Shown here: positions 1 through 64,000 of the stretch, one piece after another
How positions within the stretch are numbered: position 1 is the stretch's first letter
Layout of the letters: each line of letters starts with the position of its first letter
Origin: Alphaproteobacteria bacterium
GTDB lineage: Bacteria > Pseudomonadota > Alphaproteobacteria > RF32 > CAG-239
Direction of reading: 5' to 3'
Length of the DNA stretch: 64,000 nucleotides
Assembly (NCBI GenBank): GCA_045632645.1
Contig: JAZQXC010000003.1
Location: 2,033-66,032, forward strand
Translations under genes and position numbers: made by a program
Notes under the pieces: model-generated
What the model saw: only the letters and a program-made list of their open reading frames with translations
The model's database searches: none
What the model was told of the DNA's origin: nothing

Positions 1-311
1 TGGTCGGCAAAATACATTTGTTTCCCATCAATTTTGCTTGTATTAACAGATTGAGATATTTTATATGAATATTTTTCAAAATCATTAGCTAATGTTTCTA
101 TCATTGTATCTGATAAATCTCCGGTGGAAGTAACATAAGCTTGTAACATATTACCAAAATGCTCAAAATTGCTGGAAGCTTTGGATAAGGATGGCGAATT
201 ATTCAACATTTTTTTTACTACCGGATTATTAAATGCTCTTTCAAAATATCCAGCAATATCATCTAAGCTGAGTTTTTTTATTTCATACATACCACAAACT
301 ATTTTTTCCAT
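1..311 (-). CDS. hypothetical protein, 5' portion; the ORF runs off the left window edge
   Basis: ATG on the minus strand at 311-309 with an open frame to position 1 (>100 codons, MEKIVCGMYEIKKLSLDD...). Absent from the ORF track, presumably because no stop lies in the window. Confidence 0.35.
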   Translation of the reverse strand, partial: MEKIVCGMYEIKKLSLDDIAGYFERAFNNPVVKKMLNNSPSLSKASSNFEHFGNMLQAYVTSTGDLSDTMIETLANDFEKYSYKISQSVNTSKIDGKQMYFAD

Positions 312-710
312 ATTTTGCCTTCATGCTCATTTGTTTATATGATTATACAACATCTTAGAATAATTTGCAATATTTTTAATAGTTAAACATCATAATTTTA
401 ACAGTACGCAGGTGATAACTTTTTTATTGTAAAAATCAAATATTTTTATGTCTAATTTTCGGGGAATATTGTTTTCTGATTTTTTACCATTCTTAAAAAA
501 CACAAAACTAAAATTAAGACATAGGTAGAGATAGACTCTTGGTGTTATTTGGTTATTTTTATTCATCTTATAGAGTTTTTGTGGTTTGTCAAGGTTAATG
601 TATTGAAAATAATGAAAAATATAGGTTGATTTGTTGTTTGTGGAATAGTAACTTCTTTTTGGAAACCTTATTATTTCACCTTATTATTAACCATTTAAAA
701 CTTTAACATT

Positions 711-860
711 ATGCTTACCTCATTTTTGGTTGCTTTAGCTGTTGATGCGGCGACTTTGGGTGTAGTTGTGCTTCTTTCTGATGGGAAAGACCATTCTGAT
801 GGCAAGGTTGCTAACAATCCTTTCTCTGAATGGGAGTTTAATCAGCCATACAATCCTTAG
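711..860 (+). CDS. small hypothetical hydrophobic peptide (49 aa)
   Basis: ATG at 711, stop at 858-860. MLTSFLVALAVDAATLGVVVLL... has a hydrophobic N-terminus. Not in the track. A hairpin terminator lies ~80 nt downstream. Confidence 0.2.
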   Translation: MLTSFLVALAVDAATLGVVVLLSDGKDHSDGKVANNPFSEWEFNQPYNP

Positions 861-940
861 TGATTTTTCTGGTATGCCATTGTTTTGTATTCTAATCCTC
901 AACCCTATTTAATTAGGCTTTGATGGTTGTGTTTGTGGGG

Positions 941-971
941 GCTGATACTATAAAAGTATCAGCCTTTTTTT
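941..971 (+). terminator. rho-independent terminator (9-bp stem GCTGATACT/AGTATCAGC plus T-run)
   Basis: Perfect inverted repeat followed by CTTTTTTT. Confidence 0.55.
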
Positions 972-1065
972 ATGTTTGTATTATTTTTGGTGGTGGTAAA
1001 TTTTGATTGACAACAGCATATTTATTTATAGTATGTGGGTGTTCAACTATTAATATTATATATTT

Positions 1066-1488
1066 ATGAAAGAGTCTTTTGTTTTGATTCCATCAAAAAA
1101 GATTTGTGATGGAGGTCAGTTTAGAGAGTACAGAAAGTTTGTGAAAGCGCAAGCTTCTGGCCAAGATGCTGAAGTTATCAATGTGTGGGCGTTTAATTGT
1201 GACAAAAAAGAAGAAATTGTAGATGTGCTTGCTTCACTTAAATTTTATTACTTTTTTGCTGCGGAGTTTGATGAGAGGAATTTTTCGAACGCTGTAATCG
1301 TTGCTAATTGTCATGCAACCATTTTATCATCGCCTGATGGCTGTAATGTAACTCCTTTGGTCCGTGATATCTTAAGAGGATATGGCATTAATGTTGATGT
1401 GCAGAGTTGCTTTTATATTCCGGTTGATCAGGAAGCTTGGGGTGCTACAGCATTTTTGATTAAAGAGTTTATGACAGCAAAACGTTAA
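1066..1488 (+). CDS. hypothetical protein, member of a local paralog pair (copy A)
   Basis: 140-aa ORF. Motifs SFVLIPSKKICDGG and NCDKKEEIVDVLASL are mirrored in the convergent ORF 1606-2025. Sigma70-like promoter (TTGACA...TATAGT) upstream. Confidence 0.55.
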   Translation: MKESFVLIPSKKICDGGQFREYRKFVKAQASGQDAEVINVWAFNCDKKEEIVDVLASLKFYYFFAAEFDERNFSNAVIVANCHATILSSPDGCNVTPLVRDILRGYGINVDVQSCFYIPVDQEAWGATAFLIKEFMTAKR

Positions 1489-1571
1489 TAGCTCTATTAA
1501 CACCTCGAAAATAGTCTTATTTTAGATTATTTTGGGGTGTTTTTTTATTTTGCATAAATGAATTAAAAAAT

Positions 1572-1607
1572 ACCTCCTAGTTTTGATACTAGGAGGTTTT
1601 AATTTTT
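1572..1607. terminator. bidirectional terminator between the convergent paralogs (10-bp perfect stem ACCTCCTAGT/ACTAGGAGGT)
   Basis: A-run upstream, T-run downstream, perfect 10-bp inverted repeat with 6-nt loop. Confidence 0.65.
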
Positions 1608-2025
1608 ATCCGTTAAAAGTTTCATTTTGGTACTCGATATAACTATCGTAGTTGGAGGTTATACATAGCATATCCTCAATAGGGGCTGAAACTTTACACA
1701 AATTTTGAATTTGCTCATAGAAGTCATCTGTTCGTTTTTGACCACTAGGATTTAGCGCTAGTTGTCCAAAGCACCAGATTGCCCATTTGGCAATGTTGTG
1801 ATTTTGTTCAGTTGGTTCCTTTGCTACTATATCTGAGTAGTCGAGGGCAAGCTTTGTAATTAAATATTTAATCTCGTCCTTTTTTTCGCAACCAACACTC
1901 ATCACAACAATTTCTTCTGTTGTGTTGTCGTTTATTGTTTGTTTGAGCTCGTTTAGAATGTGATAGTAACAACCATTATCCTTCAATTCTTTAGAAGGGA
2001 TAAAAACAAATGATAATAATTTCAT
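1606..2025 (-). CDS. hypothetical protein, paralog copy B of 1066-1488
   Basis: 139 aa. SFVFIPSKELKDNG and GCEKKDEIKYLITKL align with copy A (roughly one third identical by eye). Confidence 0.55.
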   Translation of the reverse strand: MKLLSFVFIPSKELKDNGCYYHILNELKQTINDNTTEEIVVMSVGCEKKDEIKYLITKLALDYSDIVAKEPTEQNHNIAKWAIWCFGQLALNPSGQKRTDDFYEQIQNLCKVSAPIEDMLCITSNYDSYIEYQNETFNG

Positions 2026-2154
2026 AGCTTATAGGGTATATATTTATAATTAGTTTTATAATTAACAAAAAAATATCATTTCATGTGGAATGATATATTG
2101 GTTTTAATATAAGTCAAGCGGTTTTTATTTGAGGTAAAAAGATGGCTAAAAAGA

Positions 2155-2183
2155 TTGACTGAGATGTATTTTTATGGTATAAT
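2155..2183 (+). promoter_or_regulatory. near-consensus sigma70 promoter (TTGACT-N17-TATAAT)
   Basis: Read directly: ttgact gagatgtatttttatgg tataat, 33 nt upstream of the ATG at 2216. Confidence 0.5.
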
Positions 2184-2215
2184 TTCTGTATATGTTGTAT
2201 AAAGGGGGGATTACT

Positions 2216-3748
2216 ATGGGGTGGTTAAATGATAAATTATGTAAATGGGCGATAAAAAGACAGATTAAGAAAATTTCATCTTCTAATTGCAATGAAGATA
2301 CGCTTTCTCAAAGTTATTCGGTTTTGATGAATTATGCAAATAAATATTCGGATAATGAAGAGATATTGTCTGAAGTATATGAAGCATTAGATATTTGTTT
2401 TAAAAGTCCTAAAAATAATAATGACACGTATGATCAGGCTTTATATTTGGTTTCTACTTGTCTTCAAGATAATCCAAAATTTACGCCCTATGTGGCTGAT
2501 GTATATAAAAGAGTGAGCAATGATTATGGTGATACAAATCTTGTATCGTATTTATGCAATTTTTATGATAAATATCCTGAACAAGCCTCTACTGTTGCTA
2601 AATGTATTAAAAATGTATCTGAAAATAATGTAGGTAGCGAAGCATTTTCTAGTGCTAGTATTGGTTTATTGTCCCATATTTCTGATTCTTCTGATATATC
2701 AAATAAATTAAAAGCTTTAGATGCTATGTATGTGGTTGTTGCTAAAGAGGAAAAGGAAAATAAAGGAATTGTGAGTTCTGATAATAATGCACTTCAAATG
2801 AAAGGAGATAGTGTTTCAGCTGTAATTAGTAATGCGCTTAAAGCGGATGATAGTTGCATTTCAGAAGCAATTTGTAGTATTAATGGGATGGATTTAAGTT
2901 CTCCTGAGGTGGCACGTAAAGCACTCGATATTGTTGAAATTGGTTTAGGTAATAAAAATGAAATGACTTTTAATCTTACAATACAGGTGTTAAATAAGAT
3001 AATTGATAAGCATCCTGATTTAGCTAAAGATGTATTTGATGTAGTAAAATCTAGATATGATGAAAATAGATATAATTATGCATCTAATGGTATGTCATCG
3101 GTTTTAATGTCTGTTGGAATGGCTGATAGTTCATTAGCTAAAGAAGTATCTGAAATGGAAAAGGAGCTTCATCCTCGGTGTCCAAATTTTCAATTTGAGG
3201 AAGTTGGTGATGAAATGCTATGTAAGAGTTTTGTTTATAATAAAGATAATTCTTTGCTTAGTACATCATATTGGAAAGATGGGGAGCTTCATGGTCCGTC
3301 TATGTTATATTATGATAATAAGCTTAAGATGGTTGAAAATTATAAAAAAGGAAAAAAAGATGGACTTGAGGTATGTTATAGTGAGGATAATAAAGTTTCC
3401 GGTATAGCGGTTTATAGTAATGATAAGATAACTAATTGGGGGATTGATAGTATTATTACTTCTCAGCCAATTAACGAATTGAATAATGGTTCTTTTTTAC
3501 AAATGCATGAAGGTGGATTTGGGTGTATTTATTCTGATGGAACCCTTATTAATGTAGATGTAAAAAATAAAGCTATTATAATGTTTGAAAAAAATGGTGT
3601 ATCTCATAAATTTTCAGGGCAAGCGGCCTATAATATGATTGAAAAAATCTCTTCTTGTAGCAGTAATGAAGAACGGGTAGATATATTGCATGTATCATGT
3701 CAAAAAATGTTGGATAAACAGTCTATTGTTAAAGATTATGAAAGATGA
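2216..3748 (+). CDS. MORN-repeat (YwqK-family-like) protein with a long helical N-terminal region
   Basis: The C-terminal third carries repeated G-x-x-x-Y-Y/W..NG...G motifs (YWKDGELHGPSMLYYDNKLKMVENYKKGKKDGLEVCY...). Start chosen at the ATG preceded by GGGGGGATTACT. The track ORF begins 24 nt earlier. Confidence 0.6.
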   Translation: MGWLNDKLCKWAIKRQIKKISSSNCNEDTLSQSYSVLMNYANKYSDNEEILSEVYEALDICFKSPKNNNDTYDQALYLVSTCLQDNPKFTPYVADVYKRVSNDYGDTNLVSYLCNFYDKYPEQASTVAKCIKNVSENNVGSEAFSSASIGLLSHISDSSDISNKLKALDAMYVVVAKEEKENKGIVSSDNNALQMKGDSVSAVISNALKADDSCISEAICSINGMDLSSPEVARKALDIVEIGLGNKNEMTFNLTIQVLNKIIDKHPDLAKDVFDVVKSRYDENRYNYASNGMSSVLMSVGMADSSLAKEVSEMEKELHPRCPNFQFEEVGDEMLCKSFVYNKDNSLLSTSYWKDGELHGPSMLYYDNKLKMVENYKKGKKDGLEVCYSEDNKVSGIAVYSNDKITNWGIDSIITSQPINELNNGSFLQMHEGGFGCIYSDGTLINVDVKNKAIIMFEKNGVSHKFSGQAAYNMIEKISSCSSNEERVDILHVSCQKMLDKQSIVKDYER

Positions 3749-3824
3749 TAAAAAATCAAGATAACGATGTATTGGTTTTAGTATATGTTAAAAATTTTTG
3801 ATTTAAGATAGAGGAGGGATTACT

Positions 3825-5810
3825 ATGGTTGATACGCTTAAAGAAGATAAGACCGCAGGTAGCAGTGAAACAAAGAAGAGAGTTCGTCGTAATGTATACG
3901 TGAGGATAGAAAATGGGCATGTTTATCGTGATGTATATGCTGAAAGAATGAATAGAGGCTCAGCAAGATCCCCTGAAATTATGGTAGATTATCAAATTGA
4001 TACGTTAAGTAATAATAGTGGATATGGTGAATATGCTGGATATTATACTCCTAGTAGAAATAGTATTACGATTAATCATGTTGAAGGTGATGAAGATTTT
4101 AATGAACATAGTCAAAGTAATGGGGTGTTGATACATGAACAAAAACACAGAGATAATCAGAATGCTGGTATGTTCGCATATGCGGTATCTGTTGAACAGG
4201 CTTATAAGCTTTGTATGCATGATGAAATTTCTGCTAATATGGCTGAATTAATTTATTTGCGTGATGAATATTTAAAAACTAAAGATTTATCGGTTTTTGA
4301 TTATGATGGGGGATGTTTTAGTTTTTATGTGGATGCGATTAAGAATGGAGAAATAGATCCTTTTAGTGATTCTAAAGAAGATTTTGATAAAGAAATGGCT
4401 CTGATTGTTAATGGAACTCGTGATATGTGGGTTAGAACATATGCTGAATGGTATAGTAGTATTCATGTTAATACTGGAATGTATTATGGTGAAGAAGATG
4501 GTAAACATGCTGAATTTTATGATGAAAACTATGATAGAGCTATGAAAATTGCATATAATATCGGTGGGGTAGATTTTACTCAATATATAGATATATTTGG
4601 AGATGTAAAGGTTCCTTTTACTTCAGTAGATGAAGTTTTAACAGGTGATAGATTAATAGAGGAGATGTCTTTACCTAAATATGATGGTAGTATGAGTTTG
4701 CTTCAATATCAAAAACTTTTGCAACATGCGGATGTTACACCTTTTATGTCTTTCTTGCGTGATCCGATTGTTATTGATGAAAATAAAACAAAAAATGATT
4801 TGGATAATTTGGAGGCAAAAGATGTTGATAGCATACTAGGAGCTGATGATAGAAAAAGTTATATGTATGATAGGGGATTTTATGATGATCAAATGAAAAA
4901 CAGTGAAATGCATTATGATTTTATTGATAAAATAATTATTGATATTGCAAAAGATTATGAGAGAAGAGGGGAAAAACTACCCAAAGATAATGATGAGGCG
5001 TATAATGAAGCAGTTGATAAATTATATAATATAACACTTAGTTTAGATCCAGAATATAAATATACGAGAATAATAAACATAAGAGAAGTATTAAACCCTA
5101 ATGATGAAGTGCCGATGACAGAATTACCTAAAGAAGCGCAAGAAATTCAAGAAAAATTAGAAAATACAGCGTATCGTGTTATGATGAAGTTTAATCCTAA
5201 AAATAATGTTAAGAGCGATGAGAATAATCCTGTAAGGCCTGTAAAAGAGGATAATACACCAGAGTATCGTGAGTGGAGTGAAAGTAGCAGAGTTTCTGAT
5301 GTGCGATATGCTGAATTATTAAATTTAACAGCAGATGTTATTGAGAAACCATTGGATAAACCTGATGAGCTTAGCGGTAGAGTTAGTTTGGGTGATGAAG
5401 AAAATATCAATGGTTGCCCAGATGAAATTAGTGGAAGAAGGCCTAGAGAAAATGGTGTGCCTAGAATACAGAGAGATGTTTTTGATACACCTCGGGTGAC
5501 ACCACGAGGTATTCAAGTTGAAGACGAACGCAGATATAATGAATTTGTAACAGGGGGAGAAACATCAATAATTGATAGAGAAGCCCTAAGAGAAGATATG
5601 CAAACTACAGCGAGAGAAAAGGATAAAAGGATTAAGGTTGTTGAAGGAATGGATCGAGTTAGCGCATCTAATAATAAATCATCTGTTTTGCCTCAAGGGA
5701 ATGATGATGCAAGTAAGACATCTAGTGATGCAGTTGGATATTTGTGTAATAATGATGAGAAAAAAACAAGTGAAGTTGATTCTGCTGTATTATGTGGAAG
5801 AGATAGGTAG
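3825..5810 (+). CDS. large hypothetical protein with an HExxH motif (possible zincin-like metallopeptidase) and a charged, low-complexity C-terminus
   Basis: 661 aa. VLIHEQKHRDNQ (HExxH) near residue 120. The C-terminal ~200 aa is rich in R/E/D/P. No signal peptide. The initiation context GGAGGGATTACTATGG is shared with the upstream gene. Confidence 0.6.
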   Translation: MVDTLKEDKTAGSSETKKRVRRNVYVRIENGHVYRDVYAERMNRGSARSPEIMVDYQIDTLSNNSGYGEYAGYYTPSRNSITINHVEGDEDFNEHSQSNGVLIHEQKHRDNQNAGMFAYAVSVEQAYKLCMHDEISANMAELIYLRDEYLKTKDLSVFDYDGGCFSFYVDAIKNGEIDPFSDSKEDFDKEMALIVNGTRDMWVRTYAEWYSSIHVNTGMYYGEEDGKHAEFYDENYDRAMKIAYNIGGVDFTQYIDIFGDVKVPFTSVDEVLTGDRLIEEMSLPKYDGSMSLLQYQKLLQHADVTPFMSFLRDPIVIDENKTKNDLDNLEAKDVDSILGADDRKSYMYDRGFYDDQMKNSEMHYDFIDKIIIDIAKDYERRGEKLPKDNDEAYNEAVDKLYNITLSLDPEYKYTRIINIREVLNPNDEVPMTELPKEAQEIQEKLENTAYRVMMKFNPKNNVKSDENNPVRPVKEDNTPEYREWSESSRVSDVRYAELLNLTADVIEKPLDKPDELSGRVSLGDEENINGCPDEISGRRPRENGVPRIQRDVFDTPRVTPRGIQVEDERRYNEFVTGGETSIIDREALREDMQTTAREKDKRIKVVEGMDRVSASNNKSSVLPQGNDDASKTSSDAVGYLCNNDEKKTSEVDSAVLCGRDR

Positions 5811-5881
5811 TATTTATTAGTTTGATTTATTTATTTTTATTTCTAATAAGAATTGGCAGTATCGAATAAAAGTGAATGATA

Positions 5882-5906
5882 AAACCCTAGATTTCTCTAG
5901 GGTTTG
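5882..5906 (-). terminator. hairpin plus T-run downstream of the tRNA (minus-strand sense)
   Basis: AAACCCTAGA/TCTAGGGTTT stem. The minus strand reads hairpin then TTTTAT. Confidence 0.5.
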
Positions 5907-5910
5907 AAGG

Positions 5911-5986
5911 TGGTGCCGATTACGTGACTCGAACACGTGACCTGCCCATTACGAATGGGATGCTCTACCAGCTGAGCTAAATCGGC
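5911..5986 (-). tRNA. tRNA-Thr (anticodon CGU), CCA encoded
   Basis: Reverse complement gives GCCGATTTAGCTCAGCTGGTAGAGCATCCCATTCGTAATGGGCAGGTCACGTGTTCGAGTCACGTAATCGGCACCA. It has a 7-bp acceptor stem, GTTCGAGTC T-arm and anticodon loop TTCGTAA. Confidence 0.9.
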
Positions 5987-6053
5987 ATTGTGTTGTTTTT
6001 TAGCAGTTTGTGTTTTATTTTGCAAGATGTTTTTTATTTATTTGCTTTTGTGT

Positions 6054-6422
6054 TTAAAGTTGATCATTTTTTAATTTTGTATATCTTGCTCTGAGTGTAT
6101 CGCTGTATTCTTCTCCAGCTTGATGATAGCCAACATACATTGATAGTGAGAGCAACCATACAAATAAGATTATAGCCATTGTATGGATGCATGTGTAGAA
6201 TGTTTCAAGAAAATCTATTTTTTTATGATGCTTTGTGTATTTTACATTAAATATTGCAACATATATAAATGAGCCAATAAATAGGTTGCGATAGGTGTTT
6301 AATGAAAAAAATATGTTATATATATTTCCTTCGGTTTCATAATTGAGTGTAAATATAGTTAATATTATACCAATCCAGAATAGGGGGTTTCCTATTATAT
6401 TTTTTAATAGTAATTCTTTCAT
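6054..6422 (-). CDS. hypothetical small membrane protein (3-4 TM segments)
   Basis: 122-aa ORF with hydrophobic segments (FWIGIILTIFTL, IGSFIYVAIFNV, AIILFVWLLSLSMYV). Confidence 0.45.
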   Translation of the reverse strand: MKELLLKNIIGNPLFWIGIILTIFTLNYETEGNIYNIFFSLNTYRNLFIGSFIYVAIFNVKYTKHHKKIDFLETFYTCIHTMAIILFVWLLSLSMYVGYHQAGEEYSDTLRARYTKLKNDQL

Positions 6423-6524
6423 TTTTCCTCACAATTTGAGTAAAGTATAGTCTTTAATGGTAAAAAAATACTTTACATATCTTAATTTTAATTATAAAAT
6501 GAGCATAAATTTTGGAGGTTTAAT

Positions 6525-6962
6525 ATGTTTTATCCGAATAGAGAATTTGTTAGTACTTTGAGTGAGGCTGAAAAGTTTATTTTTTTAAAAGTTATTTGTG
6601 GTATGGTGGCAAGTGATAGGCGTGTTAGTAAAAATGAGATTAGATATTTAAGAGAACTAGCTGTACAGTATGGGGTTAGTGCTGATAGTATTTCTGCTAT
6701 GGTTAAATCTTCTGATACTAAGGCTTTGTTGAAGCAAGCTAGAATGATTACAGATAGAAAAAAAGCGCTTACCTTGATTAAAGATTTATGTATGGTTGCA
6801 AATAATGATATTGAACTCGAAGATAAAGAAATTGACTATATTTTAGATGTGGCTGATATTGTTGGGATTGATCCGATTAGGGTTAAAGATATTAATGTTG
6901 TAGTTAGTTCATATTTAGATTGCGAGAAAAATATGAGAAAATTGTTGGAATTGGAAGATTAA
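6525..6962 (+). CDS. TerB-like (tellurite-resistance TerB / DjlA N-terminal domain family) protein
   Basis: 145 aa. Pattern resembles the TerB family: paired helical segments with conserved D/E residues (KNEIRYLRELA ... DKEIDYILDVADI). Confidence 0.5.
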   Translation: MFYPNREFVSTLSEAEKFIFLKVICGMVASDRRVSKNEIRYLRELAVQYGVSADSISAMVKSSDTKALLKQARMITDRKKALTLIKDLCMVANNDIELEDKEIDYILDVADIVGIDPIRVKDINVVVSSYLDCEKNMRKLLELED

Positions 6963-6988
6963 AGTTTAAAGTGAGGTTTAAAGAGCAA

Positions 6989-7717
6989 ATGGCTGAAAGA
7001 ATTGCAAAATTTTTAGCAAGGTGTGGGGTCGCTTCTAGAAGAGAAGCTGAAAATCTTATTAAGCAGGGACGTATTGTTGTTAATGGTGAAGAAGTGTTAT
7101 CTCCTGCTTTTTTAGTTGAAGGTGACGAAGTTATTTTGTTTGATGGTGAGAAAGTTAAGCAAAAAGACAAAACAAGGCTTTGGGTTTATTATAAACCAGT
7201 TGGGCTTGTTACATCGCATAAAGATGAAAAAAATAGAGAGACTGTTTTTAATAATTTACCAGCGGGGCTTCCTCGTGTGATTAGTGTTGGTAGGCTTGAT
7301 CTTAATTCTGAAGGACTTTTGCTATTGACTAATGATGGGGAGCTTTCTCGTCAATTGGAAATGCCTCAAAATGCATGGAGTAGGCGTTATAGAGTTAAAG
7401 TACATGGCTTTTTAAATGAAAAACGTCTTAAAGAAATTGAAAAAGGTGTTATGATTGATGGTGTTCAATATGCACCTTGTAAGGTTGTTGTTGATTCTAA
7501 GCAAGCAACTAATGCTTGGTTAACAATTAGCCTTAATGAGGGGAAAAATCGCGAAATTAGGAAGTTGATGGCGTTTATTGATTTAGATGTGGCTAGACTT
7601 ATTAGAGTTGCTTATGGACCTTTTCAATTAGGTAATTTGAAACCAGGGGAGGTACGTGAAGTACCCCAAAAAGTGCTTAAAGAACAATTAGGAAAGAACG
7701 TTGTGTTATGCGAATAA
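6989..7717 (+). CDS. rRNA pseudouridine synthase (RsuA/RluB family, S4 domain plus catalytic domain)
   Basis: MAERIAKFLARCGVASRREAENLI (S4) and GRLDLNSEGLLLLTNDGEL catalytic motif. Start moved to the ATG at 6989 to avoid overlap with the upstream gene. Confidence 0.85.
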   Translation: MAERIAKFLARCGVASRREAENLIKQGRIVVNGEEVLSPAFLVEGDEVILFDGEKVKQKDKTRLWVYYKPVGLVTSHKDEKNRETVFNNLPAGLPRVISVGRLDLNSEGLLLLTNDGELSRQLEMPQNAWSRRYRVKVHGFLNEKRLKEIEKGVMIDGVQYAPCKVVVDSKQATNAWLTISLNEGKNREIRKLMAFIDLDVARLIRVAYGPFQLGNLKPGEVREVPQKVLKEQLGKNVVLCE

Positions 7718-8256
7718 TCTCTGGCTGTTATAAAGGAAAAAAACTTTTTACTCCTAGCGATGATAGAATTAGACCGACATCTGATAGGGCGCGTGAGGCT
7801 ATTTTTAATATTTTATTTTCTTCCTTAGATAGACCTTTTAGTGAATGTAGAGTTTTAGATGTATTCTCAGGTTCAGGTGCGCTTGGAATAGAGGCTATAT
7901 CTCGTGGTGCTATTGAAGCTTTGTTTGTTGATATTGATTTAAGCTTAACAAAAAAGAATGTTTTAAATGTTGGGGCGAAAAATGTTAGTTTTATTGAGCG
8001 TGATGCGAGAAAGCTACCAACATCTTTGAAAAAATTTGATTTAGTTTTTATGGATGCACCTTATAACAAGGGGTTATCAGAACCATCGCTTAGTAATTTA
8101 CTTGAAAAAGGATACTTAAGCGCTGATGCGATACTTGTTGTGGAAGTTGCGCGTGATGAAGAGCTCGTTTTAAGCGATGAGTTTAGGGTTTTAGATACTA
8201 GAATTTATGGCGCTTGTAAGATTTTGATTTTATCAATTAATCATGGCGAAGCTTAA
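7708..8256 (+). CDS. rsmD: 16S rRNA (guanine966-N2)-methyltransferase RsmD
   Basis: IISGCYKGKKLFTPSDDRIRPTSDRAREAIFNIL ... DVFSGSGALGIEAISRGA ... DAPY. Canonical RsmD motifs. Confidence 0.8.
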   Translation: MRIISGCYKGKKLFTPSDDRIRPTSDRAREAIFNILFSSLDRPFSECRVLDVFSGSGALGIEAISRGAIEALFVDIDLSLTKKNVLNVGAKNVSFIERDARKLPTSLKKFDLVFMDAPYNKGLSEPSLSNLLEKGYLSADAILVVEVARDEELVLSDEFRVLDTRIYGACKILILSINHGEA

Positions 8257-9169
8257 ATACGCCATTTTCATAACCTTGGATAGTTTTGTTTTCTTCTGCC
8301 ATTTCTAGTCTTTTTTCGGCAATGGCAACGTATTCTTTTTCTCGTTCAATACCAACATAGTGGCGACCTAATTTTTTAGCTGTAACAGATGTAGTTCCTG
8401 AACCTAAAAATGGATCAAATACAACGTCTCCCTCGTTGCTTGAAGCTAAAATTAGCTTGGCTATAAGTTTTTCTGGTTTTTGCGTTGGGTGAGGGGTGTT
8501 TTCTGCCATTGACCAAAATGGTATTGATATATCTGTCCATAAATTTGATGGAGCTGTTAGACGATATTTTTTTCCATCATCTTCTTCATCTTCTTGCCAA
8601 TCTTTAGGAACACCTTTTTCATCTTTGTATGGTGCTAGTACTGGGCGTTTTAATTTTACAGCATCTAAGTTAAATGTGTATTCGGGGGATTTGGTAAAAA
8701 ACCATACATCTTCAATACAATTTTTCCAATTATTACCGGCACTTCTTCCTTTTTCGCGTTCCCATGTTATGCGATTTTTTAATAAGAAGTACTTTCCTGC
8801 TATTTCAGGTATTGCAATAGATGTGTTCCAGTCTGAGCAGATGTATAATGTACCATTAGGTTTTAAGGAGATAAATACTTCAGCTAGCCATTTGTCCATC
8901 CATTTTTTGTATTCATTCCAATCCATTGACTTAAATTCTTTTGTGCCAAATTTTTTGGTTAGATTGTATGGAGGGTCTACCACAACTAAGTCTGCAAAGT
9001 TTGCTGGTAAATTCGGCAAAGCATCAAATGTATCTTGATAGATTGTTTTATCTAATATATCGCTTAACTTGGCTTTTTTATCTAAGGTGATTGCACGCGA
9101 AGAGTATGTTTCAATCTCCTCTTCTGATAAGAAGATTGTTTTGTTACGTGGAGCAGGGGTAGTGCTCAT
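8237..9169 (-). CDS. site-specific DNA methyltransferase (N6-adenine/N4-cytosine, beta class; DPPY motif). Solitary, with no adjacent nuclease.
   Basis: VVVDPPYNL motif IV, FDPFLGSGTTSVTAKKLGRHYVGIE motif I (beta order). Its 3' end overlaps rsmD by 20 bp. Confidence 0.85.
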   Translation of the reverse strand: MSTTPAPRNKTIFLSEEEIETYSSRAITLDKKAKLSDILDKTIYQDTFDALPNLPANFADLVVVDPPYNLTKKFGTKEFKSMDWNEYKKWMDKWLAEVFISLKPNGTLYICSDWNTSIAIPEIAGKYFLLKNRITWEREKGRSAGNNWKNCIEDVWFFTKSPEYTFNLDAVKLKRPVLAPYKDEKGVPKDWQEDEEDDGKKYRLTAPSNLWTDISIPFWSMAENTPHPTQKPEKLIAKLILASSNEGDVVFDPFLGSGTTSVTAKKLGRHYVGIEREKEYVAIAEKRLEMAEENKTIQGYENGVFKLRHD

Positions 9170-9444
9170 TGTTCTTCCCCGAATTTGTTATTGATTAAAG
9201 TTGTAAGATTAGATATTGCTTGCTCCTTATCCTCTCCTTTGGCACTAATCTTTATTGTGGTACCTTTTGATGCGGCTAACATCATTAATCCCATTATCGA
9301 ACAGCCATCAACTGTTTGTCCTAAACGCTCTACCTCAACATCTGTATTTAAGCCATCAATAGCCTTAACAAAGTTGGCAGCAGCTCTTGCGTGAAGGCCT
9401 CGTTCGTTTATGATTTCTATTTCAATAGTTATTGTATCGGTCAT
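9166..9444 (-). CDS. HPr-family phosphocarrier protein (HPr/NPr)
   Basis: GLHARAA active-site histidine region. 92 aa. Confidence 0.85.
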   Translation of the reverse strand: MTDTITIEIEIINERGLHARAAANFVKAIDGLNTDVEVERLGQTVDGCSIMGLMMLAASKGTTIKISAKGEDKEQAISNLTTLINNKFGEEQ

Positions 9445-9448
9445 CTAG

Positions 9449-9847
9449 TTATTTTCCTAATAGTTCAGAGGCGATTGTTATATATTTGATTCCAGCTTCT
9501 TTGGCACCGGTTACAGCTTCTTTTAGGCTTAAGTCTTTTCTTAGATTGCCTAATTTTACAAGCATTGGAAGGTTAATTCCGGCAATAACTTCTACGTTTG
9601 CATGATCCATAATAGAAATGGCCAAATTTGAAGGGGTGCCACCAAACATATCTGTTAGGACAATTACGCCTTCTCCTGAATCTACCTCTTTTACTTTGTT
9701 TAAAATGTCTTCACGTCTTTCGTTCATGTCGTCATTTGGACCAATGCATGCTGTTGCTATTTGTGTTTGATGTCCAACAACATGTTGCATTGCGGATAAA
9801 AATTCATCTGCAAGATTTCCGTGAGTAACTAAAACTATTCCAATCAT
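9449..9847 (-). CDS. PTS EIIA component, mannose/fructose type
   Basis: MIGIVLVTHGNLADEFL with the active-site His in the N-terminal VTHG. 132 aa. Confidence 0.8.
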   Translation of the reverse strand: MIGIVLVTHGNLADEFLSAMQHVVGHQTQIATACIGPNDDMNERREDILNKVKEVDSGEGVIVLTDMFGGTPSNLAISIMDHANVEVIAGINLPMLVKLGNLRKDLSLKEAVTGAKEAGIKYITIASELLGK

Positions 9848-10263
9848 TTATTTTCTCCGCTTGTCCATATGTTAATTGCACCAAAAGCATCAATAATTTC
9901 TTGTTTGCTTTTATAGCGTTCGTATTCATCTGCTCTTACTTGGCGACCTTTGAAAACGATTTCTTCTACTGTTTCAACAGGTACTGCATAAGTTCTTATT
10001 ACAGTATCTTTATTTGTTTCAATAAACATAACAAACTCAGCCTCAGCAAGAGGAGAGCTTGTTTCTTTACTTATACCTTCAAGTTTTATGGCTGTTTTTT
10101 CATCTCTGTATAATATTGCGGTTGTATCGCCATTATATTCTAATTTGGGATTTGATGGTGGTGTTTTTCTTTCATCAATGAAAATGGCTAATTCACCAAA
10201 TTTATTTTCTATAATCTCGAAAAAGTCTTGTTTTTCGACTACCGCATAATATTGATTTTCCAT
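9844..10263 (-). CDS. hypothetical protein in the position where alphaproteobacteria usually carry short HprK (no P-loop present)
   Basis: 139-aa ORF, 4-bp overlap with the EIIA gene. No GxxGxGKS motif. Confidence 0.5.
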   Translation of the reverse strand: MENQYYAVVEKQDFFEIIENKFGELAIFIDERKTPPSNPKLEYNGDTTAILYRDEKTAIKLEGISKETSSPLAEAEFVMFIETNKDTVIRTYAVPVETVEEIVFKGRQVRADEYERYKSKQEIIDAFGAINIWTSGENK

Positions 10264-10369
10264 ATTGCCCTCTAGTTTTATTATCTTTTAAACAAATAGT
10301 AGGATAGCACGATTTTTTCCTACTGTCAACAAGAATAAAAACTCGGCAAAAGTTTATAAAAAACAATGT

Positions 10370-10753
10370 TTAGCTTGATTTTTGTTTGATTAGTTTTGAA
10401 AGAGAGGTTTTATTTTTTATCTTTTTTAGTTCTTTTTCTTTTAAAGGGCGCTTTAATTGTAGAGGTTTTTCTATTTTTTCTTTTAAGGCTAGTTTTCGTA
10501 ATTTTTTTACGTTATATGGAGCTGATGTTGTAATTTTATTATCAATTTTTTTATTTTTTTTGAGTTTTAGCTTGAGAGCCAACATATCACTTGAGTCTTT
10601 TATGATTATTTTTCCTAAATCTTGTTGTTGCTTGGTTATTTTTAGGATTTCTTTTTCTGTAAGCTTATGTGAGCTATTCTCTTTTTTTGTAGATGTGGTT
10701 TCTTTTATGGCGCTTTCTAGTTCTCGTATTTGATTTGAGAGATTTTTTTGCAT
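10370..10753 (-). CDS. lysine-rich low-complexity hypothetical protein
   Basis: 127 aa, >25% Lys, KLKLKKNKK repeats. Translationally coupled (2-nt gap) to the upstream PAS gene. Confidence 0.4.
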   Translation of the reverse strand: MQKNLSNQIRELESAIKETTSTKKENSSHKLTEKEILKITKQQQDLGKIIIKDSSDMLALKLKLKKNKKIDNKITTSAPYNVKKLRKLALKEKIEKPLQLKRPLKEKELKKIKNKTSLSKLIKQKSS

Positions 10754-10754
10754 T

Positions 10755-12377
10755 TTACTCCTTATGGTAGGTTATCATTAGTGATGTATCTGGTAGAATT
10801 GATGGAGTTACTGTTAAGTTTTTTTTGTTTTTTAGTTTTAAGCTAAAAGTAGTCATCGATGTTATATGGTTTATCATATTGTCTTTAAATGATTTCCAAT
10901 CTTCAAGTTCGGGGAGGATTGGCTCATGCATATCAATAACTTCTTTTAGGGTTAGGTCTTCAGATAATTCTTTATTTTCAAGTTTTAATAGGTTTATAAA
11001 TGCATTGTTATAAATCTTTAACTTAAGGTTAGGGGAGAATATAACAACAGAATCGCTTAAATTATTCAAAATACCTTGTTGGACGGCATTTAAGTCATTT
11101 AAGTTTCTGGTTGTTGCTAAATCATCTGTGATATCTTCGTATGCGATGAGTGTGCCATCAGAGTGTGGGGCACGAATGCGCTTAAATGTTCTGCCATCTG
11201 GAATGTAAAGTAGGTCTTCTTTAGGTTCTGTTAAGCCTTCAAATGCTTTATTTTCTTCTTCTTTATATAATTTGAAGTCTGGAACCTCTGGCAATACCTT
11301 TAACTCTCTTATTTTATCTAAGAAGAGGTTATAGTGTGGGGTTTGATCGGTAAAATTATGGGGCAAATTCCATAATTTTAAGAATGCAGAGTTTGAAAAA
11401 ATAAGTTTGTGCTCTGGATTGATAATGCAAAAACCTGTGTCGAGCGAACTTAATATCTCTAAGTGAGAATCTAGGTGCATTTGATAATTGCGTTTTGCAT
11501 CGTCAAAGTTTGTGATATCAATGAGTGAACCGATGATATGAGTCGTCTTTAAGGACGAATCGTGATATGGGGTTTTAGTTATTTCAAATTTTTTAAGCTC
11601 GCCACTTGTTAAGATGTTTACATGTTTTTTTTGTGGAGTGTTTGATATTTTGGCATTTTGAGCTAATTCTTTGAAGTTTGTTGTGTTTCCTAAGTCTTTT
11701 AGGTTTGAATTAGTGCTGTTTAGCTCATTAAAGTTTTTTAAGCCAAGTAAATTTAAGTATGGGCGATTTAAGATTGTGAGGTTAAGGTTTTCATCGCGCA
11801 GCCATATTGGATTTGGAATATTGTCAATTAGAATGCGGAAATCTTCAATTTGTTTGCTCATTGAAAGGGCTTCTTTTGTTACTTTATCGATATATTGTCT
11901 GCTTTCGGTTATGTCTCTAAACCAAATACAGTTACTATTTATTTCGTTATCGGTTGAGTTTATTTTGGTGCCCATTATAACAAAAGTTTTATCATCAGTT
12001 GTTTGGGCGATAAGCTCAAAACCAATTCCTCGTTTGATTAAAATGTTGAACTTTTGCTTTATTGTTTCTTTGTAAGTGTTTGAAAATAATGAAAACACTT
12101 CTTCAGGTTTGCTGTCTTCGCCATTTTTAAGATTTAGGATTGTTGCTAATCTTCTAGAGCAGTATTCGTATGTTTTATTTTTATATACAGAATAGGTTAG
12201 ATAGCCATCTTTTGAAGCATAGAGCATTTCTTCATAATGACGGTTAGCTAAATCTAATTTAGAAAGAGTGTTTTTTAGCTTTTTATTTTTGTACATGATA
12301 ATAAAAGCAAAAAAAGGAAATGTAAGTGAAATGCCAAACCATATATATAGTAAAGCGGTTATTGTTTCTATAGTCAT
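10755..12377 (-). CDS. membrane-anchored multi-PAS-like sensor protein lacking a recognisable histidine-kinase H-box/ATPase
   Basis: N-terminal TM (LLYIWFGISLTFPFFAFIIMY) then ~500 aa with PAS-like segments. No HEL/HATPase motifs found by eye. Start set at the ATG at 12377. Confidence 0.55.
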   Translation of the reverse strand: MTIETITALLYIWFGISLTFPFFAFIIMYKNKKLKNTLSKLDLANRHYEEMLYASKDGYLTYSVYKNKTYEYCSRRLATILNLKNGEDSKPEEVFSLFSNTYKETIKQKFNILIKRGIGFELIAQTTDDKTFVIMGTKINSTDNEINSNCIWFRDITESRQYIDKVTKEALSMSKQIEDFRILIDNIPNPIWLRDENLNLTILNRPYLNLLGLKNFNELNSTNSNLKDLGNTTNFKELAQNAKISNTPQKKHVNILTSGELKKFEITKTPYHDSSLKTTHIIGSLIDITNFDDAKRNYQMHLDSHLEILSSLDTGFCIINPEHKLIFSNSAFLKLWNLPHNFTDQTPHYNLFLDKIRELKVLPEVPDFKLYKEEENKAFEGLTEPKEDLLYIPDGRTFKRIRAPHSDGTLIAYEDITDDLATTRNLNDLNAVQQGILNNLSDSVVIFSPNLKLKIYNNAFINLLKLENKELSEDLTLKEVIDMHEPILPELEDWKSFKDNMINHITSMTTFSLKLKNKKNLTVTPSILPDTSLMITYHKE

Positions 12378-12492
12378 GTATTTTCTCTCTAAAATTAAAA
12401 AAAAGGTTGTTTGTTTTTTTATTTTGTTATATATGTCTTTAATGCATATATTATATGTTAGCAAATTAAAAATTGAAAGAGTAAACAAGGAT

Positions 12493-13149
12493 ATGTATAC
12501 ACTAGTATTTGATACGACAGCTATGGGGCTTGTGTTGGCGCTTTATAAAGATATGGAGTGCAAACAAAAAATTGAGAAATTTATGGAATTTGGGCAGGCT
12601 GAAGAACTAGCTGTTGGTGTAAGTGAGCTTTTAGAGAAAGAAAATATTTTGTTTTCTGATGTTGATTTGCTTGGAGTTTCGGTTGGTCCTGGCTCTTTTA
12701 CAGGTGTTAGGGCGGGTGTTTCTTTTGCTAGAGGGTTGGCTTTGGGGCATGAGGAACTTAAAATTACTGGTGTTTCTAATTTTGATGTTTACATTGAAAT
12801 GCTAAAAAAAGAGTATAGGGCTTTTTATAATGCAGTTGTGATTGAAACTAAGCGTGAAGATTTTTATTTTCAGCTCTTTGATGAAAATTTAACAAAATTA
12901 ACTCCACCTCTTGCTTTAGGACGTGATGAAATTAGAGAAAAGCTTAAATCTCATAAGGTTAGTTTTATTGGTGATGGGGTTGAGAGGTTGTTGTCGGTAC
13001 CGATGGGGCTTGATATTTGTCATGTAGAATTGGTTGATTTTGTTGATTATAAAGCATTATTTGGTGCTGTTTATAAAAAATATTTGGCTAAAAACCTTGA
13101 TTTTCCGAAACCATTGTATATAAGAAGTGCTGAGACTTGTGTAAAATAA
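12493..13149 (+). CDS. tsaB: tRNA threonylcarbamoyladenosine biosynthesis protein TsaB (YeaZ)
   Basis: MYTLVFDTTAM ... LLGVSVGPGSFTGVRAGVSFARGLA. Start moved to the internal ATG at 12493; the track ORF has a 75-codon hydrophobic extension. Confidence 0.8.
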   Translation: MYTLVFDTTAMGLVLALYKDMECKQKIEKFMEFGQAEELAVGVSELLEKENILFSDVDLLGVSVGPGSFTGVRAGVSFARGLALGHEELKITGVSNFDVYIEMLKKEYRAFYNAVVIETKREDFYFQLFDENLTKLTPPLALGRDEIREKLKSHKVSFIGDGVERLLSVPMGLDICHVELVDFVDYKALFGAVYKKYLAKNLDFPKPLYIRSAETCVK

Positions 13150-13235
13150 GCAAAAAAGTATAGATTACTTTGAAATTTGGTGTTATATGCTAAATTCGAG
13201 ATTAATTAAGTTTATATTTTCATGAGAGGTATATT

Positions 13236-13517
13236 GTGACTAGATCTGAATTAATAGAAAGCGTAGCTAAGAAGAATCCAAATCTTTTAATTAGCGAAGT
13301 TGAAAAAATTGTTAATATTATTTTCCAAAATATCACATCTGCTTTAGCTAAGGGAGATAGAGTGGAATTTAGAGGTTTTGGTGTATTTTCTATTCATAAA
13401 AGAGAACCAAGAGTGGCTCAAAACCCAAGAACAGGCGCTAAAGTAAAGATTGGTAGTCGTAATATTGTGCACTTTAAGGTTGGTAAAGAATTGCATGAAA
13501 AATTAAATGAGAACTAA
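13236..13517 (+). CDS. ihfB: integration host factor beta subunit
   Basis: TRSELIE...GDRVEFRGFGVFSIHKREPRVAQNPRTGAKV. GTG start. Confidence 0.9.
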   Translation: MTRSELIESVAKKNPNLLISEVEKIVNIIFQNITSALAKGDRVEFRGFGVFSIHKREPRVAQNPRTGAKVKIGSRNIVHFKVGKELHEKLNEN

Positions 13518-13550
13518 TTGTTTTTAATATTTAGTTGTTAGGAGATTGTT

Positions 13551-13949
13551 ATGTGGCTACTTAAAGTTTTAATTTCTCTTCCTGTTTTGACTTTATTTGT
13601 TATGTTTTTAGTACAAAACAACGAGTTAGTTGCTTTGTGGCCTTTTCCTAATTTAGAGATTGCTGTTAGTGTTGTTTATTTTGTTTTGTTTGGCTTGGGT
13701 TATTTAATAGGACGCATGGTTGCTTGGTCGCAATATGCTCCTCTTAGAGCTAGAATTCGTCAACAAAAGAAAGAAAATAAACAATTAACTAAAGAACATC
13801 AAAGACTTAATATTGAACATGAAAAACTTAATCAACAAGTTAGTTCTTTGCAAGAAGAAGTTGATACTAAAGGTGGAAAAAAGTTATCTTTTTCGCTTAA
13901 TAGAAAAATCAAAGGATGGTTTTCTCAGCCATCTGTTGATGATAAATAA
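13551..13949 (+). CDS. LapA-like (DUF1049) inner-membrane protein
   Basis: Two N-terminal TM helices then a coiled-coil. Conserved position after ihfB. Confidence 0.6.
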   Translation: MWLLKVLISLPVLTLFVMFLVQNNELVALWPFPNLEIAVSVVYFVLFGLGYLIGRMVAWSQYAPLRARIRQQKKENKQLTKEHQRLNIEHEKLNQQVSSLQEEVDTKGGKKLSFSLNRKIKGWFSQPSVDDK

Positions 13950-13963
13950 TAAGAGAGGTATTC

Positions 13964-14821
13964 ATGAATTGGCTGACGGATATTGTTCGACCAAAGATTA
14001 AAAAGACTACACCAAAAGAAATTGCTGATGATTTGTGGGTGAAATGTCCAGAATGTGGGCAAATGCTTTTTTCGAAAGAATTAAAGCAAACTCTTTATGT
14101 ATGTACTAAATGTGGTTATCATTTAAGACTTTATGTTGATAAGAGATTAAAGCAATTATTTGATGGTGGCATTTATTCTGAAATGGTATTGCCTCAAGTT
14201 AAAGAGGACCCTCTTAAGTTTAAGGATACTCAAAGATATACAGATAGAATTAAGGTATATCGCAAAAAAACTGGTGGAAATGATGCTATTAAGGTTGGTT
14301 TAGGTAAGGTTGCTGATATTGATAGCGTTGTGGCTGCTATGGACTTTTCATTTATGGGTGGGTCTATGGGAACAGCTGTGGGCGAAGGTATTGTGACAGC
14401 AGCTGAGTATGCTTATGAGCATAATTGTCCTCTTATTATTGCAAGTGCATCAGGTGGTGCTCGTATGCAAGAGGGGATGTTGTCTTTGATGCAAATGGCT
14501 AGAACAACAGCAGCGATTAATCGCTTGAAAGAAAAAGGTTTACCTTATATTTCTATTTTTACTGACCCAACAACTGGTGGTGTTTCAGCGTCATTTGCGA
14601 TGATTGGCGATATTCATATTGCTGAGCGTGGTGCATTGATTGGTTTTGCTGGTAAACGTGTTATTGAGCAAACAATTAGAGAAAAATTGCCTGAAGGTTT
14701 CCAAACAGCTGAATACTTAAAAGAACATGGTATGGTTGATATTGTTGTCGAGCGTAAAGATTTGAAAGAAACTCTTGATAGAGTGCTTTTTATGTTGATG
14801 GCAAATAAAAAAGCTATTTAA
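13964..14821 (+). CDS. accD: acetyl-CoA carboxylase carboxyltransferase beta subunit
   Basis: CPECGQMLFSKELKQTLYVCTKCGYHLRL zinc finger plus carboxyltransferase core. Confidence 0.9.
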   Translation: MNWLTDIVRPKIKKTTPKEIADDLWVKCPECGQMLFSKELKQTLYVCTKCGYHLRLYVDKRLKQLFDGGIYSEMVLPQVKEDPLKFKDTQRYTDRIKVYRKKTGGNDAIKVGLGKVADIDSVVAAMDFSFMGGSMGTAVGEGIVTAAEYAYEHNCPLIIASASGGARMQEGMLSLMQMARTTAAINRLKEKGLPYISIFTDPTTGGVSASFAMIGDIHIAERGALIGFAGKRVIEQTIREKLPEGFQTAEYLKEHGMVDIVVERKDLKETLDRVLFMLMANKKAI

Positions 14822-14840
14822 TGTTTTGTATTTTTTATTA

Positions 14841-14870
14841 AAAAGGGGCTAATTAAGGCCTCTTTTTTTT
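14841..14870. terminator. bidirectional terminator between accD and the convergent OMP gene
   Basis: AAAAGGGGC ... GCCTCTTTTTTTT stem with A-run and T-run. Confidence 0.55.
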
Positions 14871-14948
14871 AGTGGATGGTGAAAAAATAAACTTCAAGAG
14901 GAGAATTAATTTCTCTCTTGAAGCTTTTGTTTTTAAATTGTTATTTTG

Positions 14949-15527
14949 TTAGAATGCGTAGCTTAGGCCGGCAGTCATTTCCATGACGTGGTTAAGATTT
15001 TTCATGCCGACATAAGCGTATCTTCCCATTACACGCATTGATACGTTATGTGTGAAGTCATATGAGAAACCAACACCAGCTCTGTAACCCATGCGTTGTT
15101 TGTCTTCGCTACCAGTTGGTTTAAATTTGTATTTGATATTATAGTCTGCAAGACCAAGTGAGCCTAGTAAATTAAATCCTGAGCACATAACGGGCATTTT
15201 TCCATACATATCTAAACCCCATGCATAGTATTCAGATTTGATTTTTTCTGGCTCGTGATGTGATTTACGCTCACCAGATTGTTGGAAAAAGGCTTCTATG
15301 CTTGTATATTTACCCAAATCAACTCCGAGATTTACTTTCCATGAGCTGTAATCTTTTTTGGCATGTTTTACTTTTGAGCCTTGTTTTAGGTGTGAATAAA
15401 CATAATCAGCACCAATATATGGTCTGTAGTAGTCGTTGGTGTTCCAACTTGTGGCATTTGCGTTTAGAGCAAAAACCGAAACTGCTGCAGCTAATAAACA
15501 AATTTTTTTCATGTGTTTTAACTCCAT
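14949..15527 (-). CDS. outer-membrane beta-barrel protein (Omp25/OmpA-like porin family)
   Basis: Signal peptide MKKICLLAAAVSVFALNANA, alternating amphipathic strands, C-terminal aromatic (…GLSYAF). Confidence 0.7.
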   Translation of the reverse strand: MELKHMKKICLLAAAVSVFALNANATSWNTNDYYRPYIGADYVYSHLKQGSKVKHAKKDYSSWKVNLGVDLGKYTSIEAFFQQSGERKSHHEPEKIKSEYYAWGLDMYGKMPVMCSGFNLLGSLGLADYNIKYKFKPTGSEDKQRMGYRAGVGFSYDFTHNVSMRVMGRYAYVGMKNLNHVMEMTAGLSYAF

Positions 15528-15716
15528 TGTAAACTAAAATTAACTTTAGTCCTAAAGTATTATTTGGTTTGTAATACTTTTCGCTAGCTTATATAACTAT
15601 TAAATTTATCATTTAAAGGGGGAGGTGTGTTTTTTCTTAAAATGGTGTGTTTCTTTGTTTGACTTTATTTTTTATTTTAGAGTATTATTGAAGAAAATAT
15701 ATGGTTTGAGGAAAAG

Positions 15717-17300
15717 ATGTTTTATAGACTTAATAATATTAAAATGCCAATAGAAACAGATGTTGAGATTGTGGTTAGCAAAGTTGTTGAAAAATTTGGT
15801 GATAAAAATATTAAAAATGCTAAAATTGTTAAAAAATCTATTGATGCGAGAAAGAAAGATAATGTTTTCTTTGTGTTTTCAGTTGAGTTTGAGTGTGACG
15901 AAAATATTGAATGTAATCAGGATTTAATTAGATTTGAGCCCGAAGAAGTTTTAGATTTTGGAATATATAAGTGGAATAAAGAGTATAGACCTGTTGTTAT
16001 TGGAAGTGGACCTTCGGGAATGATGGCAGGTCTTTGCTTGGCTGAAATGGGAGCTAAACCTATTATTATTGAAAGAGGGGGAGATGTTGATGAGAGAGGT
16101 AGAAAAGTTAAAGATTTTTGGGAAAAGGGCGTGTTAGATGAAAAATCTAATGTACAATTTGGTGAAGGAGGAGCAGGAACTTTTTCTGATGGCAAGCTTA
16201 TGACAGGCATAAAAAAAGATAAGTTTGTGGCTAAGGTCTTAAATGAGTTTGTTTTAAATGGGGCGCCAAAAGAAATTTTATATCTGCAAAAACCACATAT
16301 TGGTACTGATAATTTGGTTAAAATGGTTAAAAATATTAGAAAAAAGATTGAAAGCCTTGGAGGAGAATATCGTTTTAAGGAAGTTTTTGTTGGATTTGAA
16401 GTAGAAGATGATGAGGTTTGTAGTGCGCTAATTAAAAGGGATAATGGAGAATTATATAGTATAAAGACAAAAGACATCTTTTTAGGGGTTGGACATTCTG
16501 CTAGAGATACGTTTAAGATGCTTTTTGATAAAGGCGTTAATATGGCGCAAAAACCTTTTGCCGTTGGATGTAGAATTGAACATAAGCAAAAAGATATAAA
16601 TTTAAGCCAATATGGAAAAAAATATTGCAATTCTCCGTATTTGGGGGCAAGTGATTATAAACTTGCAGTACATTTAGAGAATAATCGCTCTCTTTATAGT
16701 TTTTGTATGTGTCCGGGAGGGGTTGTAGTTGGTGCAACTAATCTTGAGGGGCATGTTGTTACAAATGGTATGAGTGAATATAAACGTGATAAAGAAAATG
16801 CTAATGCTGCGCTACTTGTGAATGTTGATGAAAGAGATTTTGGTTCAAAACATCCACTCGCAGGGATTGAATTTCAAGAAAATTTAGAAAAGAAGGCATT
16901 TGAGCTTGGGGGGAGTAATTACTTTGCGCCGGTTCAGCTTGTTAAAGACTTTATTAAATCGAAGAAAACAGATAAACTTTTAAGTGTTAAGCCATCATAT
17001 TTGCCAGGGGTTATGTGTAGTGATTTTAAGAAGTTATTTAGTAAAGATATATATGAAGCTTTACAAAAAGGGCTTATGTTAATGGAGAATAAATTAAAAG
17101 GTTTTACTTTAAGTGATGCTGTTTTAACAGCTGTTGAGACAAGAAGCTCTAGTCCTGTTAGAATTGAAAGAGATGAAAATTTTAATGCCAATGTTAGAGG
17201 ACTTCATCCTATTGGTGAAGGGGCTGGGTATGCAGGTGGAATAACGTCGGCATCTGCAGATGGTGTTAAGGCAGTTTATAATGTGGGGATAAAAAAATAA
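15717..17300 (+). CDS. FAD-dependent oxidoreductase (COG2509-like)
   Basis: VVIGSGPSGMMAGLCLAEMG dinucleotide-binding motif. 527 aa. Confidence 0.75.
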   Translation: MFYRLNNIKMPIETDVEIVVSKVVEKFGDKNIKNAKIVKKSIDARKKDNVFFVFSVEFECDENIECNQDLIRFEPEEVLDFGIYKWNKEYRPVVIGSGPSGMMAGLCLAEMGAKPIIIERGGDVDERGRKVKDFWEKGVLDEKSNVQFGEGGAGTFSDGKLMTGIKKDKFVAKVLNEFVLNGAPKEILYLQKPHIGTDNLVKMVKNIRKKIESLGGEYRFKEVFVGFEVEDDEVCSALIKRDNGELYSIKTKDIFLGVGHSARDTFKMLFDKGVNMAQKPFAVGCRIEHKQKDINLSQYGKKYCNSPYLGASDYKLAVHLENNRSLYSFCMCPGGVVVGATNLEGHVVTNGMSEYKRDKENANAALLVNVDERDFGSKHPLAGIEFQENLEKKAFELGGSNYFAPVQLVKDFIKSKKTDKLLSVKPSYLPGVMCSDFKKLFSKDIYEALQKGLMLMENKLKGFTLSDAVLTAVETRSSSPVRIERDENFNANVRGLHPIGEGAGYAGGITSASADGVKAVYNVGIKK

Positions 17301-17356
17301 TGGTTTTAAAAATAAACTATTAAGTTATATAAAAATATAAGGATTATAAAAGGAGT

Positions 17357-18562
17357 TTGAGCATGGCTAAAGTTGTTATTTTGATGATGGATTCTTTTGG
17401 TGTTGGTGGTGCTATTGATGCTAAAAACTTTGATGATGAGGGGGCTAACACCTTTTATAATATAGCAAAACATTATAAAAACCTTAAGGTTGGTAATCTA
17501 GATTTTTTAGGCTTGTCTAAGATTTTGGAAATGGCTAGTGGCAAAAAAGTTGAGCTTGGGGTTTGTGATTCTAAAATGAAATTAAAATCTAAATATGGTT
17601 ATATGGAAGAACAAAGCGCAGGAAAAGATACTATTTCTGGACATTGGGAAATGGCAGGAGTTCCTGTTATGAAAGATTTTGGTCACTTTAAGCTTGATTA
17701 TCCATCGTTTCCTGATGAGTTGATTGAAAGAATTTGCAAACGCTCTGGTATTAAAGGGATTTTAGGTAATAAGGCTCATTCTGGAACCGTGATTATTCAA
17801 GAATTAGGGGAAGAGCACTTAAAAACAATGAAGCCTATTTTTTATACATCTGCAGATAGTAATATGCAAATTGCGGCGCATGAAGAGAAATTTGGGTTAG
17901 ATAATTTATATAAACTTTGTGAAATTGCTTTTGAGGAAGTTAAGCCTTATAATATTGGTAGAATTATTGCAAGACCGTTTATTGGTGAGAAAAGTGGTGA
18001 GTTTGTTAGAACAAAGAATAGGCATGATTATGCTGTTTCGCCATTTGATAAGACTATTCTTGATAAAGCTAAAGAAAGTGGATTAGAAGTTGTTGCTATT
18101 GGAAAAATTGGAGATATTTATGCTCATCAAGGTATGACTAAAGAGGTTAAAGCAAGTGGGTTAGAAGAGCTTTGGGATGTGACACTTAATGAAATTAAGA
18201 ATTTAAGAAAAGATGGCATTATTTTTACCAACTTTGTTGATTTTGATATGAACTGGGGGCATAGACGCGATGTTGAAGGATATGCTAAAGGACTAGAATA
18301 TTTCGATAAGAGACTTTCTGAAATTGAAGATGTGATTGATGATGATGACATCGTGTTTATTACGGCTGACCATGGGTGTGATCCAACATATAAAGGAACA
18401 GACCATACAAGAGAGTGTGTGCCGGTTATTATGTTTGGTAAAAAGGTTAATGAGGAGAATATAGGTAAACGTTTGACTTATGCTGATATTGCTGAAACGA
18501 TAGCCGAATTTTTTGGTTTAAGTGCTTTTGGAATAGGGAAAAGTTTTTTGAGAGGTAAATAG
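17357..18562 (+). CDS. deoB: phosphopentomutase
   Basis: VVILMMDSFGVGG ... ITADHGCDP metal-binding motifs. Confidence 0.85.
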   Translation: MSMAKVVILMMDSFGVGGAIDAKNFDDEGANTFYNIAKHYKNLKVGNLDFLGLSKILEMASGKKVELGVCDSKMKLKSKYGYMEEQSAGKDTISGHWEMAGVPVMKDFGHFKLDYPSFPDELIERICKRSGIKGILGNKAHSGTVIIQELGEEHLKTMKPIFYTSADSNMQIAAHEEKFGLDNLYKLCEIAFEEVKPYNIGRIIARPFIGEKSGEFVRTKNRHDYAVSPFDKTILDKAKESGLEVVAIGKIGDIYAHQGMTKEVKASGLEELWDVTLNEIKNLRKDGIIFTNFVDFDMNWGHRRDVEGYAKGLEYFDKRLSEIEDVIDDDDIVFITADHGCDPTYKGTDHTRECVPVIMFGKKVNEENIGKRLTYADIAETIAEFFGLSAFGIGKSFLRGK

Positions 18563-18687
18563 AGCATTTTAATATAGGATTTTTCTTTAAGGTTGTTTTG
18601 GGGAAAAAGATGATTTAGGATTTGAAAGTTTTAAGTCGTTTTATTATGTTGCTTTATATATGATTATTGTAAAAGAGGAATGAAAAA

Positions 18688-19176
18688 GTGATTGTTGGTT
18701 TGTTGATTGCACTTTTGGTTGTTGTATTAGATCAGGTTTCTAAAATAGCTGTGTATTCTTATTTGTTAGAAGTTGGTAAAGCTGTTGAAGTTACTTCGTT
18801 TTTTAATTTGGTTTCAGCTTGGAATACAGGTGTTAGTTTTTCTATGTTTAGTAACCTTGGGGTGAATGGGGTATTTATATTATCAGCATTTTCGCTTTGT
18901 GTGGTTGGTTTTTTGGTATATTGGCTAAATAAAGAAAAATCTTTATATATGAGGGTATCTTTAGGTTTTGTTATTGGTGGGGCGATTGGTAATGTAATTG
19001 ATAGAGTTCGCTATGGTGCTGTTTATGACTTTTTAGATGTTCATGTTGGGGCTCATCATTGGCCGGCATTTAATGTTGCTGATAGCTTTATTTGTATTGG
19101 AGCTGTTTTAATTGTGCTTGATGGAATTATTTTTGATAGATGTGGATTAAATAAGAAAACAGAGGAGATAAAATAA
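18688..19176 (+). CDS. lspA: lipoprotein signal peptidase
   Basis: GTG start. SAWNTGVSFSMF and GGAIGNVIDR motifs. Confidence 0.85.
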   Translation: MIVGLLIALLVVVLDQVSKIAVYSYLLEVGKAVEVTSFFNLVSAWNTGVSFSMFSNLGVNGVFILSAFSLCVVGFLVYWLNKEKSLYMRVSLGFVIGGAIGNVIDRVRYGAVYDFLDVHVGAHHWPAFNVADSFICIGAVLIVLDGIIFDRCGLNKKTEEIK

Positions 19177-19334
19177 TGAAAAAATTTAGTATATTGATGG
19201 CGCTAGTTTTATTGCTTTGTAGTTGTGGTTTGACTAAAGAAGATTTGGGAATGGCGCGTTCTAAACCTGATGAAACAAAAGTTGTAAAAAGAGAGGCTTT
19301 AGTTGTTCCACCTGATTATGGGGTTAGACCTTAA
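19176..19334 (+). CDS. small lipoprotein (52 aa, lipobox LLLCSCG)
   Basis: ATG overlaps the lspA stop (TAATG). MKKFSILMALVLLLCSCG. Not in the track. Confidence 0.45.
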   Translation: MKKFSILMALVLLLCSCGLTKEDLGMARSKPDETKVVKREALVVPPDYGVRP

Positions 19335-19347
19335 TTAGTTTTATTTT

Positions 19348-19381
19348 AGGAGCTTTAAGTATATTTTAGCTCCTTTTTTTG
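19348..19381 (+). terminator. rho-independent terminator (AGGAGCT/AGCTCCT plus T7)
   Basis: Inverted repeat and T-run read directly. Confidence 0.55.
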
Positions 19382-19421
19382 TTTATATATGCCTTAGGGG
19401 TAGTATATTGTGGAGAATTAA

Positions 19422-20738
19422 GTGTTTAAAAAGCTTTTGTTTGTAGTTTGTTTTGTTTTAGGCTTTAGTTCAATGTCTTGTGCTAAGGTGTTAGATATAC
19501 ATGATTTTGCGCTTGATAATGGTTTGAGGGTTTTGGTTGTTTCTAATCATAAGGCGCCAGTTGGTATTGTTAAATTATATTATAATGCAGGTTCTTTTTA
19601 TGATCCTATACAAAAGGGCGGGATAGCTCATCTTTTAGAACATATGATGTTTCGAGGAACAAAAAAAGTAAGAGGGCAAGAATTTAATACGATTACTGAG
19701 AAAAATGGAGCTGATAATAATGCTTATACAACATATTTGCATACGGCTTATTATGAATTTAGCGATATATCAAAATTAGAGTTAATGCTCGCATTGGAAG
19801 CAGATAGAATGGAAAACCTCACGCTTGATAAAGAGATTTTCTTAAAGGAAAGAGATATTGTTTTAGAGGAAAGAATGCAAAGGTTTGAAACTAGTCCTAT
19901 TACTAAATTTTATGAAGAATTAAATAAGAAGTTTTGGGGTGAGCATCCTTATTCTAGGCCAGTTAGTGGTGAAATTGAAGAGATTAAAAGTTTAAGCCTA
20001 AATGATGCTAAAGATTTTTATTTAAAATATTATAATCCTAATAATGCTATATTAGTTATTGTTGGGGATATTACATCTGATGAAGCGAGGGTGCTTTCTA
20101 AAAAATATTTTGCGAAGATTAAAAATAAACAAAAAATTGATGATAAGAAGATAGTTAAAAATCTTAAAGACGACGAGATTGATTATAGAGTTAATTTAGA
20201 GAGTGTTAATCAGCCAAGATTTGTGTCGTATTGGCATTTGGAGCATGAAAAGTTTTCGAAAAAGGAAATTTTGGCTCTTGAATTCTTAAGTGAGTTTTTA
20301 ACTGGTGATGATACGTCGCTTTTGACTAATAAACTGGTTTATGAGGATAAAAAGTTCTTAAGTTTTGCGATGAGTGTTGATTATGATGAAAAATATGGTG
20401 GTAAAATAGCTTTTTATGCTGTGCCGGCAACTGAAGAGATGAAGTTTATGGATATTAAAGAGATTATTAAAAACGAGGTTATTAATGGGGTGAAAAAGAT
20501 TAGCCAAGATGATGTTTTAAAAATTAGAAATGAAGTTTTGAGTAATACTATATATATGCTTGAAAATCCAACTAGTATTGCAAGCTTTGTTGGAGAAATG
20601 GCAATTGATGGATATAGCGTTGATGAAATAAAAAACTATGATGAGATGATAAAAAGTATATCAAAAGATGATGTAATTAATGTTTGGAATAAGTTTTATA
20701 ATTTACAAAGAAGAGAAATTTATGGCTTAGTTTTTTAA
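19422..20738 (+). CDS. M16-family zinc peptidase (pitrilysin-like, HxxEH)
   Basis: Signal peptide. GIAHLLEHMMFRGT inverted zinc motif. Confidence 0.8.
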   Translation: MFKKLLFVVCFVLGFSSMSCAKVLDIHDFALDNGLRVLVVSNHKAPVGIVKLYYNAGSFYDPIQKGGIAHLLEHMMFRGTKKVRGQEFNTITEKNGADNNAYTTYLHTAYYEFSDISKLELMLALEADRMENLTLDKEIFLKERDIVLEERMQRFETSPITKFYEELNKKFWGEHPYSRPVSGEIEEIKSLSLNDAKDFYLKYYNPNNAILVIVGDITSDEARVLSKKYFAKIKNKQKIDDKKIVKNLKDDEIDYRVNLESVNQPRFVSYWHLEHEKFSKKEILALEFLSEFLTGDDTSLLTNKLVYEDKKFLSFAMSVDYDEKYGGKIAFYAVPATEEMKFMDIKEIIKNEVINGVKKISQDDVLKIRNEVLSNTIYMLENPTSIASFVGEMAIDGYSVDEIKNYDEMIKSISKDDVINVWNKFYNLQRREIYGLVF

Positions 20739-20752
20739 TTAAAAAGGAATTG

Positions 20753-20780
20753 ATTTAAATCTAGAAATGTGATATAATCT
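20753..20780 (+). promoter_or_regulatory. sigma70 promoter with extended -10 (TTGATT-N16-TGaTATAAT)
   Basis: Read directly. ~150 nt upstream of the 20929 gene. Confidence 0.45.
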
Positions 20781-20928
20781 GTATGTTATAGTATATTTTA
20801 GGTGAATTTTTTTCGTTATTTTTATGTTTTTTTCATGTTATTTAGTGTTGAGGTCGTCCTTAATATTAGAATATGTTTAGATATAGAAGTGATGAGTTGA
20901 TTTACATTTTATACTATATCTATTTAAT

Positions 20929-21858
20929 ATGTTTAATTTGAGGAGTGGAATGCTATCTAAGGAATGGCACCTCGTTAAAAACCACGGATTAATTATGATA
21001 ACACCATTTAACATTGACGTAGCAAAGGCTTGTTATGTAAACGTTGATGAGCTAGAGGGGCTAGGTGTAGGAGAAGTGGCTGAGCGCTATATTTTACCTA
21101 AGCTACTTGGTACTTACTCAGAGAGGGGTAGTGTTTCTCTTTTTTTGAAGTTCATGGCAAAATGGGGACGTTACATCTATCAGCATAGCTCGTTTTATGG
21201 ATGTTTGCTCCTTGAGCTTGGTTTGCAACGAATTTCAAGGGGAGCGTTGCTTCATGAAGGGGTTGATCTTGTTAAGCTTCTTCCTAAGTCATATCAAAAA
21301 TATACGTTTGCTTATGATGAGTATCGTATATTTACTGAGGAGTGCTGGGAGTTCTTCGAGAGTAATCTTTGCGTGATGTTCAGTATGAATGATCCTAAGT
21401 ATCGTGAGCACTGTCGCAAGATTGTGTTTGGTATCATGGAACATATTGATATCAATGGAGAGACAGATATGCTTTGGAATAATAAAGTTGCAAAGCATAC
21501 TCCAAGGGAGCTACGAGCCCTCGTTAAGCCCTATGCAACGGAGCGTTGCTCTGAAAATGAGCGATGGAACTACCTTGCTAGAGTTGCAAACAATAGTGCA
21601 TACTCTTGGGTTGTAAATGAGGCTTCTTTTGCAAGTATGCCAGTTCAGAGGCTTGCTGAGGATATGGCTAAGCATTGGCATTTTGTTTCGGACTTTTACA
21701 AAGACAACTTTAAGAAGATTGACTGGAGTAAAGTGCGAGAAAAACTTAATCTCGATGATTACCAGTATTATACTGGCGTATCAAAGAAGGTTTTGAAACT
21801 CTTTGGGCTTTATAATATGCTTACGTTTGCTGCTATTAAGGCAGAGATTCGTAGCTAG
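20929..21858 (+). CDS. hypothetical protein, compositionally atypical (GC-richer than the flanks)
   Basis: 309-aa ORF with visibly different codon usage (GCC, CGC, CTC, TAC frequent). Alternative ATG at 20950 behind GAGGAG. No recognisable domain. Confidence 0.55.
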   Translation: MFNLRSGMLSKEWHLVKNHGLIMITPFNIDVAKACYVNVDELEGLGVGEVAERYILPKLLGTYSERGSVSLFLKFMAKWGRYIYQHSSFYGCLLLELGLQRISRGALLHEGVDLVKLLPKSYQKYTFAYDEYRIFTEECWEFFESNLCVMFSMNDPKYREHCRKIVFGIMEHIDINGETDMLWNNKVAKHTPRELRALVKPYATERCSENERWNYLARVANNSAYSWVVNEASFASMPVQRLAEDMAKHWHFVSDFYKDNFKKIDWSKVREKLNLDDYQYYTGVSKKVLKLFGLYNMLTFAAIKAEIRS

Positions 21859-21877
21859 TTATAATAGCTTAGATTTA

Positions 21878-21906
21878 AGGTCTCCCATATGGGGGACCTT
21901 TTTTTG
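21878..21906 (+). terminator. rho-independent terminator (AGGTCTCCC/GGGGGACCT plus T-run)
   Basis: GC-rich hairpin followed by TTTTTTT. Confidence 0.6.
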
Positions 21907-21967
21907 CTTGTTTTTCTTTTTTTATTATGCTTATAGTATGTATATAATTAAATTTTGAGGTTGTTTG

Positions 21968-22519
21968 ATGATTAATCGTAAGATTTTGTTGCTTTCATGT
22001 TGTGCGCCTTGTAGTGCGGCGGTTATTGAAAAGCTAAAAAATGATGGTGTTGATTTTGAGGTGGTGTTTTTTAATCCTAATATTCATCCTCTTGAGGAAT
22101 ATACTAAAAGGCTTAATGAACAAAGAATGTATTGCGAAAAGCTTGGAGTTAAGTGTGTGGAGCTTGAGTATGAACCTAAAGAGTGGTTTGAGGCGGTTAA
22201 AGGGTTTGAAGAGGAAAATGAGCGCGGTAAAAGGTGTGATATATGTTTTTATTTTAGGCTTAAACGCGTAATGAAATATGCTAAAGATAATGGGTTTGAT
22301 TGTGTTGCATCGGTTTTGGGTGTTTCTAGGTGGAAGGATATAAATCAGGTTAATAGAGCAGGGTATAAGGCTAGTGATGAGGTTGGTGTGCCTTATATTG
22401 AAGTTGAAGGGCGCAAAAATGGTATGCAACAGAGAAGAATTGAGCTTATTAAAGAATATAAAATGTATAGTCAAGACTATTGTGGTTGTGTATTTAGTAT
22501 GAGAAAAGGTGAGAAATAG
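21968..22519 (+). CDS. queH: epoxyqueuosine reductase QueH (DUF208)
   Basis: LLSCCAPCS ... CDICFYFRL ... DYCGC cysteine motifs. Confidence 0.75.
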   Translation: MINRKILLLSCCAPCSAAVIEKLKNDGVDFEVVFFNPNIHPLEEYTKRLNEQRMYCEKLGVKCVELEYEPKEWFEAVKGFEEENERGKRCDICFYFRLKRVMKYAKDNGFDCVASVLGVSRWKDINQVNRAGYKASDEVGVPYIEVEGRKNGMQQRRIELIKEYKMYSQDYCGCVFSMRKGEK

Positions 22520-22580
22520 TTATTTTATTTAAGTAAATATTTATTTTTTTTATATATTACTTTTAAATAAAATATGGGAG

Positions 22581-23987
22581 ATGAGCATGGATATTTCTTT
22601 TAATTTAAAAGGTATGTTTGGGTTATGTATTCTTTTAATGCTATCTAGCATTATGTTTGGACATACCTTTATTTTAGGAAGTTCTATTGTGGTTGGGTAT
22701 TTAGCATATAGGCATTTTAAGCATAAAGTTAGTATTGTAGATGTTTTGTTTGCTGTTAGTTTTATATTAAATTTATGGTATGTTGTTAATTTAGGGATAA
22801 ATGTTAGGCAGTATGATTATTTTAATTTTTTTATGCATGCTGTGTATTTTGTTGAAAATGATTTTTTTGTTAAATCCCCTATTAATTATTTAATGAGCGT
22901 ATATTTTCAGCCACCTCTTTGGGGCGGAATTGCTGGTATTGTTACGAAAATTGGAATTTTATTAGGAGAGGGACGAGAAAACGCTTTTGATGTTGTTAGG
23001 TATATAAGCCTTTTCTCTATTTCTGGAGTTGGAATTGTTGGTTTGAGATTGTTTAAGCTTTTTGATTTTAAGCGCAATGTTTTATTGTTTGGATATGCTG
23101 TGTTTTTATTTTTGCCTATTCATACTATTATGTGTGGGCTTAATAATAATGATGCTTTTGTTTATTTTTTGATGACCTTGATTATTTATGAAGGGTATTT
23201 ATGGTATCAATCTTGTAGCTGCAAAAAGGCTTTTATTATTGCAGGGCTTTTAATTTTGGCAGGCATGACGAAGTTTTCGGGATTGATGATGGTTTCTTAT
23301 CTTGCGATGCTTGGGATTGCTAGGTTGGTTAATGAAGGTGTAATTTTTAATAAGAAAGCTTGGGGAGAGTTTTTTATTATTGGGCTTGGTGCAATGATTG
23401 GTTTTTCTTGGGGGGGATTTCTTTTATATCATAATTTTCCTTTGGTTCCACCACCACAATCTGTTTCATATCAGCTTATGGATAGGTTTGATATTTTTAC
23501 AAGACTATTTGATTTTTCTAATATTGGTGAGTTGTTTATTGATTTGAATAATGGTATTGTGGAACCTAATGTATGGCTTTCGCTTATTAAGACCTCATTG
23601 TTTGGGGAATGGAGTTGGAGCGGTGGTATTTTTCTTTATATTCTTTATTTGGGGGCGTTTTTATTAAGTATTTTATCTATATATGGGTTTTTAGGTTTAT
23701 TTAAATATAAATTAGGGCGTGATTTTGGTTTTAATTTAGCTATAATTGTTTTTGTAATTTCTGTATTTATATCTTGGGCTTTGTTTTGGCTTAAGTTTCC
23801 TTATTTTTGTTCAACAGAATTTAGATATGTTGTGGCAATCGTTCCTGTTGGAATGGTTGCGATACTCTCCGTTTTATCACAAAAAAACTTGCCAAAGTGG
23901 GTTAATATTTCTTTGGCAAGTCTTAGTATTATATTTGTTATAGCTAAAGTTATTGTTTATTTAAGTACCATTCAACAGTTTTTATAA
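22581..23987 (+). CDS. polytopic membrane protein, GT-C-like (ArnT/PMT-type glycosyltransferase fold suspected)
   Basis: 468 aa with >10 predicted TM helices. Adjacent to the rfb genes. Confidence 0.45.
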   Translation: MSMDISFNLKGMFGLCILLMLSSIMFGHTFILGSSIVVGYLAYRHFKHKVSIVDVLFAVSFILNLWYVVNLGINVRQYDYFNFFMHAVYFVENDFFVKSPINYLMSVYFQPPLWGGIAGIVTKIGILLGEGRENAFDVVRYISLFSISGVGIVGLRLFKLFDFKRNVLLFGYAVFLFLPIHTIMCGLNNNDAFVYFLMTLIIYEGYLWYQSCSCKKAFIIAGLLILAGMTKFSGLMMVSYLAMLGIARLVNEGVIFNKKAWGEFFIIGLGAMIGFSWGGFLLYHNFPLVPPPQSVSYQLMDRFDIFTRLFDFSNIGELFIDLNNGIVEPNVWLSLIKTSLFGEWSWSGGIFLYILYLGAFLLSILSIYGFLGLFKYKLGRDFGFNLAIIVFVISVFISWALFWLKFPYFCSTEFRYVVAIVPVGMVAILSVLSQKNLPKWVNISLASLSIIFVIAKVIVYLSTIQQFL

Positions 23988-24963
23988 TACCTGTTTTGAA
24001 TGTTTCATCAGGTTTATATGCTAATTCTGTTTCAAGTTTGGTTGGATCAATAGCATAACGTTTATCATGACCAGCTCTATCTTTTACAAATGTGATGAGC
24101 TCGCTATATTTTTTGCCGTCTTTTCTTGGGCGCATATTATCTAGTATTTCACAAATTGTGTGTGTGATGTCTAGATTTGTTAGTTCATTGTGGCCACCTA
24201 CATTATAAGTTTCGCCTAATTTGCCGTTATGGTATATTATGTCTATTGCTTTGGCATGGTCTGTTACATATAACCAGTCACGAATGTTTTTACCATTGCC
24301 GTAGATTGGAATTGGAGTTAGGTTTAGGCAATTTCTGATAATGGTTGGAATTAATTTTTCGCCATGTTGTTTAGGGCCATAGTTGTTTGAACAGTTTGAT
24401 GTTGTTGTATTAAGACCAAAAGTATGACGATATGCTCTTACCAAAAAGTCTGAGCCTGCTTTTGAGGCTGAATATGGAGAATTGGGAGCATAAGGGGTTG
24501 TTTCTGTGAAAAAGCCTGTGTCACCTAATGTGCCAAATACTTCATCTGTTGAAATGTGATGGAAATGATAATTTTCACAGCCTTTTTTAGGTGTGAATGG
24601 TGCATCATACCAGTGATTTCTGCATGCTTCTAATAAATTAAATGTTCCAACTAGGTTGGTATTAATGAATGCTCGTGGGCCTGAGATAGAATTATCTACA
24701 TGGCTTTCTGCGGCAAAGTGTATTACACCGGTTATTTGATGATTATCAAATAAATTATTTATGAATGCTTCATCACATATATCACCTTTGATAAATGTAT
24801 AATTAGGATTGTTTTCAACTTCTTTTAAGTTATCTAAATTTCCGGCATAGGTTAATTTATCAAGATTGATGATTTTATAATCTGGATGCTCGCTCATAAA
24901 ATATGGTATGAAGTTTGCGCCAATGAAGCCAGCGCCACCTGTTACTAAAATTGTTTGAGACAT
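23950..24963 (-). CDS. rfbB: dTDP-glucose 4,6-dehydratase
   Basis: ILVTGGAGFIGANF ... YSASKAGSD motifs. Start at the internal Met. Confidence 0.9.
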   Translation of the reverse strand: MSQTILVTGGAGFIGANFIPYFMSEHPDYKIINLDKLTYAGNLDNLKEVENNPNYTFIKGDICDEAFINNLFDNHQITGVIHFAAESHVDNSISGPRAFINTNLVGTFNLLEACRNHWYDAPFTPKKGCENYHFHHISTDEVFGTLGDTGFFTETTPYAPNSPYSASKAGSDFLVRAYRHTFGLNTTTSNCSNNYGPKQHGEKLIPTIIRNCLNLTPIPIYGNGKNIRDWLYVTDHAKAIDIIYHNGKLGETYNVGGHNELTNLDITHTICEILDNMRPRKDGKKYSELITFVKDRAGHDKRYAIDPTKLETELAYKPDETFKTGIIKTVEWYLNKQ

Positions 24964-25769
24964 TGTTCTAAACTCTCCTTCCAATGAGGTATTGTGATGT
25001 TAAAACGTTGTTTGATTTTTTGTTTGTTTAATACGCTATAATGTGGGCGTGGAGCAGGGGTATTATAATCTTTGCTCTCGATAGGGTTTACTTTGCATGA
25101 AAGATGTGATTGTGACATGATTTCTAATGCAAAGTCATACCATGAACAAACGCCCTCATTTGAGAAATGAAAAATTTCTTTTTCATTTTCTTTGATTTGT
25201 GGAAGCATTGCAACAATAGCATTTGCTAAATCATAAGCGTTTGTTGGGGACCCGACTTGGTCAAATACAACGTTTAAGGCTTCTCTTTCTTGACCTAATT
25301 TTCGCATTGTTTTTACAAAGTTTGAGCCATGAGGAGAGTATAACCATGCTGTTCGTATTATGATTGCTGTTTTGGCTGTATCTAATACGTTGAACTCTCC
25401 TTCTAGCTTTGTTTTACCATAAATTGATAATGGTGTTGTTTTGTCTTCTTCTTTATATGGTTTGTAAGATGTGCCATCAAAAACATAGTCTGTTGAGATG
25501 TGAATTATGTTTTTACCATATTTGGCTAAATATAATGGTGCTAGTGCATTTACTTTAAAAGCATTGTCTTTATCTTCTTCTGCTTTATCAACAGCTGTAA
25601 ATGCTGCACAATTTATTACAAACTCATAATTTTTGCCTTCAAAGAAGTTTTTTACTTCTTCTTCGTTAGTTAGGTCTAGCTCATCTCTATCAATGTAGTC
25701 TGCTTTGTCTTTTAATAGAGTTTGAAGAGCAGTTCCTAATTGTCCGTTACATCCTGTTACTAAAAACAT
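24945..25769 (-). CDS. rfbD: dTDP-4-dehydrorhamnose reductase
   Basis: MFLVTGCNGQLG. 274 aa. Synteny with rfbBCA. Confidence 0.85.
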   Translation of the reverse strand: MFLVTGCNGQLGTALQTLLKDKADYIDRDELDLTNEEEVKNFFEGKNYEFVINCAAFTAVDKAEEDKDNAFKVNALAPLYLAKYGKNIIHISTDYVFDGTSYKPYKEEDKTTPLSIYGKTKLEGEFNVLDTAKTAIIIRTAWLYSPHGSNFVKTMRKLGQEREALNVVFDQVGSPTNAYDLANAIVAMLPQIKENEKEIFHFSNEGVCSWYDFALEIMSQSHLSCKVNPIESKDYNTPAPRPHYSVLNKQKIKQRFNITIPHWKESLEQCLKQF

Positions 25770-26308
25770 GGTTCTAAATCCTTAAATTTAGGGTGATTTA
25801 AATCTCGTTCTAATATGTTGGCTTTATTCATATCAATTTTCCAATCAATATTTAAGTCTTCATCTAAAACACAAATACCACCTTCTTCTTCTTTGTTATA
25901 AAAATTGTCGCATTTATAAGCAAAGATTGCTGTGTCTGATAAAACTGAAAAACCATGAGCAAAACCTCTTGGAATAAGAAGTTGCTGTCCGTTTTCTTCT
26001 GATAAGTGAACAGCTATATGTTGACCATATGTTGGAGAGTTTCTTCTTATATCAACCGCAACGTCTAAAACTTCTCCTTTTATTACGCGTACGAGTTTGG
26101 CTTGTGCTGCAGCATTTTTTTGAAAATGCAAACCTCTTATTGTGCCATAGTTTGAAAACGATTGGTTATCTTGTACAAAATCATAAAACAAGCCATTATC
26201 TTCAAACTCTCTTTTGCTGTAACTTTCAAAAAAGTAGCCACGACTATCTTTGAATACTCGTGGGGTGATGATGTAAACCCCATCTAATGCTGTTTTAGTA
26301 AATATCAT
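25760..26308 (-). CDS. rfbC: dTDP-4-dehydrorhamnose 3,5-epimerase
   Basis: DSRGYFFESY ... RGLHFQ cupin motifs. Start at the internal ATG 26308. Confidence 0.85.
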   Translation of the reverse strand: MIFTKTALDGVYIITPRVFKDSRGYFFESYSKREFEDNGLFYDFVQDNQSFSNYGTIRGLHFQKNAAAQAKLVRVIKGEVLDVAVDIRRNSPTYGQHIAVHLSEENGQQLLIPRGFAHGFSVLSDTAIFAYKCDNFYNKEEEGGICVLDEDLNIDWKIDMNKANILERDLNHPKFKDLEPCF

Positions 26309-27182
26309 GTTTTTCCTCATATACTTTTTGTAAATATTCTTTATATGGTACGCCATTTTTTAGGCTGTTTATTAATTTTTCCATTTGAGGTGCATCAATA
26401 AAACCTTGGCGATAAGCAATTTCTTCAATACAAGCTAGCTTTAAGCCTTGACGTTTTTCAATAATTTGAACAAATTGCGATGATTCCATTAGGCTATCTG
26501 GTGTTCCGGCATCTAACCACGCATTTCCTCTCTTTAAAGGGATAACGTTTAGGCGGTTTTCATCTAGATATAATTTATTTAAGTCTGTTATTTCAAGTTC
26601 GCCTCGTTTTGAGGGCTTTAATGATAATGCTTTTTTAACAACATCATTTGGGTAGAAGTATAAACCTGTTACAGCATAGTTTGATTTTGGGTTTTGGGGT
26701 TTTTCTTCTATTGAAATTGCGCGTTTGTTTTCATCAAATTCTACTACACCAAAACGTTCTGGATCTGAAACGTGGTATCCAAAGACTGTTGCTGAGTTGT
26801 TGTTGTCTCTTACAATGTTGCGATAGTTTTTCATTTGTGATTGTATGTAGAATATGTTATCGCCAAGAATTAGGCATACTTCTTCATTTTGGATAAAGTC
26901 TTTACCTAAGATAAAGGCTTCGGCTATGCCGTTTGGTTTTTCTTGTACTTTGTAGGATAATTTTAGTCCTAAATGGCTACCATCACCAAATAGATGCTGA
27001 ATATTTGGAGTATCTTCTGGTGTTGATATTATTAATATTTCATTTATTCCAAATAGCATTAATACGGATAATGGGTAGTATATCATAGGTTTGTCGTACA
27101 CAGGGAGTAACTGTTTGGAAGTGCATGCTGTTAATGGGTACAACCTTGTACCTGATCCACCGGCAAGTATAATACCTTTCAT
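26295..27182 (-). CDS. rfbA: glucose-1-phosphate thymidylyltransferase
   Basis: MKGIILAGGSGTRLYPLT. Confidence 0.9.
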   Translation of the reverse strand: MKGIILAGGSGTRLYPLTACTSKQLLPVYDKPMIYYPLSVLMLFGINEILIISTPEDTPNIQHLFGDGSHLGLKLSYKVQEKPNGIAEAFILGKDFIQNEEVCLILGDNIFYIQSQMKNYRNIVRDNNNSATVFGYHVSDPERFGVVEFDENKRAISIEEKPQNPKSNYAVTGLYFYPNDVVKKALSLKPSKRGELEITDLNKLYLDENRLNVIPLKRGNAWLDAGTPDSLMESSQFVQIIEKRQGLKLACIEEIAYRQGFIDAPQMEKLINSLKNGVPYKEYLQKVYEEKHDIY

Positions 27183-27185
27183 GTT

Positions 27186-29252
27186 TTATCCTTTCATGTT
27201 AATTAATTGTGTAATTTGTGTAAAAATAGGTGTTTGTGTGTATTGATTTTCGATACCAAAAGCGTAGATATATGGTATTTTGGTAGCAAAATCACGTTCG
27301 TTGTTATTTACATCAGAAGTTTTTTGTAAATAATTTTTGTAGTTCTCTGTTTCTTTTATTTTGCCTCGCATTAAGCCAGAGCGTAGCGAAAACATTTTGT
27401 TATAATAAAAGATTATGTATAATGTTGTAATAATGATTACAGCATATATTTTTGAAGTGTATATCGCAGTTAGTGAGGCGATAAAGAGAGTGTAAACTAA
27501 GGCTAATAGTTTAATGATTAAGTTTATGTATTTGTTTTTAAATGTTTTTGTTAAAATATAGGTTGATGGGGTGAAAAATAGCATTGAGAAAAATGCTACC
27601 ATAAATGTATGGGGTGGATTTATTGATAAAAACGATGAACCCAATATACCCAAGGTTAATATGCTAAAATTAAACGCAAGATAGAATTTGTTTAATTTTA
27701 GTTTGAACCAGAACAATTCTAAATATGTTTGTTTTTTTAGATAGTTATATGCTCTTTTTAGCTTTAATGATGATTCTGTGGTTGATTTTAGAATTGTCTC
27801 TGTTGTTGGGAATAGATGTGATGTTATTGTTTTTTCTTTTTTAGTTAAATTTGTTAAATTATCAGTTTTTTTAACTAACAAGATGGTGTCTTTTTCATCT
27901 ATTATATCAACAATTTTTTTAGCATATAAATTTAGTATTTCAGCTCCAAGAGAGCGAATATCAAATTTATTTTGGTTTAATAATCGCCATATTGCAGGGG
28001 ATTTTTTTATTGAGGCAGTAGATTTGTCTTGGTTTCTATATATTTGTTTTAAGGATATATTGTATGCGAGTAATATGGCAAGAAGTGCTAGGAACGCAAA
28101 AAATTCTTTACCATAGTCTTGTATAAACCATAGATATTTTTGAGATGTTGTTGGAGGTAATAATGTGTCTTTGGAAAGAGTTATTAAGATGTGTATGTCT
28201 TCACCAACATCTAAGGCCTCAGTATCTGCAAAGCCTAAGACATTTTTGTCTATTGATGTAATTGTTACACGTTCTGCATTAAAGCCATTTTTAGTTGAGG
28301 CCATAGCGTTTTGGGCAAGAAATGTTTTGCCAGTTGGGAGTATTATGAGAGCATTAGCTGAACCAACTACTTTTTTTAGAGTTTGTGCTGTTATGTCCCA
28401 ATAAAATTCATCATAACTTTGGTAATTCCAAATACTTCTGTCGATTATATAGTTGAATTTGTATGTATATACACCTGTTGGAAGATTTATAGGTTCTTTA
28501 GGCTCTATATATAGATAGTTGCCTATTTCGGTTACTTTATAATCATATTCTTGGTCATTTATTGTAACTTTATCTAATGTGAAATCTAATCTTCGGCGAT
28601 TGTTGTTTTTAGAATATGTGTATTTGGGGAGAATTCTGAAAAAACCTTCTGGAAACCCTTCATTATTTGAAACATATACAAATTCTTCTGTTACTTTTAC
28701 TAATCCGATTGTTTCTAAATTAATTGTGGTTAGTAAATATGCGATATGCTCTGCTTGAGGAGCAAGGATTTCTTTTTCTTCAGATAATTTTATGGTTATG
28801 TATGGAAAATCAGGAACAAATTTTTGGGGTGTTGATTGTTTTTCACGATAAAATGTTCCATCAATTTGAAGATTTTCATTTATGGTGTTGGTAGATGATG
28901 CTTTTCTTAAACTTTCATTATATATCTTATCATAAGCAGATATTGTTTCTTGTTCTTGTTTTCTTAAATCTTCTAAATTGACGATGCTTGTTGAGTTTGG
29001 AGAGTAAACTTCTTCTTCTTTAAAATAAACCGGTGTTATTTTATTTATACGTTTTTTTATGTATTTTTCTATTTCCTTTTTATTGTTAGGATTGGGAAGC
29101 TCTTTTAATAGTTTTTGCAGCTCTTTGCGGTGTGATTTGTGGTTGATATTTGATTTGGGAGGCAATTCAGAAATGCTTCTTACACCAGATATAGCGTTAT
29201 TTGGTTGGCTAAATATAAATAATGCAACGAGATAAACAAAAAACTTCTTCAT
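27186..29252 (-). CDS. large membrane protein (DUF2207-like: signal peptide, ~380-aa extracytoplasmic domain, C-terminal TM bundle)
   Basis: 688-aa ORF. Topology inferred from hydrophobicity. Confidence 0.45.
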   Translation of the reverse strand: MKKFFVYLVALFIFSQPNNAISGVRSISELPPKSNINHKSHRKELQKLLKELPNPNNKKEIEKYIKKRINKITPVYFKEEEVYSPNSTSIVNLEDLRKQEQETISAYDKIYNESLRKASSTNTINENLQIDGTFYREKQSTPQKFVPDFPYITIKLSEEKEILAPQAEHIAYLLTTINLETIGLVKVTEEFVYVSNNEGFPEGFFRILPKYTYSKNNNRRRLDFTLDKVTINDQEYDYKVTEIGNYLYIEPKEPINLPTGVYTYKFNYIIDRSIWNYQSYDEFYWDITAQTLKKVVGSANALIILPTGKTFLAQNAMASTKNGFNAERVTITSIDKNVLGFADTEALDVGEDIHILITLSKDTLLPPTTSQKYLWFIQDYGKEFFAFLALLAILLAYNISLKQIYRNQDKSTASIKKSPAIWRLLNQNKFDIRSLGAEILNLYAKKIVDIIDEKDTILLVKKTDNLTNLTKKEKTITSHLFPTTETILKSTTESSLKLKRAYNYLKKQTYLELFWFKLKLNKFYLAFNFSILTLGILGSSFLSINPPHTFMVAFFSMLFFTPSTYILTKTFKNKYINLIIKLLALVYTLFIASLTAIYTSKIYAVIIITTLYIIFYYNKMFSLRSGLMRGKIKETENYKNYLQKTSDVNNNERDFATKIPYIYAFGIENQYTQTPIFTQITQLINMKG

Positions 29253-29353
29253 ATCTTTTCCTTTAGTGTTGCGAGTTTCTCTTAAATGCTATATGAACAT
29301 ATATTATAGTTTAATATTAAACACAAGTTTTTAATTTTTGATAGAGGATAACT

Positions 29354-30088
29354 ATGATTGAGAAAAATATTGCTGCAATTATATTAGGTGCGGGTAAAGG
29401 TACACGTATGAAGTCTGATTTGCCAAAGGTGATGATGGAAGTGTGTGGAAAGCCTATGATTAAACATATTTTATCAACTTTAGAAAGTATGGGAACAAAG
29501 GAAATTGTTACCATTATCTCTAAAGAGGGTGAGCTTGTTAAAGAGACTGTTTTTCCATATAAAACAGCAATACAGGAAGAACAACTTGGAACAGGTCATG
29601 CAGTTAGATGCGCAAAAGAGGCGTTAGGTAAATTTGATGGTCCTGTTTTGGTTATTTTTGGTGATACTCCTCTTATTAGTCAAAAGACTTTTCTTAAGAC
29701 GGTTGATATGATTAATGATGGATATGCTGTGGTTGTTTTAGGGTTTAGACCTGAGGATCCTGCTAGATATGGACGCTTGAAAATGGAAGGAAGCGAACTT
29801 AAGTCTATTGTTGAATTTAAAGATGCTAGCGATGAAGAAAAGAAAATAGACTTTTGTAATTCTGGCTGTATGGGTTTTGATGGCAAATACTTATTTGAGA
29901 TTTTAGATAGAATCGGAAATAATAATGCATCTAAAGAGTTTTATTTAACTGATGCAGTTGAAGTAGCTCGTAATATGGGGCTTAAATGTACAGCAATTGA
30001 AGGTGATGCAAAAGAGGTTGCTAGTGCAAATACTAGAGAAGAATTAGCAATGCTTGAAGAATATTATAGGGAAATGAAAAATTGTTAA
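29354..30088 (+). CDS. stand-alone sugar-1-phosphate nucleotidyltransferase resembling the GlmU N-terminal domain (no acetyltransferase LbH domain)
   Basis: AAIILGAGKGTRMKSDLPKV ... LGTGHAV. Only 244 aa. The next ORF overlaps the stop. Confidence 0.65.
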   Translation: MIEKNIAAIILGAGKGTRMKSDLPKVMMEVCGKPMIKHILSTLESMGTKEIVTIISKEGELVKETVFPYKTAIQEEQLGTGHAVRCAKEALGKFDGPVLVIFGDTPLISQKTFLKTVDMINDGYAVVVLGFRPEDPARYGRLKMEGSELKSIVEFKDASDEEKKIDFCNSGCMGFDGKYLFEILDRIGNNNASKEFYLTDAVEVARNMGLKCTAIEGDAKEVASANTREELAMLEEYYREMKNC

Positions 30089-30513
30089 GAAAATTAAGAC
30101 AGCATTGGTTTGGTTTGTTATTAACTATATCTATGCTATTATTTTTTGCTTTGGTTGTTGTGGTGATGCTTGCTCCTCATAACGATGATAAACAAAGAGG
30201 TTTTGCTCCTTGTACGTATGAAATGTCTGAAAAACTTAATTTTTATAGCGTAAATCGTCAGATTTTTAATGTGTTTGGGGCGATAATGTCTAGTTATGCT
30301 TGTTATCTTAATGTTGTTGGGGAAGGCTTTAAACTTTGGTATGATGGAAAGCAAAAAACACCTTGGGATAATTACTTTTTTGAGCCTGTTACAATGGATA
30401 TTCCTAAAGAGCTTAGTGAGCCTTTTAGCAAAGAGCTAATGGAGGCTAATATGCTTAATGAAGAAGATGGAGATATATTTAATTTTAAGGAGAATATAGA
30501 TGAGCAAAAGTAA
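30082..30513 (+). CDS. hypothetical protein with N-terminal TM anchor
   Basis: 143 aa, LLLTISMLLFFALVVVVML. Confidence 0.4.
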   Translation: MLRKLRQHWFGLLLTISMLLFFALVVVVMLAPHNDDKQRGFAPCTYEMSEKLNFYSVNRQIFNVFGAIMSSYACYLNVVGEGFKLWYDGKQKTPWDNYFFEPVTMDIPKELSEPFSKELMEANMLNEEDGDIFNFKENIDEQK

Positions 30514-32266
30514 ATTTCCGGTTTGGGATTTGAGCGAATATTATAATGGTATTGATGATCCTAAAATTGAGAAGGACTTAGAAGCGTATGCTAAACTTGC
30601 TTTAGATTTTAATAAAAAATATAAAGGAAGGGTTAGTAAGCTTGATAAAGATGAATTTATAAAAGCATTTAAGGTTTTGGAAAAGTTGCGTAATATTGCA
30701 TCAAAACTTGGAGGTTATGCTCATCTTAATTCTACAACTGATATGCTTAATGATAAGGCGACTGCTTTATATCAAAAAGTTGAAGAGCGTATTAGTGAGG
30801 CAGCAACAAATCTTGTTTTTTGGAGTATTGAATACAATAAACTTAGTTGTAAGAAGCAAGATGAATTAATTAAGGCTTTGCCTTTATATGCTCCTTATTT
30901 AAAAAGGGTTAAAAAATATAAAAAATATGAATTATCTGAAGAAGTTGAGCAAGTGTTATTGCAAAAAGATATTACTTCTGGTTCGGCTTGGGTTAGATTT
31001 TATGAAGAAAGTATGGCAAGACTTGAGTATGAAGTTGATGGCAAGAAGTATAATGATGCTGAAATTTCTAAACTTTGCACTTCTAAAGATGAAAAAACGA
31101 GGCTTAAAGCTGGTAAAGAGGTAAATAGAGTTGTTAAAGAAAATGCTTATATGATTTCGTATTGTTATAATATGATTATGAAAGATAAGGCGATTGATGA
31201 TGAGAAGAGGGGATTTAAGCTCCCAATGTCATCTAGAAATTTGGCTGAAGAAGTTGGCGATGAAACAGTTGAGTGTTTGGCTAATACGGTTAAGGAAAAT
31301 TATAAAAATATAGCATGGAGATTTTATAAACTTAAAGCCAAACTTTTGGGTAAGAAAAAGTTGCACTATTGGGATAGAAATGCACCATTACCTATTGAAA
31401 ATGATAGAGAATATAGTTGGAAAGAAAGTGTTAAAATTGTTTTAGATGCGTATAAAGAGTTTTCGCCTAAACTTTATAATGTGGCTAAAGAGTTTTTTGA
31501 AAATGACTGGGTTGATGTGGCTCCTAAAAAAGGAAAAAGAAGTGGGGCTTTTTGTTCTTCTCCTTTAGTTGAGGGACATCCGTTTTTGATGCTTAATTTT
31601 GTGGGACAAAGACGTGATGTTTTGACGCTTGCTCATGAATTAGGGCATGGTTGTCATCATCAATTAAGAAGAAAAAATGGTGTTTTGAATGAGCGCTCTC
31701 GTATGACAACAGAAGAGGTGGCTAGTGTGTTTGGCGAGATGCTTGTTTTTCAATCTATGCTTAATAAAGCAAAGTCTAAAGATGAGAAAATATCTTTGCT
31801 TGTTATGAAGATAAATGATATGATTAACACTGCTGTTCGTCAGATTGCTTTCCACTTTTTTGAGAAAAGAGCGCATGATGAAAGAAAGTTAGGCGAAGTT
31901 TCTCATGAAAGATTGTCTGAAATTTGGGTTGAAGAGATGAAAGAAAGCTTAGGGCCTGATGTTAAGATTGACGATAGCGTTGATTATCTTTGGGGATCTA
32001 TTGGACATTTCTTCTTCTTGCCATTTTATGTATATGCATATTCATTTGCTGATTGCGTTGTTAATTCTTTGTATTGGTTAAAGATGCAAAACAAAGTTGA
32101 TAATTTTGAAAATAAATATTTGGAATTATTGTCTAAGACAGCAATTGGTGACTATGAAGAAATATTCAAACCATTTGGTATTAATCCAAAAGATAAGGAA
32201 TTTTGGCAGAATGGTTTGAACTTGATTGCTTATTATATTGATGAATTAGAAAAATTAATGAAATAA
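30500..32266 (+). CDS. pepF: M3-family oligoendopeptidase (PepF-like)
   Basis: HELGHGCHH zinc motif. 588 aa. Confidence 0.8.
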   Translation: MSKSKFPVWDLSEYYNGIDDPKIEKDLEAYAKLALDFNKKYKGRVSKLDKDEFIKAFKVLEKLRNIASKLGGYAHLNSTTDMLNDKATALYQKVEERISEAATNLVFWSIEYNKLSCKKQDELIKALPLYAPYLKRVKKYKKYELSEEVEQVLLQKDITSGSAWVRFYEESMARLEYEVDGKKYNDAEISKLCTSKDEKTRLKAGKEVNRVVKENAYMISYCYNMIMKDKAIDDEKRGFKLPMSSRNLAEEVGDETVECLANTVKENYKNIAWRFYKLKAKLLGKKKLHYWDRNAPLPIENDREYSWKESVKIVLDAYKEFSPKLYNVAKEFFENDWVDVAPKKGKRSGAFCSSPLVEGHPFLMLNFVGQRRDVLTLAHELGHGCHHQLRRKNGVLNERSRMTTEEVASVFGEMLVFQSMLNKAKSKDEKISLLVMKINDMINTAVRQIAFHFFEKRAHDERKLGEVSHERLSEIWVEEMKESLGPDVKIDDSVDYLWGSIGHFFFLPFYVYAYSFADCVVNSLYWLKMQNKVDNFENKYLELLSKTAIGDYEEIFKPFGINPKDKEFWQNGLNLIAYYIDELEKLMK

Positions 32267-32285
32267 GCTAAAAAAGGACGATAAA

Positions 32286-32313
32286 CAGCTCGCTTGGCGG
32301 GCTGTTTTTTTTG
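32286..32313 (+). terminator. rho-independent terminator
   Basis: CAGCTCG/CGGGCTG stem plus T9. Confidence 0.6.
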
Positions 32314-32418
32314 TTTATAATCTAATTATTGTATATGGCATTAAAGCGTTTTTAAGAAATTGTGAGTTATTTTATCAAAAATATTGTATGCTTTTTATGA
32401 TATGTTTAATTTTAGGAT

Positions 32419-33576
32419 ATGATGAAGAACTTTTTTAATATAATATTGAGTGTTGTTTTTGCCCTTGTTTTATTTGTAGAACAAGCGTTTGCTGTTAATG
32501 TGATAAAAGATGTTAGAATGGGGCAACAGCTTGATGGTATCCGTTTGGTGATTGATGGGACGGAGAAGTTTAATTATGATGCCTTTTTGCTTGATAATCC
32601 TAATAGATTAGTTATTGATGTTAAAAATGCTAAGATGGATAATAAGCCTAAAATTGCAAAGAATAAGCTTGTGGAAGAAGTGCGTTTAGGTAATTTGGAT
32701 AATAATGGTAAGAGAATCGTTTTTGTATTAAAAGGTAACGTTAATATAAAAAAGAAATTTTTGCTTGAGCCTAGTTCATCTCAGAAAAACTGGAGATTAG
32801 TGTTAGACCTTGCTACAAGTGGTGTTGCAAATAGTGTAAAGAGCAATACTGTTAACTCAAGTAATAATAATGTTAGTGTTGTTAAGCGCAAGAAGATTGT
32901 TGTTCTTGATGCAGGACATGGTGGTAAAGATCCTGGTGCGATTGGTAGGTCATTTAAGACTTATGAGAAGAATATTACTTTATCTATGGTTAAAGAAATT
33001 AAGAGTGTGCTAGAGAAAAAAGGATATAAGGTATATTTGACACGATCAACGGATATTTTTATCCCATTAAGAAAACGTGTTGCTATTGCTAGAAGTCATC
33101 ATGCTGATTTGTTTATTAGCGTTCATGCTGATAGTACGGTTAATAGAAAGGCTCAAGGATTTTCTATTTATACATTGTCTGAAACTGCATCAGACAAGGA
33201 GGCTGAAGCTCTAGCTATTAGAGAAAATAAGGCAGATATTATTGATGGTATGGACTTCTCTGATAATTCGCCTGAAATTAATGATGTGCTTATTTCGTTG
33301 TCTCAGAATGATAGTCGTAATAAATCTTCTAAGTTTGCGACATATGTGGTTAATGAAGTGCGCCGTAATGTGAAAATGGTGAGTAATGCGCATAAATTTG
33401 CTGGTTTTGCTGTGCTTAAAGCACCAGATGTTCCATCTGTTTTGCTTGAACTTGGTTATCTTTCTAACTATTCTGAAGAAAAGCAGTTAAGACAGCCTAA
33501 ATATCGTAAAAAACTTGCAGATTATATTGCTAAAGCAATTGATAGATATTTTAAAGACCCAGAGATTGTAATATAA
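32419..33576 (+). CDS. N-acetylmuramoyl-L-alanine amidase with N-terminal AMIN domain
   Basis: VVLDAGHGGKDPGAIG ... ISVHADS amidase_3 motifs. Signal peptide. Confidence 0.85.
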   Translation: MMKNFFNIILSVVFALVLFVEQAFAVNVIKDVRMGQQLDGIRLVIDGTEKFNYDAFLLDNPNRLVIDVKNAKMDNKPKIAKNKLVEEVRLGNLDNNGKRIVFVLKGNVNIKKKFLLEPSSSQKNWRLVLDLATSGVANSVKSNTVNSSNNNVSVVKRKKIVVLDAGHGGKDPGAIGRSFKTYEKNITLSMVKEIKSVLEKKGYKVYLTRSTDIFIPLRKRVAIARSHHADLFISVHADSTVNRKAQGFSIYTLSETASDKEAEALAIRENKADIIDGMDFSDNSPEINDVLISLSQNDSRNKSSKFATYVVNEVRRNVKMVSNAHKFAGFAVLKAPDVPSVLLELGYLSNYSEEKQLRQPKYRKKLADYIAKAIDRYFKDPEIVI

Positions 33577-33584
33577 TTTAAGTA

Positions 33585-33618
33585 TAAAAAAACTCAGAGT
33601 AAATCTCTGAGTTTTTTA
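33585..33618. terminator. bidirectional terminator (AACTCAGAG/CTCTGAGTT) between the amidase and lolA
   Basis: A-run, 9-bp perfect stem, T-run. Confidence 0.65.
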
Positions 33619-33629
33619 GTTAAGTTATA

Positions 33630-34262
33630 CTATTTACGACGTGAAGCCTTGGGTTTTGTTGTGTCATTTTTGCGAAATTCAAATAAACTTTTATCTAGTT
33701 TTGCGTCTGTTGTTGTATCATACAACGTAAGTGATACTTCCATTGATTGTGGGGTGATAACCTTCCATTGTTTAAGCTCAAATGGTGAGTTTGAAAAAAC
33801 AAGTGTGAAAGGACCTAGGTCATCTTTTGTGTATTCTAAACCAACCTTTGTTACCCCTGGGTCTTGGTAGAAATCTATTACTTCTAGGTCTTTGCCATCA
33901 ATTTTTACAGTATTAGCTAGTATCAACGCGGCAGGAATATCGTCATAATCAATATTGGTTATTTGATCAAGCTCTTTGTCGTAATATACGATATAATCGC
34001 CATTGCCAACTATTAAGATATCTGATGGAGAATTATATTCCATGCGGATTTTATTTGGCTTTTCTATATATAATTGACCTTCAACCTTGTCTCCATTGCT
34101 AGCTATTTGAACAAAGTTAGCGCGCATAGTTTTGATTGAATTTAGATAATTTTCTACTTTTTTGATGTCTTTATCTTCTGTTGAGGCATTTGCACTAGCG
34201 CTATATGTCATTAATGCAAACATTAAAGCAGTTGATAATTTGTTTTTGTTTATATAACTCAT
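33630..34262 (-). CDS. lolA: outer-membrane lipoprotein carrier protein LolA
   Basis: Signal peptide. MRANFVQ ... LolA fold length (210 aa). Confidence 0.75.
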   Translation of the reverse strand: MSYINKNKLSTALMFALMTYSASANASTEDKDIKKVENYLNSIKTMRANFVQIASNGDKVEGQLYIEKPNKIRMEYNSPSDILIVGNGDYIVYYDKELDQITNIDYDDIPAALILANTVKIDGKDLEVIDFYQDPGVTKVGLEYTKDDLGPFTLVFSNSPFELKQWKVITPQSMEVSLTLYDTTTDAKLDKSLFEFRKNDTTKPKASRRK

Positions 34263-34322
34263 TTGAACCTCTTTTTATGCTTTTATATAGCAATTTATTG
34301 AGAATTATCAAGTTGATGAATT

Positions 34323-35087
34323 TTATTTAACTTCAACAGGTGTTTTATCACATGGAGTTTGCCCTGTTTTTGCAAAATCCTCATGTGCTGTTTCGTCAAA
34401 CTCCACCTTATTTTGGTCTTTATCTAGGCAGTATGCTGAAGTTGGTTTGTTGTCAACATAGTTGATTTCTGCTTTTATTGAGCCATCTTTGTTATATATT
34501 GTCCATAAACCATTGTAGCCTTTTTCATCAAAATGAGCGATTGTATTAATTGAACCGTTTTCATTATAATTTTTGAGCTCGCCTTTATCAAAATTGATTT
34601 CTACTTGCAAAGTTCCATTGTCATAAAATACTTTACCTACACCAACTGGAGAACCCATGTTATAGTTCCACTCTTTTAGTATTTTATTATTTTTGTTGTA
34701 TATGATGGATTTGCCATGTTGGATGCCATTTTGAAATTCATCATATGAAAAGATAGAGCCATCTGCATTATATTCTTTTACCATACCATGTGGCTTACCT
34801 TCTTTATAAGTGCCTTCTAAAAAGATTGAACCATCATTTTGGTAGATTTTTAATAAACCATCTTCTTTACCATTTTTATATTCTATGTCAGATATGAGAA
34901 TGTTGTTATCATAACTTGTGATACGTCCTGTGATTGGATTACCCTTTAGGTCATAACATATACCTGCATCAAAGTCACAATTAACATCTTTTTCTAGATA
35001 TACTTTTTCTTTTGTAAGGGCATATGTGCCATAAATTGCACCAGCTAAAACAACAATCCCAACACTTGATAGTAGAACTTTTTTCAT
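34323..35087 (-). CDS. MORN-repeat (YwqK-family) protein with N-terminal membrane anchor
   Basis: ≥7 tandem ~23-aa repeats of the form Y..NG....G....Y..NG (EGTYKEGKPHGMVKEYNADGSIF ...). Confidence 0.65.
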   Translation of the reverse strand: MKKVLLSSVGIVVLAGAIYGTYALTKEKVYLEKDVNCDFDAGICYDLKGNPITGRITSYDNNILISDIEYKNGKEDGLLKIYQNDGSIFLEGTYKEGKPHGMVKEYNADGSIFSYDEFQNGIQHGKSIIYNKNNKILKEWNYNMGSPVGVGKVFYDNGTLQVEINFDKGELKNYNENGSINTIAHFDEKGYNGLWTIYNKDGSIKAEINYVDNKPTSAYCLDKDQNKVEFDETAHEDFAKTGQTPCDKTPVEVK

Positions 35088-35186
35088 GTTTAATCTCCCA
35101 ATATGATAAATAGGCTCTTAGTATATTATTAAGTCAAAATTAAATTGCAAGGGGGAATTTAAAAAAGTGTTAACTATTGTGAATGT

Positions 35187-36227
35187 TTATATTTGTGTTA
35201 AGGGGTGCAAAATTTGGAGAATGGCTTGTTTTTTATCCATATTTAATGATGCAGTTTGATTTAATATTTTTAAGGTTTCTTCATAACATAAATATAACTC
35301 ACGTTTATTTGGGGTTGCAGCCATTGTATCATGAATGAAGCGGCAGATTAGCTCTGAAAATAAATCCCAATTATCTTCTGTTGCGGAGCATGAATTTGCA
35401 AGTTCGACCATTAGCTCGGCATCGTATTTTTCGCCACTATAACATATTTTTTGTATTTTTTCGTATATGGATAGTGCATCGTTATTAGCGTATTTGATGG
35501 CTCTACCGATGCTTCCTTGAGATATTTTGGCAAGTCCTTGTACTTCTTTTTCGTTTAAATCTGGAAGATAACGGCGAATTAGGCTTGCAACCACTTTTTC
35601 ATCTAAAGGTTTAAGGGATAATTTAGCACAACGAGAGCGAATGGTTGGAAGGAGCTTTCCTGGTGTGTGGGATATTAGGAGTAGAATGCTTTTTAGAGGA
35701 GGCTCTTCTAAGATTTTCAATAATGCATTTGCACTTGATGTGTTTAGCTCATCTGCGCTATCTACAATTACAACTCGCCAATTATCATTGAATGATTTTT
35801 TTGAGAGAAAAGTTACCACATCTCTTACATCTTCTACTTTTATGACAGATGAGCGTTTTAGTGATTGTTTTAGCTCTTCATCTATTTCTTCACCAGTATT
35901 GATGGCTTTTATAAGCTTTTTCTTATCTGTTTCAGTGTAGTCTCGTTCTAATACCTTAAAGTCAGGGTGTGATTTTTGTATGATTTGACCATGAATGGGG
36001 TTGTCTTGAGAAATATCTAAACTTGTGTATGTTTTTGTGCTGTCTGCTGTTAATAAGAAACGAGCAATTTTATAGGCAAGAGTTGCTTTTCCGATGCCTT
36101 CATCGCCGGTTATTAACCAACCATGATGAAGCGTTTTAGAATTGTATGCAGATAAGAAAAGCTCTTGGCTTTCATCGTGACCAATAAGGTATGTGTTTTG
36201 ATTAGGATTTAGTACCTCTTTGGCCAT
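35187..36227 (-). CDS. holB: DNA polymerase III subunit delta'
   Basis: HHGWLITGDEGIGKATLAYKIARFLL ... SRC zinc-module region. Confidence 0.85.
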   Translation of the reverse strand: MAKEVLNPNQNTYLIGHDESQELFLSAYNSKTLHHGWLITGDEGIGKATLAYKIARFLLTADSTKTYTSLDISQDNPIHGQIIQKSHPDFKVLERDYTETDKKKLIKAINTGEEIDEELKQSLKRSSVIKVEDVRDVVTFLSKKSFNDNWRVVIVDSADELNTSSANALLKILEEPPLKSILLLISHTPGKLLPTIRSRCAKLSLKPLDEKVVASLIRRYLPDLNEKEVQGLAKISQGSIGRAIKYANNDALSIYEKIQKICYSGEKYDAELMVELANSCSATEDNWDLFSELICRFIHDTMAATPNKRELYLCYEETLKILNQTASLNMDKKQAILQILHPLTQI

Positions 36228-36232
36228 AATGA

Positions 36233-36985
36233 TTATTTCCCTTCCTTTTGTTTTAAAAGGTCAAATAAATATGATTTAAATTCTTCAAATTTACTTATTT
36301 GTTCGTCTATAATAGCTTCGAATGAACAAGTTTCATCACAATGACGACCACTAAATGATGCGTCTGTGCCTTTAACATAGAATGTTTTAGCTTTTTGGTT
36401 AAAGTTTTCTAACATGGTTATATCATTGTTATAGAATGTGGAGATTATGTCTAATCCCATGCCTTCATAGCATGAATTGATTTTTTCAAATGTTTGAGAT
36501 AAAAATGAAGCGTTTTTATAAATATTTCCATTTCTTAAGAAGGATTTTTCTAAGTTTATACTTTGTTCATGGTTGTCATAGCAAGCATTGATTGCTTCTT
36601 TGAATTCTATGAAACGAGGGTCTTTAGTTTTTTTTGTTTCATCTTGTAGAGATGAAAAGGATTTAAACCATTCTTTTTCTTCTGTGCGAGATTTTTGACG
36701 TTCTTTTTTGGTTGGGAAAATATATTGTGGTTTATTTTTTGTAGTATCTTGAACTTTTGATGATTGTGGATCTGCTTCATTTTTTAGATGTTTTAAAATT
36801 CTTTGAAGTTTTTGATGTTTTTCTTGCTTGGAAGATGTGTCTAAGAGGTATTCATCTTCCTGTCTGATGGTTTCTACACCTACATACTCTTCATCAGCAT
36901 ACGAAATATATGATGGTAAGTTTAGTGCTAGTATAAAACTTAAAAATATACTTATTTTCTTTAACATCGTGTTCCCTCTTATCAA
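36233..36985 (-). CDS. hypothetical secreted protein
   Basis: Signal peptide (MLKKISIFLSFILALNLPSYISYA), several Cys, charged. Possible start 18 nt inside. Confidence 0.45.
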   Translation of the reverse strand: MIRGNTMLKKISIFLSFILALNLPSYISYADEEYVGVETIRQEDEYLLDTSSKQEKHQKLQRILKHLKNEADPQSSKVQDTTKNKPQYIFPTKKERQKSRTEEKEWFKSFSSLQDETKKTKDPRFIEFKEAINACYDNHEQSINLEKSFLRNGNIYKNASFLSQTFEKINSCYEGMGLDIISTFYNNDITMLENFNQKAKTFYVKGTDASFSGRHCDETCSFEAIIDEQISKFEEFKSYLFDLLKQKEGK

Positions 36986-37148
36986 ATTGTTAAGAAATCT
37001 TTTTGTATATTAGAAAAGAAGTTTATAATTGTCAAAAAGAAATTTTGATTGATGGTAAAAACTAAATACAATAACTCGTCAAAATGGCTTTACAACTAAT
37101 AATAAAGGACTAAGCTTAGCTTAGTTTGTTCTAAGGTACTTAAAGACT

Positions 37149-38045
37149 ATGATGAAAAATAAAGTTAATTTGAAATTTTGGTTTGGAGTTGGACTTGTTG
37201 CTTTTACTTGTGGTTGTGCACATGAGGGCAGGGAGTTTCAATATGAAAATTTAACTGAAGAAGTTAGCGCTATTAAGAAAGATGGCGGATATTATAAGGT
37301 GGGTAATCCTTATAAGGTTATGGGACAATATTATACACCTAAGGAAGATTATAATTATTCAGAGGTGGGAATCGCTTCTTGGTATGGTGATGATTTTCAT
37401 GACAAAAAAACAGCAAATGGCGAAACATATGATATGAGAGCGATTACTGCTGCTCATAGAACTCTTCCTTTGCCTTCTATTGTGAAAGTAACAAACTTAG
37501 AAAATGGACGCTCGATTATTGCAAGAGTTAATGATAGAGGTCCTTATGTGAAGAATCGTATTATTGATGTGTCGCAAAAGGGAGCAGAGCTTCTTGGATA
37601 TCGCCAGAAAGGAACAGCTAAAGTTAAGGTTGAAATTTTAGCAAGAGAAAGCAAGGCTATTAAAGAAGCTATGTTATCTAAAAGTAATAAAGCAAAAGAC
37701 TTTAACGGTCCTATAAATTATGAATTAGCACCAATATCTGTTTCGGATGTTAAAAAACAAGAAGCTGTTATTGTGGCTAATAATTTGGAGGCAAATGATG
37801 TTAAGACTGTTGAAAAAGGAAATTTCTTTGTGCAAGTAGGCGCTTTCTCAGATTATAATAAGGCAAAGGAAATGGCTGAGAATATGAAGAGATTTGGTAA
37901 AGTTGTTATTCATGAAGCTTATTTGAGCAAAGATGGTGTTTATAGAGTTAGAATTGGAGCTTATCAAAGCAGAAATGAAGCTCTGCAAATTTTGGATCGT
38001 TTGTTAGATTATGGGCATGCAGATGTGTCTATTGTGCAAGGTTAG
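37149..38045 (+). CDS. rlpA: septal ring lytic transglycosylase RlpA (DPBB plus SPOR domain), lipoprotein
   Basis: Lipobox FTCGCA. GIASWYGDDFHDKKTANGE (DPBB). C-terminal FFVQVGAF SPOR motif. Confidence 0.8.
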   Translation: MMKNKVNLKFWFGVGLVAFTCGCAHEGREFQYENLTEEVSAIKKDGGYYKVGNPYKVMGQYYTPKEDYNYSEVGIASWYGDDFHDKKTANGETYDMRAITAAHRTLPLPSIVKVTNLENGRSIIARVNDRGPYVKNRIIDVSQKGAELLGYRQKGTAKVKVEILARESKAIKEAMLSKSNKAKDFNGPINYELAPISVSDVKKQEAVIVANNLEANDVKTVEKGNFFVQVGAFSDYNKAKEMAENMKRFGKVVIHEAYLSKDGVYRVRIGAYQSRNEALQILDRLLDYGHADVSIVQG

Positions 38046-38057
38046 GAGTGATTTAAT

Positions 38058-39203
38058 ATGAAGTTTAATAAATTCTTTTTGTTAGTATCTGGGGTTTCTA
38101 TGTTGGGTATAGCATCTGCTAATGCCTTTGAAACAAAAGCGTTAAATGCGATATTGATGGATTATGAAACAGGAGAGTATATTTTTACAAAAAATCATGA
38201 GGAAATGATTGCTCCTGCATCTATGAGTAAATTGATGACGGTTTATGTTTTGCTCTCTAAAATTAAAGATGGTGAAGTGTCTTTAGATGATTTGTATTTA
38301 GTTAGCGAAAATGCTTGGAGAAAAGGTGGAGCGGCAAGTGGCGGTTCTACAATGTTTTTGAAAATTGGACAAGAAGTTCGAGTTGAGGATTTGATTAAAG
38401 GTATTATAATTCAATCTGGTAATGATGCTTGTATTGTTGTGGCTGAAAATTTGGCAGGATCTGAAGAGGAATTTGCATCTTTGCTTAATGAAACAGCTGA
38501 AAAAATTGGATTAAAAAATGCTAATTTTAAAAACTCAACAGGACTTCCTCATCCTGAACACAAAATTTCGGTTGAAGATTTAGCTAAACTTGCAAGGCAT
38601 ATTATTAAGGAATTTCCTGAGTTTTACCACTTTTTCAAGCAAAAAGAATTTACTTATAATGGTATTAAACAAGGAAATAGAAATCCTTTATTGTACTCTC
38701 TTAAAGGGGCTGATGGCTTAAAGACTGGACATACTGATGAAGCAGGTTTTTGTTTGACAGGTTCTGTTGTTAGAGGTGATAGACGTTTAATTGAAGTTAT
38801 GGCAGGGCTTTCTAGTAATAAAGAGCGCTCCGAAGAAACTGAAAGTTTGATGACTTGGGGGTTTGCTAATTTTGATAACTTTAAGTTTTTTAATAAAAAT
38901 CAAATTTTAGCTAGTGTTCCTGTTTGGTATGGGGCGATTGATCGTGTTGACGGTGTTGTTGAAGATAATATTGTGAAAACAATAAAGAAAACTGCTCGTA
39001 ATAAATATGAGGCTAAAGTTGTATATAAAAGTCCACTTAAAGCACCAATTGTTAAAGGTGAGAAAATTGGTGATGTGGTTATTAGCTATGAGGGTAAAAA
39101 GGTTGGCTCTTATTCACTGGTAGCAAAAGATAGTGTTGCAAAAATGGGAGCGTTTAGCAGATTTATTGAAAACTTGAAATATTTTGCTTTTGGAGATAAA
39201 TAA
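38058..39203 (+). CDS. D-alanyl-D-alanine carboxypeptidase (PBP5/6 class)
   Basis: SMSKLMT (SxxK), SGN, KTG motifs. Signal peptide. Confidence 0.85.
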   Translation: MKFNKFFLLVSGVSMLGIASANAFETKALNAILMDYETGEYIFTKNHEEMIAPASMSKLMTVYVLLSKIKDGEVSLDDLYLVSENAWRKGGAASGGSTMFLKIGQEVRVEDLIKGIIIQSGNDACIVVAENLAGSEEEFASLLNETAEKIGLKNANFKNSTGLPHPEHKISVEDLAKLARHIIKEFPEFYHFFKQKEFTYNGIKQGNRNPLLYSLKGADGLKTGHTDEAGFCLTGSVVRGDRRLIEVMAGLSSNKERSEETESLMTWGFANFDNFKFFNKNQILASVPVWYGAIDRVDGVVEDNIVKTIKKTARNKYEAKVVYKSPLKAPIVKGEKIGDVVISYEGKKVGSYSLVAKDSVAKMGAFSRFIENLKYFAFGDK

Positions 39204-39206
39204 GCT

Positions 39207-39845
39207 ATGCAAGGAAAATTTATTACCTTTGAGGGCGGTGAAGGAGCTGGTAAATCTTTACAAATCAAGAGATTTGCTGAGTATTTGAAAAGTAAAGGGA
39301 TTGATGTTGTCTTAACTCGTGAGCCTGGTGGAACTGAAGTAGGTAAAGAAATTAGAAAAATTTTGGTTGAAGGTGATAAAGATAAGTTTGATGAAATAAC
39401 TGAGATTTTGTTGTTTTATGCTGATAGGCGTATTAATCTTGAAAAAGTGGTTAAACCTGCGCTTTTAGAAGGTAAATATGTAATTTCTGATAGGTATAAT
39501 GATTCGACGATTGCATACCAATATTATGGAGCGAATAAATTTAGCGATACAAAAATTATGGATACTATATATGATGTTATTGCTGGAGATTTTAAGCCTG
39601 ATTTAACAGTGCTTTTAGATGTTGATGTTAAAGTTGGTTTGGAGAGAAGCTTTAAGAAAGCTGAGGGAATGGAAATAAAAGAGCTTCGCTTTGAAAATGC
39701 TAAAGTTGATTTTCATCAAAGACTAAGAAATGGATATTTAGAGATGGCTAAAAATGAGCCAGAGCGTTTTGTTGTTGTTAATGCAAATAATGGTATTGAT
39801 GAAGTGTTTGATGAACTTATTAAAAAGATTGAAGGGCGTATTTAA
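39207..39845 (+). CDS. tmk: thymidylate kinase
   Basis: FITFEGGEGAGKS P-loop, DRY motif. Confidence 0.9.
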   Translation: MQGKFITFEGGEGAGKSLQIKRFAEYLKSKGIDVVLTREPGGTEVGKEIRKILVEGDKDKFDEITEILLFYADRRINLEKVVKPALLEGKYVISDRYNDSTIAYQYYGANKFSDTKIMDTIYDVIAGDFKPDLTVLLDVDVKVGLERSFKKAEGMEIKELRFENAKVDFHQRLRNGYLEMAKNEPERFVVVNANNGIDEVFDELIKKIEGRI

Positions 39846-39942
39846 GAGCTTAGTTTATTTTATTTAAATATTATTGACATAAAAGGTGATTTATGTTAGA
39901 TATTTTATAGAAAAGGAATGTTAATACTGAGGTTTTAATTTT

Positions 39943-40944
39943 ATGGCTAATGATTTGATTGTACCTGAAGTTTTACTTATTAATAAGATGGAGGAAATGG
40001 ATAATTCTCTGTCTGTAAAAGTTTGGGAACAGATGAAAACAGATGCTGTTTGTAGAGAAGAGGAAGAATATAGAGCAATAGCGCCAACAAAACGTCGTGC
40101 TCGTAAGATGTTTTTTTCTGATTTTGTAAATAAAGCTATTAGCATACCTATGGAAATTACTCCTAAAGTTTCTGATGAGGCATATAAACAAATTTATAGG
40201 TTATATATTTTTTCTTGTCAGCAAGCAATTCATTATCCTGAAGTTAGACGTAATCCTTTTATTTTAGGTTTTCATGCTCTTAAGGAAATTAAGGAAGCAT
40301 TGGTTGGTATTATGGTTACTTATAGGCTTGTTACACCATCAGCACCTTATAGTTGGTCTAGAGAGTTTTTTGAAAAACATATTTTGATTGATAAAGGACC
40401 AGAAGGGCAGGCTATTATTAAGTTTATGTGTGTGCCTGCTGATGCTGTTGATGCAGCTATGAATGAAGAAGTTGTAACAGACTGGATGATATATAAAAAT
40501 TTTGATACTAATGGTATTAGAACTTTAATGGATGTAAAAAATAATTTGCTTGCGTTGCCTAATTATCAAAGAGGTGGTTCTCCTGCTGCTGAGTTTTCGC
40601 GTTTTCAAAGAAAAATGGCAGAGATGAGGGCTGAAAAAGAAGTTAAACGAAATGATGCGTTAGATTTAGAGTTTCGTAAAACGTTGGTTCAATCTGTTGC
40701 AGAAAAGACTGCTGAAAAATTAATTTCATCTGGTATGACTACAACTGAGATTTTAAGTAAAGTGTTTAGCTCTGATATTACAAAATTAACATCTTTGGGT
40801 GAAGATAATTTGAAATTAGAGAATGATAAGACGCAATGTGGACAAGATAAAATGTTAGAGGCTTGTACTAAACGTTTATCAAAAAATAAATCTAATGTTG
40901 AACTTCAAATAGAAGAAATGCTTGATGATACTGAGGAAGAGTAA
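39943..40944 (+). CDS. hypothetical protein (333 aa), no recognisable domain
   Basis: Long ORF with a promoter-like TTGACA upstream. Stop abuts the convergent membrane-protein gene. Confidence 0.45.
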   Translation: MANDLIVPEVLLINKMEEMDNSLSVKVWEQMKTDAVCREEEEYRAIAPTKRRARKMFFSDFVNKAISIPMEITPKVSDEAYKQIYRLYIFSCQQAIHYPEVRRNPFILGFHALKEIKEALVGIMVTYRLVTPSAPYSWSREFFEKHILIDKGPEGQAIIKFMCVPADAVDAAMNEEVVTDWMIYKNFDTNGIRTLMDVKNNLLALPNYQRGGSPAAEFSRFQRKMAEMRAEKEVKRNDALDLEFRKTLVQSVAEKTAEKLISSGMTTTEILSKVFSSDITKLTSLGEDNLKLENDKTQCGQDKMLEACTKRLSKNKSNVELQIEEMLDDTEEE

Positions 40945-40945
40945 T

Positions 40946-42607
40946 TTATCTTAAATAGTTTTGTTTTAAGATGTTAAGGGATTGATTATCCAATATTAGC
41001 ATTATCCAGTAATCTCCAACCATCGTGCTATTTTCTGATGGCCATGGTTTTGCTGTTTGTAAGAACTTTTTAGCTTCTATATCTTCTCTAAATGTATATA
41101 CATATGATGTTTTATCTGCAAATTCTGGATAGGTGTAGTAATTAAACATAACACCTGAATTCATCCCTGGAATGTATGATATTGATAATAGGTCATCGCT
41201 TGGGTGTGTGTATGGTGTGTGGTAAAAACGCTCGCGAAAAGATGGACCTCCACCCTGTACAATAATATATTTTCCGTTGGGATTAAATCTGTTTGATGAT
41301 TTGAAGCGATTTTGTATTCTTTTATATAAACTTAATTCAGCATTAAAGCCTAAGTTCCATACTTTTTGAGCGTTTGATAGTGAGTTTATATTAACCATTA
41401 AACATAGTGCTATGCAAGTGTAGGAAATATTTTTTAGAATTTTATTTGTGCTTTTAAGGGTTATGGTTAACATTGCTGAATATACATATAATAATCCGAA
41501 AAAGTCTATACGAGGAGAAAACTCTGTTTCTTTTATTGAAGGAGATAAGAATAATGTAATTAATGCAGAATAAAAGATAGCTATAAAGCAAATAATTGAG
41601 AGGGTTTTATTTTTTTTGTTTTTATTTATTAATTGGGATAATAGTGCGTATATAGCACATAATGTTATGATTAGGGTAAAGGCTTTGTATGGTGATGTTA
41701 TAAAGGGTAGAGTTATGATAAATTGTTTAAATATGTCTTTTGAAATGAGGATAAATTTATCTGCCCATTCATTAAGTGGTATGATTTGAAGATTATAATA
41801 ACTTTCGTTTATTGCGCCAGTGTGTGTGAAATAAAGTAATGCTAATTTATATAATATTGCGCCAAGAAGGAAGTTTATTATGCTATATTTATAGTCTTTG
41901 ATAATGTTTTTTAGCGATTTGTTGTCATAAAATAAATTTAAGAAAATTTTAGTGCTTAATGCTGTTGCATAAAGGTTTATAACTGGAGGATAGCCACCTA
42001 AGGCAAGCATGAATAATAGTGCTGATAAAATTGTTTTTTTAAGCAAAAAAGAAGTTTCAGATGATGATATTAAAAGGCTTAATATAATAACTGCATTCCA
42101 GCTTAGGCAAGGTATTACTATGAATGAGAAATACATAAAAGATAATATGTATGGAGTTAGTGTTGTAAATAAAGCAAATAGAATATAGTGTGTTTTGGTG
42201 CGAGGTAAGCTCCAATATTTGGCGAGAAGAGCAATACCTAGTGAAAAGCCTGTAAAACCAAGTAGATTATTTATTATGGGGAGGATTTTACCTAAACTTA
42301 GAATATTGATGAATAAAAATTGGGAAAAACGCCCCTCAAACAATCCGGCTTCTAATTTGACGTTATGTCTTAGATATTGCCAATCATGGTCGCCAAACAT
42401 AAAAAATGTGCTATGATATAAAAACACAATGCTTAAAGCTATTAGTGATGTGAAAAATGCACTCCAAAAAAGTGTGTCTGCCTTTTTTAGCTTAAGTATA
42501 AGATAGGACTTAATGTCAAAATTAAGTATTTTTTGTTGTATATCATTCATGTTTTTTAGGCTAATATTTGAGAGGGAAATAGTCAACGAGTGAGAAAAAA
42601 TATGCAC
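40946..42607 (-). CDS. polytopic membrane protein with C-terminal soluble domain (GT-C-like architecture)
   Basis: ~11 TM helices then a ~150-aa hydrophilic domain. Start uncertain. Confidence 0.45.
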   Translation of the reverse strand: MHIFSHSLTISLSNISLKNMNDIQQKILNFDIKSYLILKLKKADTLFWSAFFTSLIALSIVFLYHSTFFMFGDHDWQYLRHNVKLEAGLFEGRFSQFLFINILSLGKILPIINNLLGFTGFSLGIALLAKYWSLPRTKTHYILFALFTTLTPYILSFMYFSFIVIPCLSWNAVIILSLLISSSETSFLLKKTILSALLFMLALGGYPPVINLYATALSTKIFLNLFYDNKSLKNIIKDYKYSIINFLLGAILYKLALLYFTHTGAINESYYNLQIIPLNEWADKFILISKDIFKQFIITLPFITSPYKAFTLIITLCAIYALLSQLINKNKKNKTLSIICFIAIFYSALITLFLSPSIKETEFSPRIDFFGLLYVYSAMLTITLKSTNKILKNISYTCIALCLMVNINSLSNAQKVWNLGFNAELSLYKRIQNRFKSSNRFNPNGKYIIVQGGGPSFRERFYHTPYTHPSDDLLSISYIPGMNSGVMFNYYTYPEFADKTSYVYTFREDIEAKKFLQTAKPWPSENSTMVGDYWIMLILDNQSLNILKQNYLR

Positions 42608-42662
42608 AGCAACTTTTAAGTGTTTGAAAAAATAATAATATTTTTTTTAGTAGAATTATCTA

Positions 42663-42712
42663 AAAGTATTGACAAGTGTGACACAGTTGATTTATAGTTA
42701 TGTCATAATGGT
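42663..42712 (+). promoter_or_regulatory. phage-type promoter/operator unit, copy 1 (TTGACA-N18-TATAGT overlapped by the imperfect palindrome TGACACA...TATGTCA)
   Basis: ~50 bp nearly identical to 56682-56731 (about 3 mismatches by eye). Confidence 0.55.
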
Positions 42713-42742
42713 TGAATTAGCTTTTGATAAATGCTATTTATT

Positions 42743-42766
42743 GGGCGTCTATAGGGCGCCTTTTTT
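42743..42766 (+). terminator. leader terminator 1a (GGGCG...CGCC plus T6)
   Basis: Short GC stem and T-run ~45 nt downstream of the promoter. Confidence 0.4.
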
Positions 42767-42792
42767 GTTTTTAAATTCTATTTTGTAATTTT

Positions 42793-42817
42793 GGGTAAAC
42801 ATTGTTTGCCCTTTTTT
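42793..42817 (+). terminator. leader terminator 1b (GGGTAAA/TTTGCCC plus T6)
   Basis: 7-bp stem (one G-U) with T-run, 22 nt before the ATG at 42839. Confidence 0.5.
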
Positions 42818-42838
42818 GATATTTAAAAGGAGAAAAAT

Positions 42839-43885
42839 ATGAGTATTAAACCAGCAAAAATCCAATTTAATGGTGGGGAAATTAGCCCATGGTTAGATGC
42901 GAGGTATGATATTGCAAAATTTGATAAGAGTGCAAAATTGTGTCGTAATTTTATACCACTTATTGAAGGGAGTATTAAAAGAAGAGGGGGCTCTAGATTT
43001 GTGGCTAGATGCTTAAATGATGATGGGGTTACATTTAGTATTAATCCTTATCCAAGCGAAGCTGAAGTTATTATTGATGGGGAAAAAAGAAATAATATAA
43101 AAGTGGCTAGAGGGGAGTATGTTAGCTTTGAACTTAAGATGGTGGGATATGCACCGTATAGTGGGAAAATATTAGTTAATGATGATTTATGTATTGATGT
43201 AAAACTTGTTTCTAATAGTGAAAAAAGGATATTGAAAATTATTTCTAATCCTATTGATGCAATTATTAAAATTGATGGGTATGAACGAAATGAGGGGGAA
43301 TTTGCGAAAAATTCTGAAGTTTTTTATATTGTGTATAAAGATGGGTATATTATGAAGTCTGGTAATGTGATACTTAGCGAGGATATGGAGCTTTATATTG
43401 AATTAGAAAAAGACGAGGAAGTTGTTGGAGGGGAGAGTGTTTTTGGTGACTGGGGAAGACCTGTTGGATTGATTAGTTGTAGTGCTGTTGGATATATTGA
43501 AAAGCAATATAAATGTTTTTTATTAAGATTCGAAAATGGTTATTTGCCGGTAATATTTAATGCCAATGAAAATGTTCCAAATAAAATTGATGAAACTCTT
43601 TTTTGTTATGAAAATGTTGATGGATATGATGCTGTTGTTTATAAAGGTGGCAAGTATGTTTTGTGTTATATGGAACAGGGAAGCGAAGCTTTGTATTATA
43701 AATTGCTTGATGGGACACTGATTTATGCTGTTGATTTTTTAACTCAAAAAGCTGTTGGTTGGCAAGTGAATGATGATGGAAAATATGCATCATATTATGC
43801 CAATTATGATGGGCATGTTTCTGGTAATGCTGTTAAGGTTTATTATAAAGGTAATTTGATTTGGGAATTGAAGGGGAGAAATTAA
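42839..43885 (+). CDS. phage-region hypothetical protein (beta-rich; possible tail or receptor-binding component)
   Basis: AAGGAG RBS. 348 aa. First gene after promoter/terminator unit 1. Confidence 0.5.
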   Translation: MSIKPAKIQFNGGEISPWLDARYDIAKFDKSAKLCRNFIPLIEGSIKRRGGSRFVARCLNDDGVTFSINPYPSEAEVIIDGEKRNNIKVARGEYVSFELKMVGYAPYSGKILVNDDLCIDVKLVSNSEKRILKIISNPIDAIIKIDGYERNEGEFAKNSEVFYIVYKDGYIMKSGNVILSEDMELYIELEKDEEVVGGESVFGDWGRPVGLISCSAVGYIEKQYKCFLLRFENGYLPVIFNANENVPNKIDETLFCYENVDGYDAVVYKGGKYVLCYMEQGSEALYYKLLDGTLIYAVDFLTQKAVGWQVNDDGKYASYYANYDGHVSGNAVKVYYKGNLIWELKGRN

Positions 43886-43886
43886 T

Positions 43887-46037
43887 ATGGGAAATGTGAG
43901 AAGTTTTTTAGTGCCATTTAAGTATAGTCATAAAGTGGCTTATGTTGTAGAATTTAGTCATTTGAAAATAAGGTTGTTTGCAAAAAATAAACTTGTGAAA
44001 CTTGATGGAAAAGATTTTTCAGGAAATGTTGAAGAGCTTTCTGGTGAAAATGTGGATTTGCATGCATTAAATGATGATGCTTTGGTTATTGATAGTCCAT
44101 ATAGCTATGATGATTTGTGGGATGAAGAAGATAAGTGTATGGGAATTCAGACTATTCAACACTCTGATGTGCTTTATATTTTTAATGAAAATCATCCGAT
44201 AATGATGTTAAAAAGATATTCTAATATTGATTGGAGATTAGAAGAACTTGAAATTAAAAATGGTCCGTTTATGGCGATGAATACTTCGGATATTTTAATA
44301 TCTTCTGATGGGGTTTGTGGTAATGTTAAACTTAGTGCTGATGGAGATGTTTTTAAGGATAGTGATGTTGGACGTTTGATTAGGCTTAGAAATTTTGATG
44401 ATGATACTAAAGGATGGGTTGCTGGTTATGAGTATAAAATTGACGAGTTATGCTTATCTGACAATAAGTATTATAAAGCACTTAATGGTGCAATTAGTGG
44501 AAGCCAAAAACCTGTTCATAGTATTGGGGTGAAATCTGATGGAGGTGTTAGGTGGAGATTTATTCACGATGGAATGGGGATTATTAAAATAAAAAAAATT
44601 ATTGATGCGCGAAATGTTGAAGGAGAAGTTTTATCTAGGCTTCCTGATACGATTTTAAATGGAACGTTATATTGGGAATTAGGAGTTTTGCACAATGGTA
44701 TTAAGCACCCAAAATCGGGTGCTTTTTTTAGGAACAGATTTTGCTTTTTAGTAAATACTGATACAGGGCCTAATGTTTGTATGTCTTGTGTTGGTGATTA
44801 TAATAATTTTGCTGATTTAGATGTTGGAGAAGCAACAGCAGAAACGGCTATAACTGTTCCTGTTTTGAATACGGAATTTAATGAAGGAAAATGGTTATAT
44901 GCTGGAAGTTCGCTGTTTGTTGGAACTGGTGCTTCTGAGTTTTATATTGATGTGATGTCAACGTCTTCAGGACTTTCTTCTGATAATGTGAAAATAGTGC
45001 AAATTTCTAATGTTGGAAGTAAGGGAGTTATGCCTGTTAATGTTGGAAGTAATGTGTTTTTTGTTGATAGATATGGGCTATCTATTAGAGATTTATCGTA
45101 CGATTATTATAGTGAAGGATATAAAGAGATTGATATTTCTATATTGGGAAAACATTTATTTTCATCTAGAATTATTGGAATTAGTTTTCAGGAAACACCT
45201 GATAAGATTTTATGGTGTTTGATGGCTGATGGAATGTTGGTTGCGATGACGTTTTCTCAAGAACAAGAAGTTGTGGCTTTTTCTAGACATGATTTTAGTG
45301 GAGATGTTGAAAGTATGGCTATTGTTCCTAATTTTGAAGATTGTTGTGATGAAATGTGGGTTGTTGTTAGTAGAACTATTAATTCTGCTAAATTTAGAAG
45401 TGTTGAAAAAATAGAGCAAGGAATGCCGTTTACTTATCCTTTAAGTGTTTTAAAAGAAAATAATTTGGCTAAAAAGGAGGATATTAAAAAAGAATATATC
45501 AAAAATCAGGCAATATATTTGGATGGATTTGTGTTGTTTGAAAGAGGTGAGCTTGATGAGTGCGAAGAAGTTTCCGGTTTAGAGCATTTGGAAGGAAAAA
45601 AAATCAAAGTTTTTGCTGATGGAAGTGTTGAAGATGATCAATTTGTAATTGGTGGAAAAATAACTATTAGTAAAAATTGGGTTAGGGTTTTGATTGGTTT
45701 ACCAATAGTTAGCCAATTTATTCCACAGCTTAATTTTATTGAAAATCAAATGGGGAGTGGCTTAGGGCAACGTCAGAGAATAAATCATGTTTTGCTTATG
45801 CTTTATATGTCTGGTGGAGGCAAAATTGGGCCTTATGAAAATAATTTACATGAAATTTGTTATCGCTTGAGTGATGACGAAATGAATGTTTCTAAAGAGC
45901 TTTTTTCGGGTAAAAAAGAAATTTTATTTAATGGGGCAACAAGTGTTAATGAAACTGGAGCGATGTTGATGATTGAAAATGATAGCCCAATGCCGATGAA
46001 TATTTTGGCAATTGTTCCGTTTTTAGATGTTAATTAA
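43887..46037 (+). CDS. large phage structural-like protein (716 aa; tail hub/nozzle or fibre-like)
   Basis: Translationally coupled to the upstream gene. Size and beta-rich composition only. Confidence 0.5.
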   Translation: MGNVRSFLVPFKYSHKVAYVVEFSHLKIRLFAKNKLVKLDGKDFSGNVEELSGENVDLHALNDDALVIDSPYSYDDLWDEEDKCMGIQTIQHSDVLYIFNENHPIMMLKRYSNIDWRLEELEIKNGPFMAMNTSDILISSDGVCGNVKLSADGDVFKDSDVGRLIRLRNFDDDTKGWVAGYEYKIDELCLSDNKYYKALNGAISGSQKPVHSIGVKSDGGVRWRFIHDGMGIIKIKKIIDARNVEGEVLSRLPDTILNGTLYWELGVLHNGIKHPKSGAFFRNRFCFLVNTDTGPNVCMSCVGDYNNFADLDVGEATAETAITVPVLNTEFNEGKWLYAGSSLFVGTGASEFYIDVMSTSSGLSSDNVKIVQISNVGSKGVMPVNVGSNVFFVDRYGLSIRDLSYDYYSEGYKEIDISILGKHLFSSRIIGISFQETPDKILWCLMADGMLVAMTFSQEQEVVAFSRHDFSGDVESMAIVPNFEDCCDEMWVVVSRTINSAKFRSVEKIEQGMPFTYPLSVLKENNLAKKEDIKKEYIKNQAIYLDGFVLFERGELDECEEVSGLEHLEGKKIKVFADGSVEDDQFVIGGKITISKNWVRVLIGLPIVSQFIPQLNFIENQMGSGLGQRQRINHVLLMLYMSGGGKIGPYENNLHEICYRLSDDEMNVSKELFSGKKEILFNGATSVNETGAMLMIENDSPMPMNILAIVPFLDVN

Positions 46038-46059
46038 GGAGTTTTGAAAGGAGTATATA

Positions 46060-47370
46060 ATGGTGAAAGGTTTAACTAATGCTAGAGTTGTTTTGGATGT
46101 GGCGTCTGGCTCTGGTGGTGATAAGGTTTGGGCGTTAAAGGGATTTGGTGCACCTAAAAACAAAGGCGATAAGGTCTTTATAAGAAAAAATCTTAAAGGC
46201 GATTTGATGCCGATTACGAATTTTGCTGACCCTAGTGCTACTTCTGCATATTGTAAAAATGATGGTTCGGTTATTGCACATTTAACTTCTAACAGTTTTA
46301 TGTTATATGATTTGGCTTATGGTACTACATATAGTGATGGAATGTTACTTGGTAAACCAACAGAAAGCAGGCAATATCATAGAACTAAAAGACTTGGTGA
46401 TAAAGTTGTTTTTTATTCAGATTCAGATGTTAGTGATGGAACAACACACGATATAATTGCTGGAAAGACAACGATTGTAGAAATATATGGCAAGTTTTTA
46501 AGAGAAGATTTGGTTTTACAATATGTTTCTGATAATAATTTTAAGCTTCAGAGATATGATATAGATACTAACACTTATGGAGAAGATTTAGGCAGTATTA
46601 ATATAGGTGAAGGTAGTAATGTTTATTATGTTGCTGATGTTGTATTAGATGGAAATATACTTCTTGTTGGAAAAAGAAGAAAAAGTTATGCCGAATATTG
46701 GTCTTGTTTTTATGATGTTAGTGATTTGCATAATCCGATACTATTAAATAAAACTAAGATGATTTCGGAGTCTAAGATATATTGTGCGACAGGATTGAGA
46801 GTTGGAGAGTATATCATTACAAGAGGCTCATCTCACCTTGATACATATACTAAGGACACAACACATATATATCAAATTAAAGAAAACTATACACTTGGTA
46901 GTGCTGATAATATAAATGATGAAATTGTTTATTTGTTATCTGGTGTATCAACTGTGTGTTATAATGAAGAAAATAAAATTTTATCTATTGGTGGTAATTT
47001 CTTTAAGTATGAAGATGGTAAGTTTAATCGAATTAGAATTGGGTATGGGATGCTTGCAACAAATGTAACAACCCTTCCTAGTGCTTTTATATTATCTGAA
47101 AATTTAGAAACGTCTGCTAGGATTTTTACTTATAAAGCGTCATCATCTAACGTCAAACGATTAAATGTATATAGACAAGCTGATCTAGATGCAAATTGGT
47201 TTACAACAAGCGATATGATATCTGATGTTTTTACTGGAATATATACAGGTAGAACAGATGAAAATGATAGGGTTGAGGTAGAGTCTATTTTACCTGCTAA
47301 AGTTAACCTAACTGTTGTAACAGATGTTGATGTTAGTGATGGTGAAATTATATTTGAGGGGGTAGCGTAA
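46060..47370 (+). CDS. phage tail-fibre-like protein (436 aa)
   Basis: Thr/Ser/Gly/Asn-rich, beta-rich. Couples to the next gene (ATGA overlap). Confidence 0.45.
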   Translation: MVKGLTNARVVLDVASGSGGDKVWALKGFGAPKNKGDKVFIRKNLKGDLMPITNFADPSATSAYCKNDGSVIAHLTSNSFMLYDLAYGTTYSDGMLLGKPTESRQYHRTKRLGDKVVFYSDSDVSDGTTHDIIAGKTTIVEIYGKFLREDLVLQYVSDNNFKLQRYDIDTNTYGEDLGSINIGEGSNVYYVADVVLDGNILLVGKRRKSYAEYWSCFYDVSDLHNPILLNKTKMISESKIYCATGLRVGEYIITRGSSHLDTYTKDTTHIYQIKENYTLGSADNINDEIVYLLSGVSTVCYNEENKILSIGGNFFKYEDGKFNRIRIGYGMLATNVTTLPSAFILSENLETSARIFTYKASSSNVKRLNVYRQADLDANWFTTSDMISDVFTGIYTGRTDENDRVEVESILPAKVNLTVVTDVDVSDGEIIFEGVA

Positions 47371-48947
47371 TGACATCTTTAGAGAAGAAAGCATTTAAAG
47401 GTTTAACAACTGGGATTAAGGTTAGAAAACCTCGTTATTATTATCAGGATATTGTTGAAGTATATAATGAAGATACAATAAAAAACATTGAGCTTACAAA
47501 ATTTGAAGGACTTGAGTATAATGTGAACCAAAGAGTGATTAGGTTTAAAGAAAAAACTTTGTGGAACAATACCATATCTCCATATATTATGAGAATTTTA
47601 GCACCTTATAATGATGAAAAGTATTTAGCTTTGGCTAGATTTGTTAATTATAATATTGTTGGTTCTCCTGATATTAAAGAGGGTGTTGCAAGTGGCTTTA
47701 GTTCTTCTGATTATATTCTTGTACCAGAGCCTTTTAATCCTAAAGCTAAAACTTGGGAAATTGTTATAAAATGTACAACAAGTGATAGTTTTGTTAATGA
47801 GAGTTATCTTTATGGTAATAAAAGCACAAATAGGTCAACTCCTCAATTAGCCACATCTGCAACAGGTAATATTAAAATATATATGGCAAGTACAACAGGC
47901 AGTTGGAATATTGCAGATAATGTTCTATCTGAAAATGTGCTAGAGGTAAACACAACTTATTATATTAAAACTTCTTTTGATGGGGCTAATTATATTGTTA
48001 GCGTTAGAAAAGATGGAGAAAGTGAATGGGTTGAGTTTATTAATATTGCATCAACCTTGACAATATATGGTACTGACCAATTAGAGCTTGCTATTGGAAT
48101 GGATAGTGGTAATCAACCTTGGAATGGTAGTATCGATTTAAATGAGTGTCATATTATAGTTGGTAGTGCTATTTTATGGGGAAAGGATGCAAATAATATT
48201 TTTGAGCTAAAGGGTTGTTTGCTTGAAGATGGTAGTCGTTTATCTGCATATAACACAGCATTTTGTGGTGGCGGTGAAGTTCTATTAAGTTCATCTGACA
48301 ATGATAGGGAAGGATATGCTTGGGGTGGTAAAATTGATTTTCCTCCTGAGTTGCCTTTTTATAAAGCTTATAAGATAAACTATAATATTGTAGGTAAAAT
48401 GTTATACAGTTGTATAAATCGTTATGATTATGATAGTAGTTTGAGCGATGCATATATCACAGGATATAAAGCTAGAGGATTTGATGCCTCAAACTATATT
48501 GAGATACCAGCTATGAAAAATTATAATAGTTATGAGATGGTGTTTAGAGGTGGTATATATAATCAGACTGGTGGACATTTAGTATGGGGCGATAATACAT
48601 CATCATTTTTTATACAAACAAACTCTAAAAAGTTATCTATTTCTAAAGGCTCTACTTATGTTGGTACTAATGTTATACCTATCGATACAATATATGAGTT
48701 TAAGCTTGTATGGGATGGTACAAACTCTACTTGGTATTCAAGGGTTGCAGTTCCATATGGAGCTTTAGAAAATCCTTGGGTACTTGAGGGGACAAAAAAC
48801 ATCGATTTGTTTGATGGAGCTAATGTTCTTAGAATTGGAGGACCTTCTACTAGTACATCGTATTATTGGAAGGGTGATATAGATTTGTTAAACAGCTATA
48901 TAAAGGTTGATGATGAATATTATTGGAAGCCTTTAACTGAGGTGTAA
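47370..48947 (+). CDS. phage tail-fibre or receptor-binding-like protein (525 aa; lectin/LamG-like segments suspected)
   Basis: Composition typical of fibre proteins. Hairpin downstream. Confidence 0.45.
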   Translation: MTSLEKKAFKGLTTGIKVRKPRYYYQDIVEVYNEDTIKNIELTKFEGLEYNVNQRVIRFKEKTLWNNTISPYIMRILAPYNDEKYLALARFVNYNIVGSPDIKEGVASGFSSSDYILVPEPFNPKAKTWEIVIKCTTSDSFVNESYLYGNKSTNRSTPQLATSATGNIKIYMASTTGSWNIADNVLSENVLEVNTTYYIKTSFDGANYIVSVRKDGESEWVEFINIASTLTIYGTDQLELAIGMDSGNQPWNGSIDLNECHIIVGSAILWGKDANNIFELKGCLLEDGSRLSAYNTAFCGGGEVLLSSSDNDREGYAWGGKIDFPPELPFYKAYKINYNIVGKMLYSCINRYDYDSSLSDAYITGYKARGFDASNYIEIPAMKNYNSYEMVFRGGIYNQTGGHLVWGDNTSSFFIQTNSKKLSISKGSTYVGTNVIPIDTIYEFKLVWDGTNSTWYSRVAVPYGALENPWVLEGTKNIDLFDGANVLRIGGPSTSTSYYWKGDIDLLNSYIKVDDEYYWKPLTEV

Positions 48948-48963
48948 ATGATAGAGTGATGAT

Positions 48964-48982
48964 AAGGCGCTTTTAGCGCCTT
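48964..48982 (+). terminator. hairpin (AAGGCGC/GCGCCTT) after the fibre gene; weak T-tract
   Basis: 7-bp perfect stem. Confidence 0.35.
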
Positions 48983-48987
48983 ATTTT

Positions 48988-49380
48988 ATGGAGGTGGTTT
49001 TGAAAAAATATATTTCAAAAAAAGAACGGATGGTTAATAAGGTTTTAGAAGAATTAAGGGGTGGTAAATCTCTTTATGCTTCGTGCTTTGAGGTTGGAAT
49101 TAGAACAGGGGAATTTTATGATTTTATAGCTAAAAATGATAAAGCTAAAGAAAAGTATTTATTTGCGCTTACGGATTATGCTGATAAATGTGTTGATGAT
49201 ATTAGAGGGATTGTTGATGAGCTAAAAAAAGGAGAAATTGATAATTCAACAGCTAAATTGTTGATTGATACATTAAAATGGCTTGTGAGCAAAAGTAATC
49301 AAGATGTTAATGGAGTGGGAAGTAATGATAGCGAAGCTGGAGATGAGGACTTTAAAGAAATTGTTGTAAAATTTGTATAG
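48988..49380 (+). CDS. putative terminase small subunit
   Basis: Sits immediately upstream of the large terminase. ~130 aa with an HTH-like N-terminus. Alternative TTG start at 49000 behind GGAGG. Confidence 0.4.
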   Translation: MEVVLKKYISKKERMVNKVLEELRGGKSLYASCFEVGIRTGEFYDFIAKNDKAKEKYLFALTDYADKCVDDIRGIVDELKKGEIDNSTAKLLIDTLKWLVSKSNQDVNGVGSNDSEAGDEDFKEIVVKFV

Positions 49381-49392
49381 TGGGAGTTTTTT

Positions 49393-50691
49393 ATGAAGGT
49401 GGAATTACCAAGAGCATTTCAGGAGTTATTAACTGCAAAGGCTAGGTATAAATTGTTTTATGGTGGAAGAGCTGGTGGGAAATCTTTTGCTTTTGCTGAT
49501 GCGTTATTAATAAAAGCAACTAGTAAAAAAATGCTTATTGCTTGTGTTAGAGAAGTTCAAAACTCTATTAAAGATTCTGTTTATAAATTGATTGCAGATA
49601 GAATTAGCTTTTATGGCTTAAAAGAGTATAAGCTTTATGAGGATAGGATTGTTAATTTAAAGAATAAATCAAAATTTATTTTTAAAGGTGTGTTAGAACA
49701 ACATTCACAAAATATAAAGTCTTTGGAAGGGGTGGATATTTGTTGGTGTGAAGAAGCGCAAAAAATATCGGCAAGAGCTTGGGAAATTTTGGACCCAACA
49801 ATTAGAAAAGATGGTTCTGAAATTTGGTTATCAATGAATAGGGAAGAAGAATGTGATCCAGTTTGGAAGGCTCTTGCCTTAAAGGCTTATGATGATGTTA
49901 TACTTAGAAAAGTAAATTATTATGATAATCCTTATTGCCCTTTGGGAATGAAGAAGCTTGCTTTGAAGATGAAGGAGGAAAATTATGAAGAGTATCTTCA
50001 TGTGTGGGAAGGAGAGCCTAGATTAGAGGCAGGAAATCATTTAATTGGACGTGAAGAAGTATATAAGGCTTTTGAGGGAAATAGGGTAAATTTGATGGGG
50101 TATGCACCTTTAATTATTGGGGTTGATGTGGCAAGATTTGGCGATGATAAGACTGCTATTTGTTTTAGGCGTGGAAGAGTGGTTGAAAAATTTTTATTGT
50201 TTGAAAAATTAGATGTTGTTCAAGTTGCGCACCAAGTGTCGGGGATTATTGCAGAGTATAATCCGGTCAGAGTTTGTATTGATATTGGTGGATGCGGTGC
50301 TGGTGTTTATGATGTTTTAGTTAGTAATGGATTTTTAGATATTTTGGTGGCAATTAATTTTGGGCAGAAGGCTGAAAATCCTGAAAGATATGTTAATCGT
50401 AGAGCAGAGATGTGGGATAGAGTTAGAGAATGGCTTAAGTCTGATGTTGGTGTTTTTTTGCCTAAGGTGGATGGTGTTGTTGAAGATTTGACAGCTCCAT
50501 TAAAAATTTATGATAGCATTGGAAGACTTCAGCTTGAGGCTAAATCTGAGATTAAAAAACGCATAGGACACTCAACAGATGTGGGTGATGCGTTGGCGCT
50601 AACTTTTGCGATTAAAAATGTGGAGTATCTAACGAGTATAAGTAGGTTAAAAAGAGGAGGTGAGTATGTTGATGATGGGGTTTATTTGTAA
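49393..50691 (+). CDS. terminase large subunit (PBSX/XtmB-like family)
   Basis: KLFYGGRAGGKSFAFADALLIKA Walker A. 432 aa. C-terminal nuclease-like acidic residues. Confidence 0.8.
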   Translation: MKVELPRAFQELLTAKARYKLFYGGRAGGKSFAFADALLIKATSKKMLIACVREVQNSIKDSVYKLIADRISFYGLKEYKLYEDRIVNLKNKSKFIFKGVLEQHSQNIKSLEGVDICWCEEAQKISARAWEILDPTIRKDGSEIWLSMNREEECDPVWKALALKAYDDVILRKVNYYDNPYCPLGMKKLALKMKEENYEEYLHVWEGEPRLEAGNHLIGREEVYKAFEGNRVNLMGYAPLIIGVDVARFGDDKTAICFRRGRVVEKFLLFEKLDVVQVAHQVSGIIAEYNPVRVCIDIGGCGAGVYDVLVSNGFLDILVAINFGQKAENPERYVNRRAEMWDRVREWLKSDVGVFLPKVDGVVEDLTAPLKIYDSIGRLQLEAKSEIKKRIGHSTDVGDALALTFAIKNVEYLTSISRLKRGGEYVDDGVYL

Positions 50692-50712
50692 TTTGTTATT
50701 TAATTTTATTTA

Positions 50713-50735
50713 AGAGAGCTTGGCTCTTTTTTTTT
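50713..50735 (+). terminator. hairpin plus T9
   Basis: AGAGC/GCTCT plus TTTTTTTTT. Confidence 0.45.
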
Positions 50736-50756
50736 GTTTATTTTATGGAGGTATTT

Positions 50757-52379
50757 ATGTTTGAAAATTTGAATCAAAAAGATAAATTAAAGTATAAATC
50801 TAAGATTGTTGCTGATGATATTTTGGGAACATTTGAGGCAATGAAAAAAGAACGAAAAGAGTGGGAGCCTATGTGGAATAAGGCTGCTGAAATGTGTGCT
50901 ATTAATTCTAAACTTTTTAATAAAGATGAAAATGGTAGGCATAGGCAAACTATATTTGACAGTACAGCTCGTAATGCTTTAACTTGTTTTGCGGCGAGCT
51001 TAAAATCTGTTATTGTGCCAACTACATCTAAATGGCATAGATTAAAAGCAGTGGATCCTAAACTTGATGAAAATGATGAGGTGAAGAAATATTTAGAATA
51101 TGCAACAGATTTGTTATTTAGAGTGAGATATTCATCTAAAGCAAATTTTGCTAGCGAAAGTGATTTGATGTTCAATCAACTTGGTATTTATGGACATGCT
51201 CTTTGGATGGTTGATGATGAAGTTGGTAAAGGAATTGTGTATAGAGCTATTCCTGTTAATGAGGCTTATATTAAGAGGAATGATAGAGGCGGCATTGAGT
51301 GTGTTATTAGAGAGTATGAGCTTAGCGCTAAAGAGGCATATGCTAGATTTGGTGATAAGGTTTCAGGTGAGATAAAGAGGGCATTAAGTGGAGCGCCTAA
51401 TCGTTTATTTAAGTTTATTCATGCTGTGTTTGAAAAAGAGGACTATGATGTTAAGAAAAAAGATAGTAAAGGAATGAGATTTGCAAGTGTTCATTTGGAG
51501 GTTGGTAATAGAAAAATTGTGCAAGAAGGGGGATATAGATGTTGTCCGTATATGGCGCCTAGATTTTTGGGGATTCCTGGTAGTTCTTATGGAGATAGCC
51601 CAGCTTTGCAAGCTTTTTATGATATGCTTACAGCTAATGAAATGGGAAAAACTATTCTTAGAACAGGGCAATTACAGGCAAATCCTCCGATTTTGACTAA
51701 TATGGGGTTGATTGATACTAATAAGTTAGGGTCTGCTGGGGCTGTGATTAGAGGTGGTCTTGATAATCAGGGGAGACCAGCTGCTGTTTCTATGCAATAT
51801 GGGAATAATCTTTCTATTACTATTGAAATGCAACGAGAAATTAGAGCTTCTATTGAGAGAGCATTTTTGGTGCCTTTGTTTCAATCTTTGACACAATCAA
51901 AGCAGATGACTGCAACTGAAGTTGAAAAAAGAGAAATGGAAAAATCTATGCTTTTGGCTCCTATGTGTGAAAGAATTGCTTCTGAATGGTTGACTGGAAA
52001 TATTGAAAGAGAGCTTGATATTTTAATGTCTTATGGAATGCTTGATGGTGTGCCAGATGAGTTGATGAAAGAGGGGGCTATTGCTATAGAGTTTGAAAGT
52101 CCGGCTGTTCGTATGCAAGATGCTAGTTCTATTATGGGGCTTTATAAAACAGTTGAAGCTGCAGTGACTTTGAGCCAGTCAAATCCTTCTGTTCTTGATA
52201 TATTTGATATGGAGAGTGCTCTTCGTAAAATTGCTGATTATCATGGAGTTGATAGTAGCATTGTTAGAACTAAAGAGGATATCGAAATGTTAAAGCTTAG
52301 GGCTTCAATGAAAAATGCTGAAGCAATGATGGGCGTTGTTGCCAATCCATTAATGTCTGCAATGAATAGCATTAAATGA
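50757..52379 (+). CDS. putative portal protein
   Basis: Position after the large terminase. 541 aa. Start placed at the ATG behind GGAGG. Confidence 0.5.
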   Translation: MFENLNQKDKLKYKSKIVADDILGTFEAMKKERKEWEPMWNKAAEMCAINSKLFNKDENGRHRQTIFDSTARNALTCFAASLKSVIVPTTSKWHRLKAVDPKLDENDEVKKYLEYATDLLFRVRYSSKANFASESDLMFNQLGIYGHALWMVDDEVGKGIVYRAIPVNEAYIKRNDRGGIECVIREYELSAKEAYARFGDKVSGEIKRALSGAPNRLFKFIHAVFEKEDYDVKKKDSKGMRFASVHLEVGNRKIVQEGGYRCCPYMAPRFLGIPGSSYGDSPALQAFYDMLTANEMGKTILRTGQLQANPPILTNMGLIDTNKLGSAGAVIRGGLDNQGRPAAVSMQYGNNLSITIEMQREIRASIERAFLVPLFQSLTQSKQMTATEVEKREMEKSMLLAPMCERIASEWLTGNIERELDILMSYGMLDGVPDELMKEGAIAIEFESPAVRMQDASSIMGLYKTVEAAVTLSQSNPSVLDIFDMESALRKIADYHGVDSSIVRTKEDIEMLKLRASMKNAEAMMGVVANPLMSAMNSIK

Positions 52380-52399
52380 TGTTTTTTTATAAAAAGAAA

Positions 52400-52422
52400 A
52401 ACCGTCGATTGTCTCGACGGTT
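52400..52422 (-). terminator. terminator of the minus-strand kinase gene (9-bp perfect stem AACCGTCGA/TCGACGGTT, T-run on the minus strand)
   Basis: Read directly. Confidence 0.6.
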
Positions 52423-52433
52423 CTTAGATTAGA

Positions 52434-53972
52434 TTACATTACATTGTAATTTGGGGTGTATATATTCTGATTAGCATGGTCGTGGCTAGGCTTATTGAAC
52501 AAGTCTGCTAGACCATTGATTGGAATATATGCGTAATTTGGGCGAGATGTTACTTCGTATTTTACCTCATAGAGGTTTTTGCGTAATATCTCTAGACTTA
52601 ACCATGGGTCTGATAATTTATGGTCACCTAAAAACTCTCTTGATACTTCGTTTATAAGAGGTTTTATAGCTTCTAGTCCCCATTTTTTACGTTCTTCTTT
52701 TATTTCTTGGTTTGGAGCGTTTGAGGTATAGTCTTCAACAGCGACAGCGCCTAAGTATCCTTTTATAGAACGATACATGCCTGCGATATCTCGAACGCTT
52801 ATGTATTTTTGTTTGCGCTCTCTCATTGGAAGAGCAGGTTCGCCAGCAAAATCAATGAAGCGTAAGTCATTGTCTGGGGTAACCATAACTTGACCTAAGT
52901 GGAAGTCACCATGTACACGATGGGTTAGGGTTGTTGATTTACCTTCTCTTATGGCCTTTAATTTTGGGGAAATAAACTCATGAGTGTATTCTTCCCAGTG
53001 CATGATTAAATCTTGAGCTTTTTCTTTTGTGTCAGTTGGAAGATCAGCTAATTTTTCGATAATGTCTCTTTTTGTTTGATATAAGAGTACTTGAAGATTT
53101 TTTTCATAAATGTTGATGAAGTTTTCATCAGGTAGTTGAGGAGTAAACTCTTCTTTTTCATCTGGTCTTGATAAACATTCATTCATTTCTTTTGTTCGTT
53201 TGCTCAATGTTCTTATTAAATCCATAAATTCAGGATTGTCATTGGCTGTAATATCTCTTTGGATTAGATAATTTATACGAAGTTTTTCTTGGAGAATTGA
53301 TTTTAAGTAATTCCACATATCGCCTTTGTTTGGTACAAACTCTTGAATAACACCACCTGATGCTTCAACACCTTCTGGTGTTCTCCAAATTAGACCACCA
53401 TATGTTTGAGGCATGAATGTTGCTTCTTCACGCATGAGCTTTTCGTTCATCTCAAACTCTGAATTAATATCTGGTGAAAATTCTAACATGCGCTCTAGTT
53501 TGAAAGCAAGTTTGCCATCGCCAATTTTGAGCGTGGTGTTACTTTGTTCTACACCAAGTGCTTTTGATGTTTCATCTTTGTGTTCTTGTAACATATCTTT
53601 GGAATTATAAATTGTTGTGCTTTCTAGTGACCAACCATTTGGAAAAGTGATTTTGCCATTATTTTCTCTCATTAATTGGGTGAAAGATTGCCAAAAATCA
53701 GGCTCTATAGTGGCATCTGTGTAGTAATAGCCATCGTCTAGAAAAAGAAAATTCCCCTTTTGGGGTGGAGTCTCTTTTATAGCAAGTGGCATGGAAAAAA
53801 AGCGTTTTGTATTGTCATCTAAGGTAACTTCGCCGATTACGAATAATTTGTTATTATTATCAAAGGGAAGTTGTTCTAGAGCAAGGGAGGTTACTTGATT
53901 GTTTTCAATCTTGGTTTTAAAATCACACCAACGGCATTCGTGGATGTAATTAAGAATTTTTGTGGTATTCAT
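52434..53972 (-). CDS. maltokinase-like protein (Mak/Pep2 family, APH-fold kinase)
   Basis: VHGDFHLGQVMV and IDFAGEP match the Mak catalytic and Mg-binding motifs. Start at ATG 53972 behind AAGGAA. Confidence 0.65.
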   Translation of the reverse strand: MNTTKILNYIHECRWCDFKTKIENNQVTSLALEQLPFDNNNKLFVIGEVTLDDNTKRFFSMPLAIKETPPQKGNFLFLDDGYYYTDATIEPDFWQSFTQLMRENNGKITFPNGWSLESTTIYNSKDMLQEHKDETSKALGVEQSNTTLKIGDGKLAFKLERMLEFSPDINSEFEMNEKLMREEATFMPQTYGGLIWRTPEGVEASGGVIQEFVPNKGDMWNYLKSILQEKLRINYLIQRDITANDNPEFMDLIRTLSKRTKEMNECLSRPDEKEEFTPQLPDENFINIYEKNLQVLLYQTKRDIIEKLADLPTDTKEKAQDLIMHWEEYTHEFISPKLKAIREGKSTTLTHRVHGDFHLGQVMVTPDNDLRFIDFAGEPALPMRERKQKYISVRDIAGMYRSIKGYLGAVAVEDYTSNAPNQEIKEERKKWGLEAIKPLINEVSREFLGDHKLSDPWLSLEILRKNLYEVKYEVTSRPNYAYIPINGLADLFNKPSHDHANQNIYTPNYNVM

Positions 53973-54081
53973 ATCAAAAGATTCCTTTATTATTGTTTTT
54001 ATGATTGATGTATATAATACTAAAAAATACTTGTCAAAGATTCTTTTTATTTTTATTTTGAAAAAAAAAGGAGTATTTGGC

Positions 54082-56217
54082 ATGAATAAATTAACTAATT
54101 TAGCAGAGATGGTTGGAATTTCATCTTCTTATATTGATAAAACAGGTAAAAAGCATGATACACCTGATGATGTACGCAGATTTTTTTTAGAGGCTATGGG
54201 GATAAAAGCGAAGAATGATAATGAAATAGAAGCTGAAATAAAAAGAGTTTTAGAGCCTTTGTTAATTGAAGAAGTGCTTGCGTTTTATGAAGATGAAGAA
54301 ATTTTAATCAAAATTAAGGCAAATGGAGTCTTTAAGGTTATTTTGAGTAATGAAGATGGAGAGCTTGTTGAAGAATTAAAGGTTAATGGCAATGAGGATT
54401 TTTCTTTTAGGGTATCTGAGTTCGGTTATTATAATCTAAAAGTTGAAGAAGAAGGTGGTGATAAAAAGGCTGAAAGTTTTATAATTTATGCACCAAAGTA
54501 TTGTTATTTGCCTCAATTTATAAAAAATAAAGAACATATTTTTGGTGTGTCTTTGATGATGTATGCACTGAAGTCTGAAAATAGTATTGGTATTGGGGAT
54601 TTTGGTGATTTGGAGGAAATTGTTAAGTTAACTGCTAAAAATGGTGGTGATGTTGTTGGGCTTAGTCCTTTGGGAGCGATGAGTCCTTATACTCTTCCTA
54701 AATCTATACTTAATATGTTTAAGGGTGATGTTTCTCCGTATAGAACGCTAAGTAGGTTATTTATAAACTATGCATATATTAGTTTGAAAGATGTTGAGGA
54801 TTATAAAAACTCTGCTGATGTTTTGAGTTTTATGAATGATGAAGGAGTTAAAAATGAAATTAGGCGCTTAAATGAAAGCGATAAAGTGCTTTATACTCCT
54901 GTATTAATGTTAAAGCTTAAAATTCTTACAATGATGTATAAGGAATTTATTAAAAACGGAAGTATTGAGAGAAAAAATGAGTTTTTAAGATATAAAGATG
55001 AAAAAGGGGAAGAATTATATAATCTTTGTTTGTTTGAAGCATTATTAGAGCGAAATAGAGGAGTTCCTTTTTGGCGTTTTTGGATGGATGGGACTGATGA
55101 TATAAATTCTTTGGTTACAAGAAAATTTGCTGATGAGAATAAAGAACGTATTGATGTTTTTGCTTATTGTCATTGGCTTGCTGATTTGCAACTTAAAAAA
55201 TTGCAGAATTTAGCGATTGAACTTGGAATGAAAGTTGGACTTTATACGGATATGCCGATTGGAGCTGCGTCTAATGGAGCTGAAGTTTGGGAAAATACTG
55301 AAGCATATGTTTTAGATGCTGGAATTGGTGCGCCGGCTGACCCAATGAGACCAAGGGGACAAAGCTGGGGATTTACTCCTTATCATCCTCATGTTTTAAG
55401 AAAGCAAAAGTATGCGCCTTTTATTAAACTTGCTCGTGAAAATATGATAAATTCTGGTGCGTTGAGAATTGACCATGCTATGGGATTGTTAAGATTGTTT
55501 TGGGGATTTTTTGAAGAAGGAAATCCTGTTGTGCAGGGTGCGTATGTGTATTATGATATGAAGGTTTTAACTGCGATTTTGGCTGTTGAAAGTAATAGAG
55601 CTAAATGTTTAATTATTGGAGAAGATTTGGGTACGGTGCCGGAAGGATTTAGAGAATATATGGCAGAACATGGACTTTTATCTTATAAAGTATTCTTTAG
55701 GCAAAAAGAAAAAGATGGTAGTTTTATTAAACCTTGTAACTATGATTATATGTCTTTGGCACAATCTTCTACTCATGACCAAGCAACAAGTGTTGGTTTT
55801 TGGTGCAATGAAGATATTGAAGTGTTTAAAAAGTGTGGTTTGTATGTTAATGATGAACAATATGTATCTAATTTGCAAGGACGCCAAAAAGATAGAGTTA
55901 ATATGATTAAAGCCTTTGATGAACTTGGTATTGTTGATGAAAAATTAAAAGGTGAAATGATTGATAGTGCTGAAAAAGGTGATGATGTGCCTGATGGGAT
56001 TGAGCGTGTGGTTAATGTGTTTGGAGCTAAAACTAATAGCGCATTGTATTTGGTTAGGTTGTGTGATATATTTGCGCAAAAGGTTTTGGATAATGCTCCA
56101 GGAACTATTGATGAATATACTAACTGGCGTGTTAAACTTGGTTGTGATATTGAGATGATTAAAAAATCAGATTGTTTTGAGAATGTTATGAATGATATTA
56201 AAAAATATCGTTCTTAA
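54082..56217 (+). CDS. malQ: 4-alpha-glucanotransferase (amylomaltase, GH77)
   Basis: GIGDFGDL, LRIDHAMGL and GEDLGTVP signature motifs. Start at ATG 54082 behind AAGGAG. Confidence 0.85.
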   Translation: MNKLTNLAEMVGISSSYIDKTGKKHDTPDDVRRFFLEAMGIKAKNDNEIEAEIKRVLEPLLIEEVLAFYEDEEILIKIKANGVFKVILSNEDGELVEELKVNGNEDFSFRVSEFGYYNLKVEEEGGDKKAESFIIYAPKYCYLPQFIKNKEHIFGVSLMMYALKSENSIGIGDFGDLEEIVKLTAKNGGDVVGLSPLGAMSPYTLPKSILNMFKGDVSPYRTLSRLFINYAYISLKDVEDYKNSADVLSFMNDEGVKNEIRRLNESDKVLYTPVLMLKLKILTMMYKEFIKNGSIERKNEFLRYKDEKGEELYNLCLFEALLERNRGVPFWRFWMDGTDDINSLVTRKFADENKERIDVFAYCHWLADLQLKKLQNLAIELGMKVGLYTDMPIGAASNGAEVWENTEAYVLDAGIGAPADPMRPRGQSWGFTPYHPHVLRKQKYAPFIKLARENMINSGALRIDHAMGLLRLFWGFFEEGNPVVQGAYVYYDMKVLTAILAVESNRAKCLIIGEDLGTVPEGFREYMAEHGLLSYKVFFRQKEKDGSFIKPCNYDYMSLAQSSTHDQATSVGFWCNEDIEVFKKCGLYVNDEQYVSNLQGRQKDRVNMIKAFDELGIVDEKLKGEMIDSAEKGDDVPDGIERVVNVFGAKTNSALYLVRLCDIFAQKVLDNAPGTIDEYTNWRVKLGCDIEMIKKSDCFENVMNDIKKYRS

Positions 56218-56248
56218 TAAGTCTTATAAATAATGTTGTAAAATTGAA

Positions 56249-56273
56249 GGAGTGCTTTGGCGCTCCTTTTTTT
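56249..56273 (+). terminator. conserved hairpin motif, copy 1 (GGAGTGC-TTTG-GCGCTCC plus T7)
   Basis: One of three related hairpins (see findings). Confidence 0.55.
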
Positions 56274-56301
56274 GTTGTAATTTTTTTATTGGAGAAAAGA
56301 T

Positions 56302-56640
56302 ATGTTTTTAAAAAAGGCAAAAAGAGAACTACAATTAGTTAAAGCTTTTCAGGAGTTATTTTTAGATGATAAAAAGGAGCTTAAAGATGCGGGAAAGATT
56401 GTTATTTCTTTTTTGAGAGATGAGGTTGGGGGACGTGGTGAATTGGGGAAGAATGGAGTTCCTTATTTTTATGATAGTAATAATAGTTTTGATGTGGGAG
56501 CTGCGGGATTTTTGCTTGGTAAAAGAAGAGTGTTTGATTTGATTATTAAATATTTATCACTTGATGAAAGAGAAATATTTAAGCTTATTAGCGTTAGTAA
56601 AAAACGTGATGAGAATTTTGATGATGAAATTAATGTTTAG
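56302..56640 (+). CDS. hypothetical protein (112 aa) in the phage region
   Basis: GGAG RBS. No domain recognised. Confidence 0.45.
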   Translation: MFLKKAKRELQLVKAFQELFLDDKKELKDAGKIVISFLRDEVGGRGELGKNGVPYFYDSNNSFDVGAAGFLLGKRRVFDLIIKYLSLDEREIFKLISVSKKRDENFDDEINV

Positions 56641-56681
56641 TTTATTTGGAATTAAAAAAATAAAAATAGATTGATTAAAAA

Positions 56682-56731
56682 GTATTGACAAGTGTGACAT
56701 AGTTGGTTTATAGTTATGTCAGAATGGTAGA
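56682..56731 (+). promoter_or_regulatory. phage-type promoter/operator unit, copy 2 (TTGACA-N18-TATAGT with perfect 7-bp palindrome TGACATA...TATGTCA)
   Basis: Near-identical to 42663-42712. Confidence 0.55.
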
Positions 56732-56735
56732 AGAG

Positions 56736-56758
56736 GCATCGATTTGATGTCTTTTTTT
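56736..56758 (+). terminator. leader terminator 2a (CATC/GATG plus T7)
   Basis: Short stem and T-run. Confidence 0.35.
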
Positions 56759-56765
56759 GTTTTTA

Positions 56766-56789
56766 GGCGCTGAAATAGCGCTTTTTTTT
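56766..56789 (+). terminator. leader terminator 2b (GGCGCT/AGCGCT plus T8)
   Basis: 6-bp GC-rich stem plus TTTTTTTT. Confidence 0.6.
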
Positions 56790-56803
56790 ATATTTAATTT
56801 TGA

Positions 56804-56828
56804 GGATTGCTTTGGCAGTCCTTTTTTT
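56804..56828 (+). terminator. conserved hairpin motif, copy 2 (GGATTGC-TTTG-GCAGTCC plus T7)
   Basis: Covaries with copy 1. Lies inside the TTG-initiated ORF extension, which is therefore rejected. Confidence 0.55.
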
Positions 56829-56859
56829 ATTTGTGTTTAACATTTTTTGTGAGGAAAAT

Positions 56860-57585
56860 ATGAGAAAATTTAATAAGCCGGAGGGGCAGACTACCTCCGA
56901 TAACTTTCTTAAGTCTGAAATTGAAAAAGACTTTTTGCGCGCACAATCTGGTTGGGGTGAGGTGAGCGATGATGATCTTTCGTATATCAGTAATAAGGGT
57001 TTTAAATCTCCTTCTGATTTACTTAAATCTTATCGTGAGTTAGAGCGAGTTTATTCGTCTAAAGTCAGCATTCCTCGGGACGGCGATAAAGAGGGCTTTA
57101 GTAAACTTTATTCTAGGCTTGGTATGCCTAAAGATTTGGACGGATTTAATATTGAATTTCAAGATGAAGATAAAGAACTTGGAAGTCAATTTACGAAAGT
57201 ATGTCTTGAAAATAATATTCTGCCTCAGTCTGCAAAAGCTCTTTATGAATGGTTTGTTAAATCTAGAGAAGATGCAGAAAATGTGATGAATCAAGATTGG
57301 GAAAATCAATCTTTTTTACAGATGAAGGAAGTGGAAGAAAGTTGGGGCGCTAAGGCTAAACAAAACATCGAATTAATGAAAAGAGGTATTAGACTTGTTT
57401 CTGATGATGAAGATGTAATTGAAAATATGGAAAGAGCCTTGGGTACTAAGCAAATGATGGAAACATTTTGTAAGCTTGGAGAAGCCGTTTCTGAAGATAA
57501 TCCGGTTAGTTTTGGAAAAAGAGGGAGGACTGATGATGATTGGTCTGCGGTGGAATATTTTAGAGAAATGTTTAATGATTATTAA
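56860..57585 (+). CDS. putative scaffolding protein (acidic, helical)
   Basis: Position between portal and coat. 241 aa, acidic, helix-rich. Start at the ATG behind GAGG. Confidence 0.4.
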   Translation: MRKFNKPEGQTTSDNFLKSEIEKDFLRAQSGWGEVSDDDLSYISNKGFKSPSDLLKSYRELERVYSSKVSIPRDGDKEGFSKLYSRLGMPKDLDGFNIEFQDEDKELGSQFTKVCLENNILPQSAKALYEWFVKSREDAENVMNQDWENQSFLQMKEVEESWGAKAKQNIELMKRGIRLVSDDEDVIENMERALGTKQMMETFCKLGEAVSEDNPVSFGKRGRTDDDWSAVEYFREMFNDY

Positions 57586-57609
57586 TTTTTAATTTGAAAG
57601 GAAAAAATA

Positions 57610-58509
57610 ATGGCTAGTACATTAAAAGAAATTGCGGTATCGCTCTCTAAGAAACAGGAGCATTATGTTGATAGTTTAACTGAAGAATCTCCAATTTTAG
57701 ATAATATGCGTTTTGAACCTTCTACCCATGGTTTATGGAATGCATATGAAGAAGTTGCTAGAATTGAAGGTGCTGGTTTTGTTGATATTAATCAACCATT
57801 GCCTGAAATGGAAGTTGATTCTAATTTGAAAAAAATTGATTTATCTATTTTGGGTGGTGAAATTTTCTTGCCGGAGGATAAAGGCTCTGTTATTGGTGTT
57901 AGTGAATATTTTGGTAAGAAAGTGCCTGTGCTTTTGAAACATGCAGGTCAAACAGCTGAAAAGAAAATAATTTATGATAACTTTATCCCTTATGCTGTAA
58001 ATAATGGTAAGGCGCAAAATTCTGGTGCTGAAGAAAATTGTTATTCTATGGTGGCTGTTAGATTTATTGATGGAGAAGTAACAGGTTTATATTCTCAAAG
58101 CAATATTAATCGTTTTGGACTTTTAGATTCTAGACCTATTAATGGTGGTGCACTTTATAAAAATCATGATGGTGTGCTTGGATATGGTTTGAGACTTAAA
58201 GGCTATATTGGTATGCAACTTGCTAACAAAGATGCTGTTTCTGCTATTGTTAATATTAACCAAAACAATATTCCAACAGCTGACCAAATCGATAATATGC
58301 TTGTTGATGCAAAAGCAACTCCTGGTTCTACATTTATTTTCTGTCATCCTAAAGTGTTGTCTATGCTTAATCAATATAAAGGTAATATTTTACAAGCATC
58401 TTCATATGATTTTGATGTTAATAGAAGCTTTATGGCATGGAATGGCATTCGCTTTATTACATCTTATAACTTTAAAAATGGTACGGAAGAAGCTGTTAAA
58501 TTAGCGTAA
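57610..58509 (+). CDS. putative major capsid protein
   Basis: 299 aa immediately after the scaffold-like gene. P22-like gene order. Confidence 0.45.
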   Translation: MASTLKEIAVSLSKKQEHYVDSLTEESPILDNMRFEPSTHGLWNAYEEVARIEGAGFVDINQPLPEMEVDSNLKKIDLSILGGEIFLPEDKGSVIGVSEYFGKKVPVLLKHAGQTAEKKIIYDNFIPYAVNNGKAQNSGAEENCYSMVAVRFIDGEVTGLYSQSNINRFGLLDSRPINGGALYKNHDGVLGYGLRLKGYIGMQLANKDAVSAIVNINQNNIPTADQIDNMLVDAKATPGSTFIFCHPKVLSMLNQYKGNILQASSYDFDVNRSFMAWNGIRFITSYNFKNGTEEAVKLA

Positions 58510-58531
58510 TTTATTGATAGGAGTGAAAGTA

Positions 58532-58906
58532 ATGTTGAAAAATATATTAAAAGTATATGGCGAAGATTTAGTTAATGGTGATTTGGCTTTATCTTCTATT
58601 GAAGGAGGAAAACCTGTTTGCGCAGGTGGAACATGTGGTGCATTATGTGTTAATGTTTTTGCTAAAGGTGATGTGGTGTTGGCAGAAGATGTTAACGTTA
58701 GTGTTAAACATGGTGATACTATTGATGGTGGTTTTGCTGAATTGTTTGCTATCAACCTTGAAGGAGGGGCTCAATATAAAGATGGTGACTTAATGGCGAC
58801 TACTACTATTTCTGAAACAGCAAAGGCTTATTTGGTTGCTGATGTTGTTAGTAATGAAGCTAATAGTGGTGGTGTTCGAGTTACTCTTGGATATTTAGCT
58901 AGATAG
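58532..58906 (+). CDS. phage-region hypothetical protein (Gly-rich, 124 aa)
   Basis: Start at the ATG behind AGGAG. The track ORF uses an upstream TTG. Confidence 0.4.
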   Translation: MLKNILKVYGEDLVNGDLALSSIEGGKPVCAGGTCGALCVNVFAKGDVVLAEDVNVSVKHGDTIDGGFAELFAINLEGGAQYKDGDLMATTTISETAKAYLVADVVSNEANSGGVRVTLGYLAR

Positions 58907-58931
58907 TTTTTATTATTATTTTTAAGTTAAA

Positions 58932-58976
58932 GAGCAAAGAAAGAATGAGAAGAAAGTTCTTTCTTTGTTCTTTTTT
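58932..58976 (+). terminator. strong terminator (14-bp stem GAGCAAAGAAAGAA/TTCTTTCTTTGTTC plus T6)
   Basis: Read directly. Confidence 0.65.
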
Positions 58977-59003
58977 GTTGAAATTTAAAATAAGAAGTGT
59001 AAT

Positions 59004-59210
59004 ATGAATAAAAGAGTGTTGAGTACTGTTGAAAGTATATACAGCAAATCAAATGCTAAAAATCCAATAAAAACAGGAAATCATTTAGTTGATTATGTTA
59101 TAGGAAAAAATAAATATGCTAAAGCATGGAATGTTGGATTTGAAGTTGGAAAAGCAGTATTTGTAGCTCTGCAATCGTTTAATGAATTAAAACGTAATAA
59201 AAAATATTAG
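59004..59210 (+). CDS. small hypothetical protein (68 aa)
   Basis: ORF only. Confidence 0.3.
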   Translation: MNKRVLSTVESIYSKSNAKNPIKTGNHLVDYVIGKNKYAKAWNVGFEVGKAVFVALQSFNELKRNKKY

Positions 59211-59233
59211 TACAATATTGAAAGGAGCTAATA

Positions 59234-59653
59234 ATGAAGGGGTGGAAAAATTATTTTATAATTTGGGGAGGATTGGTTGTTAGCTCTTTTTTGTTTGGTC
59301 TTTGTTGTAGTCATCAAGATATGATATTTATCAATGCGATACTATTGGGGATGGCTATTGGATTGAGTGTTATTAATGCATTAGGTAATTATGATGTTTA
59401 TATAGATGATTTTAAGGAAAAATATAAAAATACGGCATTGTTTTTGGAAAGAATAGGGAAGGTTGATAGTTTGGTTAGTATTTTTGTGTTGCCGGTTATT
59501 GTTATTGCGTTTATGGAAAGTATGGGATGGAGCGATGTTAAGGTAAATAATGAATATCTTATATGTGTTGCTGTTTTGATGTGTAGTTTATGGTGTTTGT
59601 GTTTGGTTTTAGGAATATGGCAATTTTATATAAATAATAAATTAAAGAAATAA
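59234..59653 (+). CDS. small membrane protein (3-4 TM) in the phage region
   Basis: GGAG RBS. Hydrophobic segments. Confidence 0.4.
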   Translation: MKGWKNYFIIWGGLVVSSFLFGLCCSHQDMIFINAILLGMAIGLSVINALGNYDVYIDDFKEKYKNTALFLERIGKVDSLVSIFVLPVIVIAFMESMGWSDVKVNNEYLICVAVLMCSLWCLCLVLGIWQFYINNKLKK

Positions 59654-59778
59654 TTACAATATCGGAGATGAAAATGAAGAAAATTAAAGCTATGTTGAAA
59701 ATTATAGGTAAAGGAATATTAAAGATTTTGGACTTTATTTTATGTTGGGTATAAATGTTTTGTGATTTTGGTTTTAAA

Positions 59779-59804
59779 GGGGAGCTTTGGGCTTCCTTTT
59801 TTTT
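59779..59804 (+). terminator. conserved hairpin motif, copy 3 (GGGAGC-TTTGG-GCTTCC plus T8)
   Basis: Related to 56249 and 56804. Lies inside the TTG-extended ORF, rejected as coding. Confidence 0.5.
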
Positions 59805-59825
59805 ATTTTTAATTTGGAGGTATGT

Positions 59826-60416
59826 ATGTCAAAAATTGAAATTGTTAATAGAGCATTGATGAAGCTGGGAGAACCACCAATTTCGTCTTTGAATGATGCA
59901 CAGTTTGGAAAAAGTTATGAAATTATATATGATGATATAAAGGAACTTTTGCTTTCTTCTTATCCTTGGAGATTTTCTTTAGAGATAAAGTATTTGCCAA
60001 AGATGGAAGAGAAATATGGCGATAAATTTATGTATAAATTGCCAACAGATTGTCTTTTGCTTGTTGGGGTTTTGGGGAGTTCTAAAAGCGATGTTACTGA
60101 CGTTCGGGTATCTAAGGTTGAAGGATATGAAGTGGTTAATAATGCGATAGTTACTTTGGCTCAAAAAGGAGTGATTGCGGAGTATGTGAAAAATGTTGAT
60201 GATGATATGATGTTTCCACCACTTTTTAGGGAGGCAATGGCTGCGAAAATTGCGGCTGAATTATCAATGAGAATTAAGCATTCTACTTCTATTAAACAAA
60301 TGTTGGAAAATGAATTTATTACTCTTATTAGGCAGGCTGAACTTAATAATGAAATTATTAAAGATACAGAGCTTATGCCTGATAGTAGTTGGGTTTTGGT
60401 GCGTGATAATTGGTAA
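59826..60416 (+). CDS. head-to-tail adaptor protein (P22 gp4 / T7 gp11 tail tubular A-like)
   Basis: N-terminus IEIVNRALMKLGEPPISSLNDAQ resembles the conserved N-terminal motif of P22 gp4 and T7 gp11 ([20 protein letters not shown] / VNDILASIGEPPVSTLEGD), recalled from memory. Confidence 0.55.
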   Translation: MSKIEIVNRALMKLGEPPISSLNDAQFGKSYEIIYDDIKELLLSSYPWRFSLEIKYLPKMEEKYGDKFMYKLPTDCLLLVGVLGSSKSDVTDVRVSKVEGYEVVNNAIVTLAQKGVIAEYVKNVDDDMMFPPLFREAMAAKIAAELSMRIKHSTSIKQMLENEFITLIRQAELNNEIIKDTELMPDSSWVLVRDNW

Positions 60417-60435
60417 ATTTTGAAAGGAGAATATT

Positions 60436-60621
60436 ATGAGTTCGGTTTTTAAATCACCTAAAGTTAGAACTATTGAAACTAAGGTTGTTGAACCAGAAAT
60501 TGTTGATATGTCTGAAACGGTTTTTGAACTTGAAAAAAAACGTAAGAAAAAAATGGGGGCAGTGTCTCAACTTTTATCAAAAGATAATAGTTATGGTGGA
60601 AAGACAACTCTTGGAGGATAA
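60436..60621 (+). CDS. small hypothetical protein (61 aa)
   Basis: GGAG RBS. Confidence 0.3.
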   Translation: MSSVFKSPKVRTIETKVVEPEIVDMSETVFELEKKRKKKMGAVSQLLSKDNSYGGKTTLGG

Positions 60622-60648
60622 TTTTTTTAGAGTTTGTTTGTTGTTATT

Positions 60649-60675
60649 AGAGGAGTTTTAGCTCCTCTTTTTTTA
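60649..60675 (+). terminator. terminator (AGAGGAG/CTCCTCT plus T8)
   Basis: 7-bp perfect stem. Confidence 0.55.
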
Positions 60676-60679
60676 TGTT

Positions 60680-61105
60680 TTGAGAGGTTTTATGATTAGA
60701 CGATATAAGATTGGTGATGCTTTATTGGTTGATGTGCAAAATGAGCAAAAAGATGAAGCAAAAGAGGGGAGATTGTTTTTTGATAAAATAATTGCATATA
60801 GCCTTGTTGATGATGATGGCAGGGTTTTGGCTGTTATGGGGTATAAGATTATAGAGGATCGGGCCGAATGTTTTGCATTGGTTGGAAGAAATATTGGTTG
60901 CAAAATAATTGAGCTTATTAAGTTTGTTAAAAATAAGATGAAGGTTGATGCTGTTAAATGGGGAGTTAATAGGATTTTTATTACGGTAAAAGATGGATTT
61001 TTTAATGCTAGAAGAATGGCGGAAATTTTGGGGTTTAAACAAGTTTATAAGTTGCCGTCTTTTTTTAATGGAAGTGATTATTTTTTGTATGAAAAAAGGA
61101 GTTAA
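60680..61105 (+). CDS. hypothetical protein (141 aa)
   Basis: ORF. Confidence 0.4.
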   Translation: MRGFMIRRYKIGDALLVDVQNEQKDEAKEGRLFFDKIIAYSLVDDDGRVLAVMGYKIIEDRAECFALVGRNIGCKIIELIKFVKNKMKVDAVKWGVNRIFITVKDGFFNARRMAEILGFKQVYKLPSFFNGSDYFLYEKRS

Positions 61106-61109
61106 TGAG

Positions 61110-61556
61110 ATGAGTTATTCGGTTGCAATGATGTATGGAGCTAGGTTTGTTTCTAATTTTTTGAAGTCTGAACAGGAAAATAAAAAGTATTTAATTGAGG
61201 CGGAAACAGAACTTCAGAATGCTGAGATTTTAAGAAACAATGCTTATAGCATAAGAAATGTTGGGGCAAGAAATGAAGATATTTCACGCTCTAAAAATAG
61301 GGCTTATTTGGCGCATAATAGAACTATTGCAAATGAAGCTGGTATTGGAGAGAGTCCGACTTTAATGGCGAGCTTGGCTACTAGTTATAGTGCACTTGAG
61401 CAAAATGTTCTTAACGACAGGTATAAAATTGAAAGTGAAGCTGAAAATTATTTATATCAGGCAAGAGTTGGTGAGGAAAATGCTAAACAACTAAAGAAAA
61501 AATATAAAAATTCATTTGGAAATTCGTTATTAAGTTCGGCAATTAGTTTATTTTAA
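61110..61556 (+). CDS. hypothetical protein (148 aa)
   Basis: Start at the second ATG (MSYSV). The track's longer ORF overlaps the upstream gene. Confidence 0.4.
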   Translation: MSYSVAMMYGARFVSNFLKSEQENKKYLIEAETELQNAEILRNNAYSIRNVGARNEDISRSKNRAYLAHNRTIANEAGIGESPTLMASLATSYSALEQNVLNDRYKIESEAENYLYQARVGEENAKQLKKKYKNSFGNSLLSSAISLF

Positions 61557-61566
61557 GGAGTGTGTT

Positions 61567-63186
61567 ATGAGAAGAAAAGAGCAAAGTATTGGTGCTATGC
61601 AACAAGATAAAGCATTATTGAAAAAAAATATGGCAAATGTTGCTAAACCTGTTGGTTTGAAAAGATATGTTGCGGGGGGAGAGTATCTTGGTGCAATTAG
61701 TCAAGGTTTGGAAAAAGTGGATGATATACTTGAACGTGGAATTATTGAAGAAAAACACAATAAATTAAAAGCAGATAGTTTGTTGCAAAATTATAGAATA
61801 GCTCTTGGTAATGCTAGTAGTTCTGAAGAGTTTGATAATATTGCGTCGTCTATTGGAAATGAGGTTAAAAACTTTTTTATGGCGAGTGATAGTGGTAAAG
61901 AATTTTGGGATAAACATGGAGCTAAGATAATTGAAAATAATAATTTAGATGTTGAAAAAATAAGAACTCAAAAAGAATATGATTTTGGAAAAGATGCTTT
62001 GAGAACTTTGCTTGCAGATAATCAATCTTTGCTTTTAAGAGCAGATAGGAATAAAGGTAGTGTTTTGTTAGAAAATGGGGTAAGTGAGATTGAAAATACA
62101 ATTTTTTTAACTGATGAAGAGAAAAGGCAATATCGTGATGGATATTTGAAAACTGGTATTTATAATTTGGCGCTTTCTGATGTTGAAGGGGCAAGAATAG
62201 AGGCTAATAAATATAAATCTAATTTGGGTGATGATTTTATTAAATCTATTGATGAAATTGAAGCATTACAGATAAAAGAACGCCAGAATGAAAAGCGTAA
62301 AAATGAAAGAAAAGAATTTGTAAATAATTGGAGCAATGCTTTAAATTTGTGGCAACAAAAAGAAAGAGGAGAAATTTTAGAAGCTGAATATTATGTGTTG
62401 TCTAAAGAATATGATGGTATTTTAAATGATGAAAATGAAGTTGAAAATTTTGAATTTAAATATAATGAAAAGCCAATGAATAAGGCGTATAGTCTTGTTA
62501 AAAAAATGAATAGAGGAGAGAGTGTTGAAAGTAGTGAAATTTGTGATGCAAGCAAGGCCTTAATTAGAGCATATAATGATAATAAGATGAATTTAGATGA
62601 TGTTTGTAATCTGCAAAATAAGCTTATTTATTCGCAAGAAGATGGAGAAAAGAAAGTTGATTTTTTAGATCAAGAAATTGATGAGATGGTTGATAATATT
62701 TTTGTTAGAGATGTGGCGACAAATTCTATGGAAGCTAAAAATTTGATGGAAGAGAAAGCGCGATTAGGTTTATTACTCAATGATGTTTATTATGATAAAA
62801 AAATGGCTTTAATGATGAAGTTTACGAGCGAGGGTGGGAAAATTACGCCTAAGGTTAGTCGTTTATTAAAAAGAAAGGCGTTAGAGGAAGCTAAGGAAGA
62901 GTTTGGATATGTTGAAAATGCTGGCGGAGCGATAGAGTATAATGAGCTTAAACCATTGTTGAGGCTTTATTATAATGGTAATAATGAAAATGAGATTTGG
63001 GCAAATTTTTATAAAAAAGCGCCTTTTAGTGATGATAAGAAAAGCTTGCTAAAAAATTTGGCGACTAAACAGCAAAAAAAGGAACTTAATTACCCACATT
63101 TTAATAGCTGGGCTGAAGTTTTAGATGCTGATTTGGGGTATGATGATAAGTTTTACTTTAAGGGGCGTCTTGCTAAAAAAGCTTAA
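61567..63186 (+). CDS. phage structural-like protein (539 aa; candidate hub or ejection protein)
   Basis: Position after the adaptor. Coiled-coil-rich. Confidence 0.45.
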   Translation: MRRKEQSIGAMQQDKALLKKNMANVAKPVGLKRYVAGGEYLGAISQGLEKVDDILERGIIEEKHNKLKADSLLQNYRIALGNASSSEEFDNIASSIGNEVKNFFMASDSGKEFWDKHGAKIIENNNLDVEKIRTQKEYDFGKDALRTLLADNQSLLLRADRNKGSVLLENGVSEIENTIFLTDEEKRQYRDGYLKTGIYNLALSDVEGARIEANKYKSNLGDDFIKSIDEIEALQIKERQNEKRKNERKEFVNNWSNALNLWQQKERGEILEAEYYVLSKEYDGILNDENEVENFEFKYNEKPMNKAYSLVKKMNRGESVESSEICDASKALIRAYNDNKMNLDDVCNLQNKLIYSQEDGEKKVDFLDQEIDEMVDNIFVRDVATNSMEAKNLMEEKARLGLLLNDVYYDKKMALMMKFTSEGGKITPKVSRLLKRKALEEAKEEFGYVENAGGAIEYNELKPLLRLYYNGNNENEIWANFYKKAPFSDDKKSLLKNLATKQQKKELNYPHFNSWAEVLDADLGYDDKFYFKGRLAKKA

Positions 63187-63237
63187 AATTTTTAAATATT
63201 TTGATGTGTTGATATATTTGTTTTGGGAGAATGTGAT

Positions 63238-64000
63238 ATGAATGATCTTGAGTTAGATGATGAGGTAAATGTGGTAAATGAATTGAGCGGTGATGGTGAC
63301 CGCTCTTTTTTGTTGGATAAAAAAGATGATAAAAATTTGATAGATGATGATTTAATAGCAAGTAATGAGTTAGCGAAAAATGAAGTTGAAACTTTTATTC
63401 AAAAAGAGGAGGAAAATGGAAATATACCAAGTGAAAATTTGAACAAGATAAATATTAGATATATTGATACAGAGCATAATCTTGAACTTAAAAATATAAA
63501 TAATGAAAGCGTTGATGAGGATAAGCCTTTTATGTCTTTTAATAAAATGGCTGAGGTGATTAGAGATGGTTTTGAGCATAATAATTATACTAAAGAAATA
63601 GAAAAAATTGGTGAAGATGTTGCGCGCTATAAATGGGCTTATGATGAAGGAAAGTTTGGGGATTTTGATGGAGGAGCTTTTACTAAAGAGGTTTTTAAGG
63701 CAGGTGCTAGAGGTTTTGGTAGTGCTAATCTTTTTATGATTAGCGATATGTTAAAAATGCTTGGTAGTAATGTTAAAAATAAAAATTTGAATTTGGGTGC
63801 TGTAACTCATGGTGTTAGTTTGGTTTTGCCTCATGCTGGTGATACACTAAATGATTTGGGCGAAGTGATAGAGAATTTAGCGTATAAAATTGAAGATTCG
63901 TCTTTTTTACGTCCAGGTGAGGCGGTTTTTGATGAAGATCCAAACTGGATGAATTTAGCAAATATTATAGGGCAGGGTGCAGGTAATGTTTTGAGTATGG
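63238..64000 (+). CDS. hypothetical phage protein, 5' portion (runs off the right edge)
   Basis: ATG at 63238. Open through 64000 (>250 codons). Acidic N-terminus. Confidence 0.4.
   Translation, partial: MNDLELDDEVNVVNELSGDGDRSFLLDKKDDKNLIDDDLIASNELAKNEVETFIQKEEENGNIPSENLNKINIRYIDTEHNLELKNINNESVDEDKPFMSFNKMAEVIRDGFEHNNYTKEIEKIGEDVARYKWAYDEGKFGDFDGGAFTKEVFKAGARGFGSANLFMISDMLKMLGSNVKNKNLNLGAVTHGVSLVLPHAGDTLNDLGEVIENLAYKIEDSSFLRPGEAVFDEDPNWMNLANIIGQGAGNVLSM

What the first reader, a model, noticed from the sequence alone, without database searches (positions are those of the whole stretch)
1..5986. tRNA-Thr-adjacent accessory cluster: convergent paralog pair, MORN/YwqK protein and HExxH protein sharing an identical initiation context
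The 3' end of the minus-strand tRNA-Thr faces a block of genes with no housekeeping identity. The block has two ~140-aa paralogs in tail-to-tail orientation with a perfect 10-bp bidirectional terminator between them. Next is a 510-aa protein whose C-terminus is MORN/YwqK-type repeats; in Bacillus this family is the YwqK immunity/antitoxin of deaminase toxins. Last is a 661-aa HExxH protein with a disordered basic/acidic tail. The last two genes share the 13-nt initiation context GGGATTACTATGG. tRNA 3' ends are classical island integration sites. The contents resemble an effector/immunity (polymorphic-toxin-like) island more than metabolism.
Basis: partly seen in the sequence, partly recalled or inferred. 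Interest (0 to 1): 0.6.

Follow-up and report, generated by a model that had tools for sequence, protein, structure and literature searches.

The report
Variable orphan-gene block beside tRNA-Thr
Next to a threonine tRNA gene of an uncultured low-GC gut alphaproteobacterium lies a fast-changing set of lineage-specific genes; its main gene encodes a previously undescribed, probably zinc-dependent protease whose central part is swapped between strains and species, but the block is neither a classical tRNA-inserted island nor a toxin/immunity locus.

Summary
The sequence features are real: tRNA-Thr(CGT), two convergent 140-aa paralogs, a bidirectional terminator, a 510-aa protein with weak MORN-like repeats, a 661-aa HExxH protein and the shared 13-mer. 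The island/toxin-immunity reading is not supported as stated. Composition is typical. The window has no integrase or tRNA repeat. In a sister species a 47-nt copy of the tRNA 3' end plus an integrase lies between the HExxH gene and the tRNA, so the tRNA is a true att site but the block is outside that element. MORN_2 is below threshold, and the MORN-like gene is absent from relatives that keep the HExxH gene. The HExxH protein belongs to a large family with no direct Pfam match (385 clusters), seen only in gut/rumen alphaproteobacterial MAGs. H104, E105, H108 and E134 are invariant, suggesting a gluzincin-like site, and distant members touch DUF6782. Its central ~1-1.4 kb is hyper-polymorphic within species, and one allele is shared across species. 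The 13-mer is the 3' edge of a ~130-bp duplicated parB/HExxH control region flanking the MORN-like gene. A protease role is inferred; a secreted or conflict role is speculative.

The parts
1..311 (-). 5' part (103 codons) of an unidentified gene that runs off the left edge of the window
   Evidence: Translation. No family hit at a meaningful E-value. No relative found in JGI metagenome contigs.
360..454 (.). Upstream region of the left-edge gene. It is homologous to a ~90-bp direct repeat that flanks a 299-aa orphan gene in sister species L007.
   Evidence: blastn gives 80-81% identity to L007 3-91 and 1067-1158; alignment A5.
711..860 (+). Conserved small ORF (49 aa) with an N-terminal hydrophobic segment and the C-terminal motif DHSDGKVANNPFSEWEFNQPYNP
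   Evidence: Identical protein in L048 and 55-65% identity in L007/L051. Called as a gene in L001, L048 and L051. Kyte-Doolittle hydropathy 2.35 over residues 1-25.
937..967 (+). Intrinsic-terminator-like hairpin (13 bp) after the small ORF
   Evidence: -17.9 kcal/mol, z -5.1.
1066..1488 (+). parA: 140-aa orphan protein, paralog of parB
   Evidence: 31% identity over 91 aa, E 8e-10. Present in L048 (98.6% aa). Replaced by a 131/153-aa membrane protein gene in L007/L051.
1572..1597 (.). Bidirectional intrinsic terminator between the convergent paralogs
   Evidence: The same stem is conserved downstream of parB in L007.
1606..2025 (-). parB: 139-aa orphan protein with 4 Cys invariant across the family; soluble
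   Evidence: Purifying selection (pN/pS 0.17-0.28). The AlphaFold model is unusable (pLDDT 53).
2094..2219 (+). R1: full copy of the divergent parB/HExxH control region. It holds a parB promoter-like site (2117->2090), a strong sigma-70-like promoter TTGACT-17-TATAAT with TG (2155-2183), the Shine-Dalgarno sequence GGGGGG, and the start ATG at 2216. In this genome it drives the MORN-like gene.
   Evidence: Promoter scan (best site in 7 kb, 11 of 12). Alignments A4 and A7 against L048, L007 and L051.
2216..3748 (+). 510-aa orphan protein with a helical-looking N-terminal part and three weak MORN_2-like 22-aa units (nt 3230-3295, 3299-3364, 3365-3430). It was inserted between the control region and the HExxH gene.
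   Evidence: 98.6% aa identity in L048. Absent in L007/L051/L052. Its only other homolog (L049, 46% aa) has a different upstream region.
3764..3828 (+). R2: second, short copy of the control region. It keeps the 5' ~42 nt and the 3' 21 nt (SD plus ATTACTATGG), and the central ~65 nt with the promoter is missing.
   Evidence: In strain L048 the same position holds a full 131-bp copy, 98.5% identical to R1. No promoter-like or terminator-like site lies between 3640 and 3988.
3825..5810 (+). 661-aa member of a clade-restricted family with no direct Pfam match. It is a putative gluzincin-type zinc metallopeptidase (HEQKH at nt 4134-4148; invariant E134 at nt 4224-4226) with a disordered N-terminus and tail (from nt 5358).
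4017..5100 (+). Recombinant, hyper-polymorphic core of the HExxH gene. It is 88-99% nt identical to sister species L007, while the gene ends and neighbours are 35-87% identical.
5882..5905 (+). 10-bp hairpin between the HExxH stop codon and the tRNA 3' end; a likely terminator
   Evidence: fold of 5811-5912.
5911..5986 (-). tRNA-Thr(CGT). Its 3' 47 nt (5911-5957) equal the att repeat found next to an integrase in L007. The site is unoccupied here.

Best explanation
The 6 kb to the left of tRNA-Thr(CGT) is a chromosomal plasticity zone of an uncultured, ~32% GC gut alphaproteobacterium. It is not a self-contained tRNA island and not a toxin/immunity locus.

Shown:
(1) The anchor gene (3825-5810) belongs to a large, clade-restricted family with no direct Pfam match. 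Its HExxH motif and a Glu 26 residues later, on the next predicted helix, are invariant.
(2) The gene is a recombination mosaic. Its central ~1-1.4 kb exists as very different alleles within one species, and one allele class is shared between species, while both gene ends and the neighbours follow the species.
(3) The MORN-like orphan gene sits between two copies of the ~130-bp divergent parB/HExxH control region, and relatives without that gene have one copy. In this genome the second copy lacks the promoter segment.
(4) The tRNA's 3' 47 nt is an att site used by an integrase element in a sister species, on the tRNA side of the HExxH gene.

Inferred:
- The HExxH protein is a soluble zinc metallopeptidase made from a strong sigma-70 promoter.
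- In this genome it is co-transcribed with the MORN-like gene.
- Its polymorphism reflects diversifying or frequency-dependent selection from an external partner (host, competitor or phage), not a housekeeping role.
- The MORN-like gene and the parA/parB paralogs are recently recruited orphans with no demonstrated link to the protease.
For: Family and active site. There are 260 homologs by k-mer/HMMER search and 385 clusters at 50% identity at E<=1e-3. 41 loci lie in species-representative genomes, nearly all titled as gut or rumen Alphaproteobacteria MAGs. H104, E105, H108, E134, R146, Y149, Y168, Y210 and G248 are invariant in 44 members down to 21% identity. The AlphaFold model is confident for residues 50-510. 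It shows three strands, then a helix at 99-113 carrying HExxH, then a helix at 123-152 carrying E134. 3 of 44 members hit Pfam DUF6782, 'putative metallopeptidase' (best E 8.8e-6), and single members hit MPTase-PolyVal and Peptidase_M78 weakly. The best BFVD fold hit is an IrrE-like domain (prob 0.44).

Mosaic structure.
- Codons 1-64: window vs L048 99.5% nt, window vs L007 56.8%.
- Codons 65-263: all three pairs 93-94%.
- Window vs L007, residues 129-428: pS 0.015 against 0.69 in parB.
- L007 vs conspecific L051: flanks 95-100% nt, central HExxH 69-86%.
- pN/pS is 2.4-3.6 in the zincin domain among the close alleles (P about 0.04 each), and 9 codons have three states in three sequences.
- The same mosaic appears in L017 vs L018.

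Duplication.

att site. Typical composition. The family is absent from IMG/VR and from plasmids.
Against: - The excess of non-synonymous changes is only marginally significant, and the two comparisons share the window sequence. Very recent divergence inflates dN/dS.
- Elsewhere in the family dN/dS is 0.12-0.33.
- It is unresolved whether the MORN-like gene was gained in the window lineage or lost in L007.
- The left boundary of the block lies outside the window, so an old, decayed island cannot be excluded.
- The window allele lacks a hydrophobic middle segment and ~29 codons of a conserved C-terminal domain found in relatives, so it might be partly degenerate.
- No secretion system or signal was identified.
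Confidence: 0.6

Rival explanations
1. First reader's reading. The block is a genomic island integrated at the 3' end of tRNA-Thr. It carries a polymorphic-toxin-like effector (the HExxH protein), a YwqK/MORN-type immunity protein and paralogous accessory or immunity genes.
For: The tRNA-Thr 3' end is a proven att site in a sister species. All four proteins are lineage-specific. The HExxH gene is hyper-polymorphic with cross-species allele exchange. MORN_2-like units are visible. YwqK domains are reported among T6SS-related effector proteins in one paper (PMC7970981).
Against: - In L007 the integrase element sits between the HExxH gene and the tRNA, so the block is outside it.
- The window has no integrase or att repeat, and its composition is typical.
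- The HExxH family is present across 41 species of the clade in many chromosomal contexts.
- There is no trafficking domain, no modular C-terminal toxin and no downstream immunity gene.
- The MORN-like gene is upstream, below threshold, and absent where the HExxH gene persists.
- The allele swaps do not include any neighbouring gene.
Confidence: 0.08
2. The block is an old, decayed island (or tandem island array) at tRNA-Thr whose integrase and distal att site have been lost or lie beyond the window. On this view the L007 element is simply a newer arrival that pushed the block away from the tRNA.
For: - Tandem accretion at tRNA sites would give exactly the L007 layout: block, att fragment, new element, tRNA.
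- Gene content turns over quickly. parA, the MORN-like gene, the L007 145-aa, 153-aa and 299-aa genes, and the L055 arrangement all differ.
- The ortholog of the HExxH gene sits elsewhere (between accD and an OMP gene) in L009/L030, while accD and the OMP gene are adjacent in the window.
- Several family members lie next to other tRNAs.
Against: Codon use and GC are indistinguishable from the rest of the window. There is no tRNA-fragment repeat in 64 kb here, nor near other family members. The family is absent from phage, virome and plasmid collections apart from two mislabelled bacterial contigs. More distant family members also lie near the TerB-RluB-RsmD genes (L046, L047) or directly after a TerB-like gene (L027, L028, L041).
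Confidence: 0.17
3. The HExxH protein is an intracellular conflict or regulatory protease. It would be either an abortive-infection or anti-phage sensor-effector (Lit-like), or an ImmA/IrrE-type protease that cleaves a repressor. Its polymorphism would then be driven by phage.
For: - The weak similarities point to M78/IrrE-like zincins and to Abi_C.
- The protein has no signal peptide or transmembrane segment.
- The locus is hyper-variable, sits in a variable region beside an att site, and a prophage-like cluster lies in the same window.
- Lit and ImmA/IrrE are HExxH proteases (my own knowledge, not tested here).
Against: There is no PADLOC hit. No HTH repressor gene is adjacent. The family is near-universal in the clade and often multi-copy, with a consensus constitutive-type promoter, unlike sporadic defence genes. 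It is not found on phages or plasmids.
Confidence: 0.15

Closest known systems
Pfam PF20573 (DUF6782, putative metallopeptidase family)
   Same: Both carry an HExxH motif. 3 of 44 diverse family members match it, best E 8.8e-6. It is the only curated family that any member reaches with a small E-value.
   Different: The window protein and 41 of 44 members do not match. This family is 400-950 aa, with a large extra helical domain, a conserved PxYxEW...RVSxVQ motif and a conserved C-terminal domain. No literature on DUF6782 was found.
Peptidase_M78 / ImmA-IrrE zincins (PF06114)
   Same: The HExxH-to-Glu spacing of 26 residues and the predicted order of strands, HExxH helix and Glu helix resemble it. 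The best (non-significant) fold hit is an IrrE N-terminal-like viral protein. One member hits PF06114 at E 0.054.
   Different: No significant sequence or fold match. There is no partner HTH repressor gene. This family is much larger, chromosomal and clade-wide rather than linked to mobile elements.
Polymorphic toxin systems (toxin plus cognate immunity cassettes)
   Same: Extreme within-species polymorphism and exchange of allelic segments by recombination. The locus lies among orphan genes.
   Different: The variable part is the central catalytic and helical region, not a C-terminal toxin module. There is no N-terminal trafficking domain, no downstream immunity gene and no co-varying neighbour.
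YwqK / MORN_2 repeat proteins (PF07661)
   Same: Three consecutive 22-aa units fit the Y-x-x-G...Y-K-x-G-K-K-D-G pattern. E is 0.008 for the C-terminal fragment alone.
   Different: The score is 16.7 bits against a cut-off of 29.6. There is a 340-aa unrelated N-terminal region and no adjacent deaminase or nuclease toxin. The gene is dispensable in relatives that keep the HExxH gene.
tRNA-targeting tyrosine-integrase islands
   Same: In sister species L007, the 3' 47 nt of tRNA-Thr(CGT), from the anticodon loop to the 3' end, is duplicated next to a PF00589 integrase (E 4e-32).
   Different: In the window the site is empty, and the studied block lies on the far side of the att fragment, outside the element.

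Membership tests
tRNA-integrated genomic island | Integrase gene inside the block | tested here: not met
   No integrase ORF or Pfam hit in 1-5910. The region to the left of the window is not visible.
tRNA-integrated genomic island | Direct repeat of the tRNA 3' end bounding the block | tested here: not met
   blastn-short of the tRNA against all 64 kb finds nothing of 15 nt or more. A repeat beyond the left edge cannot be tested.
tRNA-integrated genomic island | The tRNA is used as an attachment site in relatives | tested here: met
   L007 5409-5455 matches the tRNA 3' 47 nt at 46/47, and an integrase follows at 5610-6860. That element lies between the HExxH gene and the tRNA.
tRNA-integrated genomic island | Atypical base composition or codon usage | tested here: not met
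   z-scores for GC, GC3 and synonymous codon fit lie within about +/-1.6 of 43 reference genes, except parB GC3 at z 2.4.
tRNA-integrated genomic island | Presence/absence of the whole block among close relatives with conserved flanks | tested here: inconclusive
   The block is present in L048 (97.7% nt). It is partly different in L007/L051/L052 and in L055. All of these contigs are too short to show both flanks.
Polymorphic toxin / immunity system | N-terminal secretion or trafficking domain (RHS, PAAR, LXG, FHA, WXG and similar) | tested here: not met
   No Pfam or NCBIfam hit in the window protein or in 27 and 44 family members.
Polymorphic toxin / immunity system | Conserved N-terminal region with a swappable C-terminal toxin domain | tested here: not met
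   Both ends of the gene follow the species and the centre is swapped. The C-terminal domain is conserved across the family.
Polymorphic toxin / immunity system | Cognate immunity gene immediately downstream that co-varies with the toxin | tested here: not met
   The tRNA lies downstream. The MORN-like gene is upstream and is absent in L007/L051/L052. Neighbours do not co-vary with the HExxH alleles.
YwqK / MORN_2 (PF07661) | Score at or above the Pfam gathering threshold | tested here: not met
   12.9 bits for the whole protein and 16.7 bits for the C-terminal fragment, against a cut-off of 29.6. No NCBIfam family at E<=1 beyond noise.
Zincin (gluzincin) metallopeptidase | Invariant HExxH on a helix | tested here: met
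   H104, E105 and H108 are invariant in 44 members and lie in the predicted helix 99-113, pLDDT about 95.
Zincin (gluzincin) metallopeptidase | Third zinc ligand (Glu) on the following helix | tested here: met
   E134 is invariant and lies in the predicted helix 123-152. Its geometry in the model could not be inspected.
Zincin (gluzincin) metallopeptidase | Zincin fold confirmed by structural comparison | tested here: inconclusive
Zincin (gluzincin) metallopeptidase | Zinc binding and peptidase activity | not testable with these tools
   Needs biochemistry.
ImmA/IrrE (M78) regulatory protease | PF06114 match and an adjacent HTH (ImmR-type) repressor gene | tested here: not met
   1 of 44 members hits at E 0.054. 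No HTH gene neighbours the HExxH gene here or in the loci examined.

The most novel reading that the evidence does not exclude
The HExxH family is a clade-wide arsenal of non-Sec-secreted effector metalloproteases of uncultured gut and rumen Alphaproteobacteria. These proteins would be strongly expressed and would sometimes sit beside ankyrin-repeat or LRR-like genes. Their catalytic core would be kept hyper-polymorphic by host, competitor or phage pressure and traded across species by recombination with breakpoints inside the gene. In addition, orphan genes would be recruited into such highly expressed units by insertions that duplicate the resident promoter, 5' UTR and start region. This is seen twice in this 6-kb region: R1-MORN-R2-HExxH here and in L048, and the 90-bp repeats around the 299-aa gene in L007. 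That would be a general route for capturing new genes.
Probability: 0.2. Interest if true: 0.65.

Novelty: new variant of a known kind. Interest (0 to 1): 0.42.

Why it matters
Gut and rumen Alphaproteobacteria of this kind are known almost only from MAGs, and their interaction biology is unexplored. A family of several hundred sequence clusters has an invariant zinc-protease signature, no curated annotation for most of its members and no solved or detectable structural relative. Its alleles are more similar between species than between strains. Such a family is a concrete candidate for an interaction factor (effector, antigen or defence protein) in these organisms, and it would merit a new family definition. 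The locus also explains a puzzling 'identical initiation context': it is the scar of a control-region duplication that placed an orphan gene under a strong resident promoter. This shows how new genes can gain expression. For genome scanning, the case shows that a position next to a tRNA 3' end, and even a proven att site, does not by itself make the adjacent genes island cargo.

Tried and rejected
- Exact-protein look-ups of the window's own proteins found no contig, so the left flank could not be fetched.
- A JGI metagenome scan with the left-edge gene found nothing.
- PDB sequence searches with two family profiles gave no hit.
- PADLOC and PHROGs on all block proteins gave noise only.
- IMG/VR and plasmid searches for the HExxH family were negative. 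Two 'Bacteriophage sp.' hits turned out to be bacterial contigs with the usual OMP-HExxH-UvrD context.
- An apparent MORN-like stretch fused to the HExxH homolog of L050 was not confirmed by Pfam.
- The AlphaFold model of the parB family had pLDDT 53, so no fold search was attempted.
- hhalign of the parA/parB profile against 15 small-protein families that neighbour HExxH genes elsewhere found no relation.
- There is no homology between the MORN-like and HExxH proteins, which rejects a diverged tandem gene duplicate.
- The R repeat occurs nowhere else in the window or in the fetched loci.
- No partial tRNA repeats lie near family members that sit next to other tRNAs.
- The idea that the accD-OMP spacer in the window keeps a remnant of a deleted HExxH promoter is too weakly supported by alignment to claim.
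- Ancestral linkage of HExxH to TerB-RluB-RsmD was weakened, because L046 and L047 belong to a distant paralog clade.

Full report
OBSERVATION

The window is ~32% GC with a strong positive GC skew. ARAGORN and Rfam place one tRNA, tRNA-Thr(CGT), at 5911-5986 on the minus strand, so its 3' end faces lower coordinates. To its left lie the following features.
- A gene start at 311 (minus strand) that runs off the window.
- A conserved 49-aa ORF (711-860) followed by a strong hairpin terminator at 937-967.
- Two convergent ORFs, 1066-1488 (+) and 1606-2025 (-). They are true paralogs (31% identity over 91 aa, E 8e-10) and share four invariant cysteines.
- A perfect 10-bp stem with an A-run and a T-run at 1572-1597 between them. 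It is scored as a terminator on both strands (z -5 to -6) and is conserved with parB in a sister species.
- An ORF at 2192/2216-3748.
- An ORF at 3825-5810 with HEQKH at residues 104-108.

GGGATTACTATGG occurs exactly twice in 64 kb, at both start sites, against 0.01 expected. The sequence-level observation is therefore confirmed. The one weak element is the 'MORN/YwqK' label. Three 22-aa units at nt 3230-3430 fit the pattern by eye, but Pfam MORN_2 gives 12.9-16.7 bits against a cut-off of 29.6.

ORGANISM AND GENE DISTRIBUTION

The 661-aa protein has 260 homologs in the 5.8-billion-protein collection. None has a Pfam domain that belongs to the family, and the few named ones are 'hypothetical protein [Alphaproteobacteria bacterium]'. 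A genome scan found 41 loci in species-representative genomes. Nearly all are MAGs from human, ruminant or other animal guts titled Alphaproteobacteria. A few are titled otherwise but share the same neighbours, so they are probably mis-binned. An exhaustive profile search finds 385 clusters at 50% identity.

The other genes of the block are near-orphans. The 510-aa protein has one homolog cluster (46% identity), and parB has three (94, 75 and 70%). No block protein matches NCBIfam, PADLOC or PHROGs meaningfully.

IS IT A tRNA ISLAND?

Three results bear on this.

(a) Composition. GC, GC3 and synonymous codon usage of the block genes fall inside the distribution of 43 other genes of the window.

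(b) The att site. The closest species-level relative is L007 (identical to L001, GCA_045633945.1; HExxH protein 74-77% identical). It carries, 516 bp after its HExxH gene, a 46/47 copy of the 3' 47 nt of this tRNA-Thr, running from the anticodon loop to the 3' end. A tyrosine integrase follows directly (PF00589, E 4e-32). ARAGORN finds no intact tRNA on that contig. The fragment is therefore the distal att repeat of an element that extends from the integrase towards the intact tRNA. However, the HExxH gene, parB and the small ORF lie outside that element. In the window the site is empty, and no second copy of the tRNA 3' end exists anywhere in the 64 kb.

(c) Context across relatives. A 97.7%-identical strain (L048) has the same order: small ORF, parA, parB, MORN-like gene, HExxH gene. 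L007 and its conspecifics L051/L052 lack both the MORN-like gene and parA, and have a membrane-protein gene instead of parA. In a more distant genome (L002/L009) the ortholog sits between accD and an OMP gene. Those two genes are adjacent in the window (13964-14821 and 14949-15527). In L009 the tRNA-Thr 3' flank holds four unrelated small genes. Across the family there are at least seven conserved contexts, with tandem or dispersed paralogs in some genomes.

The region is thus a variable zone, but nothing here marks it as an integrase-delimited island. An old, decayed island with its far end beyond the window cannot be excluded.

WHAT THE HExxH PROTEIN IS

In 44 members down to 21% identity, the invariant residues are H104, E105, H108, E134, R146, Y149, Y168, Y210 and G248. 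AlphaFold, given a 27-sequence alignment, produces a confident model for residues 50-510 (pLDDT mostly 80-95). It shows three beta strands (51-59, 72-75, 80-84), a helix at 99-113 carrying HExxH, a long helix at 123-152 carrying E134, and then an all-helical domain. Residues 1-48 and most of 512-661 are disordered. This order of sheet, HExxH helix and a Glu on the next helix 26 residues later is the gluzincin arrangement. That comparison rests on established knowledge of zincins, and the geometry of the model could not be inspected.

Direct similarity is thin.
- There is no PDB sequence hit and no significant Foldseek hit.
- The best viral-structure hit is an IrrE N-terminal-like domain at prob 0.44.
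- 3 of 44 members reach Pfam DUF6782 ('putative metallopeptidase', best E 8.8e-6), and single members touch MPTase-PolyVal and Peptidase_M78.

The protein has no signal peptide or transmembrane segment. Orthologs carry a consensus sigma-70-type promoter with an extended -10 (TTGACx-17-TGGTATAAT) about 35 nt before the start. I conclude that it is a new, clade-restricted branch of zincin-like putative metallopeptidases. Activity is inferred, not shown.

HYPER-POLYMORPHISM AND ALLELE EXCHANGE

Window against L007 is 88-99% nt identical over window 4100-5100, but only 35-87% identical in the rest of the gene and its flanks. Synonymous divergence is 0.015 in residues 129-428, against 0.3-0.5 at the gene ends and 0.69 in the adjacent parB.

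In codons 1-64 the window and its conspecific L048 are 99.5% identical, while L007 is 57% identical to both. In codons 65-263 all three pairs are 93-94% identical. The reverse holds inside the L007 species. L007 and L051 are 95-100% identical in the flanks and at both gene ends, yet only 69-86% identical over the central ~1.4 kb, with pN/pS of 0.4-0.8. L017 against L018 shows the same kind of mosaic in another clade.

Among the three closely related core alleles, 35 of 40 variable codons are non-synonymous, and nine codons carry three different amino acids (65, 70, 112, 176, 209, 213, 216, 217, 220). pN/pS is 2.4-3.6 (binomial P about 0.04 for each comparison; the pooled 0.004 is not independent). 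Family-wide dN/dS (0.12-0.33) is several-fold above that of neighbouring housekeeping genes (0.01-0.10).

The central part of the gene therefore behaves as an exchangeable, highly polymorphic allele with breakpoints inside the gene. No neighbouring gene co-varies with it. This argues against a self-toxic toxin that needs a cognate immunity gene. It favours selection by an external partner. Which partner is unknown.

THE SHARED 13-MER EXPLAINED

In L048 the 131 bp upstream of the HExxH start are 98.5% identical to the 131 bp upstream of the MORN-like gene (window 2089-2219). That segment is the whole divergent control region between parB and the downstream gene. It contains a parB promoter-like site (2117->2090), the best promoter-like site in the first 7 kb (2155-2183, 11 of 12, with TG), the Shine-Dalgarno sequence and the start.

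L007, L051 and L052 have no MORN-like gene. They have one copy of this region between parB and the HExxH gene.

In the window the second copy (3764-3828) keeps only its 5' ~42 nt and its 3' 21 nt. The ~65 nt that hold the promoter are missing. No promoter-like or terminator-like site is predicted in the 76-bp gap. The structure is R-MORN-R-HExxH. This is what a single crossover with a circular R-MORN molecule, or unequal exchange between R copies, would produce. Recombination between the R copies would regenerate the L007 state, so the direction (gain here or loss there) is unresolved. The consequence here is that the HExxH gene has most likely become the second gene of a MORN-HExxH transcript (inferred).

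The MORN-like and HExxH proteins are unrelated. The only other MORN-like homolog (L049) has a different upstream region and an in-frame stop codon. A second instance of the same pattern exists in L007: ~90-bp direct repeats reaching up to the ATG flank a 299-aa orphan gene, while the window has a single copy at 360-454.

TOXIN/IMMUNITY TEST

The defining features of polymorphic toxin systems were tested and not met.
- There is no trafficking domain.
- There is no modular C-terminal toxin.
- There is no downstream, co-varying immunity gene.
- YwqK/MORN_2 membership fails the curated threshold, and the MORN-like gene is dispensable where the HExxH gene persists.
- parA and parB show purifying selection (pN/pS 0.15-0.28) but have no detectable relatives or partners, and their model is unusable. 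Their function is unknown. The four invariant Cys suggest a metal or disulfide site (speculative).

VERDICT

The region is accessory, variable and next to a real att site. However, the block is outside the one element seen, is compositionally native, and lacks toxin/immunity architecture.

The most interesting content is a family of putative zinc metallopeptidases, without curated annotation for most of its members, that has a hyper-polymorphic core exchanged across species. The promoter-duplication scar that explains the identical start contexts is also of interest. Interest is moderate (0.42), and the novelty class is a new variant of a known kind (zincin-like peptidases).

Noticed in passing
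window 42839-52379: A cluster of phage structural and packaging genes lies on the + strand. It includes a tail protein phrog_376 split over 42839-43885 and 43887-46037 (E 1e-139), a large terminase at 49393-50691, and a T7-type portal / head-tail connector at 50745-52379 (PF12236, E 5e-98). Host malQ follows at 53962-56217. This is a podovirus-like prophage or remnant. Integrase and att sites were not searched for.
   Followed up: partly
window 711-967: A conserved 49-aa ORF has a hydrophobic N-terminus and a strongly conserved C-terminal motif (DHSDGKVANNP[FY]SEW[ED]FNQPYNP), followed by a strong terminator. The protein is identical in L048, 55-65% identical in L007/L051, and called as a gene in several assemblies. 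It may be a small secreted or membrane peptide.
   Followed up: partly
L007 3-91 and 1067-1158; window 360-454: In the sister species, ~90-bp direct repeats that extend up to the start codon flank a 299-aa orphan gene. The window has one copy. This is the same 'orphan gene between two copies of a control region' pattern as R1-MORN-R2.
   Followed up: partly
L012 12030-12105; L031 11965-12052; L034 11915-12002; L029 9777-9853; L017/L018/L019: Family members in other genomes also sit within ~100-900 bp of tRNA genes of different identity: Trp and Ser-GCT downstream and convergent, Met upstream. No partial tRNA repeats were found nearby. Whether this exceeds chance was not tested.
   Followed up: partly
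L027, L028, L041 (directly upstream); window 6525-6962; L046, L047: A TerB-domain protein gene is the immediate upstream neighbour of the HExxH gene in three deep-branching loci, and lies within 0.7-3 kb of it in three others. This may be recurring linkage or old synteny. Its meaning is unknown.
   Followed up: no
window 5662-5713 vs L007 4658-4796; alignment A1 columns 520-590: The window's HExxH allele has an in-frame loss of ~29 codons in the conserved C-terminal domain (YDKFGDNAY...NFAQ). Like L007, it also lacks the hydrophobic GxGxGAP segment present in most family members. This may be partial degeneration or a clade-specific architecture.
   Followed up: partly
L050 (MT838386.1) and MT836799.1: Two GenBank records labelled 'UNVERIFIED: Bacteriophage sp.', from human faeces, matched the HExxH family. 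The one inspected, L050, carries a family member in the usual bacterial context (DUF3078-like OMP, HExxH, UvrD). It looks like alphaproteobacterial chromosomal DNA, not phage. MT836799.1 was not inspected.
   Followed up: partly
L008 8863-9645 and neighbours; L020/L024/L025/L026 upstream genes: In some genomes HExxH genes are flanked by ankyrin-repeat proteins (Ank_2, E 2e-23) or by 510-606-aa proteins with a weak LRR-like C-terminus. This hints that these loci collect eukaryote-like interaction genes.
   Followed up: no
L049 490-1839: The only other homolog of the MORN-like protein (46% aa) carries an in-frame stop codon inside the MORN-like region and has an unrelated upstream sequence. It is a possible pseudogene or an assembly error.
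   Followed up: no
window 6054-9169 vs L002/L009 1-4169: The segment tRNA-Thr / 122-aa membrane protein / TerB / RluB (/RsmD) is inverted relative to the N6_N4 methyltransferase-HPr-EIIA block when the window is compared with L009. So the tRNA-Thr 3' flank abuts different DNA in the two genomes.
   Followed up: partly
family C-termini (alignment A1): Most members of the window's clade end in a short basic motif (...GRDR...IKER...EHSR...ARGR...AKSR). This could be a non-Sec export signal. It was not tested.
   Followed up: no

Follow-up and report, generated by a model that had tools for sequence, protein, structure and literature searches.

Structural operons and their promoter units

The window analyzed here, a stretch of 64,000 nucleotides, holds a cluster consisting only of podovirus-like structural and packaging genes, arranged as two operons on the + strand. 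In operon 1 (42839 to 56640), Pfam, NCBIfam, and PHROG matches give the order head-fibre-like gene, nozzle-like gene (Pfam match weak and under the cut-off), two ORFs of unknown function, genes for TerS, TerL, and the portal, malQ, and a Bbp19-like ORF, one homologue of which carries PF25181. The gene mak lies within this span on the - strand (52434 to 54083). Operon 2 (56860 to 64000, its last gene running past the window end) begins with what is, by position, probably the scaffold gene and continues with the probable major capsid protein, small ORFs, a gene similar to tail tubular protein A, and internal virion proteins; last comes the beginning of a giant internal protein, a homologue of which carries LPD23 in two related loci, L030 and L032. 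Its PHROG matches are phrog_3742 (unknown function), phrog_394, phrog_418, and a weak one to phrog_212 (0.0021) that interspecies identities of 73-89% support. The first-pass annotation correctly placed the starts of the first ORFs at 42839 and 56860, and its gene names also held, with mak matching the putative maltokinase family TIGR02457 (9.8e-56, under the curated cut-off) and malQ matching GH77 (1.3e-93).

Ahead of each operon stands a 66-nt block that is present exactly twice in the window (42651 to 42716 and 56667 to 56732, both +), with 88% identity between the copies. Its 37-nt core, TTGACAAGTGTGACAYAGTTGRTTTATAGTTATGTCA, has two exact + strand matches, at 42669 and 56685, and none in 100 shuffles, and a profile derived from 32 orthologues of the unit matched only these two places in the 64 kb (E 6.5e-10 for copy 1 and 1.5e-9 for copy 2). 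Chance origin of the repeat is excluded. Each copy scores 11/12 as a sigma-70-type promoter of the form TTGACA-N18-TATAGT, so the duplicated block with a near-consensus promoter described earlier is real. In copy 1 (PA), the -35 hexamer TTGACA (42669 to 42674) lies inside a conserved extended -35, AAAGTATTGAC, and is followed by a spacer motif, TGACA (42679 to 42683), the -10 hexamer TATAGT (42693 to 42698), and a -10-like CATAAT plus GG (42704 to 42711) that is a candidate for a sigma-dependent pause element, the predicted +1 being A42705. Copy 2 (PB) repeats this arrangement, with TTGACA at 56685 to 56690, TGACA at 56695 to 56699, TATAGT at 56709 to 56714, and CAGAAT plus GG at 56720 to 56727 (predicted +1 at A56721). 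A promoter scan and the profile search found no other promoter of like type or comparable strength inside either operon.

The tandem terminators reported ahead of the first ORFs, two after PA and three after PB, proved to be hairpins with U-runs. Those of PA comprise a hairpin at 42743-42761 with U6 (to 42767) and another at 42793-42811 with U6 (to 42817); the second hairpin alone folds at about -10 kcal/mol and occurs with identical sequence in one related locus (L001), and the 116-nt leader folds at -24.4 kcal/mol overall, weak upstream stem included. Those of PB comprise hairpins at 56729-56757 with U7 (to 56764; -12.2 kcal/mol), 56765-56783 with U8 (to 56791; -9.1 kcal/mol), and 56802-56823 with U7 (to 56830; -12.9 kcal/mol), the whole leader having a folding z of -5.0 against shuffles. 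Further terminator-like hairpins lie inside the operons on the same strand, between terL and the portal gene (50712 to 50730) and 3' of malQ (56246 to 56269) in operon 1 and 5' of the tail tubular A gene (59776 to 59800) and of ORF 60692 (60649 to 60668) in operon 2, and these call for processive read-through.

Orthologous units in gut and rumen Alphaproteobacteria

Units orthologous to PA and PB are known from about 25 species, represented by MAGs of gut and rumen Alphaproteobacteria. The 33 units (22 after redundancy removal), drawn from the window plus some 24 related loci, have in common the extended -35, a -10 that often carries an extended-10 G, and a single conserved spacer feature, the pentamer TGWCR, which is a candidate factor-binding element. 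This pentamer is short and overlaps in part what strong promoters might carry anyway. At 5-6 bp 3' of the -10, from about -1 to +7, all 22 nonredundant units retain YATNNT followed by a discriminator-like GG; A+1, T+5, and G+7 are present in every one and T+2 and G+6 in 21, and information content peaks at +1, +2, +5, +6, and +7. The distance from the -35 to this element is constant at 29-30 nt in 33/33 units, each of which is also followed within 200 nt by one or more terminators (two or three in about half). Terminator hairpin sequences vary from species to species, and past about +15 the leaders diverge in sequence and length, both between A and B units and between species. Long type-A leaders carry additional conserved unstructured blocks, GTTGAATC, TTTTTAAAGTTTAAATTT, and TGAATGTCAT, which a Q-type model leaves unexplained.

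The first-pass annotation had viewed copy 2 as a possible consequence of the mak/malQ insertion. A second unit occupies the same place, between the Bbp19-like and scaffold genes, in six species without mak/malQ (L012, L014, L016, L017, L024, and L025), so the insertion was not its origin. In species with an uninterrupted junction (L018, L021, and L022) the second unit is absent, and elsewhere (L011 and L020) extra units go with cargo insertions; a weaker idea, that extra units are linked to insertions, survives.

Proposed antitermination and its alternatives

We favor, at a probability of about 0.6, a model in which terminator-gated strong housekeeping-sigma promoters serve as loading sites for a Q-type antiterminator. 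Alone, RNA polymerase would start near A42705 or A56721, halt at the tandem terminators, and release nothing but transcripts of about 40-110 nt. The YATNNT-GG sequence would act as a sigma-dependent promoter-proximal pause element that keeps polymerase beside the TGWCR site, where a putative antiterminator that binds DNA and works in the manner of Q, AlpA, GafZ, or BrrG could load onto it; the modified polymerase would then pass the leader terminators and, farther on, those inside both structural operons. By published definition, a sigma-dependent pause element is a -10-like element, often with a discriminator-like sequence (PMC9191641), and Q requires such an element plus a binding element between the -35 and -10 (PMC6606751). 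A -10-like pause element and a terminator are the defining cis-features of Q-type antitermination (PMC6606751; 10.1101/2024.11.20.624540). Since in B-type units, PB included, the first hairpin begins at most about 16 nt from the predicted start, the modification would be loaded from promoter DNA and not from an RNA element. Profile searches against Pfam, PHROG, and NCBIfam gave no Q, AlpA, or NusG-family match among the scanned ORFs of the window (nearly all of those with at least 80 aa), and AF2 models of two conserved neighboring unknowns, the Bbp19-like ORF 56302 and ORF 39943, had no PDB match, so the earlier remark that no Q-like gene is visible in the window holds through AF2 and fold searches.

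Several other explanations fit parts of these data. One possibility, which we consider unlikely, is that the units are constitutive short-RNA genes or insulators producing abundant 40-110-nt sRNAs, with structural genes reached by leaky read-through or from other promoters. A strong promoter with immediate efficient terminators yields short RNAs regardless, as lambda PR' yields 6S RNA. However, the transcripts lack conserved sequence, length, or structure past about +15, RNAalifold found no leader consensus structure, and an Rfam search returned nothing above threshold, which counts against the paralogous sRNA genes of about 110 nt once suggested for this locus; the units also stand always at operon heads, in sense orientation, and the operons lack other promoters of comparable quality. 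Slightly less probable is recruitment of a NusG paralogue of the RfaH/LoaP kind, for which ATNNTGGAAGAG at +1 to +12 would be an ops-like site read from the non-template strand when the elongation complex pauses. A conserved element within transcribed leaders, ahead of long operons with internal terminators, and the lack of a Q-like gene among the scanned ORFs, would suit such a route, but the fixed spacing from the -35 and the invariant positions (A2 and T6 of a -10 hexamer, then GG) fit sigma regions 2 and 1.2, the spacer motif would stay unaccounted for, and searches of the window turned up no NusG/KOW protein.

We give somewhat less weight again to a CI/Cro-like repressor bound at TGACAYA-N13-TRTGTCA, with read-through mediated by put- or nut-like RNA or simply leaky. 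The 7-bp inverted repeat spanning the -10, perfect in copy 2 (TGACATA-N13-TATGTCA), is equalled in only 6 of 200 shuffles, and in some units TGWCA pentamers recur at three places, the -35, the spacer, and immediately 5' of +1. It is perfect in copy 2 only (6/7 in copy 1), most orthologous units lack it, shuffles of them reach inverted repeats as good as their best, and the spacer conserves the single TGWCR pentamer instead, so the palindrome is not supported as an operator; in addition, the first terminator of B-type leaders comes too early for a put- or nut-like RNA to fit ahead of it, and the cluster has neither a repressor gene nor a lysogeny module. Leader-peptide attenuation is very improbable: nearly all units have ATG, GTG, TTG, or CTG at +4 to +6 with short ORFs after it, and several A-type leaders encode MEECISKKLNL..., yet the ORFs that would control terminator formation range from 2 to more than 27 codons (stops fall at codons 3, 6, and 8 in L022, L010, and L016), 2-nt indels disrupt the frame, CTG and CTA variants occur at +4 to +6, and no Shine-Dalgarno sequence is present. 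Practically negligible, finally, is the chance that the blocks are recombination scars or att-type repeats around a mobile 14-kb segment. The direct repeats do lie 14,016 bp apart, and gene order between them is rearranged relative to other species, but orthologous units occur singly, doubled, or tripled despite differing gene orders, and they head operons instead of marking the edges of an element, which refutes the att reading; they diverge in step with their species and have internal promoter geometry, and no integrase or transposase was found nearby.

Relation to known systems and to the host

Antitermination loaded at the promoter would place these units beside several characterized systems, and judged by sequence their layout is the cis-architecture of Q-type processive antitermination at lambda PR' and in the BaGTA BrrG, CcGTA GafZ, and AlpA systems. 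The lambda/P22-like late-operon layout proposed at the outset is reinforced by YATNNT-GG and terminator conservation; its strong late promoter, short leader, terminators, and structural genes stand, without the palindromic operator, sRNA paralogues, or insertion-driven duplication. Lambdoid PR' promoters (Q of lambda, 21, and 82) likewise combine a near-consensus sigma-70 promoter, a conserved spacer motif, a -10-like element just 3' of the -10 that has conserved A2/T6 and discriminator-like G's after it, and one or more intrinsic terminators before long structural operons holding more of them. Unlike a lambdoid phage, the element here is a chromosomal cluster of structural genes only; promoter units number two or three in each cluster, not one, and no Q homologue or analogue was found. 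Lambda tR' is located at +194, whereas here two or three tandem terminators follow, the first B-type one at once. HK022 put RNAs and lambda N/nut likewise involve a promoter, leader, and terminators that precede phage operons but use RNA elements, for which B-type leaders have no space, and a conserved leader RNA structure is absent here.

Closer to the host is Bartonella BaGTA, where another alphaproteobacterium controls a domesticated capsid cluster from a constitutive promoter, PbgtA-K (TTGACA-N17-TATCAT), followed after 5 bp by NANNNT, together with a leader terminator and the Q21-like BrrG (10.1101/2024.11.20.624540). BaGTA has one promoter, a leader of about 860 nt, and one mapped terminator, with BrrG encoded at a separate locus; here units are multiplied, leaders are 40-180 nt, terminators are in tandem, no BrrG equivalent was found in window ORFs, and the capsid cluster belongs to another lineage, a podovirus-like one. 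Caulobacter CcGTA resembles the proposed system in carrying a factor element, there the GafZ binding element (ZBE; PMC11150451) and here a putative one, within the -35/-10 spacer, in antitermination through terminators inside the GTA cluster, and in regulators encoded elsewhere in the genome. Its promoter depends on GafY and IHF for activation; the promoter here looks strong unaided, and the text of PMC11150451 contains neither "10-like" nor "pause." Pseudomonas aeruginosa AlpA, a small DNA-binding antiterminator, has its binding element within PalpB, binds RNA polymerase, and enables bypass of a downstream intrinsic terminator (PMC9371919); it targets lysis genes rather than phage structural operons, and searches of the window gave no Phage_AlpA-type protein. 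Faecalibacterium FpGTA (PMC12946183) is similarly podovirus-like, GTA-like, and from a gut bacterium, and its host belongs to a different phylum.

The genes 3' of the units are intact and under purifying selection (dN/dS 0.07-0.17), which argues that they are expressed under some condition. The cluster sits in a conserved host neighborhood, with host genes on both sides in one related species, and looks like a domesticated, phage-derived, GTA-like element fixed in the chromosomes of gut Alphaproteobacteria.

Conserved promoter-terminator units at operon heads

The 37-nt core TTGACAAGTGTGACAYAGTTGRTTTATAGTTATGTCA matches the window exactly twice, at 42669 and 56685, both times on the + strand, and had no match in 100 dinucleotide-preserving shuffles. 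It belongs to a repeat of 66 nt with 88% identity between its copies, at 42651 to 42716 (copy 1, or PA, heading operon 1) and 56667 to 56732 (copy 2, or PB, heading operon 2). Both copies carry TTGACA-N18-TATAGT, a sigma-70-type promoter scoring 11/12, which ties with one other 11/12 site as the best between 42 and 58 kb. Hairpin-plus-U-run terminators follow on the + strand, two after copy 1 (42743 to 42761 and 42793 to 42811) and three after copy 2 (56729 to 56757, 56765 to 56783, and 56802 to 56823), with U6 to U8 directly 3' of each leader hairpin. The second hairpin of copy 1 folds at approximately -10 kcal/mol and its entire leader at -24.4 kcal/mol; the copy 2 hairpins reach -9 to -13 kcal/mol each, and the entire leader has a z score of -5.0 relative to shuffles. 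The first ORFs start at 42839 and 56860. Shuffles, alignment, and folding thus agree with the first-pass annotation in its description of the repeat, promoters, terminators, and ORF starts.

Orthologous units in gut and rumen Alphaproteobacteria metagenome-assembled genomes (MAGs) could be aligned 33 times, leaving 22 once those at least 90% identical were removed. Their shared plan begins with an A/T tract and AAA(G/C)TATTGAC(A/T), followed 4 to 5 bases downstream of the -35 by the pentamer TGWCR, which is kept across the aligned units. After a spacer of 17 to 18 nt comes a -10 of TATAAG, TATAGT, or TATGAT, often preceded by TGn, so that a recognizable -35/-10 pair (TTGAC(A/T)-N17/18-TATAAG-like) is present in all 33. 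The motif AT..TGG then appears at a fixed 29 to 30 nt downstream of the -35 hexamer. If transcription starts as usual about 7 nt downstream of the -10 (at A42705 for PA and A56721 for PB), a hexamer YATNNT occupies positions -1 to +5 and is followed by GG. On this numbering A+1, T+5, and G+7 are invariant in the 22 nonredundant units, and T+2 and G+6 are found in 21 of them. Judged by its sequence, YATNNT-GG is a second -10-like hexamer that keeps both critical positions (A2 and T6), together with a discriminator-like GG. A purine run and then the terminator lie downstream. At least one hairpin plus T-run falls within 200 nt in 33/33 units, with two or three in about half, and the leader hairpin sequences vary from species to species. 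Such a unit is unusually compact and stereotyped, combining a strong promoter, a candidate pause element at the start site, a hairpin from about +16, and two to three terminators, in two to three copies per cluster.

Position defines two types. In nearly all loci, a type A unit lies in the gap that separates gtrII from the first gene on the + strand. Type B units lie upstream of the scaffold gene in the window and in the related loci L012, L014, L016, L017, L024, L025, and L032, and additional B-type units precede cargo genes inserted ahead of the scaffold gene in L004, L011 (two), L015, L019, and L020 (two). The junction between the Bbp19-like and scaffold genes is uninterrupted in L018, L021, and L022, which are without a second unit. 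Searching with a unit profile detected no copies either in the window's host portion or in approximately 450 kb from the L011/L037 species, in loci that take in the distal end of the cluster and its host flank. In the window and L001, the A unit has B-type features (GTCATAATGG, not TATCGTGG), whereas L002 and L003 retain A-type sequence, a pattern that gene conversion between copies in the window/L001 lineage may explain. Two loci, L013 (11906 to 12111) and L023 (676 to 940), have a different element of about 150 nt where the second unit would sit; it has long-range complementarity (GGGGCTCGTATAATACCTGTCATGATTGC ... ACAGGCATTCTCCGAGCCC) and no Rfam match at an E value of 1 or below.

Sequence around the type A units is also conserved. 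Long A-type leaders contain unstructured A/T-rich blocks (GTTGAATC, TTTTTAAAGTTTAAATTT, and TGAATGTCAT) that are reduced in copy 1 of the window. Between gtrII and PA, the block TTAGTCAAT...AAAATATGCACAATTTGTTTAA is conserved in all species, as is TAGTCAA(N)..AAAATATGCACA(N)..TTTAAG at 42552 to 42660 and in the orthologous regions. On the minus strand, the latter block contains TTGACT-N17-TAnnCT immediately ahead of the ATG of gtrII, a possible near-leaderless promoter for that gene, and its ATATGCACAATTTGTTTAA part could be a shared regulator site.

Proposed antitermination and competing explanations

Q proteins require a sigma-dependent pause element and a binding element between the -35 and -10 (PMC6606751), and the pause element resembles a -10, lies in the transcribed region, and often comes with a discriminator-like sequence (PMC9191641). 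Of these Q-type cis features, the units contain the promoter, the -10-like element, and the intrinsic terminator or terminators; between the -35 and -10, the only candidate element for a factor is the TGWCR pentamer, 4 to 5 bp after the -35. Close precedents come from two alphaproteobacterial systems. The gene transfer agent BaGTA combines TTGACA-N17-TATCAT with NANNNT 5 bp further on, a terminator, and BrrG, a Q21-like protein, and CcGTA has a GafZ element between the -35 and -10 and terminators within its cluster. A -35-like role of TGWCR for the YATNNT element was considered and set aside, as the spacing of about 20 nt is too long.

The position of the first terminator bears on where resistance would be acquired. 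In B-type units, no more than about 16 nt separate its hairpin from the inferred start, so resistance to termination would have to be conferred at the promoter, from DNA, which speaks against RNA mechanisms of the nut or put type. Both operons also have terminator-like hairpins between their genes, at 50712, 56246, 59776, and 60649, and with no other good promoters in the operons they imply processive read-through. Together, the cis features, the promoter-proximal first hairpin, and the internal hairpins favor Q-type, promoter-loaded antitermination by a putative factor, to which we assign a probability of roughly 0.6. According to this model, the factor would load at the TGWCR site and the sigma-dependent pause. 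The first-pass annotation had proposed lambda/P22-like late control; comparative anatomy, in the form of promoter, pause-like element, and terminators, supports that reading as a proposed mechanism.

Several other explanations of the units were weighed against this reading. The palindrome TGACAYA-N13-TRTGTCA that overlaps the promoter had been taken for an operator, and in copy 2 it is indeed perfect. It is perfect only there, and the best inverted repeats of the orthologous units are no better than those of shuffled sequence, so the palindrome is not supported as a conserved operator. The units had alternatively been read as paralogous small RNA genes, and short terminated RNAs are expected under either explanation: under Q-type control they would be by-products of a gated promoter, as the 6S RNA of lambda PR' is. 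Leaders of the units diverge after about +15 and have no conserved structure; RNAalifold returned no consensus for 12 long A-type leaders, and Rfam gave nothing credible in the window at the gathering threshold or in either leader in E-value scans. The small RNA reading is not supported by these results. Leader peptides were considered and discarded, the ORFs being inconsistent among units.

Two further proposals concerned the origin of the duplication. Copy 2 lies just downstream of the carbohydrate genes mak and malQ, and the unit had been suggested to have been duplicated by their insertion; this is not supported, as species that lack mak/malQ also have the second unit there, flanked by the Bbp19-like and scaffold genes. 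Attachment-site or terminal repeats, the remaining suggestion, would fit a near-identical pair of sequences at the boundaries of a mobile segment. The units instead are internal, with one to three copies standing at the heads of operons, and no integrase is present. Q-type antitermination remains the reading that we prefer.

A podovirus-like cluster in a host chromosome

The window is Gram-negative chromosome of 32% G+C, with housekeeping genes for a CcrM-type methylase, HPr, EIIA, an IHF/HU-type protein, lolA, holB, rlpA, a PBP5-type carboxypeptidase, and tmk. Near its start, a 48-nt direct repeat (2089 to 2136 versus 3763 to 3810, 75% identical) lies just 5' of two adjacent large ORFs without a family match (2192 to 3748 and 3825 to 5810), close to a tRNA-Thr gene at 5911 to 5986. 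From 42839 on, the genes are podovirus-like structural and packaging genes on the + strand. Operon 1 encodes a head-fiber-like protein and a nozzle-like protein (a weak Pfam match below the family cutoff), followed by TerS, TerL, and a T7-type portal identified by family matches. After copy 2 come a probable scaffold gene (phrog_3742, function unknown; assigned from its place ahead of the capsid gene), a probable major capsid gene (weak PHROG match, E = 0.0021; identity between species of 73 to 89%), a tail tubular protein A-like gene, and internal virion proteins. The cluster comprises structural and packaging genes only and is accompanied by no replication, integration, or lysogeny module. 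Megablast of 42600 to 57600 against a phage collection gave no match, phage relatives of the portal were only distant (podovirus, <37%), and a homologue search with the last ORF of the window, which runs off its end, found nothing. Exact look-ups of ORF 61567 and of P0049, a protein identical to ORF 39943, gave no record, and ORF 61110 turned up only on contigs shorter than 3 kb.

A minus-strand putative maltokinase gene (mak) and a GH77 malQ separate the portal gene from a small Bbp19-like ORF. These host-type carbohydrate genes span 52434 to 56217 within operon 1, as they do in L001 to L003 and L032; their starts abut or overlap near 54082, and read-through from PA would cross mak antisense.

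Portal relatives 65 to 88% identical were found in 25 species-representative genomes, every one a MAG of gut or rumen Alphaproteobacteria. Most of these loci keep the cluster in synteny, and in 19 of the 25 it adjoins a divergent gtrII-like gene. Its common order is gtrII (minus strand), terS, terL, small ORFs, portal, Bbp19-like, scaffold, capsid, and, further along, tail tubular A, head fiber, nozzle, and internal proteins; in the window and L001 to L003, the head-fiber/nozzle block lies ahead of terS, and the portal gene is followed by the mak/malQ insertion. In L002 (11630 to 21626) and the equivalent part of L003, the 10 kb after portal/malQ hold no gene similar to the Bbp19-like, scaffold, or capsid genes; these two species have either lost the second operon or carry it in another part of the genome. 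Insertions in the cluster include ankyrin-repeat-like cargo genes and small membrane proteins (L004, 11075 to 12016; L032, 13876 to 14931; L006, 5274 to 5882), and in L004 the ankyrin-repeat-like gene shares its cargo segment with a B-type unit.

Host genes border the cluster on the left in the window and on both sides in L011/L037. The left edge in the window is formed by tmk, ORF 39943, and gtrII, and in L011/L037 by gtrII. Because lolA and ORF 39943 lie near gtrII in about ten loci, the chromosomal neighborhood is conserved. ORF 39943 itself (39943 to 40944, 333 aa) has no family or fold match and stays near lolA and gtrII; its named homologues come from MAGs of Alphaproteobacteria or 'Acetobacter sp.' (83 clusters). 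The right end was reached in the species represented by L011, L030, and L037, where a 1,871-aa LPD23-containing protein is followed by a 423-aa ORF and then directly by host genes (NUDIX, SDR, hydrolase, MarR, nitroreductase, and HIT). No integrase, replication genes, or repressor was found on either side of the cluster in L011/L037. When about 20 strains of that species were compared, identity was mostly 97 to 100% for the host genes on this flank, from NUDIX to HIT, and only 71 to 100% for the 423-aa ORF. This ORF, without a family match, is the last gene of the cluster (L037, 10001 to 11272; same position in L039 to L085), and its variation fits the pattern expected of a diversifying receptor-binding fiber.

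Divergence between the window and L001 yielded a dN/dS of 0.07 to 0.17 for cluster genes and a dS of 0.8 to 1.2, in the range of the inserted host gene malQ; the structural genes are thus under purifying selection. Given these values and the lack of integrase, replication genes, and repressor, the cluster looks like a vertically inherited, functionally constrained, domesticated GTA-like remnant of a podovirus that has kept only structural genes. We regard it as a candidate podovirus-derived GTA-like element, represented in the window from 42839 to 64000 and beyond, in L001 to L033, and at positions 1 to 11272 of L037. An element of Faecalibacterium has been named the first podovirus-like GTA-like element (PMC12946183), and our literature search found no description of the alphaproteobacterial cluster.

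The putative factor and its significance

Pfam, PHROGs, and NCBIfam scans of nearly all ORFs of at least 80 aa in this 64 kb of genome, along with the small ORFs of the cluster, matched no Q, AlpA, GafZ, BrrG, NusG-paralogue, or sigma-like protein, in agreement with the initial impression that no Q-like gene is visible in the window. AF2 models of ORF 56302 and ORF 39943 had no PDB match, and none of the accessory ORFs in related loci was an obvious regulator; they comprise small membrane proteins, ankyrin-like cargo, and unknowns. The gene for the factor may lie in another part of the genome, as is the case for GTA regulators. A more ambitious account, in which the units are the switches of a new podovirus-derived GTA-like element fixed in gut and rumen Alphaproteobacteria before the split into at least 25 species and served by an antiterminator of an unrecognized family, encoded elsewhere and loading only bases short of the first hairpin of the terminators, is one we hold tentatively and consider somewhat less probable than its opposite.

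If antitermination does operate here, this would be the third independent alphaproteobacterial phage-derived particle system gated by promoter-proximal antitermination, after BaGTA and CcGTA, and it would support the proposal that antitermination is the general switch for such elements. The compact unit offers a clean system in which to find the factor and to study how early an antiterminator must load. The gene-cluster context may matter more than the units themselves: the element that carries them may represent a new type of GTA-like cluster, which is where most of the interest lies. Present in common Alphaproteobacteria of the human and ruminant gut, the cluster is a candidate device for gene transfer within the gut microbiome.

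What the first reader, a model, noticed from the sequence alone, without database searches (positions are those of the whole stretch)
52400..56273. Carbohydrate-metabolism moron (divergent maltokinase-like kinase and malQ) between portal and scaffold genes
A Mak/Pep2-like kinase (HGDFHLGQV, DFAGEP) and a GH77 4-alpha-glucanotransferase are transcribed divergently from a shared 109-bp promoter region. Each has its own terminator (52400-52422 and 56249-56273). The pair lies exactly between the portal gene and the scaffold/coat genes of an otherwise P22-ordered module. Either a host alpha-glucan/maltose-1-phosphate pathway is carried as prophage cargo, or a prophage module was split by insertion. 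The duplicated late-promoter copy just downstream favours cargo insertion.
Basis: partly seen in the sequence, partly recalled or inferred. Interest (0 to 1): 0.6.

Follow-up and report, generated by a model that had tools for sequence, protein, structure and literature searches.

The report
Host sugar genes inside domesticated phage cluster
Two sugar-metabolism genes that belong to the bacterium itself sit in the middle of a virus-derived gene cluster, and that cluster looks like a long-domesticated, chromosome-bound particle-making module rather than a travelling virus, so the genes are probably not viral cargo.

Summary
A 512-aa maltokinase-like kinase (52434-53972, minus) and a 711-aa GH77 MalQ (54082-56217, plus) diverge from a 109-bp spacer. 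Each ends in a strong terminator. They lie between a T7-type portal gene and the rest of a podovirus-like head module.

The "moron" reading is only partly right. About 40 relatives have portal followed directly by the small gene g56302 and then the scaffold-position gene, so this is an insertion. However, the mak<>malQ unit is this gut alphaproteobacterial lineage's own locus. With the same conserved spacer it occurs in three purely housekeeping contexts elsewhere.

The phage-like cluster is not an ordinary prophage:
- Housekeeping genes flank it (rlpA-dacC-tmk on the left; rpoD on the right in a relative).
- No integrase, replication or repressor gene was detected.
- It keeps the same left flank in a genome diverged to dS about 1.
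- Its dN/dS is 0.07-0.4, like the flanking host genes.

The cluster's 17-nt promoter box normally occurs once. A second copy, in front of the scaffold-position gene, occurs only in the loci that carry mak/malQ.

Best reading: an old insertion of a host locus into a domesticated, possibly gene-transfer-agent-like cluster, compensated by a promoter duplication. GTA function, kinase substrate and GlgE presence are untested.

The parts
52434..53972 (-). Maltokinase-like kinase (mak), 512 aa
   Evidence: TIGR02457 E 9.8e-56, below cutoff. PDB maltokinase sequence hits. AF2 model pLDDT 90.2, best fold matches 4U94/4O7O/5JY7. Motifs read from the sequence against PMC4306142 and PMC6520443: VEQSNTTL, K158, HGDFHLGQ, DFAGEP, K465-x2-YE-x2-Y472.
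53973..54081 (.). 109-bp divergent spacer with overlapping promoter-like hexamers. For malQ: TTATTG-17-TATAAT. For mak on the minus strand: TTGACA at 54037-54032.
   Evidence: Spacer conserved at 72% column identity across 7 loci, embedded and host-context alike, with invariant TGTATATAA and TTGTyAAA. Hexamer reading is from the sequence. Function is inferred.
54082..56217 (+). GH77 4-alpha-glucanotransferase, long E. coli-type MalQ, 711 aa
   Evidence: PF02446 E 1.3e-93. TIGR00217 392.7 bits, above cutoff. PRK11052 E 4.7e-162.
52397..52425 (-). Intrinsic terminator of mak. The hairpin also lies just after the portal stop codon.
   Evidence: 12-bp stem plus T run. -16.5 kcal/mol, z -4.35.
56246..56269 (+). 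Intrinsic terminator of malQ
   Evidence: 10-bp stem plus T run. -16.6 kcal/mol, z -4.27.
50745..52379 (+). Portal (T7-type head-tail connector). Last gene of the proximal operon.
   Evidence: PF12236 E 4.6e-98. phrog_332 E 1e-109.
56302..56640 (+). g56302, a conserved 112-aa cluster gene. It follows portal directly in relatives. Here it is stranded between the malQ terminator and the second promoter box.
   Evidence: Adjacent to portal in about 40 relatives. dN/dS 0.08-0.24.
56683..56859 (+). Second copy of the cluster promoter/operator box (TTGACA-18-TATAGT, inverted repeat TGACATA..TATGTCA) plus a leader with three hairpin and U-run elements
   Evidence: Leader fold z -4.0. A second copy is present only in mak/malQ-bearing loci.
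42667..42838 (+). First (ancestral-position) copy of the promoter/operator box plus a leader with two terminator-like hairpins. It is divergent from the GtrII-like gene.
   Evidence: The same box lies at the GtrII/cluster junction in 22 relatives.
40946..42607 (-). GtrII-like membrane glycosyltransferase. It always sits divergently next to the cluster.
   Evidence: PF14264 E 4.4e-13. Adjacent to the cluster in all relatives that cover this junction.
42839..50691 (+). tailN (head-fibre-like), nozzle, two variable fibre-like genes (g46060, g47370), terS and terL. The tail block was moved ahead of terS in this clade.
   Evidence: PF25641, phrog_376 E 1e-139, phrog_1482, PF04466. Order compared with relatives.
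56860..64000 (+). Distal operon: scaffold-position gene, coat-position gene, g58514, two small genes, tubular protein A, g60436, g60680, g61110, g61567 and the start of an LPD23 giant protein (from 63240, runs off the window).
   Evidence: phrog_3742, phrog_394. Weak hits to the 'capsid assembly protein' of Pelagibacter podophages. LPD23 homology. Coat identity unconfirmed.

Best explanation
The segment 52397-56269 is a self-contained copy of this bacterial lineage's own mak<>malQ unit.

What the unit is: two genes of alpha-glucan/maltodextrin metabolism. They are transcribed divergently from overlapping promoters in a conserved 109-bp spacer, and each is closed by its own terminator.

Where it sits: it was inserted long ago between the portal gene and the small gene g56302 of a podovirus-derived head-tail-lysis cluster. 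That cluster is fixed in the chromosome between housekeeping genes, has no detected integration, replication or lysogeny genes, co-diverges with the flanking host genes, and is kept intact by purifying selection. It is a domesticated element and a candidate gene-transfer-agent-like module.

Consequence of the insertion: the terminator-bounded insert cut the single late operon in two. The distal half (scaffold-position gene onwards) is served by a duplicated copy of the cluster's promoter/operator box and terminator-rich leader, so both halves probably answer to the same regulator. The pair itself works for the host, insulated from the cluster, and does not travel as viral cargo.

Shown: gene families; the insertion relative to the canonical order; host flanks; co-divergence; the distribution of the box.

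Inferred: that the duplication restores transcription; that the leader is controlled by antitermination; that the kinase makes maltose-1-phosphate; that particles are produced.
For: 1. Insertion. IMG/VR and metagenome relatives have portal, g56302 and the scaffold-position gene in a row without mak/malQ. None of the 5 viral and 43 metagenome portal loci carries the pair. The same is true of L140.
2. Host origin of the pair. The same divergent unit lies among DnaJ/CorA/rpsD (L002), AlaRS/RadC/ACP (L135) and Hfq/HflX/LysRS (L137). MAGs that carry both a nozzle homologue and mak have them at distant locus tags. The spacer is conserved in all contexts. No close relative of this kinase was found in a scan of 2.9 M IMG/VR contigs for exact peptide words taken from it, and 50,697 phage records give only one 26%-identity match.
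3. The cluster is not a normal prophage. In the window the left flank is PepF, AmiC, LolA, holB, rlpA, dacC and tmk. L139 plus L132, two stretches of one contig, run from rlpA-dacC-tmk to rpoD with only structural genes, a lysozyme and unknowns, and no integrase or replication hit in Pfam or PHROGs.
4. Co-divergence and selection, window against L139/L132. dS is 0.77-1.2 for dacC, tmk and g39943 and 2.3 for the GtrII-like gene, 0.7-1.5 for cluster genes and 1.0-1.9 for mak and malQ. dN/dS is 0.11-0.36 for cluster genes against 0.19 for dacC and tmk.
5. Age of the insertion. It is shared by the window, L001, L003 and L139/L132, with mak 58-81% and malQ 72-92% identical.
6. Promoter box. TATTGACWWSTNTGWCA occurs once, at the GtrII/cluster junction, in 22 relatives. 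A second copy upstream of the scaffold-position gene occurs only in the window, L003 and L132, the three mak/malQ loci that cover that site. It is absent from about 30 other loci that cover it.
Against: - The right end of the element was seen only in a relative (L132), not in this genome, because the window stops inside the LPD23 gene.
- Several cluster genes have no known function, so one could hide a divergent recombinase or regulator.
- IMG/VR lists some relatives as viral contigs, and more distant relatives (L007, L120) look like real phages. Some family members may therefore still be active.
- Flanks differ among more distant lineages: MetRS/FTHFS, LPS genes, LolA.
- L135, a host-context copy, groups with L139, an embedded copy, at 98-99% NJ bootstrap. 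At least one extra relocation must therefore be assumed.
- No transcription or particle data exist.
- The whole genome could not be searched for a second mak/malQ copy or for GlgE.
Confidence: 0.62

Rival explanations
1. True moron or auxiliary metabolic cargo. An active temperate podovirus picked up the host mak/malQ pair and carries it between hosts, expressing it from the prophage to alter host glycogen or maltose metabolism.
For: The pair has its own promoters and terminators and is inserted at a module junction, as morons are. The structural genes are complete and under purifying selection. A GtrII-type gene, typical of lysogenic conversion, sits next to the cluster. Some relatives are catalogued as viral contigs.
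Against: No integrase, replication or immunity genes lie between the housekeeping flanks. The left flank is the same in a genome at dS about 1. dS of the pair, the cluster and the host flank genes is similar. Embedded copies are paraphyletic with a host-context copy. A scan of IMG/VR for exact peptide words of this kinase found no close relative, and the phage collection gave only one 26%-identity match. GC content of the pair is no different from its surroundings.
Confidence: 0.13
2. Decaying defective prophage. The cluster is a dead remnant, and the insertion and rearrangements are neutral scars with no remaining function for the phage genes.
For: Lysogeny and replication genes were not detected. 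There are repeated rearrangements and insertions at several junctions in different lineages. In L140 the g61567 and LPD23 genes are missing from the cluster.
Against: All structural ORFs are intact in the window and in dozens of relatives spanning 32-55% GC. dN/dS is 0.07-0.4 at dS about 1. The promoter box is conserved across all lineages and was duplicated exactly where the operon was cut. The nozzle search listed 120 of its 168 homologues, and most of those are full length.
Confidence: 0.15
3. Two unrelated phage remnants happen to flank a host locus.
For: The pair is a host locus found elsewhere in non-phage contexts.
Against: The two flanks together make one non-redundant gene set that is contiguous in relatives. 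Both halves carry the same promoter/operator box. Both halves show the same ranking of relatives by identity.
Confidence: 0.02

Closest known systems
Mycobacterial maltokinase Mak/Pep2 (GlgE pathway; PDB 4U94, 4O7O, 5JY7)
   Same: The full-length fold includes the N-terminal cap. The P-loop xEQSNT, the phosphate-binding Lys, HGDxHxGQ and the Mg-binding Asp of DFx are present. So is the sugar-helix K-x2-YE-x2-Y, which corresponds to MvMak K413/Y416/Y420, residues whose mutation abolishes activity (PMC4306142). The GlcN-kinase signature Q-x2-RE-x2-YA (PMC6520443) is absent.
   Different: Only 16-20% identical. About 60 residues longer. Below the TIGR02457 cutoff, with no Pfam hit. DFE is DFA. 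The position of a sugar-contacting Trp is Tyr here and Met in most family members. It is not fused to or next to TreS or GlgE; it is paired divergently with MalQ instead. Activity is untested.
E. coli-type amylomaltase MalQ (GH77)
   Same: Long form with the N-terminal extension. It passes the TIGR00217 cutoff and aligns end to end with PRK11052.
   Different: About 30% identity to enterobacterial MalQ. It sits inside a phage-derived cluster and is partnered with a Mak-like kinase rather than MalP.
Phage morons / auxiliary metabolic genes
   Same: An autonomous transcription unit with its own promoter and terminator, inserted between two genes that are adjacent in relatives.
   Different: The carrier is not a demonstrable replicating phage. 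The insert is old, co-diverges with the chromosome and is compositionally indistinguishable from its surroundings. It is 3.9 kb, partly on the opposite strand, and splits the head-assembly operon.
Gene transfer agents (RcGTA-type in Alphaproteobacteria) and the podovirus-like FpGTA of Faecalibacterium (PMC12946183)
   Same: A phage-derived structural and lysis gene set with no replication or integration genes detected, chromosomally fixed, under purifying selection and shared across a host lineage.
   Different: The proteins are unrelated to the HK97/siphovirus-like RcGTA module: here there is a T7-type portal, a nozzle and tubular protein A. Whether they relate to FpGTA proteins was not tested. 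Host genes are nested inside the cluster and the promoter is duplicated. No evidence of random DNA packaging exists. The cluster is about 30 kb rather than 10-15 kb.
Burkholderia phage BcepC6B, Ralstonia phage RpY1 and Pelagibacter podophages (nearest isolated phages)
   Same: Same order: terL, portal, small gene, scaffold, a roughly 300-aa capsid gene, a roughly 130-150-aa gene, tubular A, tubular B. Portal 31-37% identical.
   Different: Those are complete 36-44 kb phage genomes. The coat-position protein here shows no detectable similarity to their capsid proteins.
Lambda PR'-tR' late promoter controlled by Q antitermination (analogy for the leader only)
   Same: A near-consensus promoter followed by terminators, ahead of the structural genes.
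   Different: No Q-like gene was identified and no Rfam family matched. This is a functional analogy, not a membership claim.

Membership tests
Maltokinase (Mak/Pep2, TIGR02457, EC 2.7.1.175) | Scores above the curated family HMM threshold | tested here: not met
   TIGR02457 E 9.8e-56, 189.5 bits against a cutoff of 375, aligned 35-528 to model positions 23-528 of 529. No Pfam family at E<=0.01.
Maltokinase (Mak/Pep2, TIGR02457, EC 2.7.1.175) | Mak fold: N-terminal cap, intermediate subdomain and C-lobe | tested here: met
   AF2 model pLDDT 90.2. Foldseek top hits 4U94, 4O7O and 5JY7, E 2e-21 to 2e-18 over about 507 columns, ahead of GlcN kinase 6HWJ/K/L.
Maltokinase (Mak/Pep2, TIGR02457, EC 2.7.1.175) | Catalytic motifs: P-loop AEQSNTSV, AMLKV Lys, HGD, DFE (PMC4306142) | tested here: met
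   VEQSNTTL, AFK158L, H354-G-D356-F-H-L-G-Q361 and D374-F-A. All are invariant in an 18-sequence family alignment, except that the Glu of DFE is Ala.
Maltokinase (Mak/Pep2, TIGR02457, EC 2.7.1.175) | Sugar-binding helix of Mak type (K413/Y416/Y420 in MvMak), not the GlcN-kinase signature Q-x2-RE-x2-YA-x3-LP-x-W | tested here: met
   K465-N-L-Y468-E469-V-K-Y472 aligned to MsMak LDKAVYEAAYE. The GlcNK signature is absent. The Trp equivalent to MtMak W441 is not conserved.
Maltokinase (Mak/Pep2, TIGR02457, EC 2.7.1.175) | Phosphorylates maltose to alpha-maltose-1-phosphate, with GlgE present to consume it | not testable with these tools
   No enzyme assay is possible. No GH13-type ORF was found among the large ORFs of the 64-kb window or in the called genes around the pair in relatives. 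The whole genome was not available.
GH77 4-alpha-glucanotransferase (MalQ) | Passes the curated family thresholds | tested here: met
   PF02446 314.9 bits (cutoff 25). TIGR00217 392.7 bits (cutoff 205.65).
Phage moron / prophage cargo | Carried inside a phage genome that has integration, replication and regulation functions | tested here: not met
   Housekeeping genes lie to the left. The composite L139+L132 runs from tmk to rpoD without any integrase or replication hit. The right end was not seen in this genome itself.
Phage moron / prophage cargo | Autonomous promoter and terminator; absent at the same junction in related elements | tested here: met
   for the signals. for absence in relatives.
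Gene transfer agent-like domesticated element | Phage structural cluster without replication or integration genes, at an orthologous chromosomal site, co-diverging with the host | tested here: met
   The same rlpA-dacC-tmk-g39943 left flank occurs in the window and in L139 (dacC 81%, tmk 73%). g39943 and LolA also lie next to the cluster in the 53% GC human-gut relatives. Similar dS for flank and cluster genes. More distant lineages have other flanks.
Gene transfer agent-like domesticated element | Purifying selection on structural genes | tested here: met
   dN/dS 0.07-0.41 in three pairwise comparisons.
Gene transfer agent-like domesticated element | Particles package random host DNA and do not preferentially package the cluster | not testable with these tools
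   Needs sequencing of virus-like-particle DNA, or culture.
T7/BcepC6B-type podovirus structural module | Portal, tubular proteins A and B (nozzle), scaffold and major capsid protein homologous to that group | tested here: inconclusive
   Portal is clear (PF12236; 31-37% identity to BcepC6B, RpY1 and others). Nozzle is phrog_376 at E 1e-139, but PF25675 scores 25.6 against a cutoff of 27. Tubular A is phrog_394 at E 3.5e-39. Scaffold matches are weak. The capsid protein has no detectable similarity.

The most novel reading that the evidence does not exclude
The cluster from 40.9 kb to beyond 64 kb is a previously undescribed family of podovirus-derived (T7-type portal and nozzle), chromosomally inherited particle-producing elements. 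It would be a gene-transfer-agent-like system widespread in uncultured gut Alphaproteobacteria of humans and ruminants. Because it no longer has to be packaged as a unit, it tolerates host loci such as mak/malQ nested between its head genes. It stays co-regulated through copies of one promoter/operator box followed by terminator-rich leaders.
Probability: 0.35. Interest if true: 0.75.

Novelty: new variant of a known kind. Interest (0 to 1): 0.55.

Why it matters
If the reading is right, this is not a virus reprogramming host sugar metabolism. It is the reverse: a host metabolic locus living inside a domesticated virus-derived cluster.

This bears on three points:
- It flags a widespread, conserved podovirus-like cluster in gut Alphaproteobacteria as a candidate gene-transfer-agent family. 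GTA-like elements in gut commensals have only just begun to be described (PMC12946183), and the known alphaproteobacterial GTAs are of a different, siphovirus-like type.
- It gives a clean natural example of how an operon cut by an insertion may be repaired by duplicating its promoter/operator.
- It is a caution for 'auxiliary metabolic gene' calls. Metabolic genes flanked by phage structural genes need not be viral cargo.

The Mak-like kinase paired with MalQ, with no GlgE or TreS found in the stretches examined, also hints at an unstudied variant of maltose/alpha-glucan metabolism in this lineage.

Tried and rejected
- Megablast of 49-60 kb against 50,697 phage records found no match.
It was useful only for Mak-MalQ co-occurrence.
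- Look-ups of the window's own proteins (mak, g61567) in the contig index were 'not on record'. The contig beyond 64 kb therefore could not be read, and the right end had to be taken from the relative L132.
- Rfam on 42-64 kb gave only two chance-level hits, so no known RNA family explains the leaders.
- Coat identity was tested five ways without result: Pfam and PHROGs, a PDB profile search, tblastn against phages, hhalign against the capsid proteins of Baldr, RpY1 and MW202898, and a single-sequence AlphaFold model that was unusable at pLDDT 32.
- The repeat search of 48-62 kb listed no repeat pairing the two junctions, and I saw no IS remnant on reading the junction sequences. The insertion mechanism is unknown.
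- 'Two unrelated phage remnants' was rejected because the halves are complementary and share the same promoter box.
- The similar hairpins at 56241, 56796 and 59771 (family D2) were considered as a mobile repeat. They were judged to be similar intrinsic terminators.
- Literature searches for RF32 plus GTA, and for maltokinase plus malQ plus prophage, found nothing.

Full report
WHAT IS THERE

The window has about 32% GC. On the minus strand, the ORF 52434-54083 contains the real kinase gene 52434-53972. Homologues are 504-516 aa and align from that ATG. On the plus strand, malQ runs 54082-56217 behind an AAAGGAG ribosome-binding site. The spacer between them is 109 bp.

MalQ is an unambiguous long-form GH77 amylomaltase: PF02446 E 1.3e-93, and TIGR00217 392.7 bits against a cutoff of 205.65.

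The kinase evidence is as follows.
- It has no Pfam hit.
- It aligns end to end with TIGR02457 'putative maltokinase' (E 9.8e-56), but below that model's cutoff.
- It hits the PDB maltokinases by sequence.
- An AlphaFold model built on 18 homologues (pLDDT 90.2) matches maltokinases 4U94, 4O7O and 5JY7 best (E 2e-21 to 2e-18, about 507 aligned columns). These rank ahead of the paralogous glucosamine kinase.

I read the sequence against the published motifs in PMC4306142 and PMC6520443.
- The P-loop (VEQSNTTL), the phosphate-binding Lys158, HGDFHLGQ and the Mg-binding Asp374 are present.
- The sugar-helix K465-x2-Y468-E469-x2-Y472 is present. It corresponds to MvMak K413/Y416/Y420.
- The GlcN-kinase signature is absent.
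- Deviations: DFE is DFA, and one sugar-contacting Trp is not conserved.

Each gene ends in a strong hairpin followed by a T run, at 52397-52425 (minus) and 56246-56269 (plus).

THE SURROUNDINGS

Upstream lie the following:
- a GtrII-like membrane glycosyltransferase, 40946-42607, minus strand
- a head-fibre-like gene and a nozzle/tubular-B protein
- two variable fibre-like genes
- terS (Sf6 type), terL, and a T7-type portal ending at 52379

Downstream lie the following:
- g56302 (112 aa)
- a scaffold-position gene with weak similarity to the capsid assembly proteins of Pelagibacter podophages
- a 299-aa coat-position gene and g58514
- tubular protein A
- small genes, g61567, and the start of an LPD23 giant protein that runs off the window

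Left of the GtrII-like gene everything is housekeeping: tmk, a DacC-type peptidase, rlpA, holB, LolA, AmiC and PepF.

IT IS AN INSERTION

In IMG/VR contigs and in 43 metagenome loci found with the portal, the canonical order is: terS, terL, g60436, portal, g56302, scaffold-position gene, coat-position gene, g58514, tubA, tailN, nozzle, g60680, g61110, g61567. None of these loci has mak or malQ next to the portal.

The window's arrangement is shared by L001, L003 and the L139+L132 contig. It consists of:
- the tail block moved ahead of terS
- g60436 moved behind tubA
- mak/malQ between portal and g56302

THE PAIR IS THE HOST'S OWN

The same divergent mak<>malQ unit lies in three different purely housekeeping contexts in related bacteria:
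- L002: DnaJ, CorA, rpsD
- L135: AlaRS, RadC, ACP
- L137/138: Hfq, HflX, LysRS

Two MAGs named by their sources as Alphaproteobacteria carry both a nozzle homologue and a mak homologue at distant locus tags. The genome of L002 has a compact canonical cluster elsewhere, L140.

The 109-bp spacer is 72% conserved across embedded and host-context copies, with invariant cores. The unit therefore moves with its own control region.

Mak and MalQ also co-occur within 10 kb in 31 of 80 distant Mak loci, and are directly adjacent in an Azospirillum. The functional pairing is thus general.

No close relative of this kinase turned up in a scan of 2.9 M IMG/VR contigs for exact peptide words taken from it. 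The 50,697 phage records give only one 26%-identity match.

THE CLUSTER IS NOT AN ORDINARY PROPHAGE

L139 and L132 are overlapping stretches of one 101-kb contig. Together they show the whole element. In order:
- rlpA, dacC, tmk, g39943, two unknown genes, a Mur ligase, GtrII-like gene
- promoter box, tail block, terS, terL, portal, one unknown gene
- mak, malQ, g56302, three small genes
- promoter box, scaffold-position gene through g61567, LPD23, one unknown gene, lysozyme, one unknown gene
- rpoD

No integrase, repressor or replication protein was found by Pfam or PHROGs. The L118+L140 composite gives the same picture in another lineage.

The left flank of L139 is the window's own left flank: dacC 81%, tmk 73%, g39943 61% identical. 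g39943 and LolA also adjoin the cluster in 53% GC human-gut relatives on contigs of up to 536 kb.

Pairwise dS between the window and L139/L132 is similar for most host flank genes (0.77-1.2; 2.3 for the GtrII-like gene), cluster genes (0.7-1.5) and mak/malQ (1.0-1.9). dN/dS of cluster genes (0.11-0.36) matches that of dacC and tmk (0.19). Cluster GC follows the host, from 32% to 55%.

This is the signature of a chromosomally fixed, vertically inherited element that is still under selection. It is GTA-like in architecture, but there is no evidence on what it packages.

PROMOTER DUPLICATION

A 38-nt box, TTGACA-18-TATAGT with an inverted repeat TGACATA..TATGTCA around the -10, occurs at 42669 and 56685. 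Each copy is followed by a leader with two or three hairpin and U-run elements.

The 17-nt core TATTGACWWSTNTGWCA occurs exactly once, at the GtrII/cluster junction, in 22 relatives. A second copy upstream of the scaffold-position gene exists only in the window, L003 and L132. These are the three mak/malQ-bearing loci that cover that site. About 30 other loci that cover it lack the second copy.

My inference is that the terminator-bounded insert severed the single late operon and the duplicated box restores co-regulated transcription of the distal half. The terminator-rich leaders suggest control by antitermination. No antiterminator gene and no Rfam family was found.

g56302 is left between the malQ terminator and the new box. 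How it is transcribed is unexplained.

HISTORY

NJ trees of Mak, MalQ and their concatenation give ((window, L003), L001) as sister to (L139, L135), with L002 and L137 outside. Bootstrap support is 98-100% for Mak and the concatenation; MalQ alone supports (L139, L135) at only 60%.

L135 is a host-context copy. The simplest history is therefore one insertion in the ancestor of the five, followed by a later relocation in the L135 lineage. Two insertions at the same junction is the less likely alternative. Either way, the embedded copies do not form a separate 'phage' lineage.

WHAT THE PAIR DOES (INFERRED)

MalQ disproportionates maltodextrins and interconverts them with maltose and glucose. 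The kinase most likely phosphorylates maltose to maltose-1-phosphate, as Mak does. That needs GlgE, which I could not look for genome-wide. None was seen among the large ORFs of the window or around the pair in relatives. A different acceptor, such as glucose released by MalQ, cannot be excluded.

COMPARISON AND VERDICT

The nearest isolated phages share gene order and 31-37% portal identity. They are BcepC6B, RpY1, Stenotrophomonas BUCT708 and Pelagibacter podophages. The coat-position protein has no detectable relative among them.

Known GTAs of Alphaproteobacteria are siphovirus-like. A podovirus-like GTA-like element was recently reported only in Faecalibacterium (PMC12946183).

An insertion did split the module and the promoter was duplicated. 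But this is a host locus nested in a domesticated cluster, not prophage cargo. Interest is moderate for the finding as posed, and higher for the cluster it exposes.

Noticed in passing
window 57610-58509: The coat-position gene is the best-conserved gene of the cluster: 77-96% identity across hosts of 32-55% GC, and 52-53% to the viral-contig relatives. Yet it has no hit in Pfam, PHROGs, the PDB or 50,697 phage records. It also shows no hhalign relation to the roughly 300-aa capsid proteins at the same position in the nearest phages.
   Followed up: partly
window 46060-48947 (g46060, g47370): Two fibre-like genes after the nozzle are far more diverged than their neighbours: 21-34% identity overall against 60-80% for neighbours. 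Only short N- or C-terminal stretches are conserved. This is the pattern of exchangeable receptor-binding proteins.
   Followed up: partly
window 40946-42607 and all related loci: A GtrII-like membrane glycosyltransferase always sits divergently next to the cluster and shares the promoter-box intergenic region with it. It may be a surface-polysaccharide (receptor) modifier retained together with the cluster.
   Followed up: partly
window 56302-56640: g56302 is stranded between the malQ terminator and the second promoter box, yet stays under purifying selection (dN/dS 0.08-0.24). In L132, three more small genes share this position. Its promoter is unknown.
   Followed up: no
L095-L126, L141 (human-gut relatives, 53-55% GC): Other insertions of small genes, mostly without database matches, occupy three junctions: g60436/portal (about 2.4 kb), g56302/scaffold-position gene (1.6-3.3 kb, variable) and tubA/tailN (about 1.5 kb). 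L114 carries small lipoprotein-like genes at similar junctions. Module junctions of this cluster appear to be insertion hot spots.
   Followed up: partly
L118 5560-6054 versus L132 17037-17507: The cluster's lysozyme lies at the far right end, before rpoD, in L132. In L118 it lies left of the GtrII gene. In L140 the g61567 and LPD23 genes are missing from the cluster. Gene order and completeness vary strongly among lineages.
   Followed up: partly
L127 4607-5212, L111 4487-5134: A small ORF whose N-terminal sequence looked to me like a serine recombinase (resolvase/invertase type; no family search was run) lies next to the GtrII-like gene in some rumen relatives. It is the only recombinase-like gene seen near any version of the cluster.
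   Followed up: no
window 56241-56276, 56796-56831, 59771-59806: Three terminator hairpins share a GCTTTGG-type loop and 69-81% identity. They are probably a common terminator style of this cluster rather than a mobile repeat.
   Followed up: partly
window 5911-5986: tRNA-Thr (CGT) on the minus strand, far from the cluster. No att-like repeat linking it to the element was looked for.
   Followed up: no
L007 3557-4012, L120 440-2059: More distant compact relatives (portal 56-58%) carry an ORF with a GIY-YIG-like N-terminal sequence and a large methyltransferase-like gene. Both labels come from reading the sequences, with no family search. These contigs look like genuine phage genomes, so free-living phage relatives of the cluster exist.
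   Followed up: no
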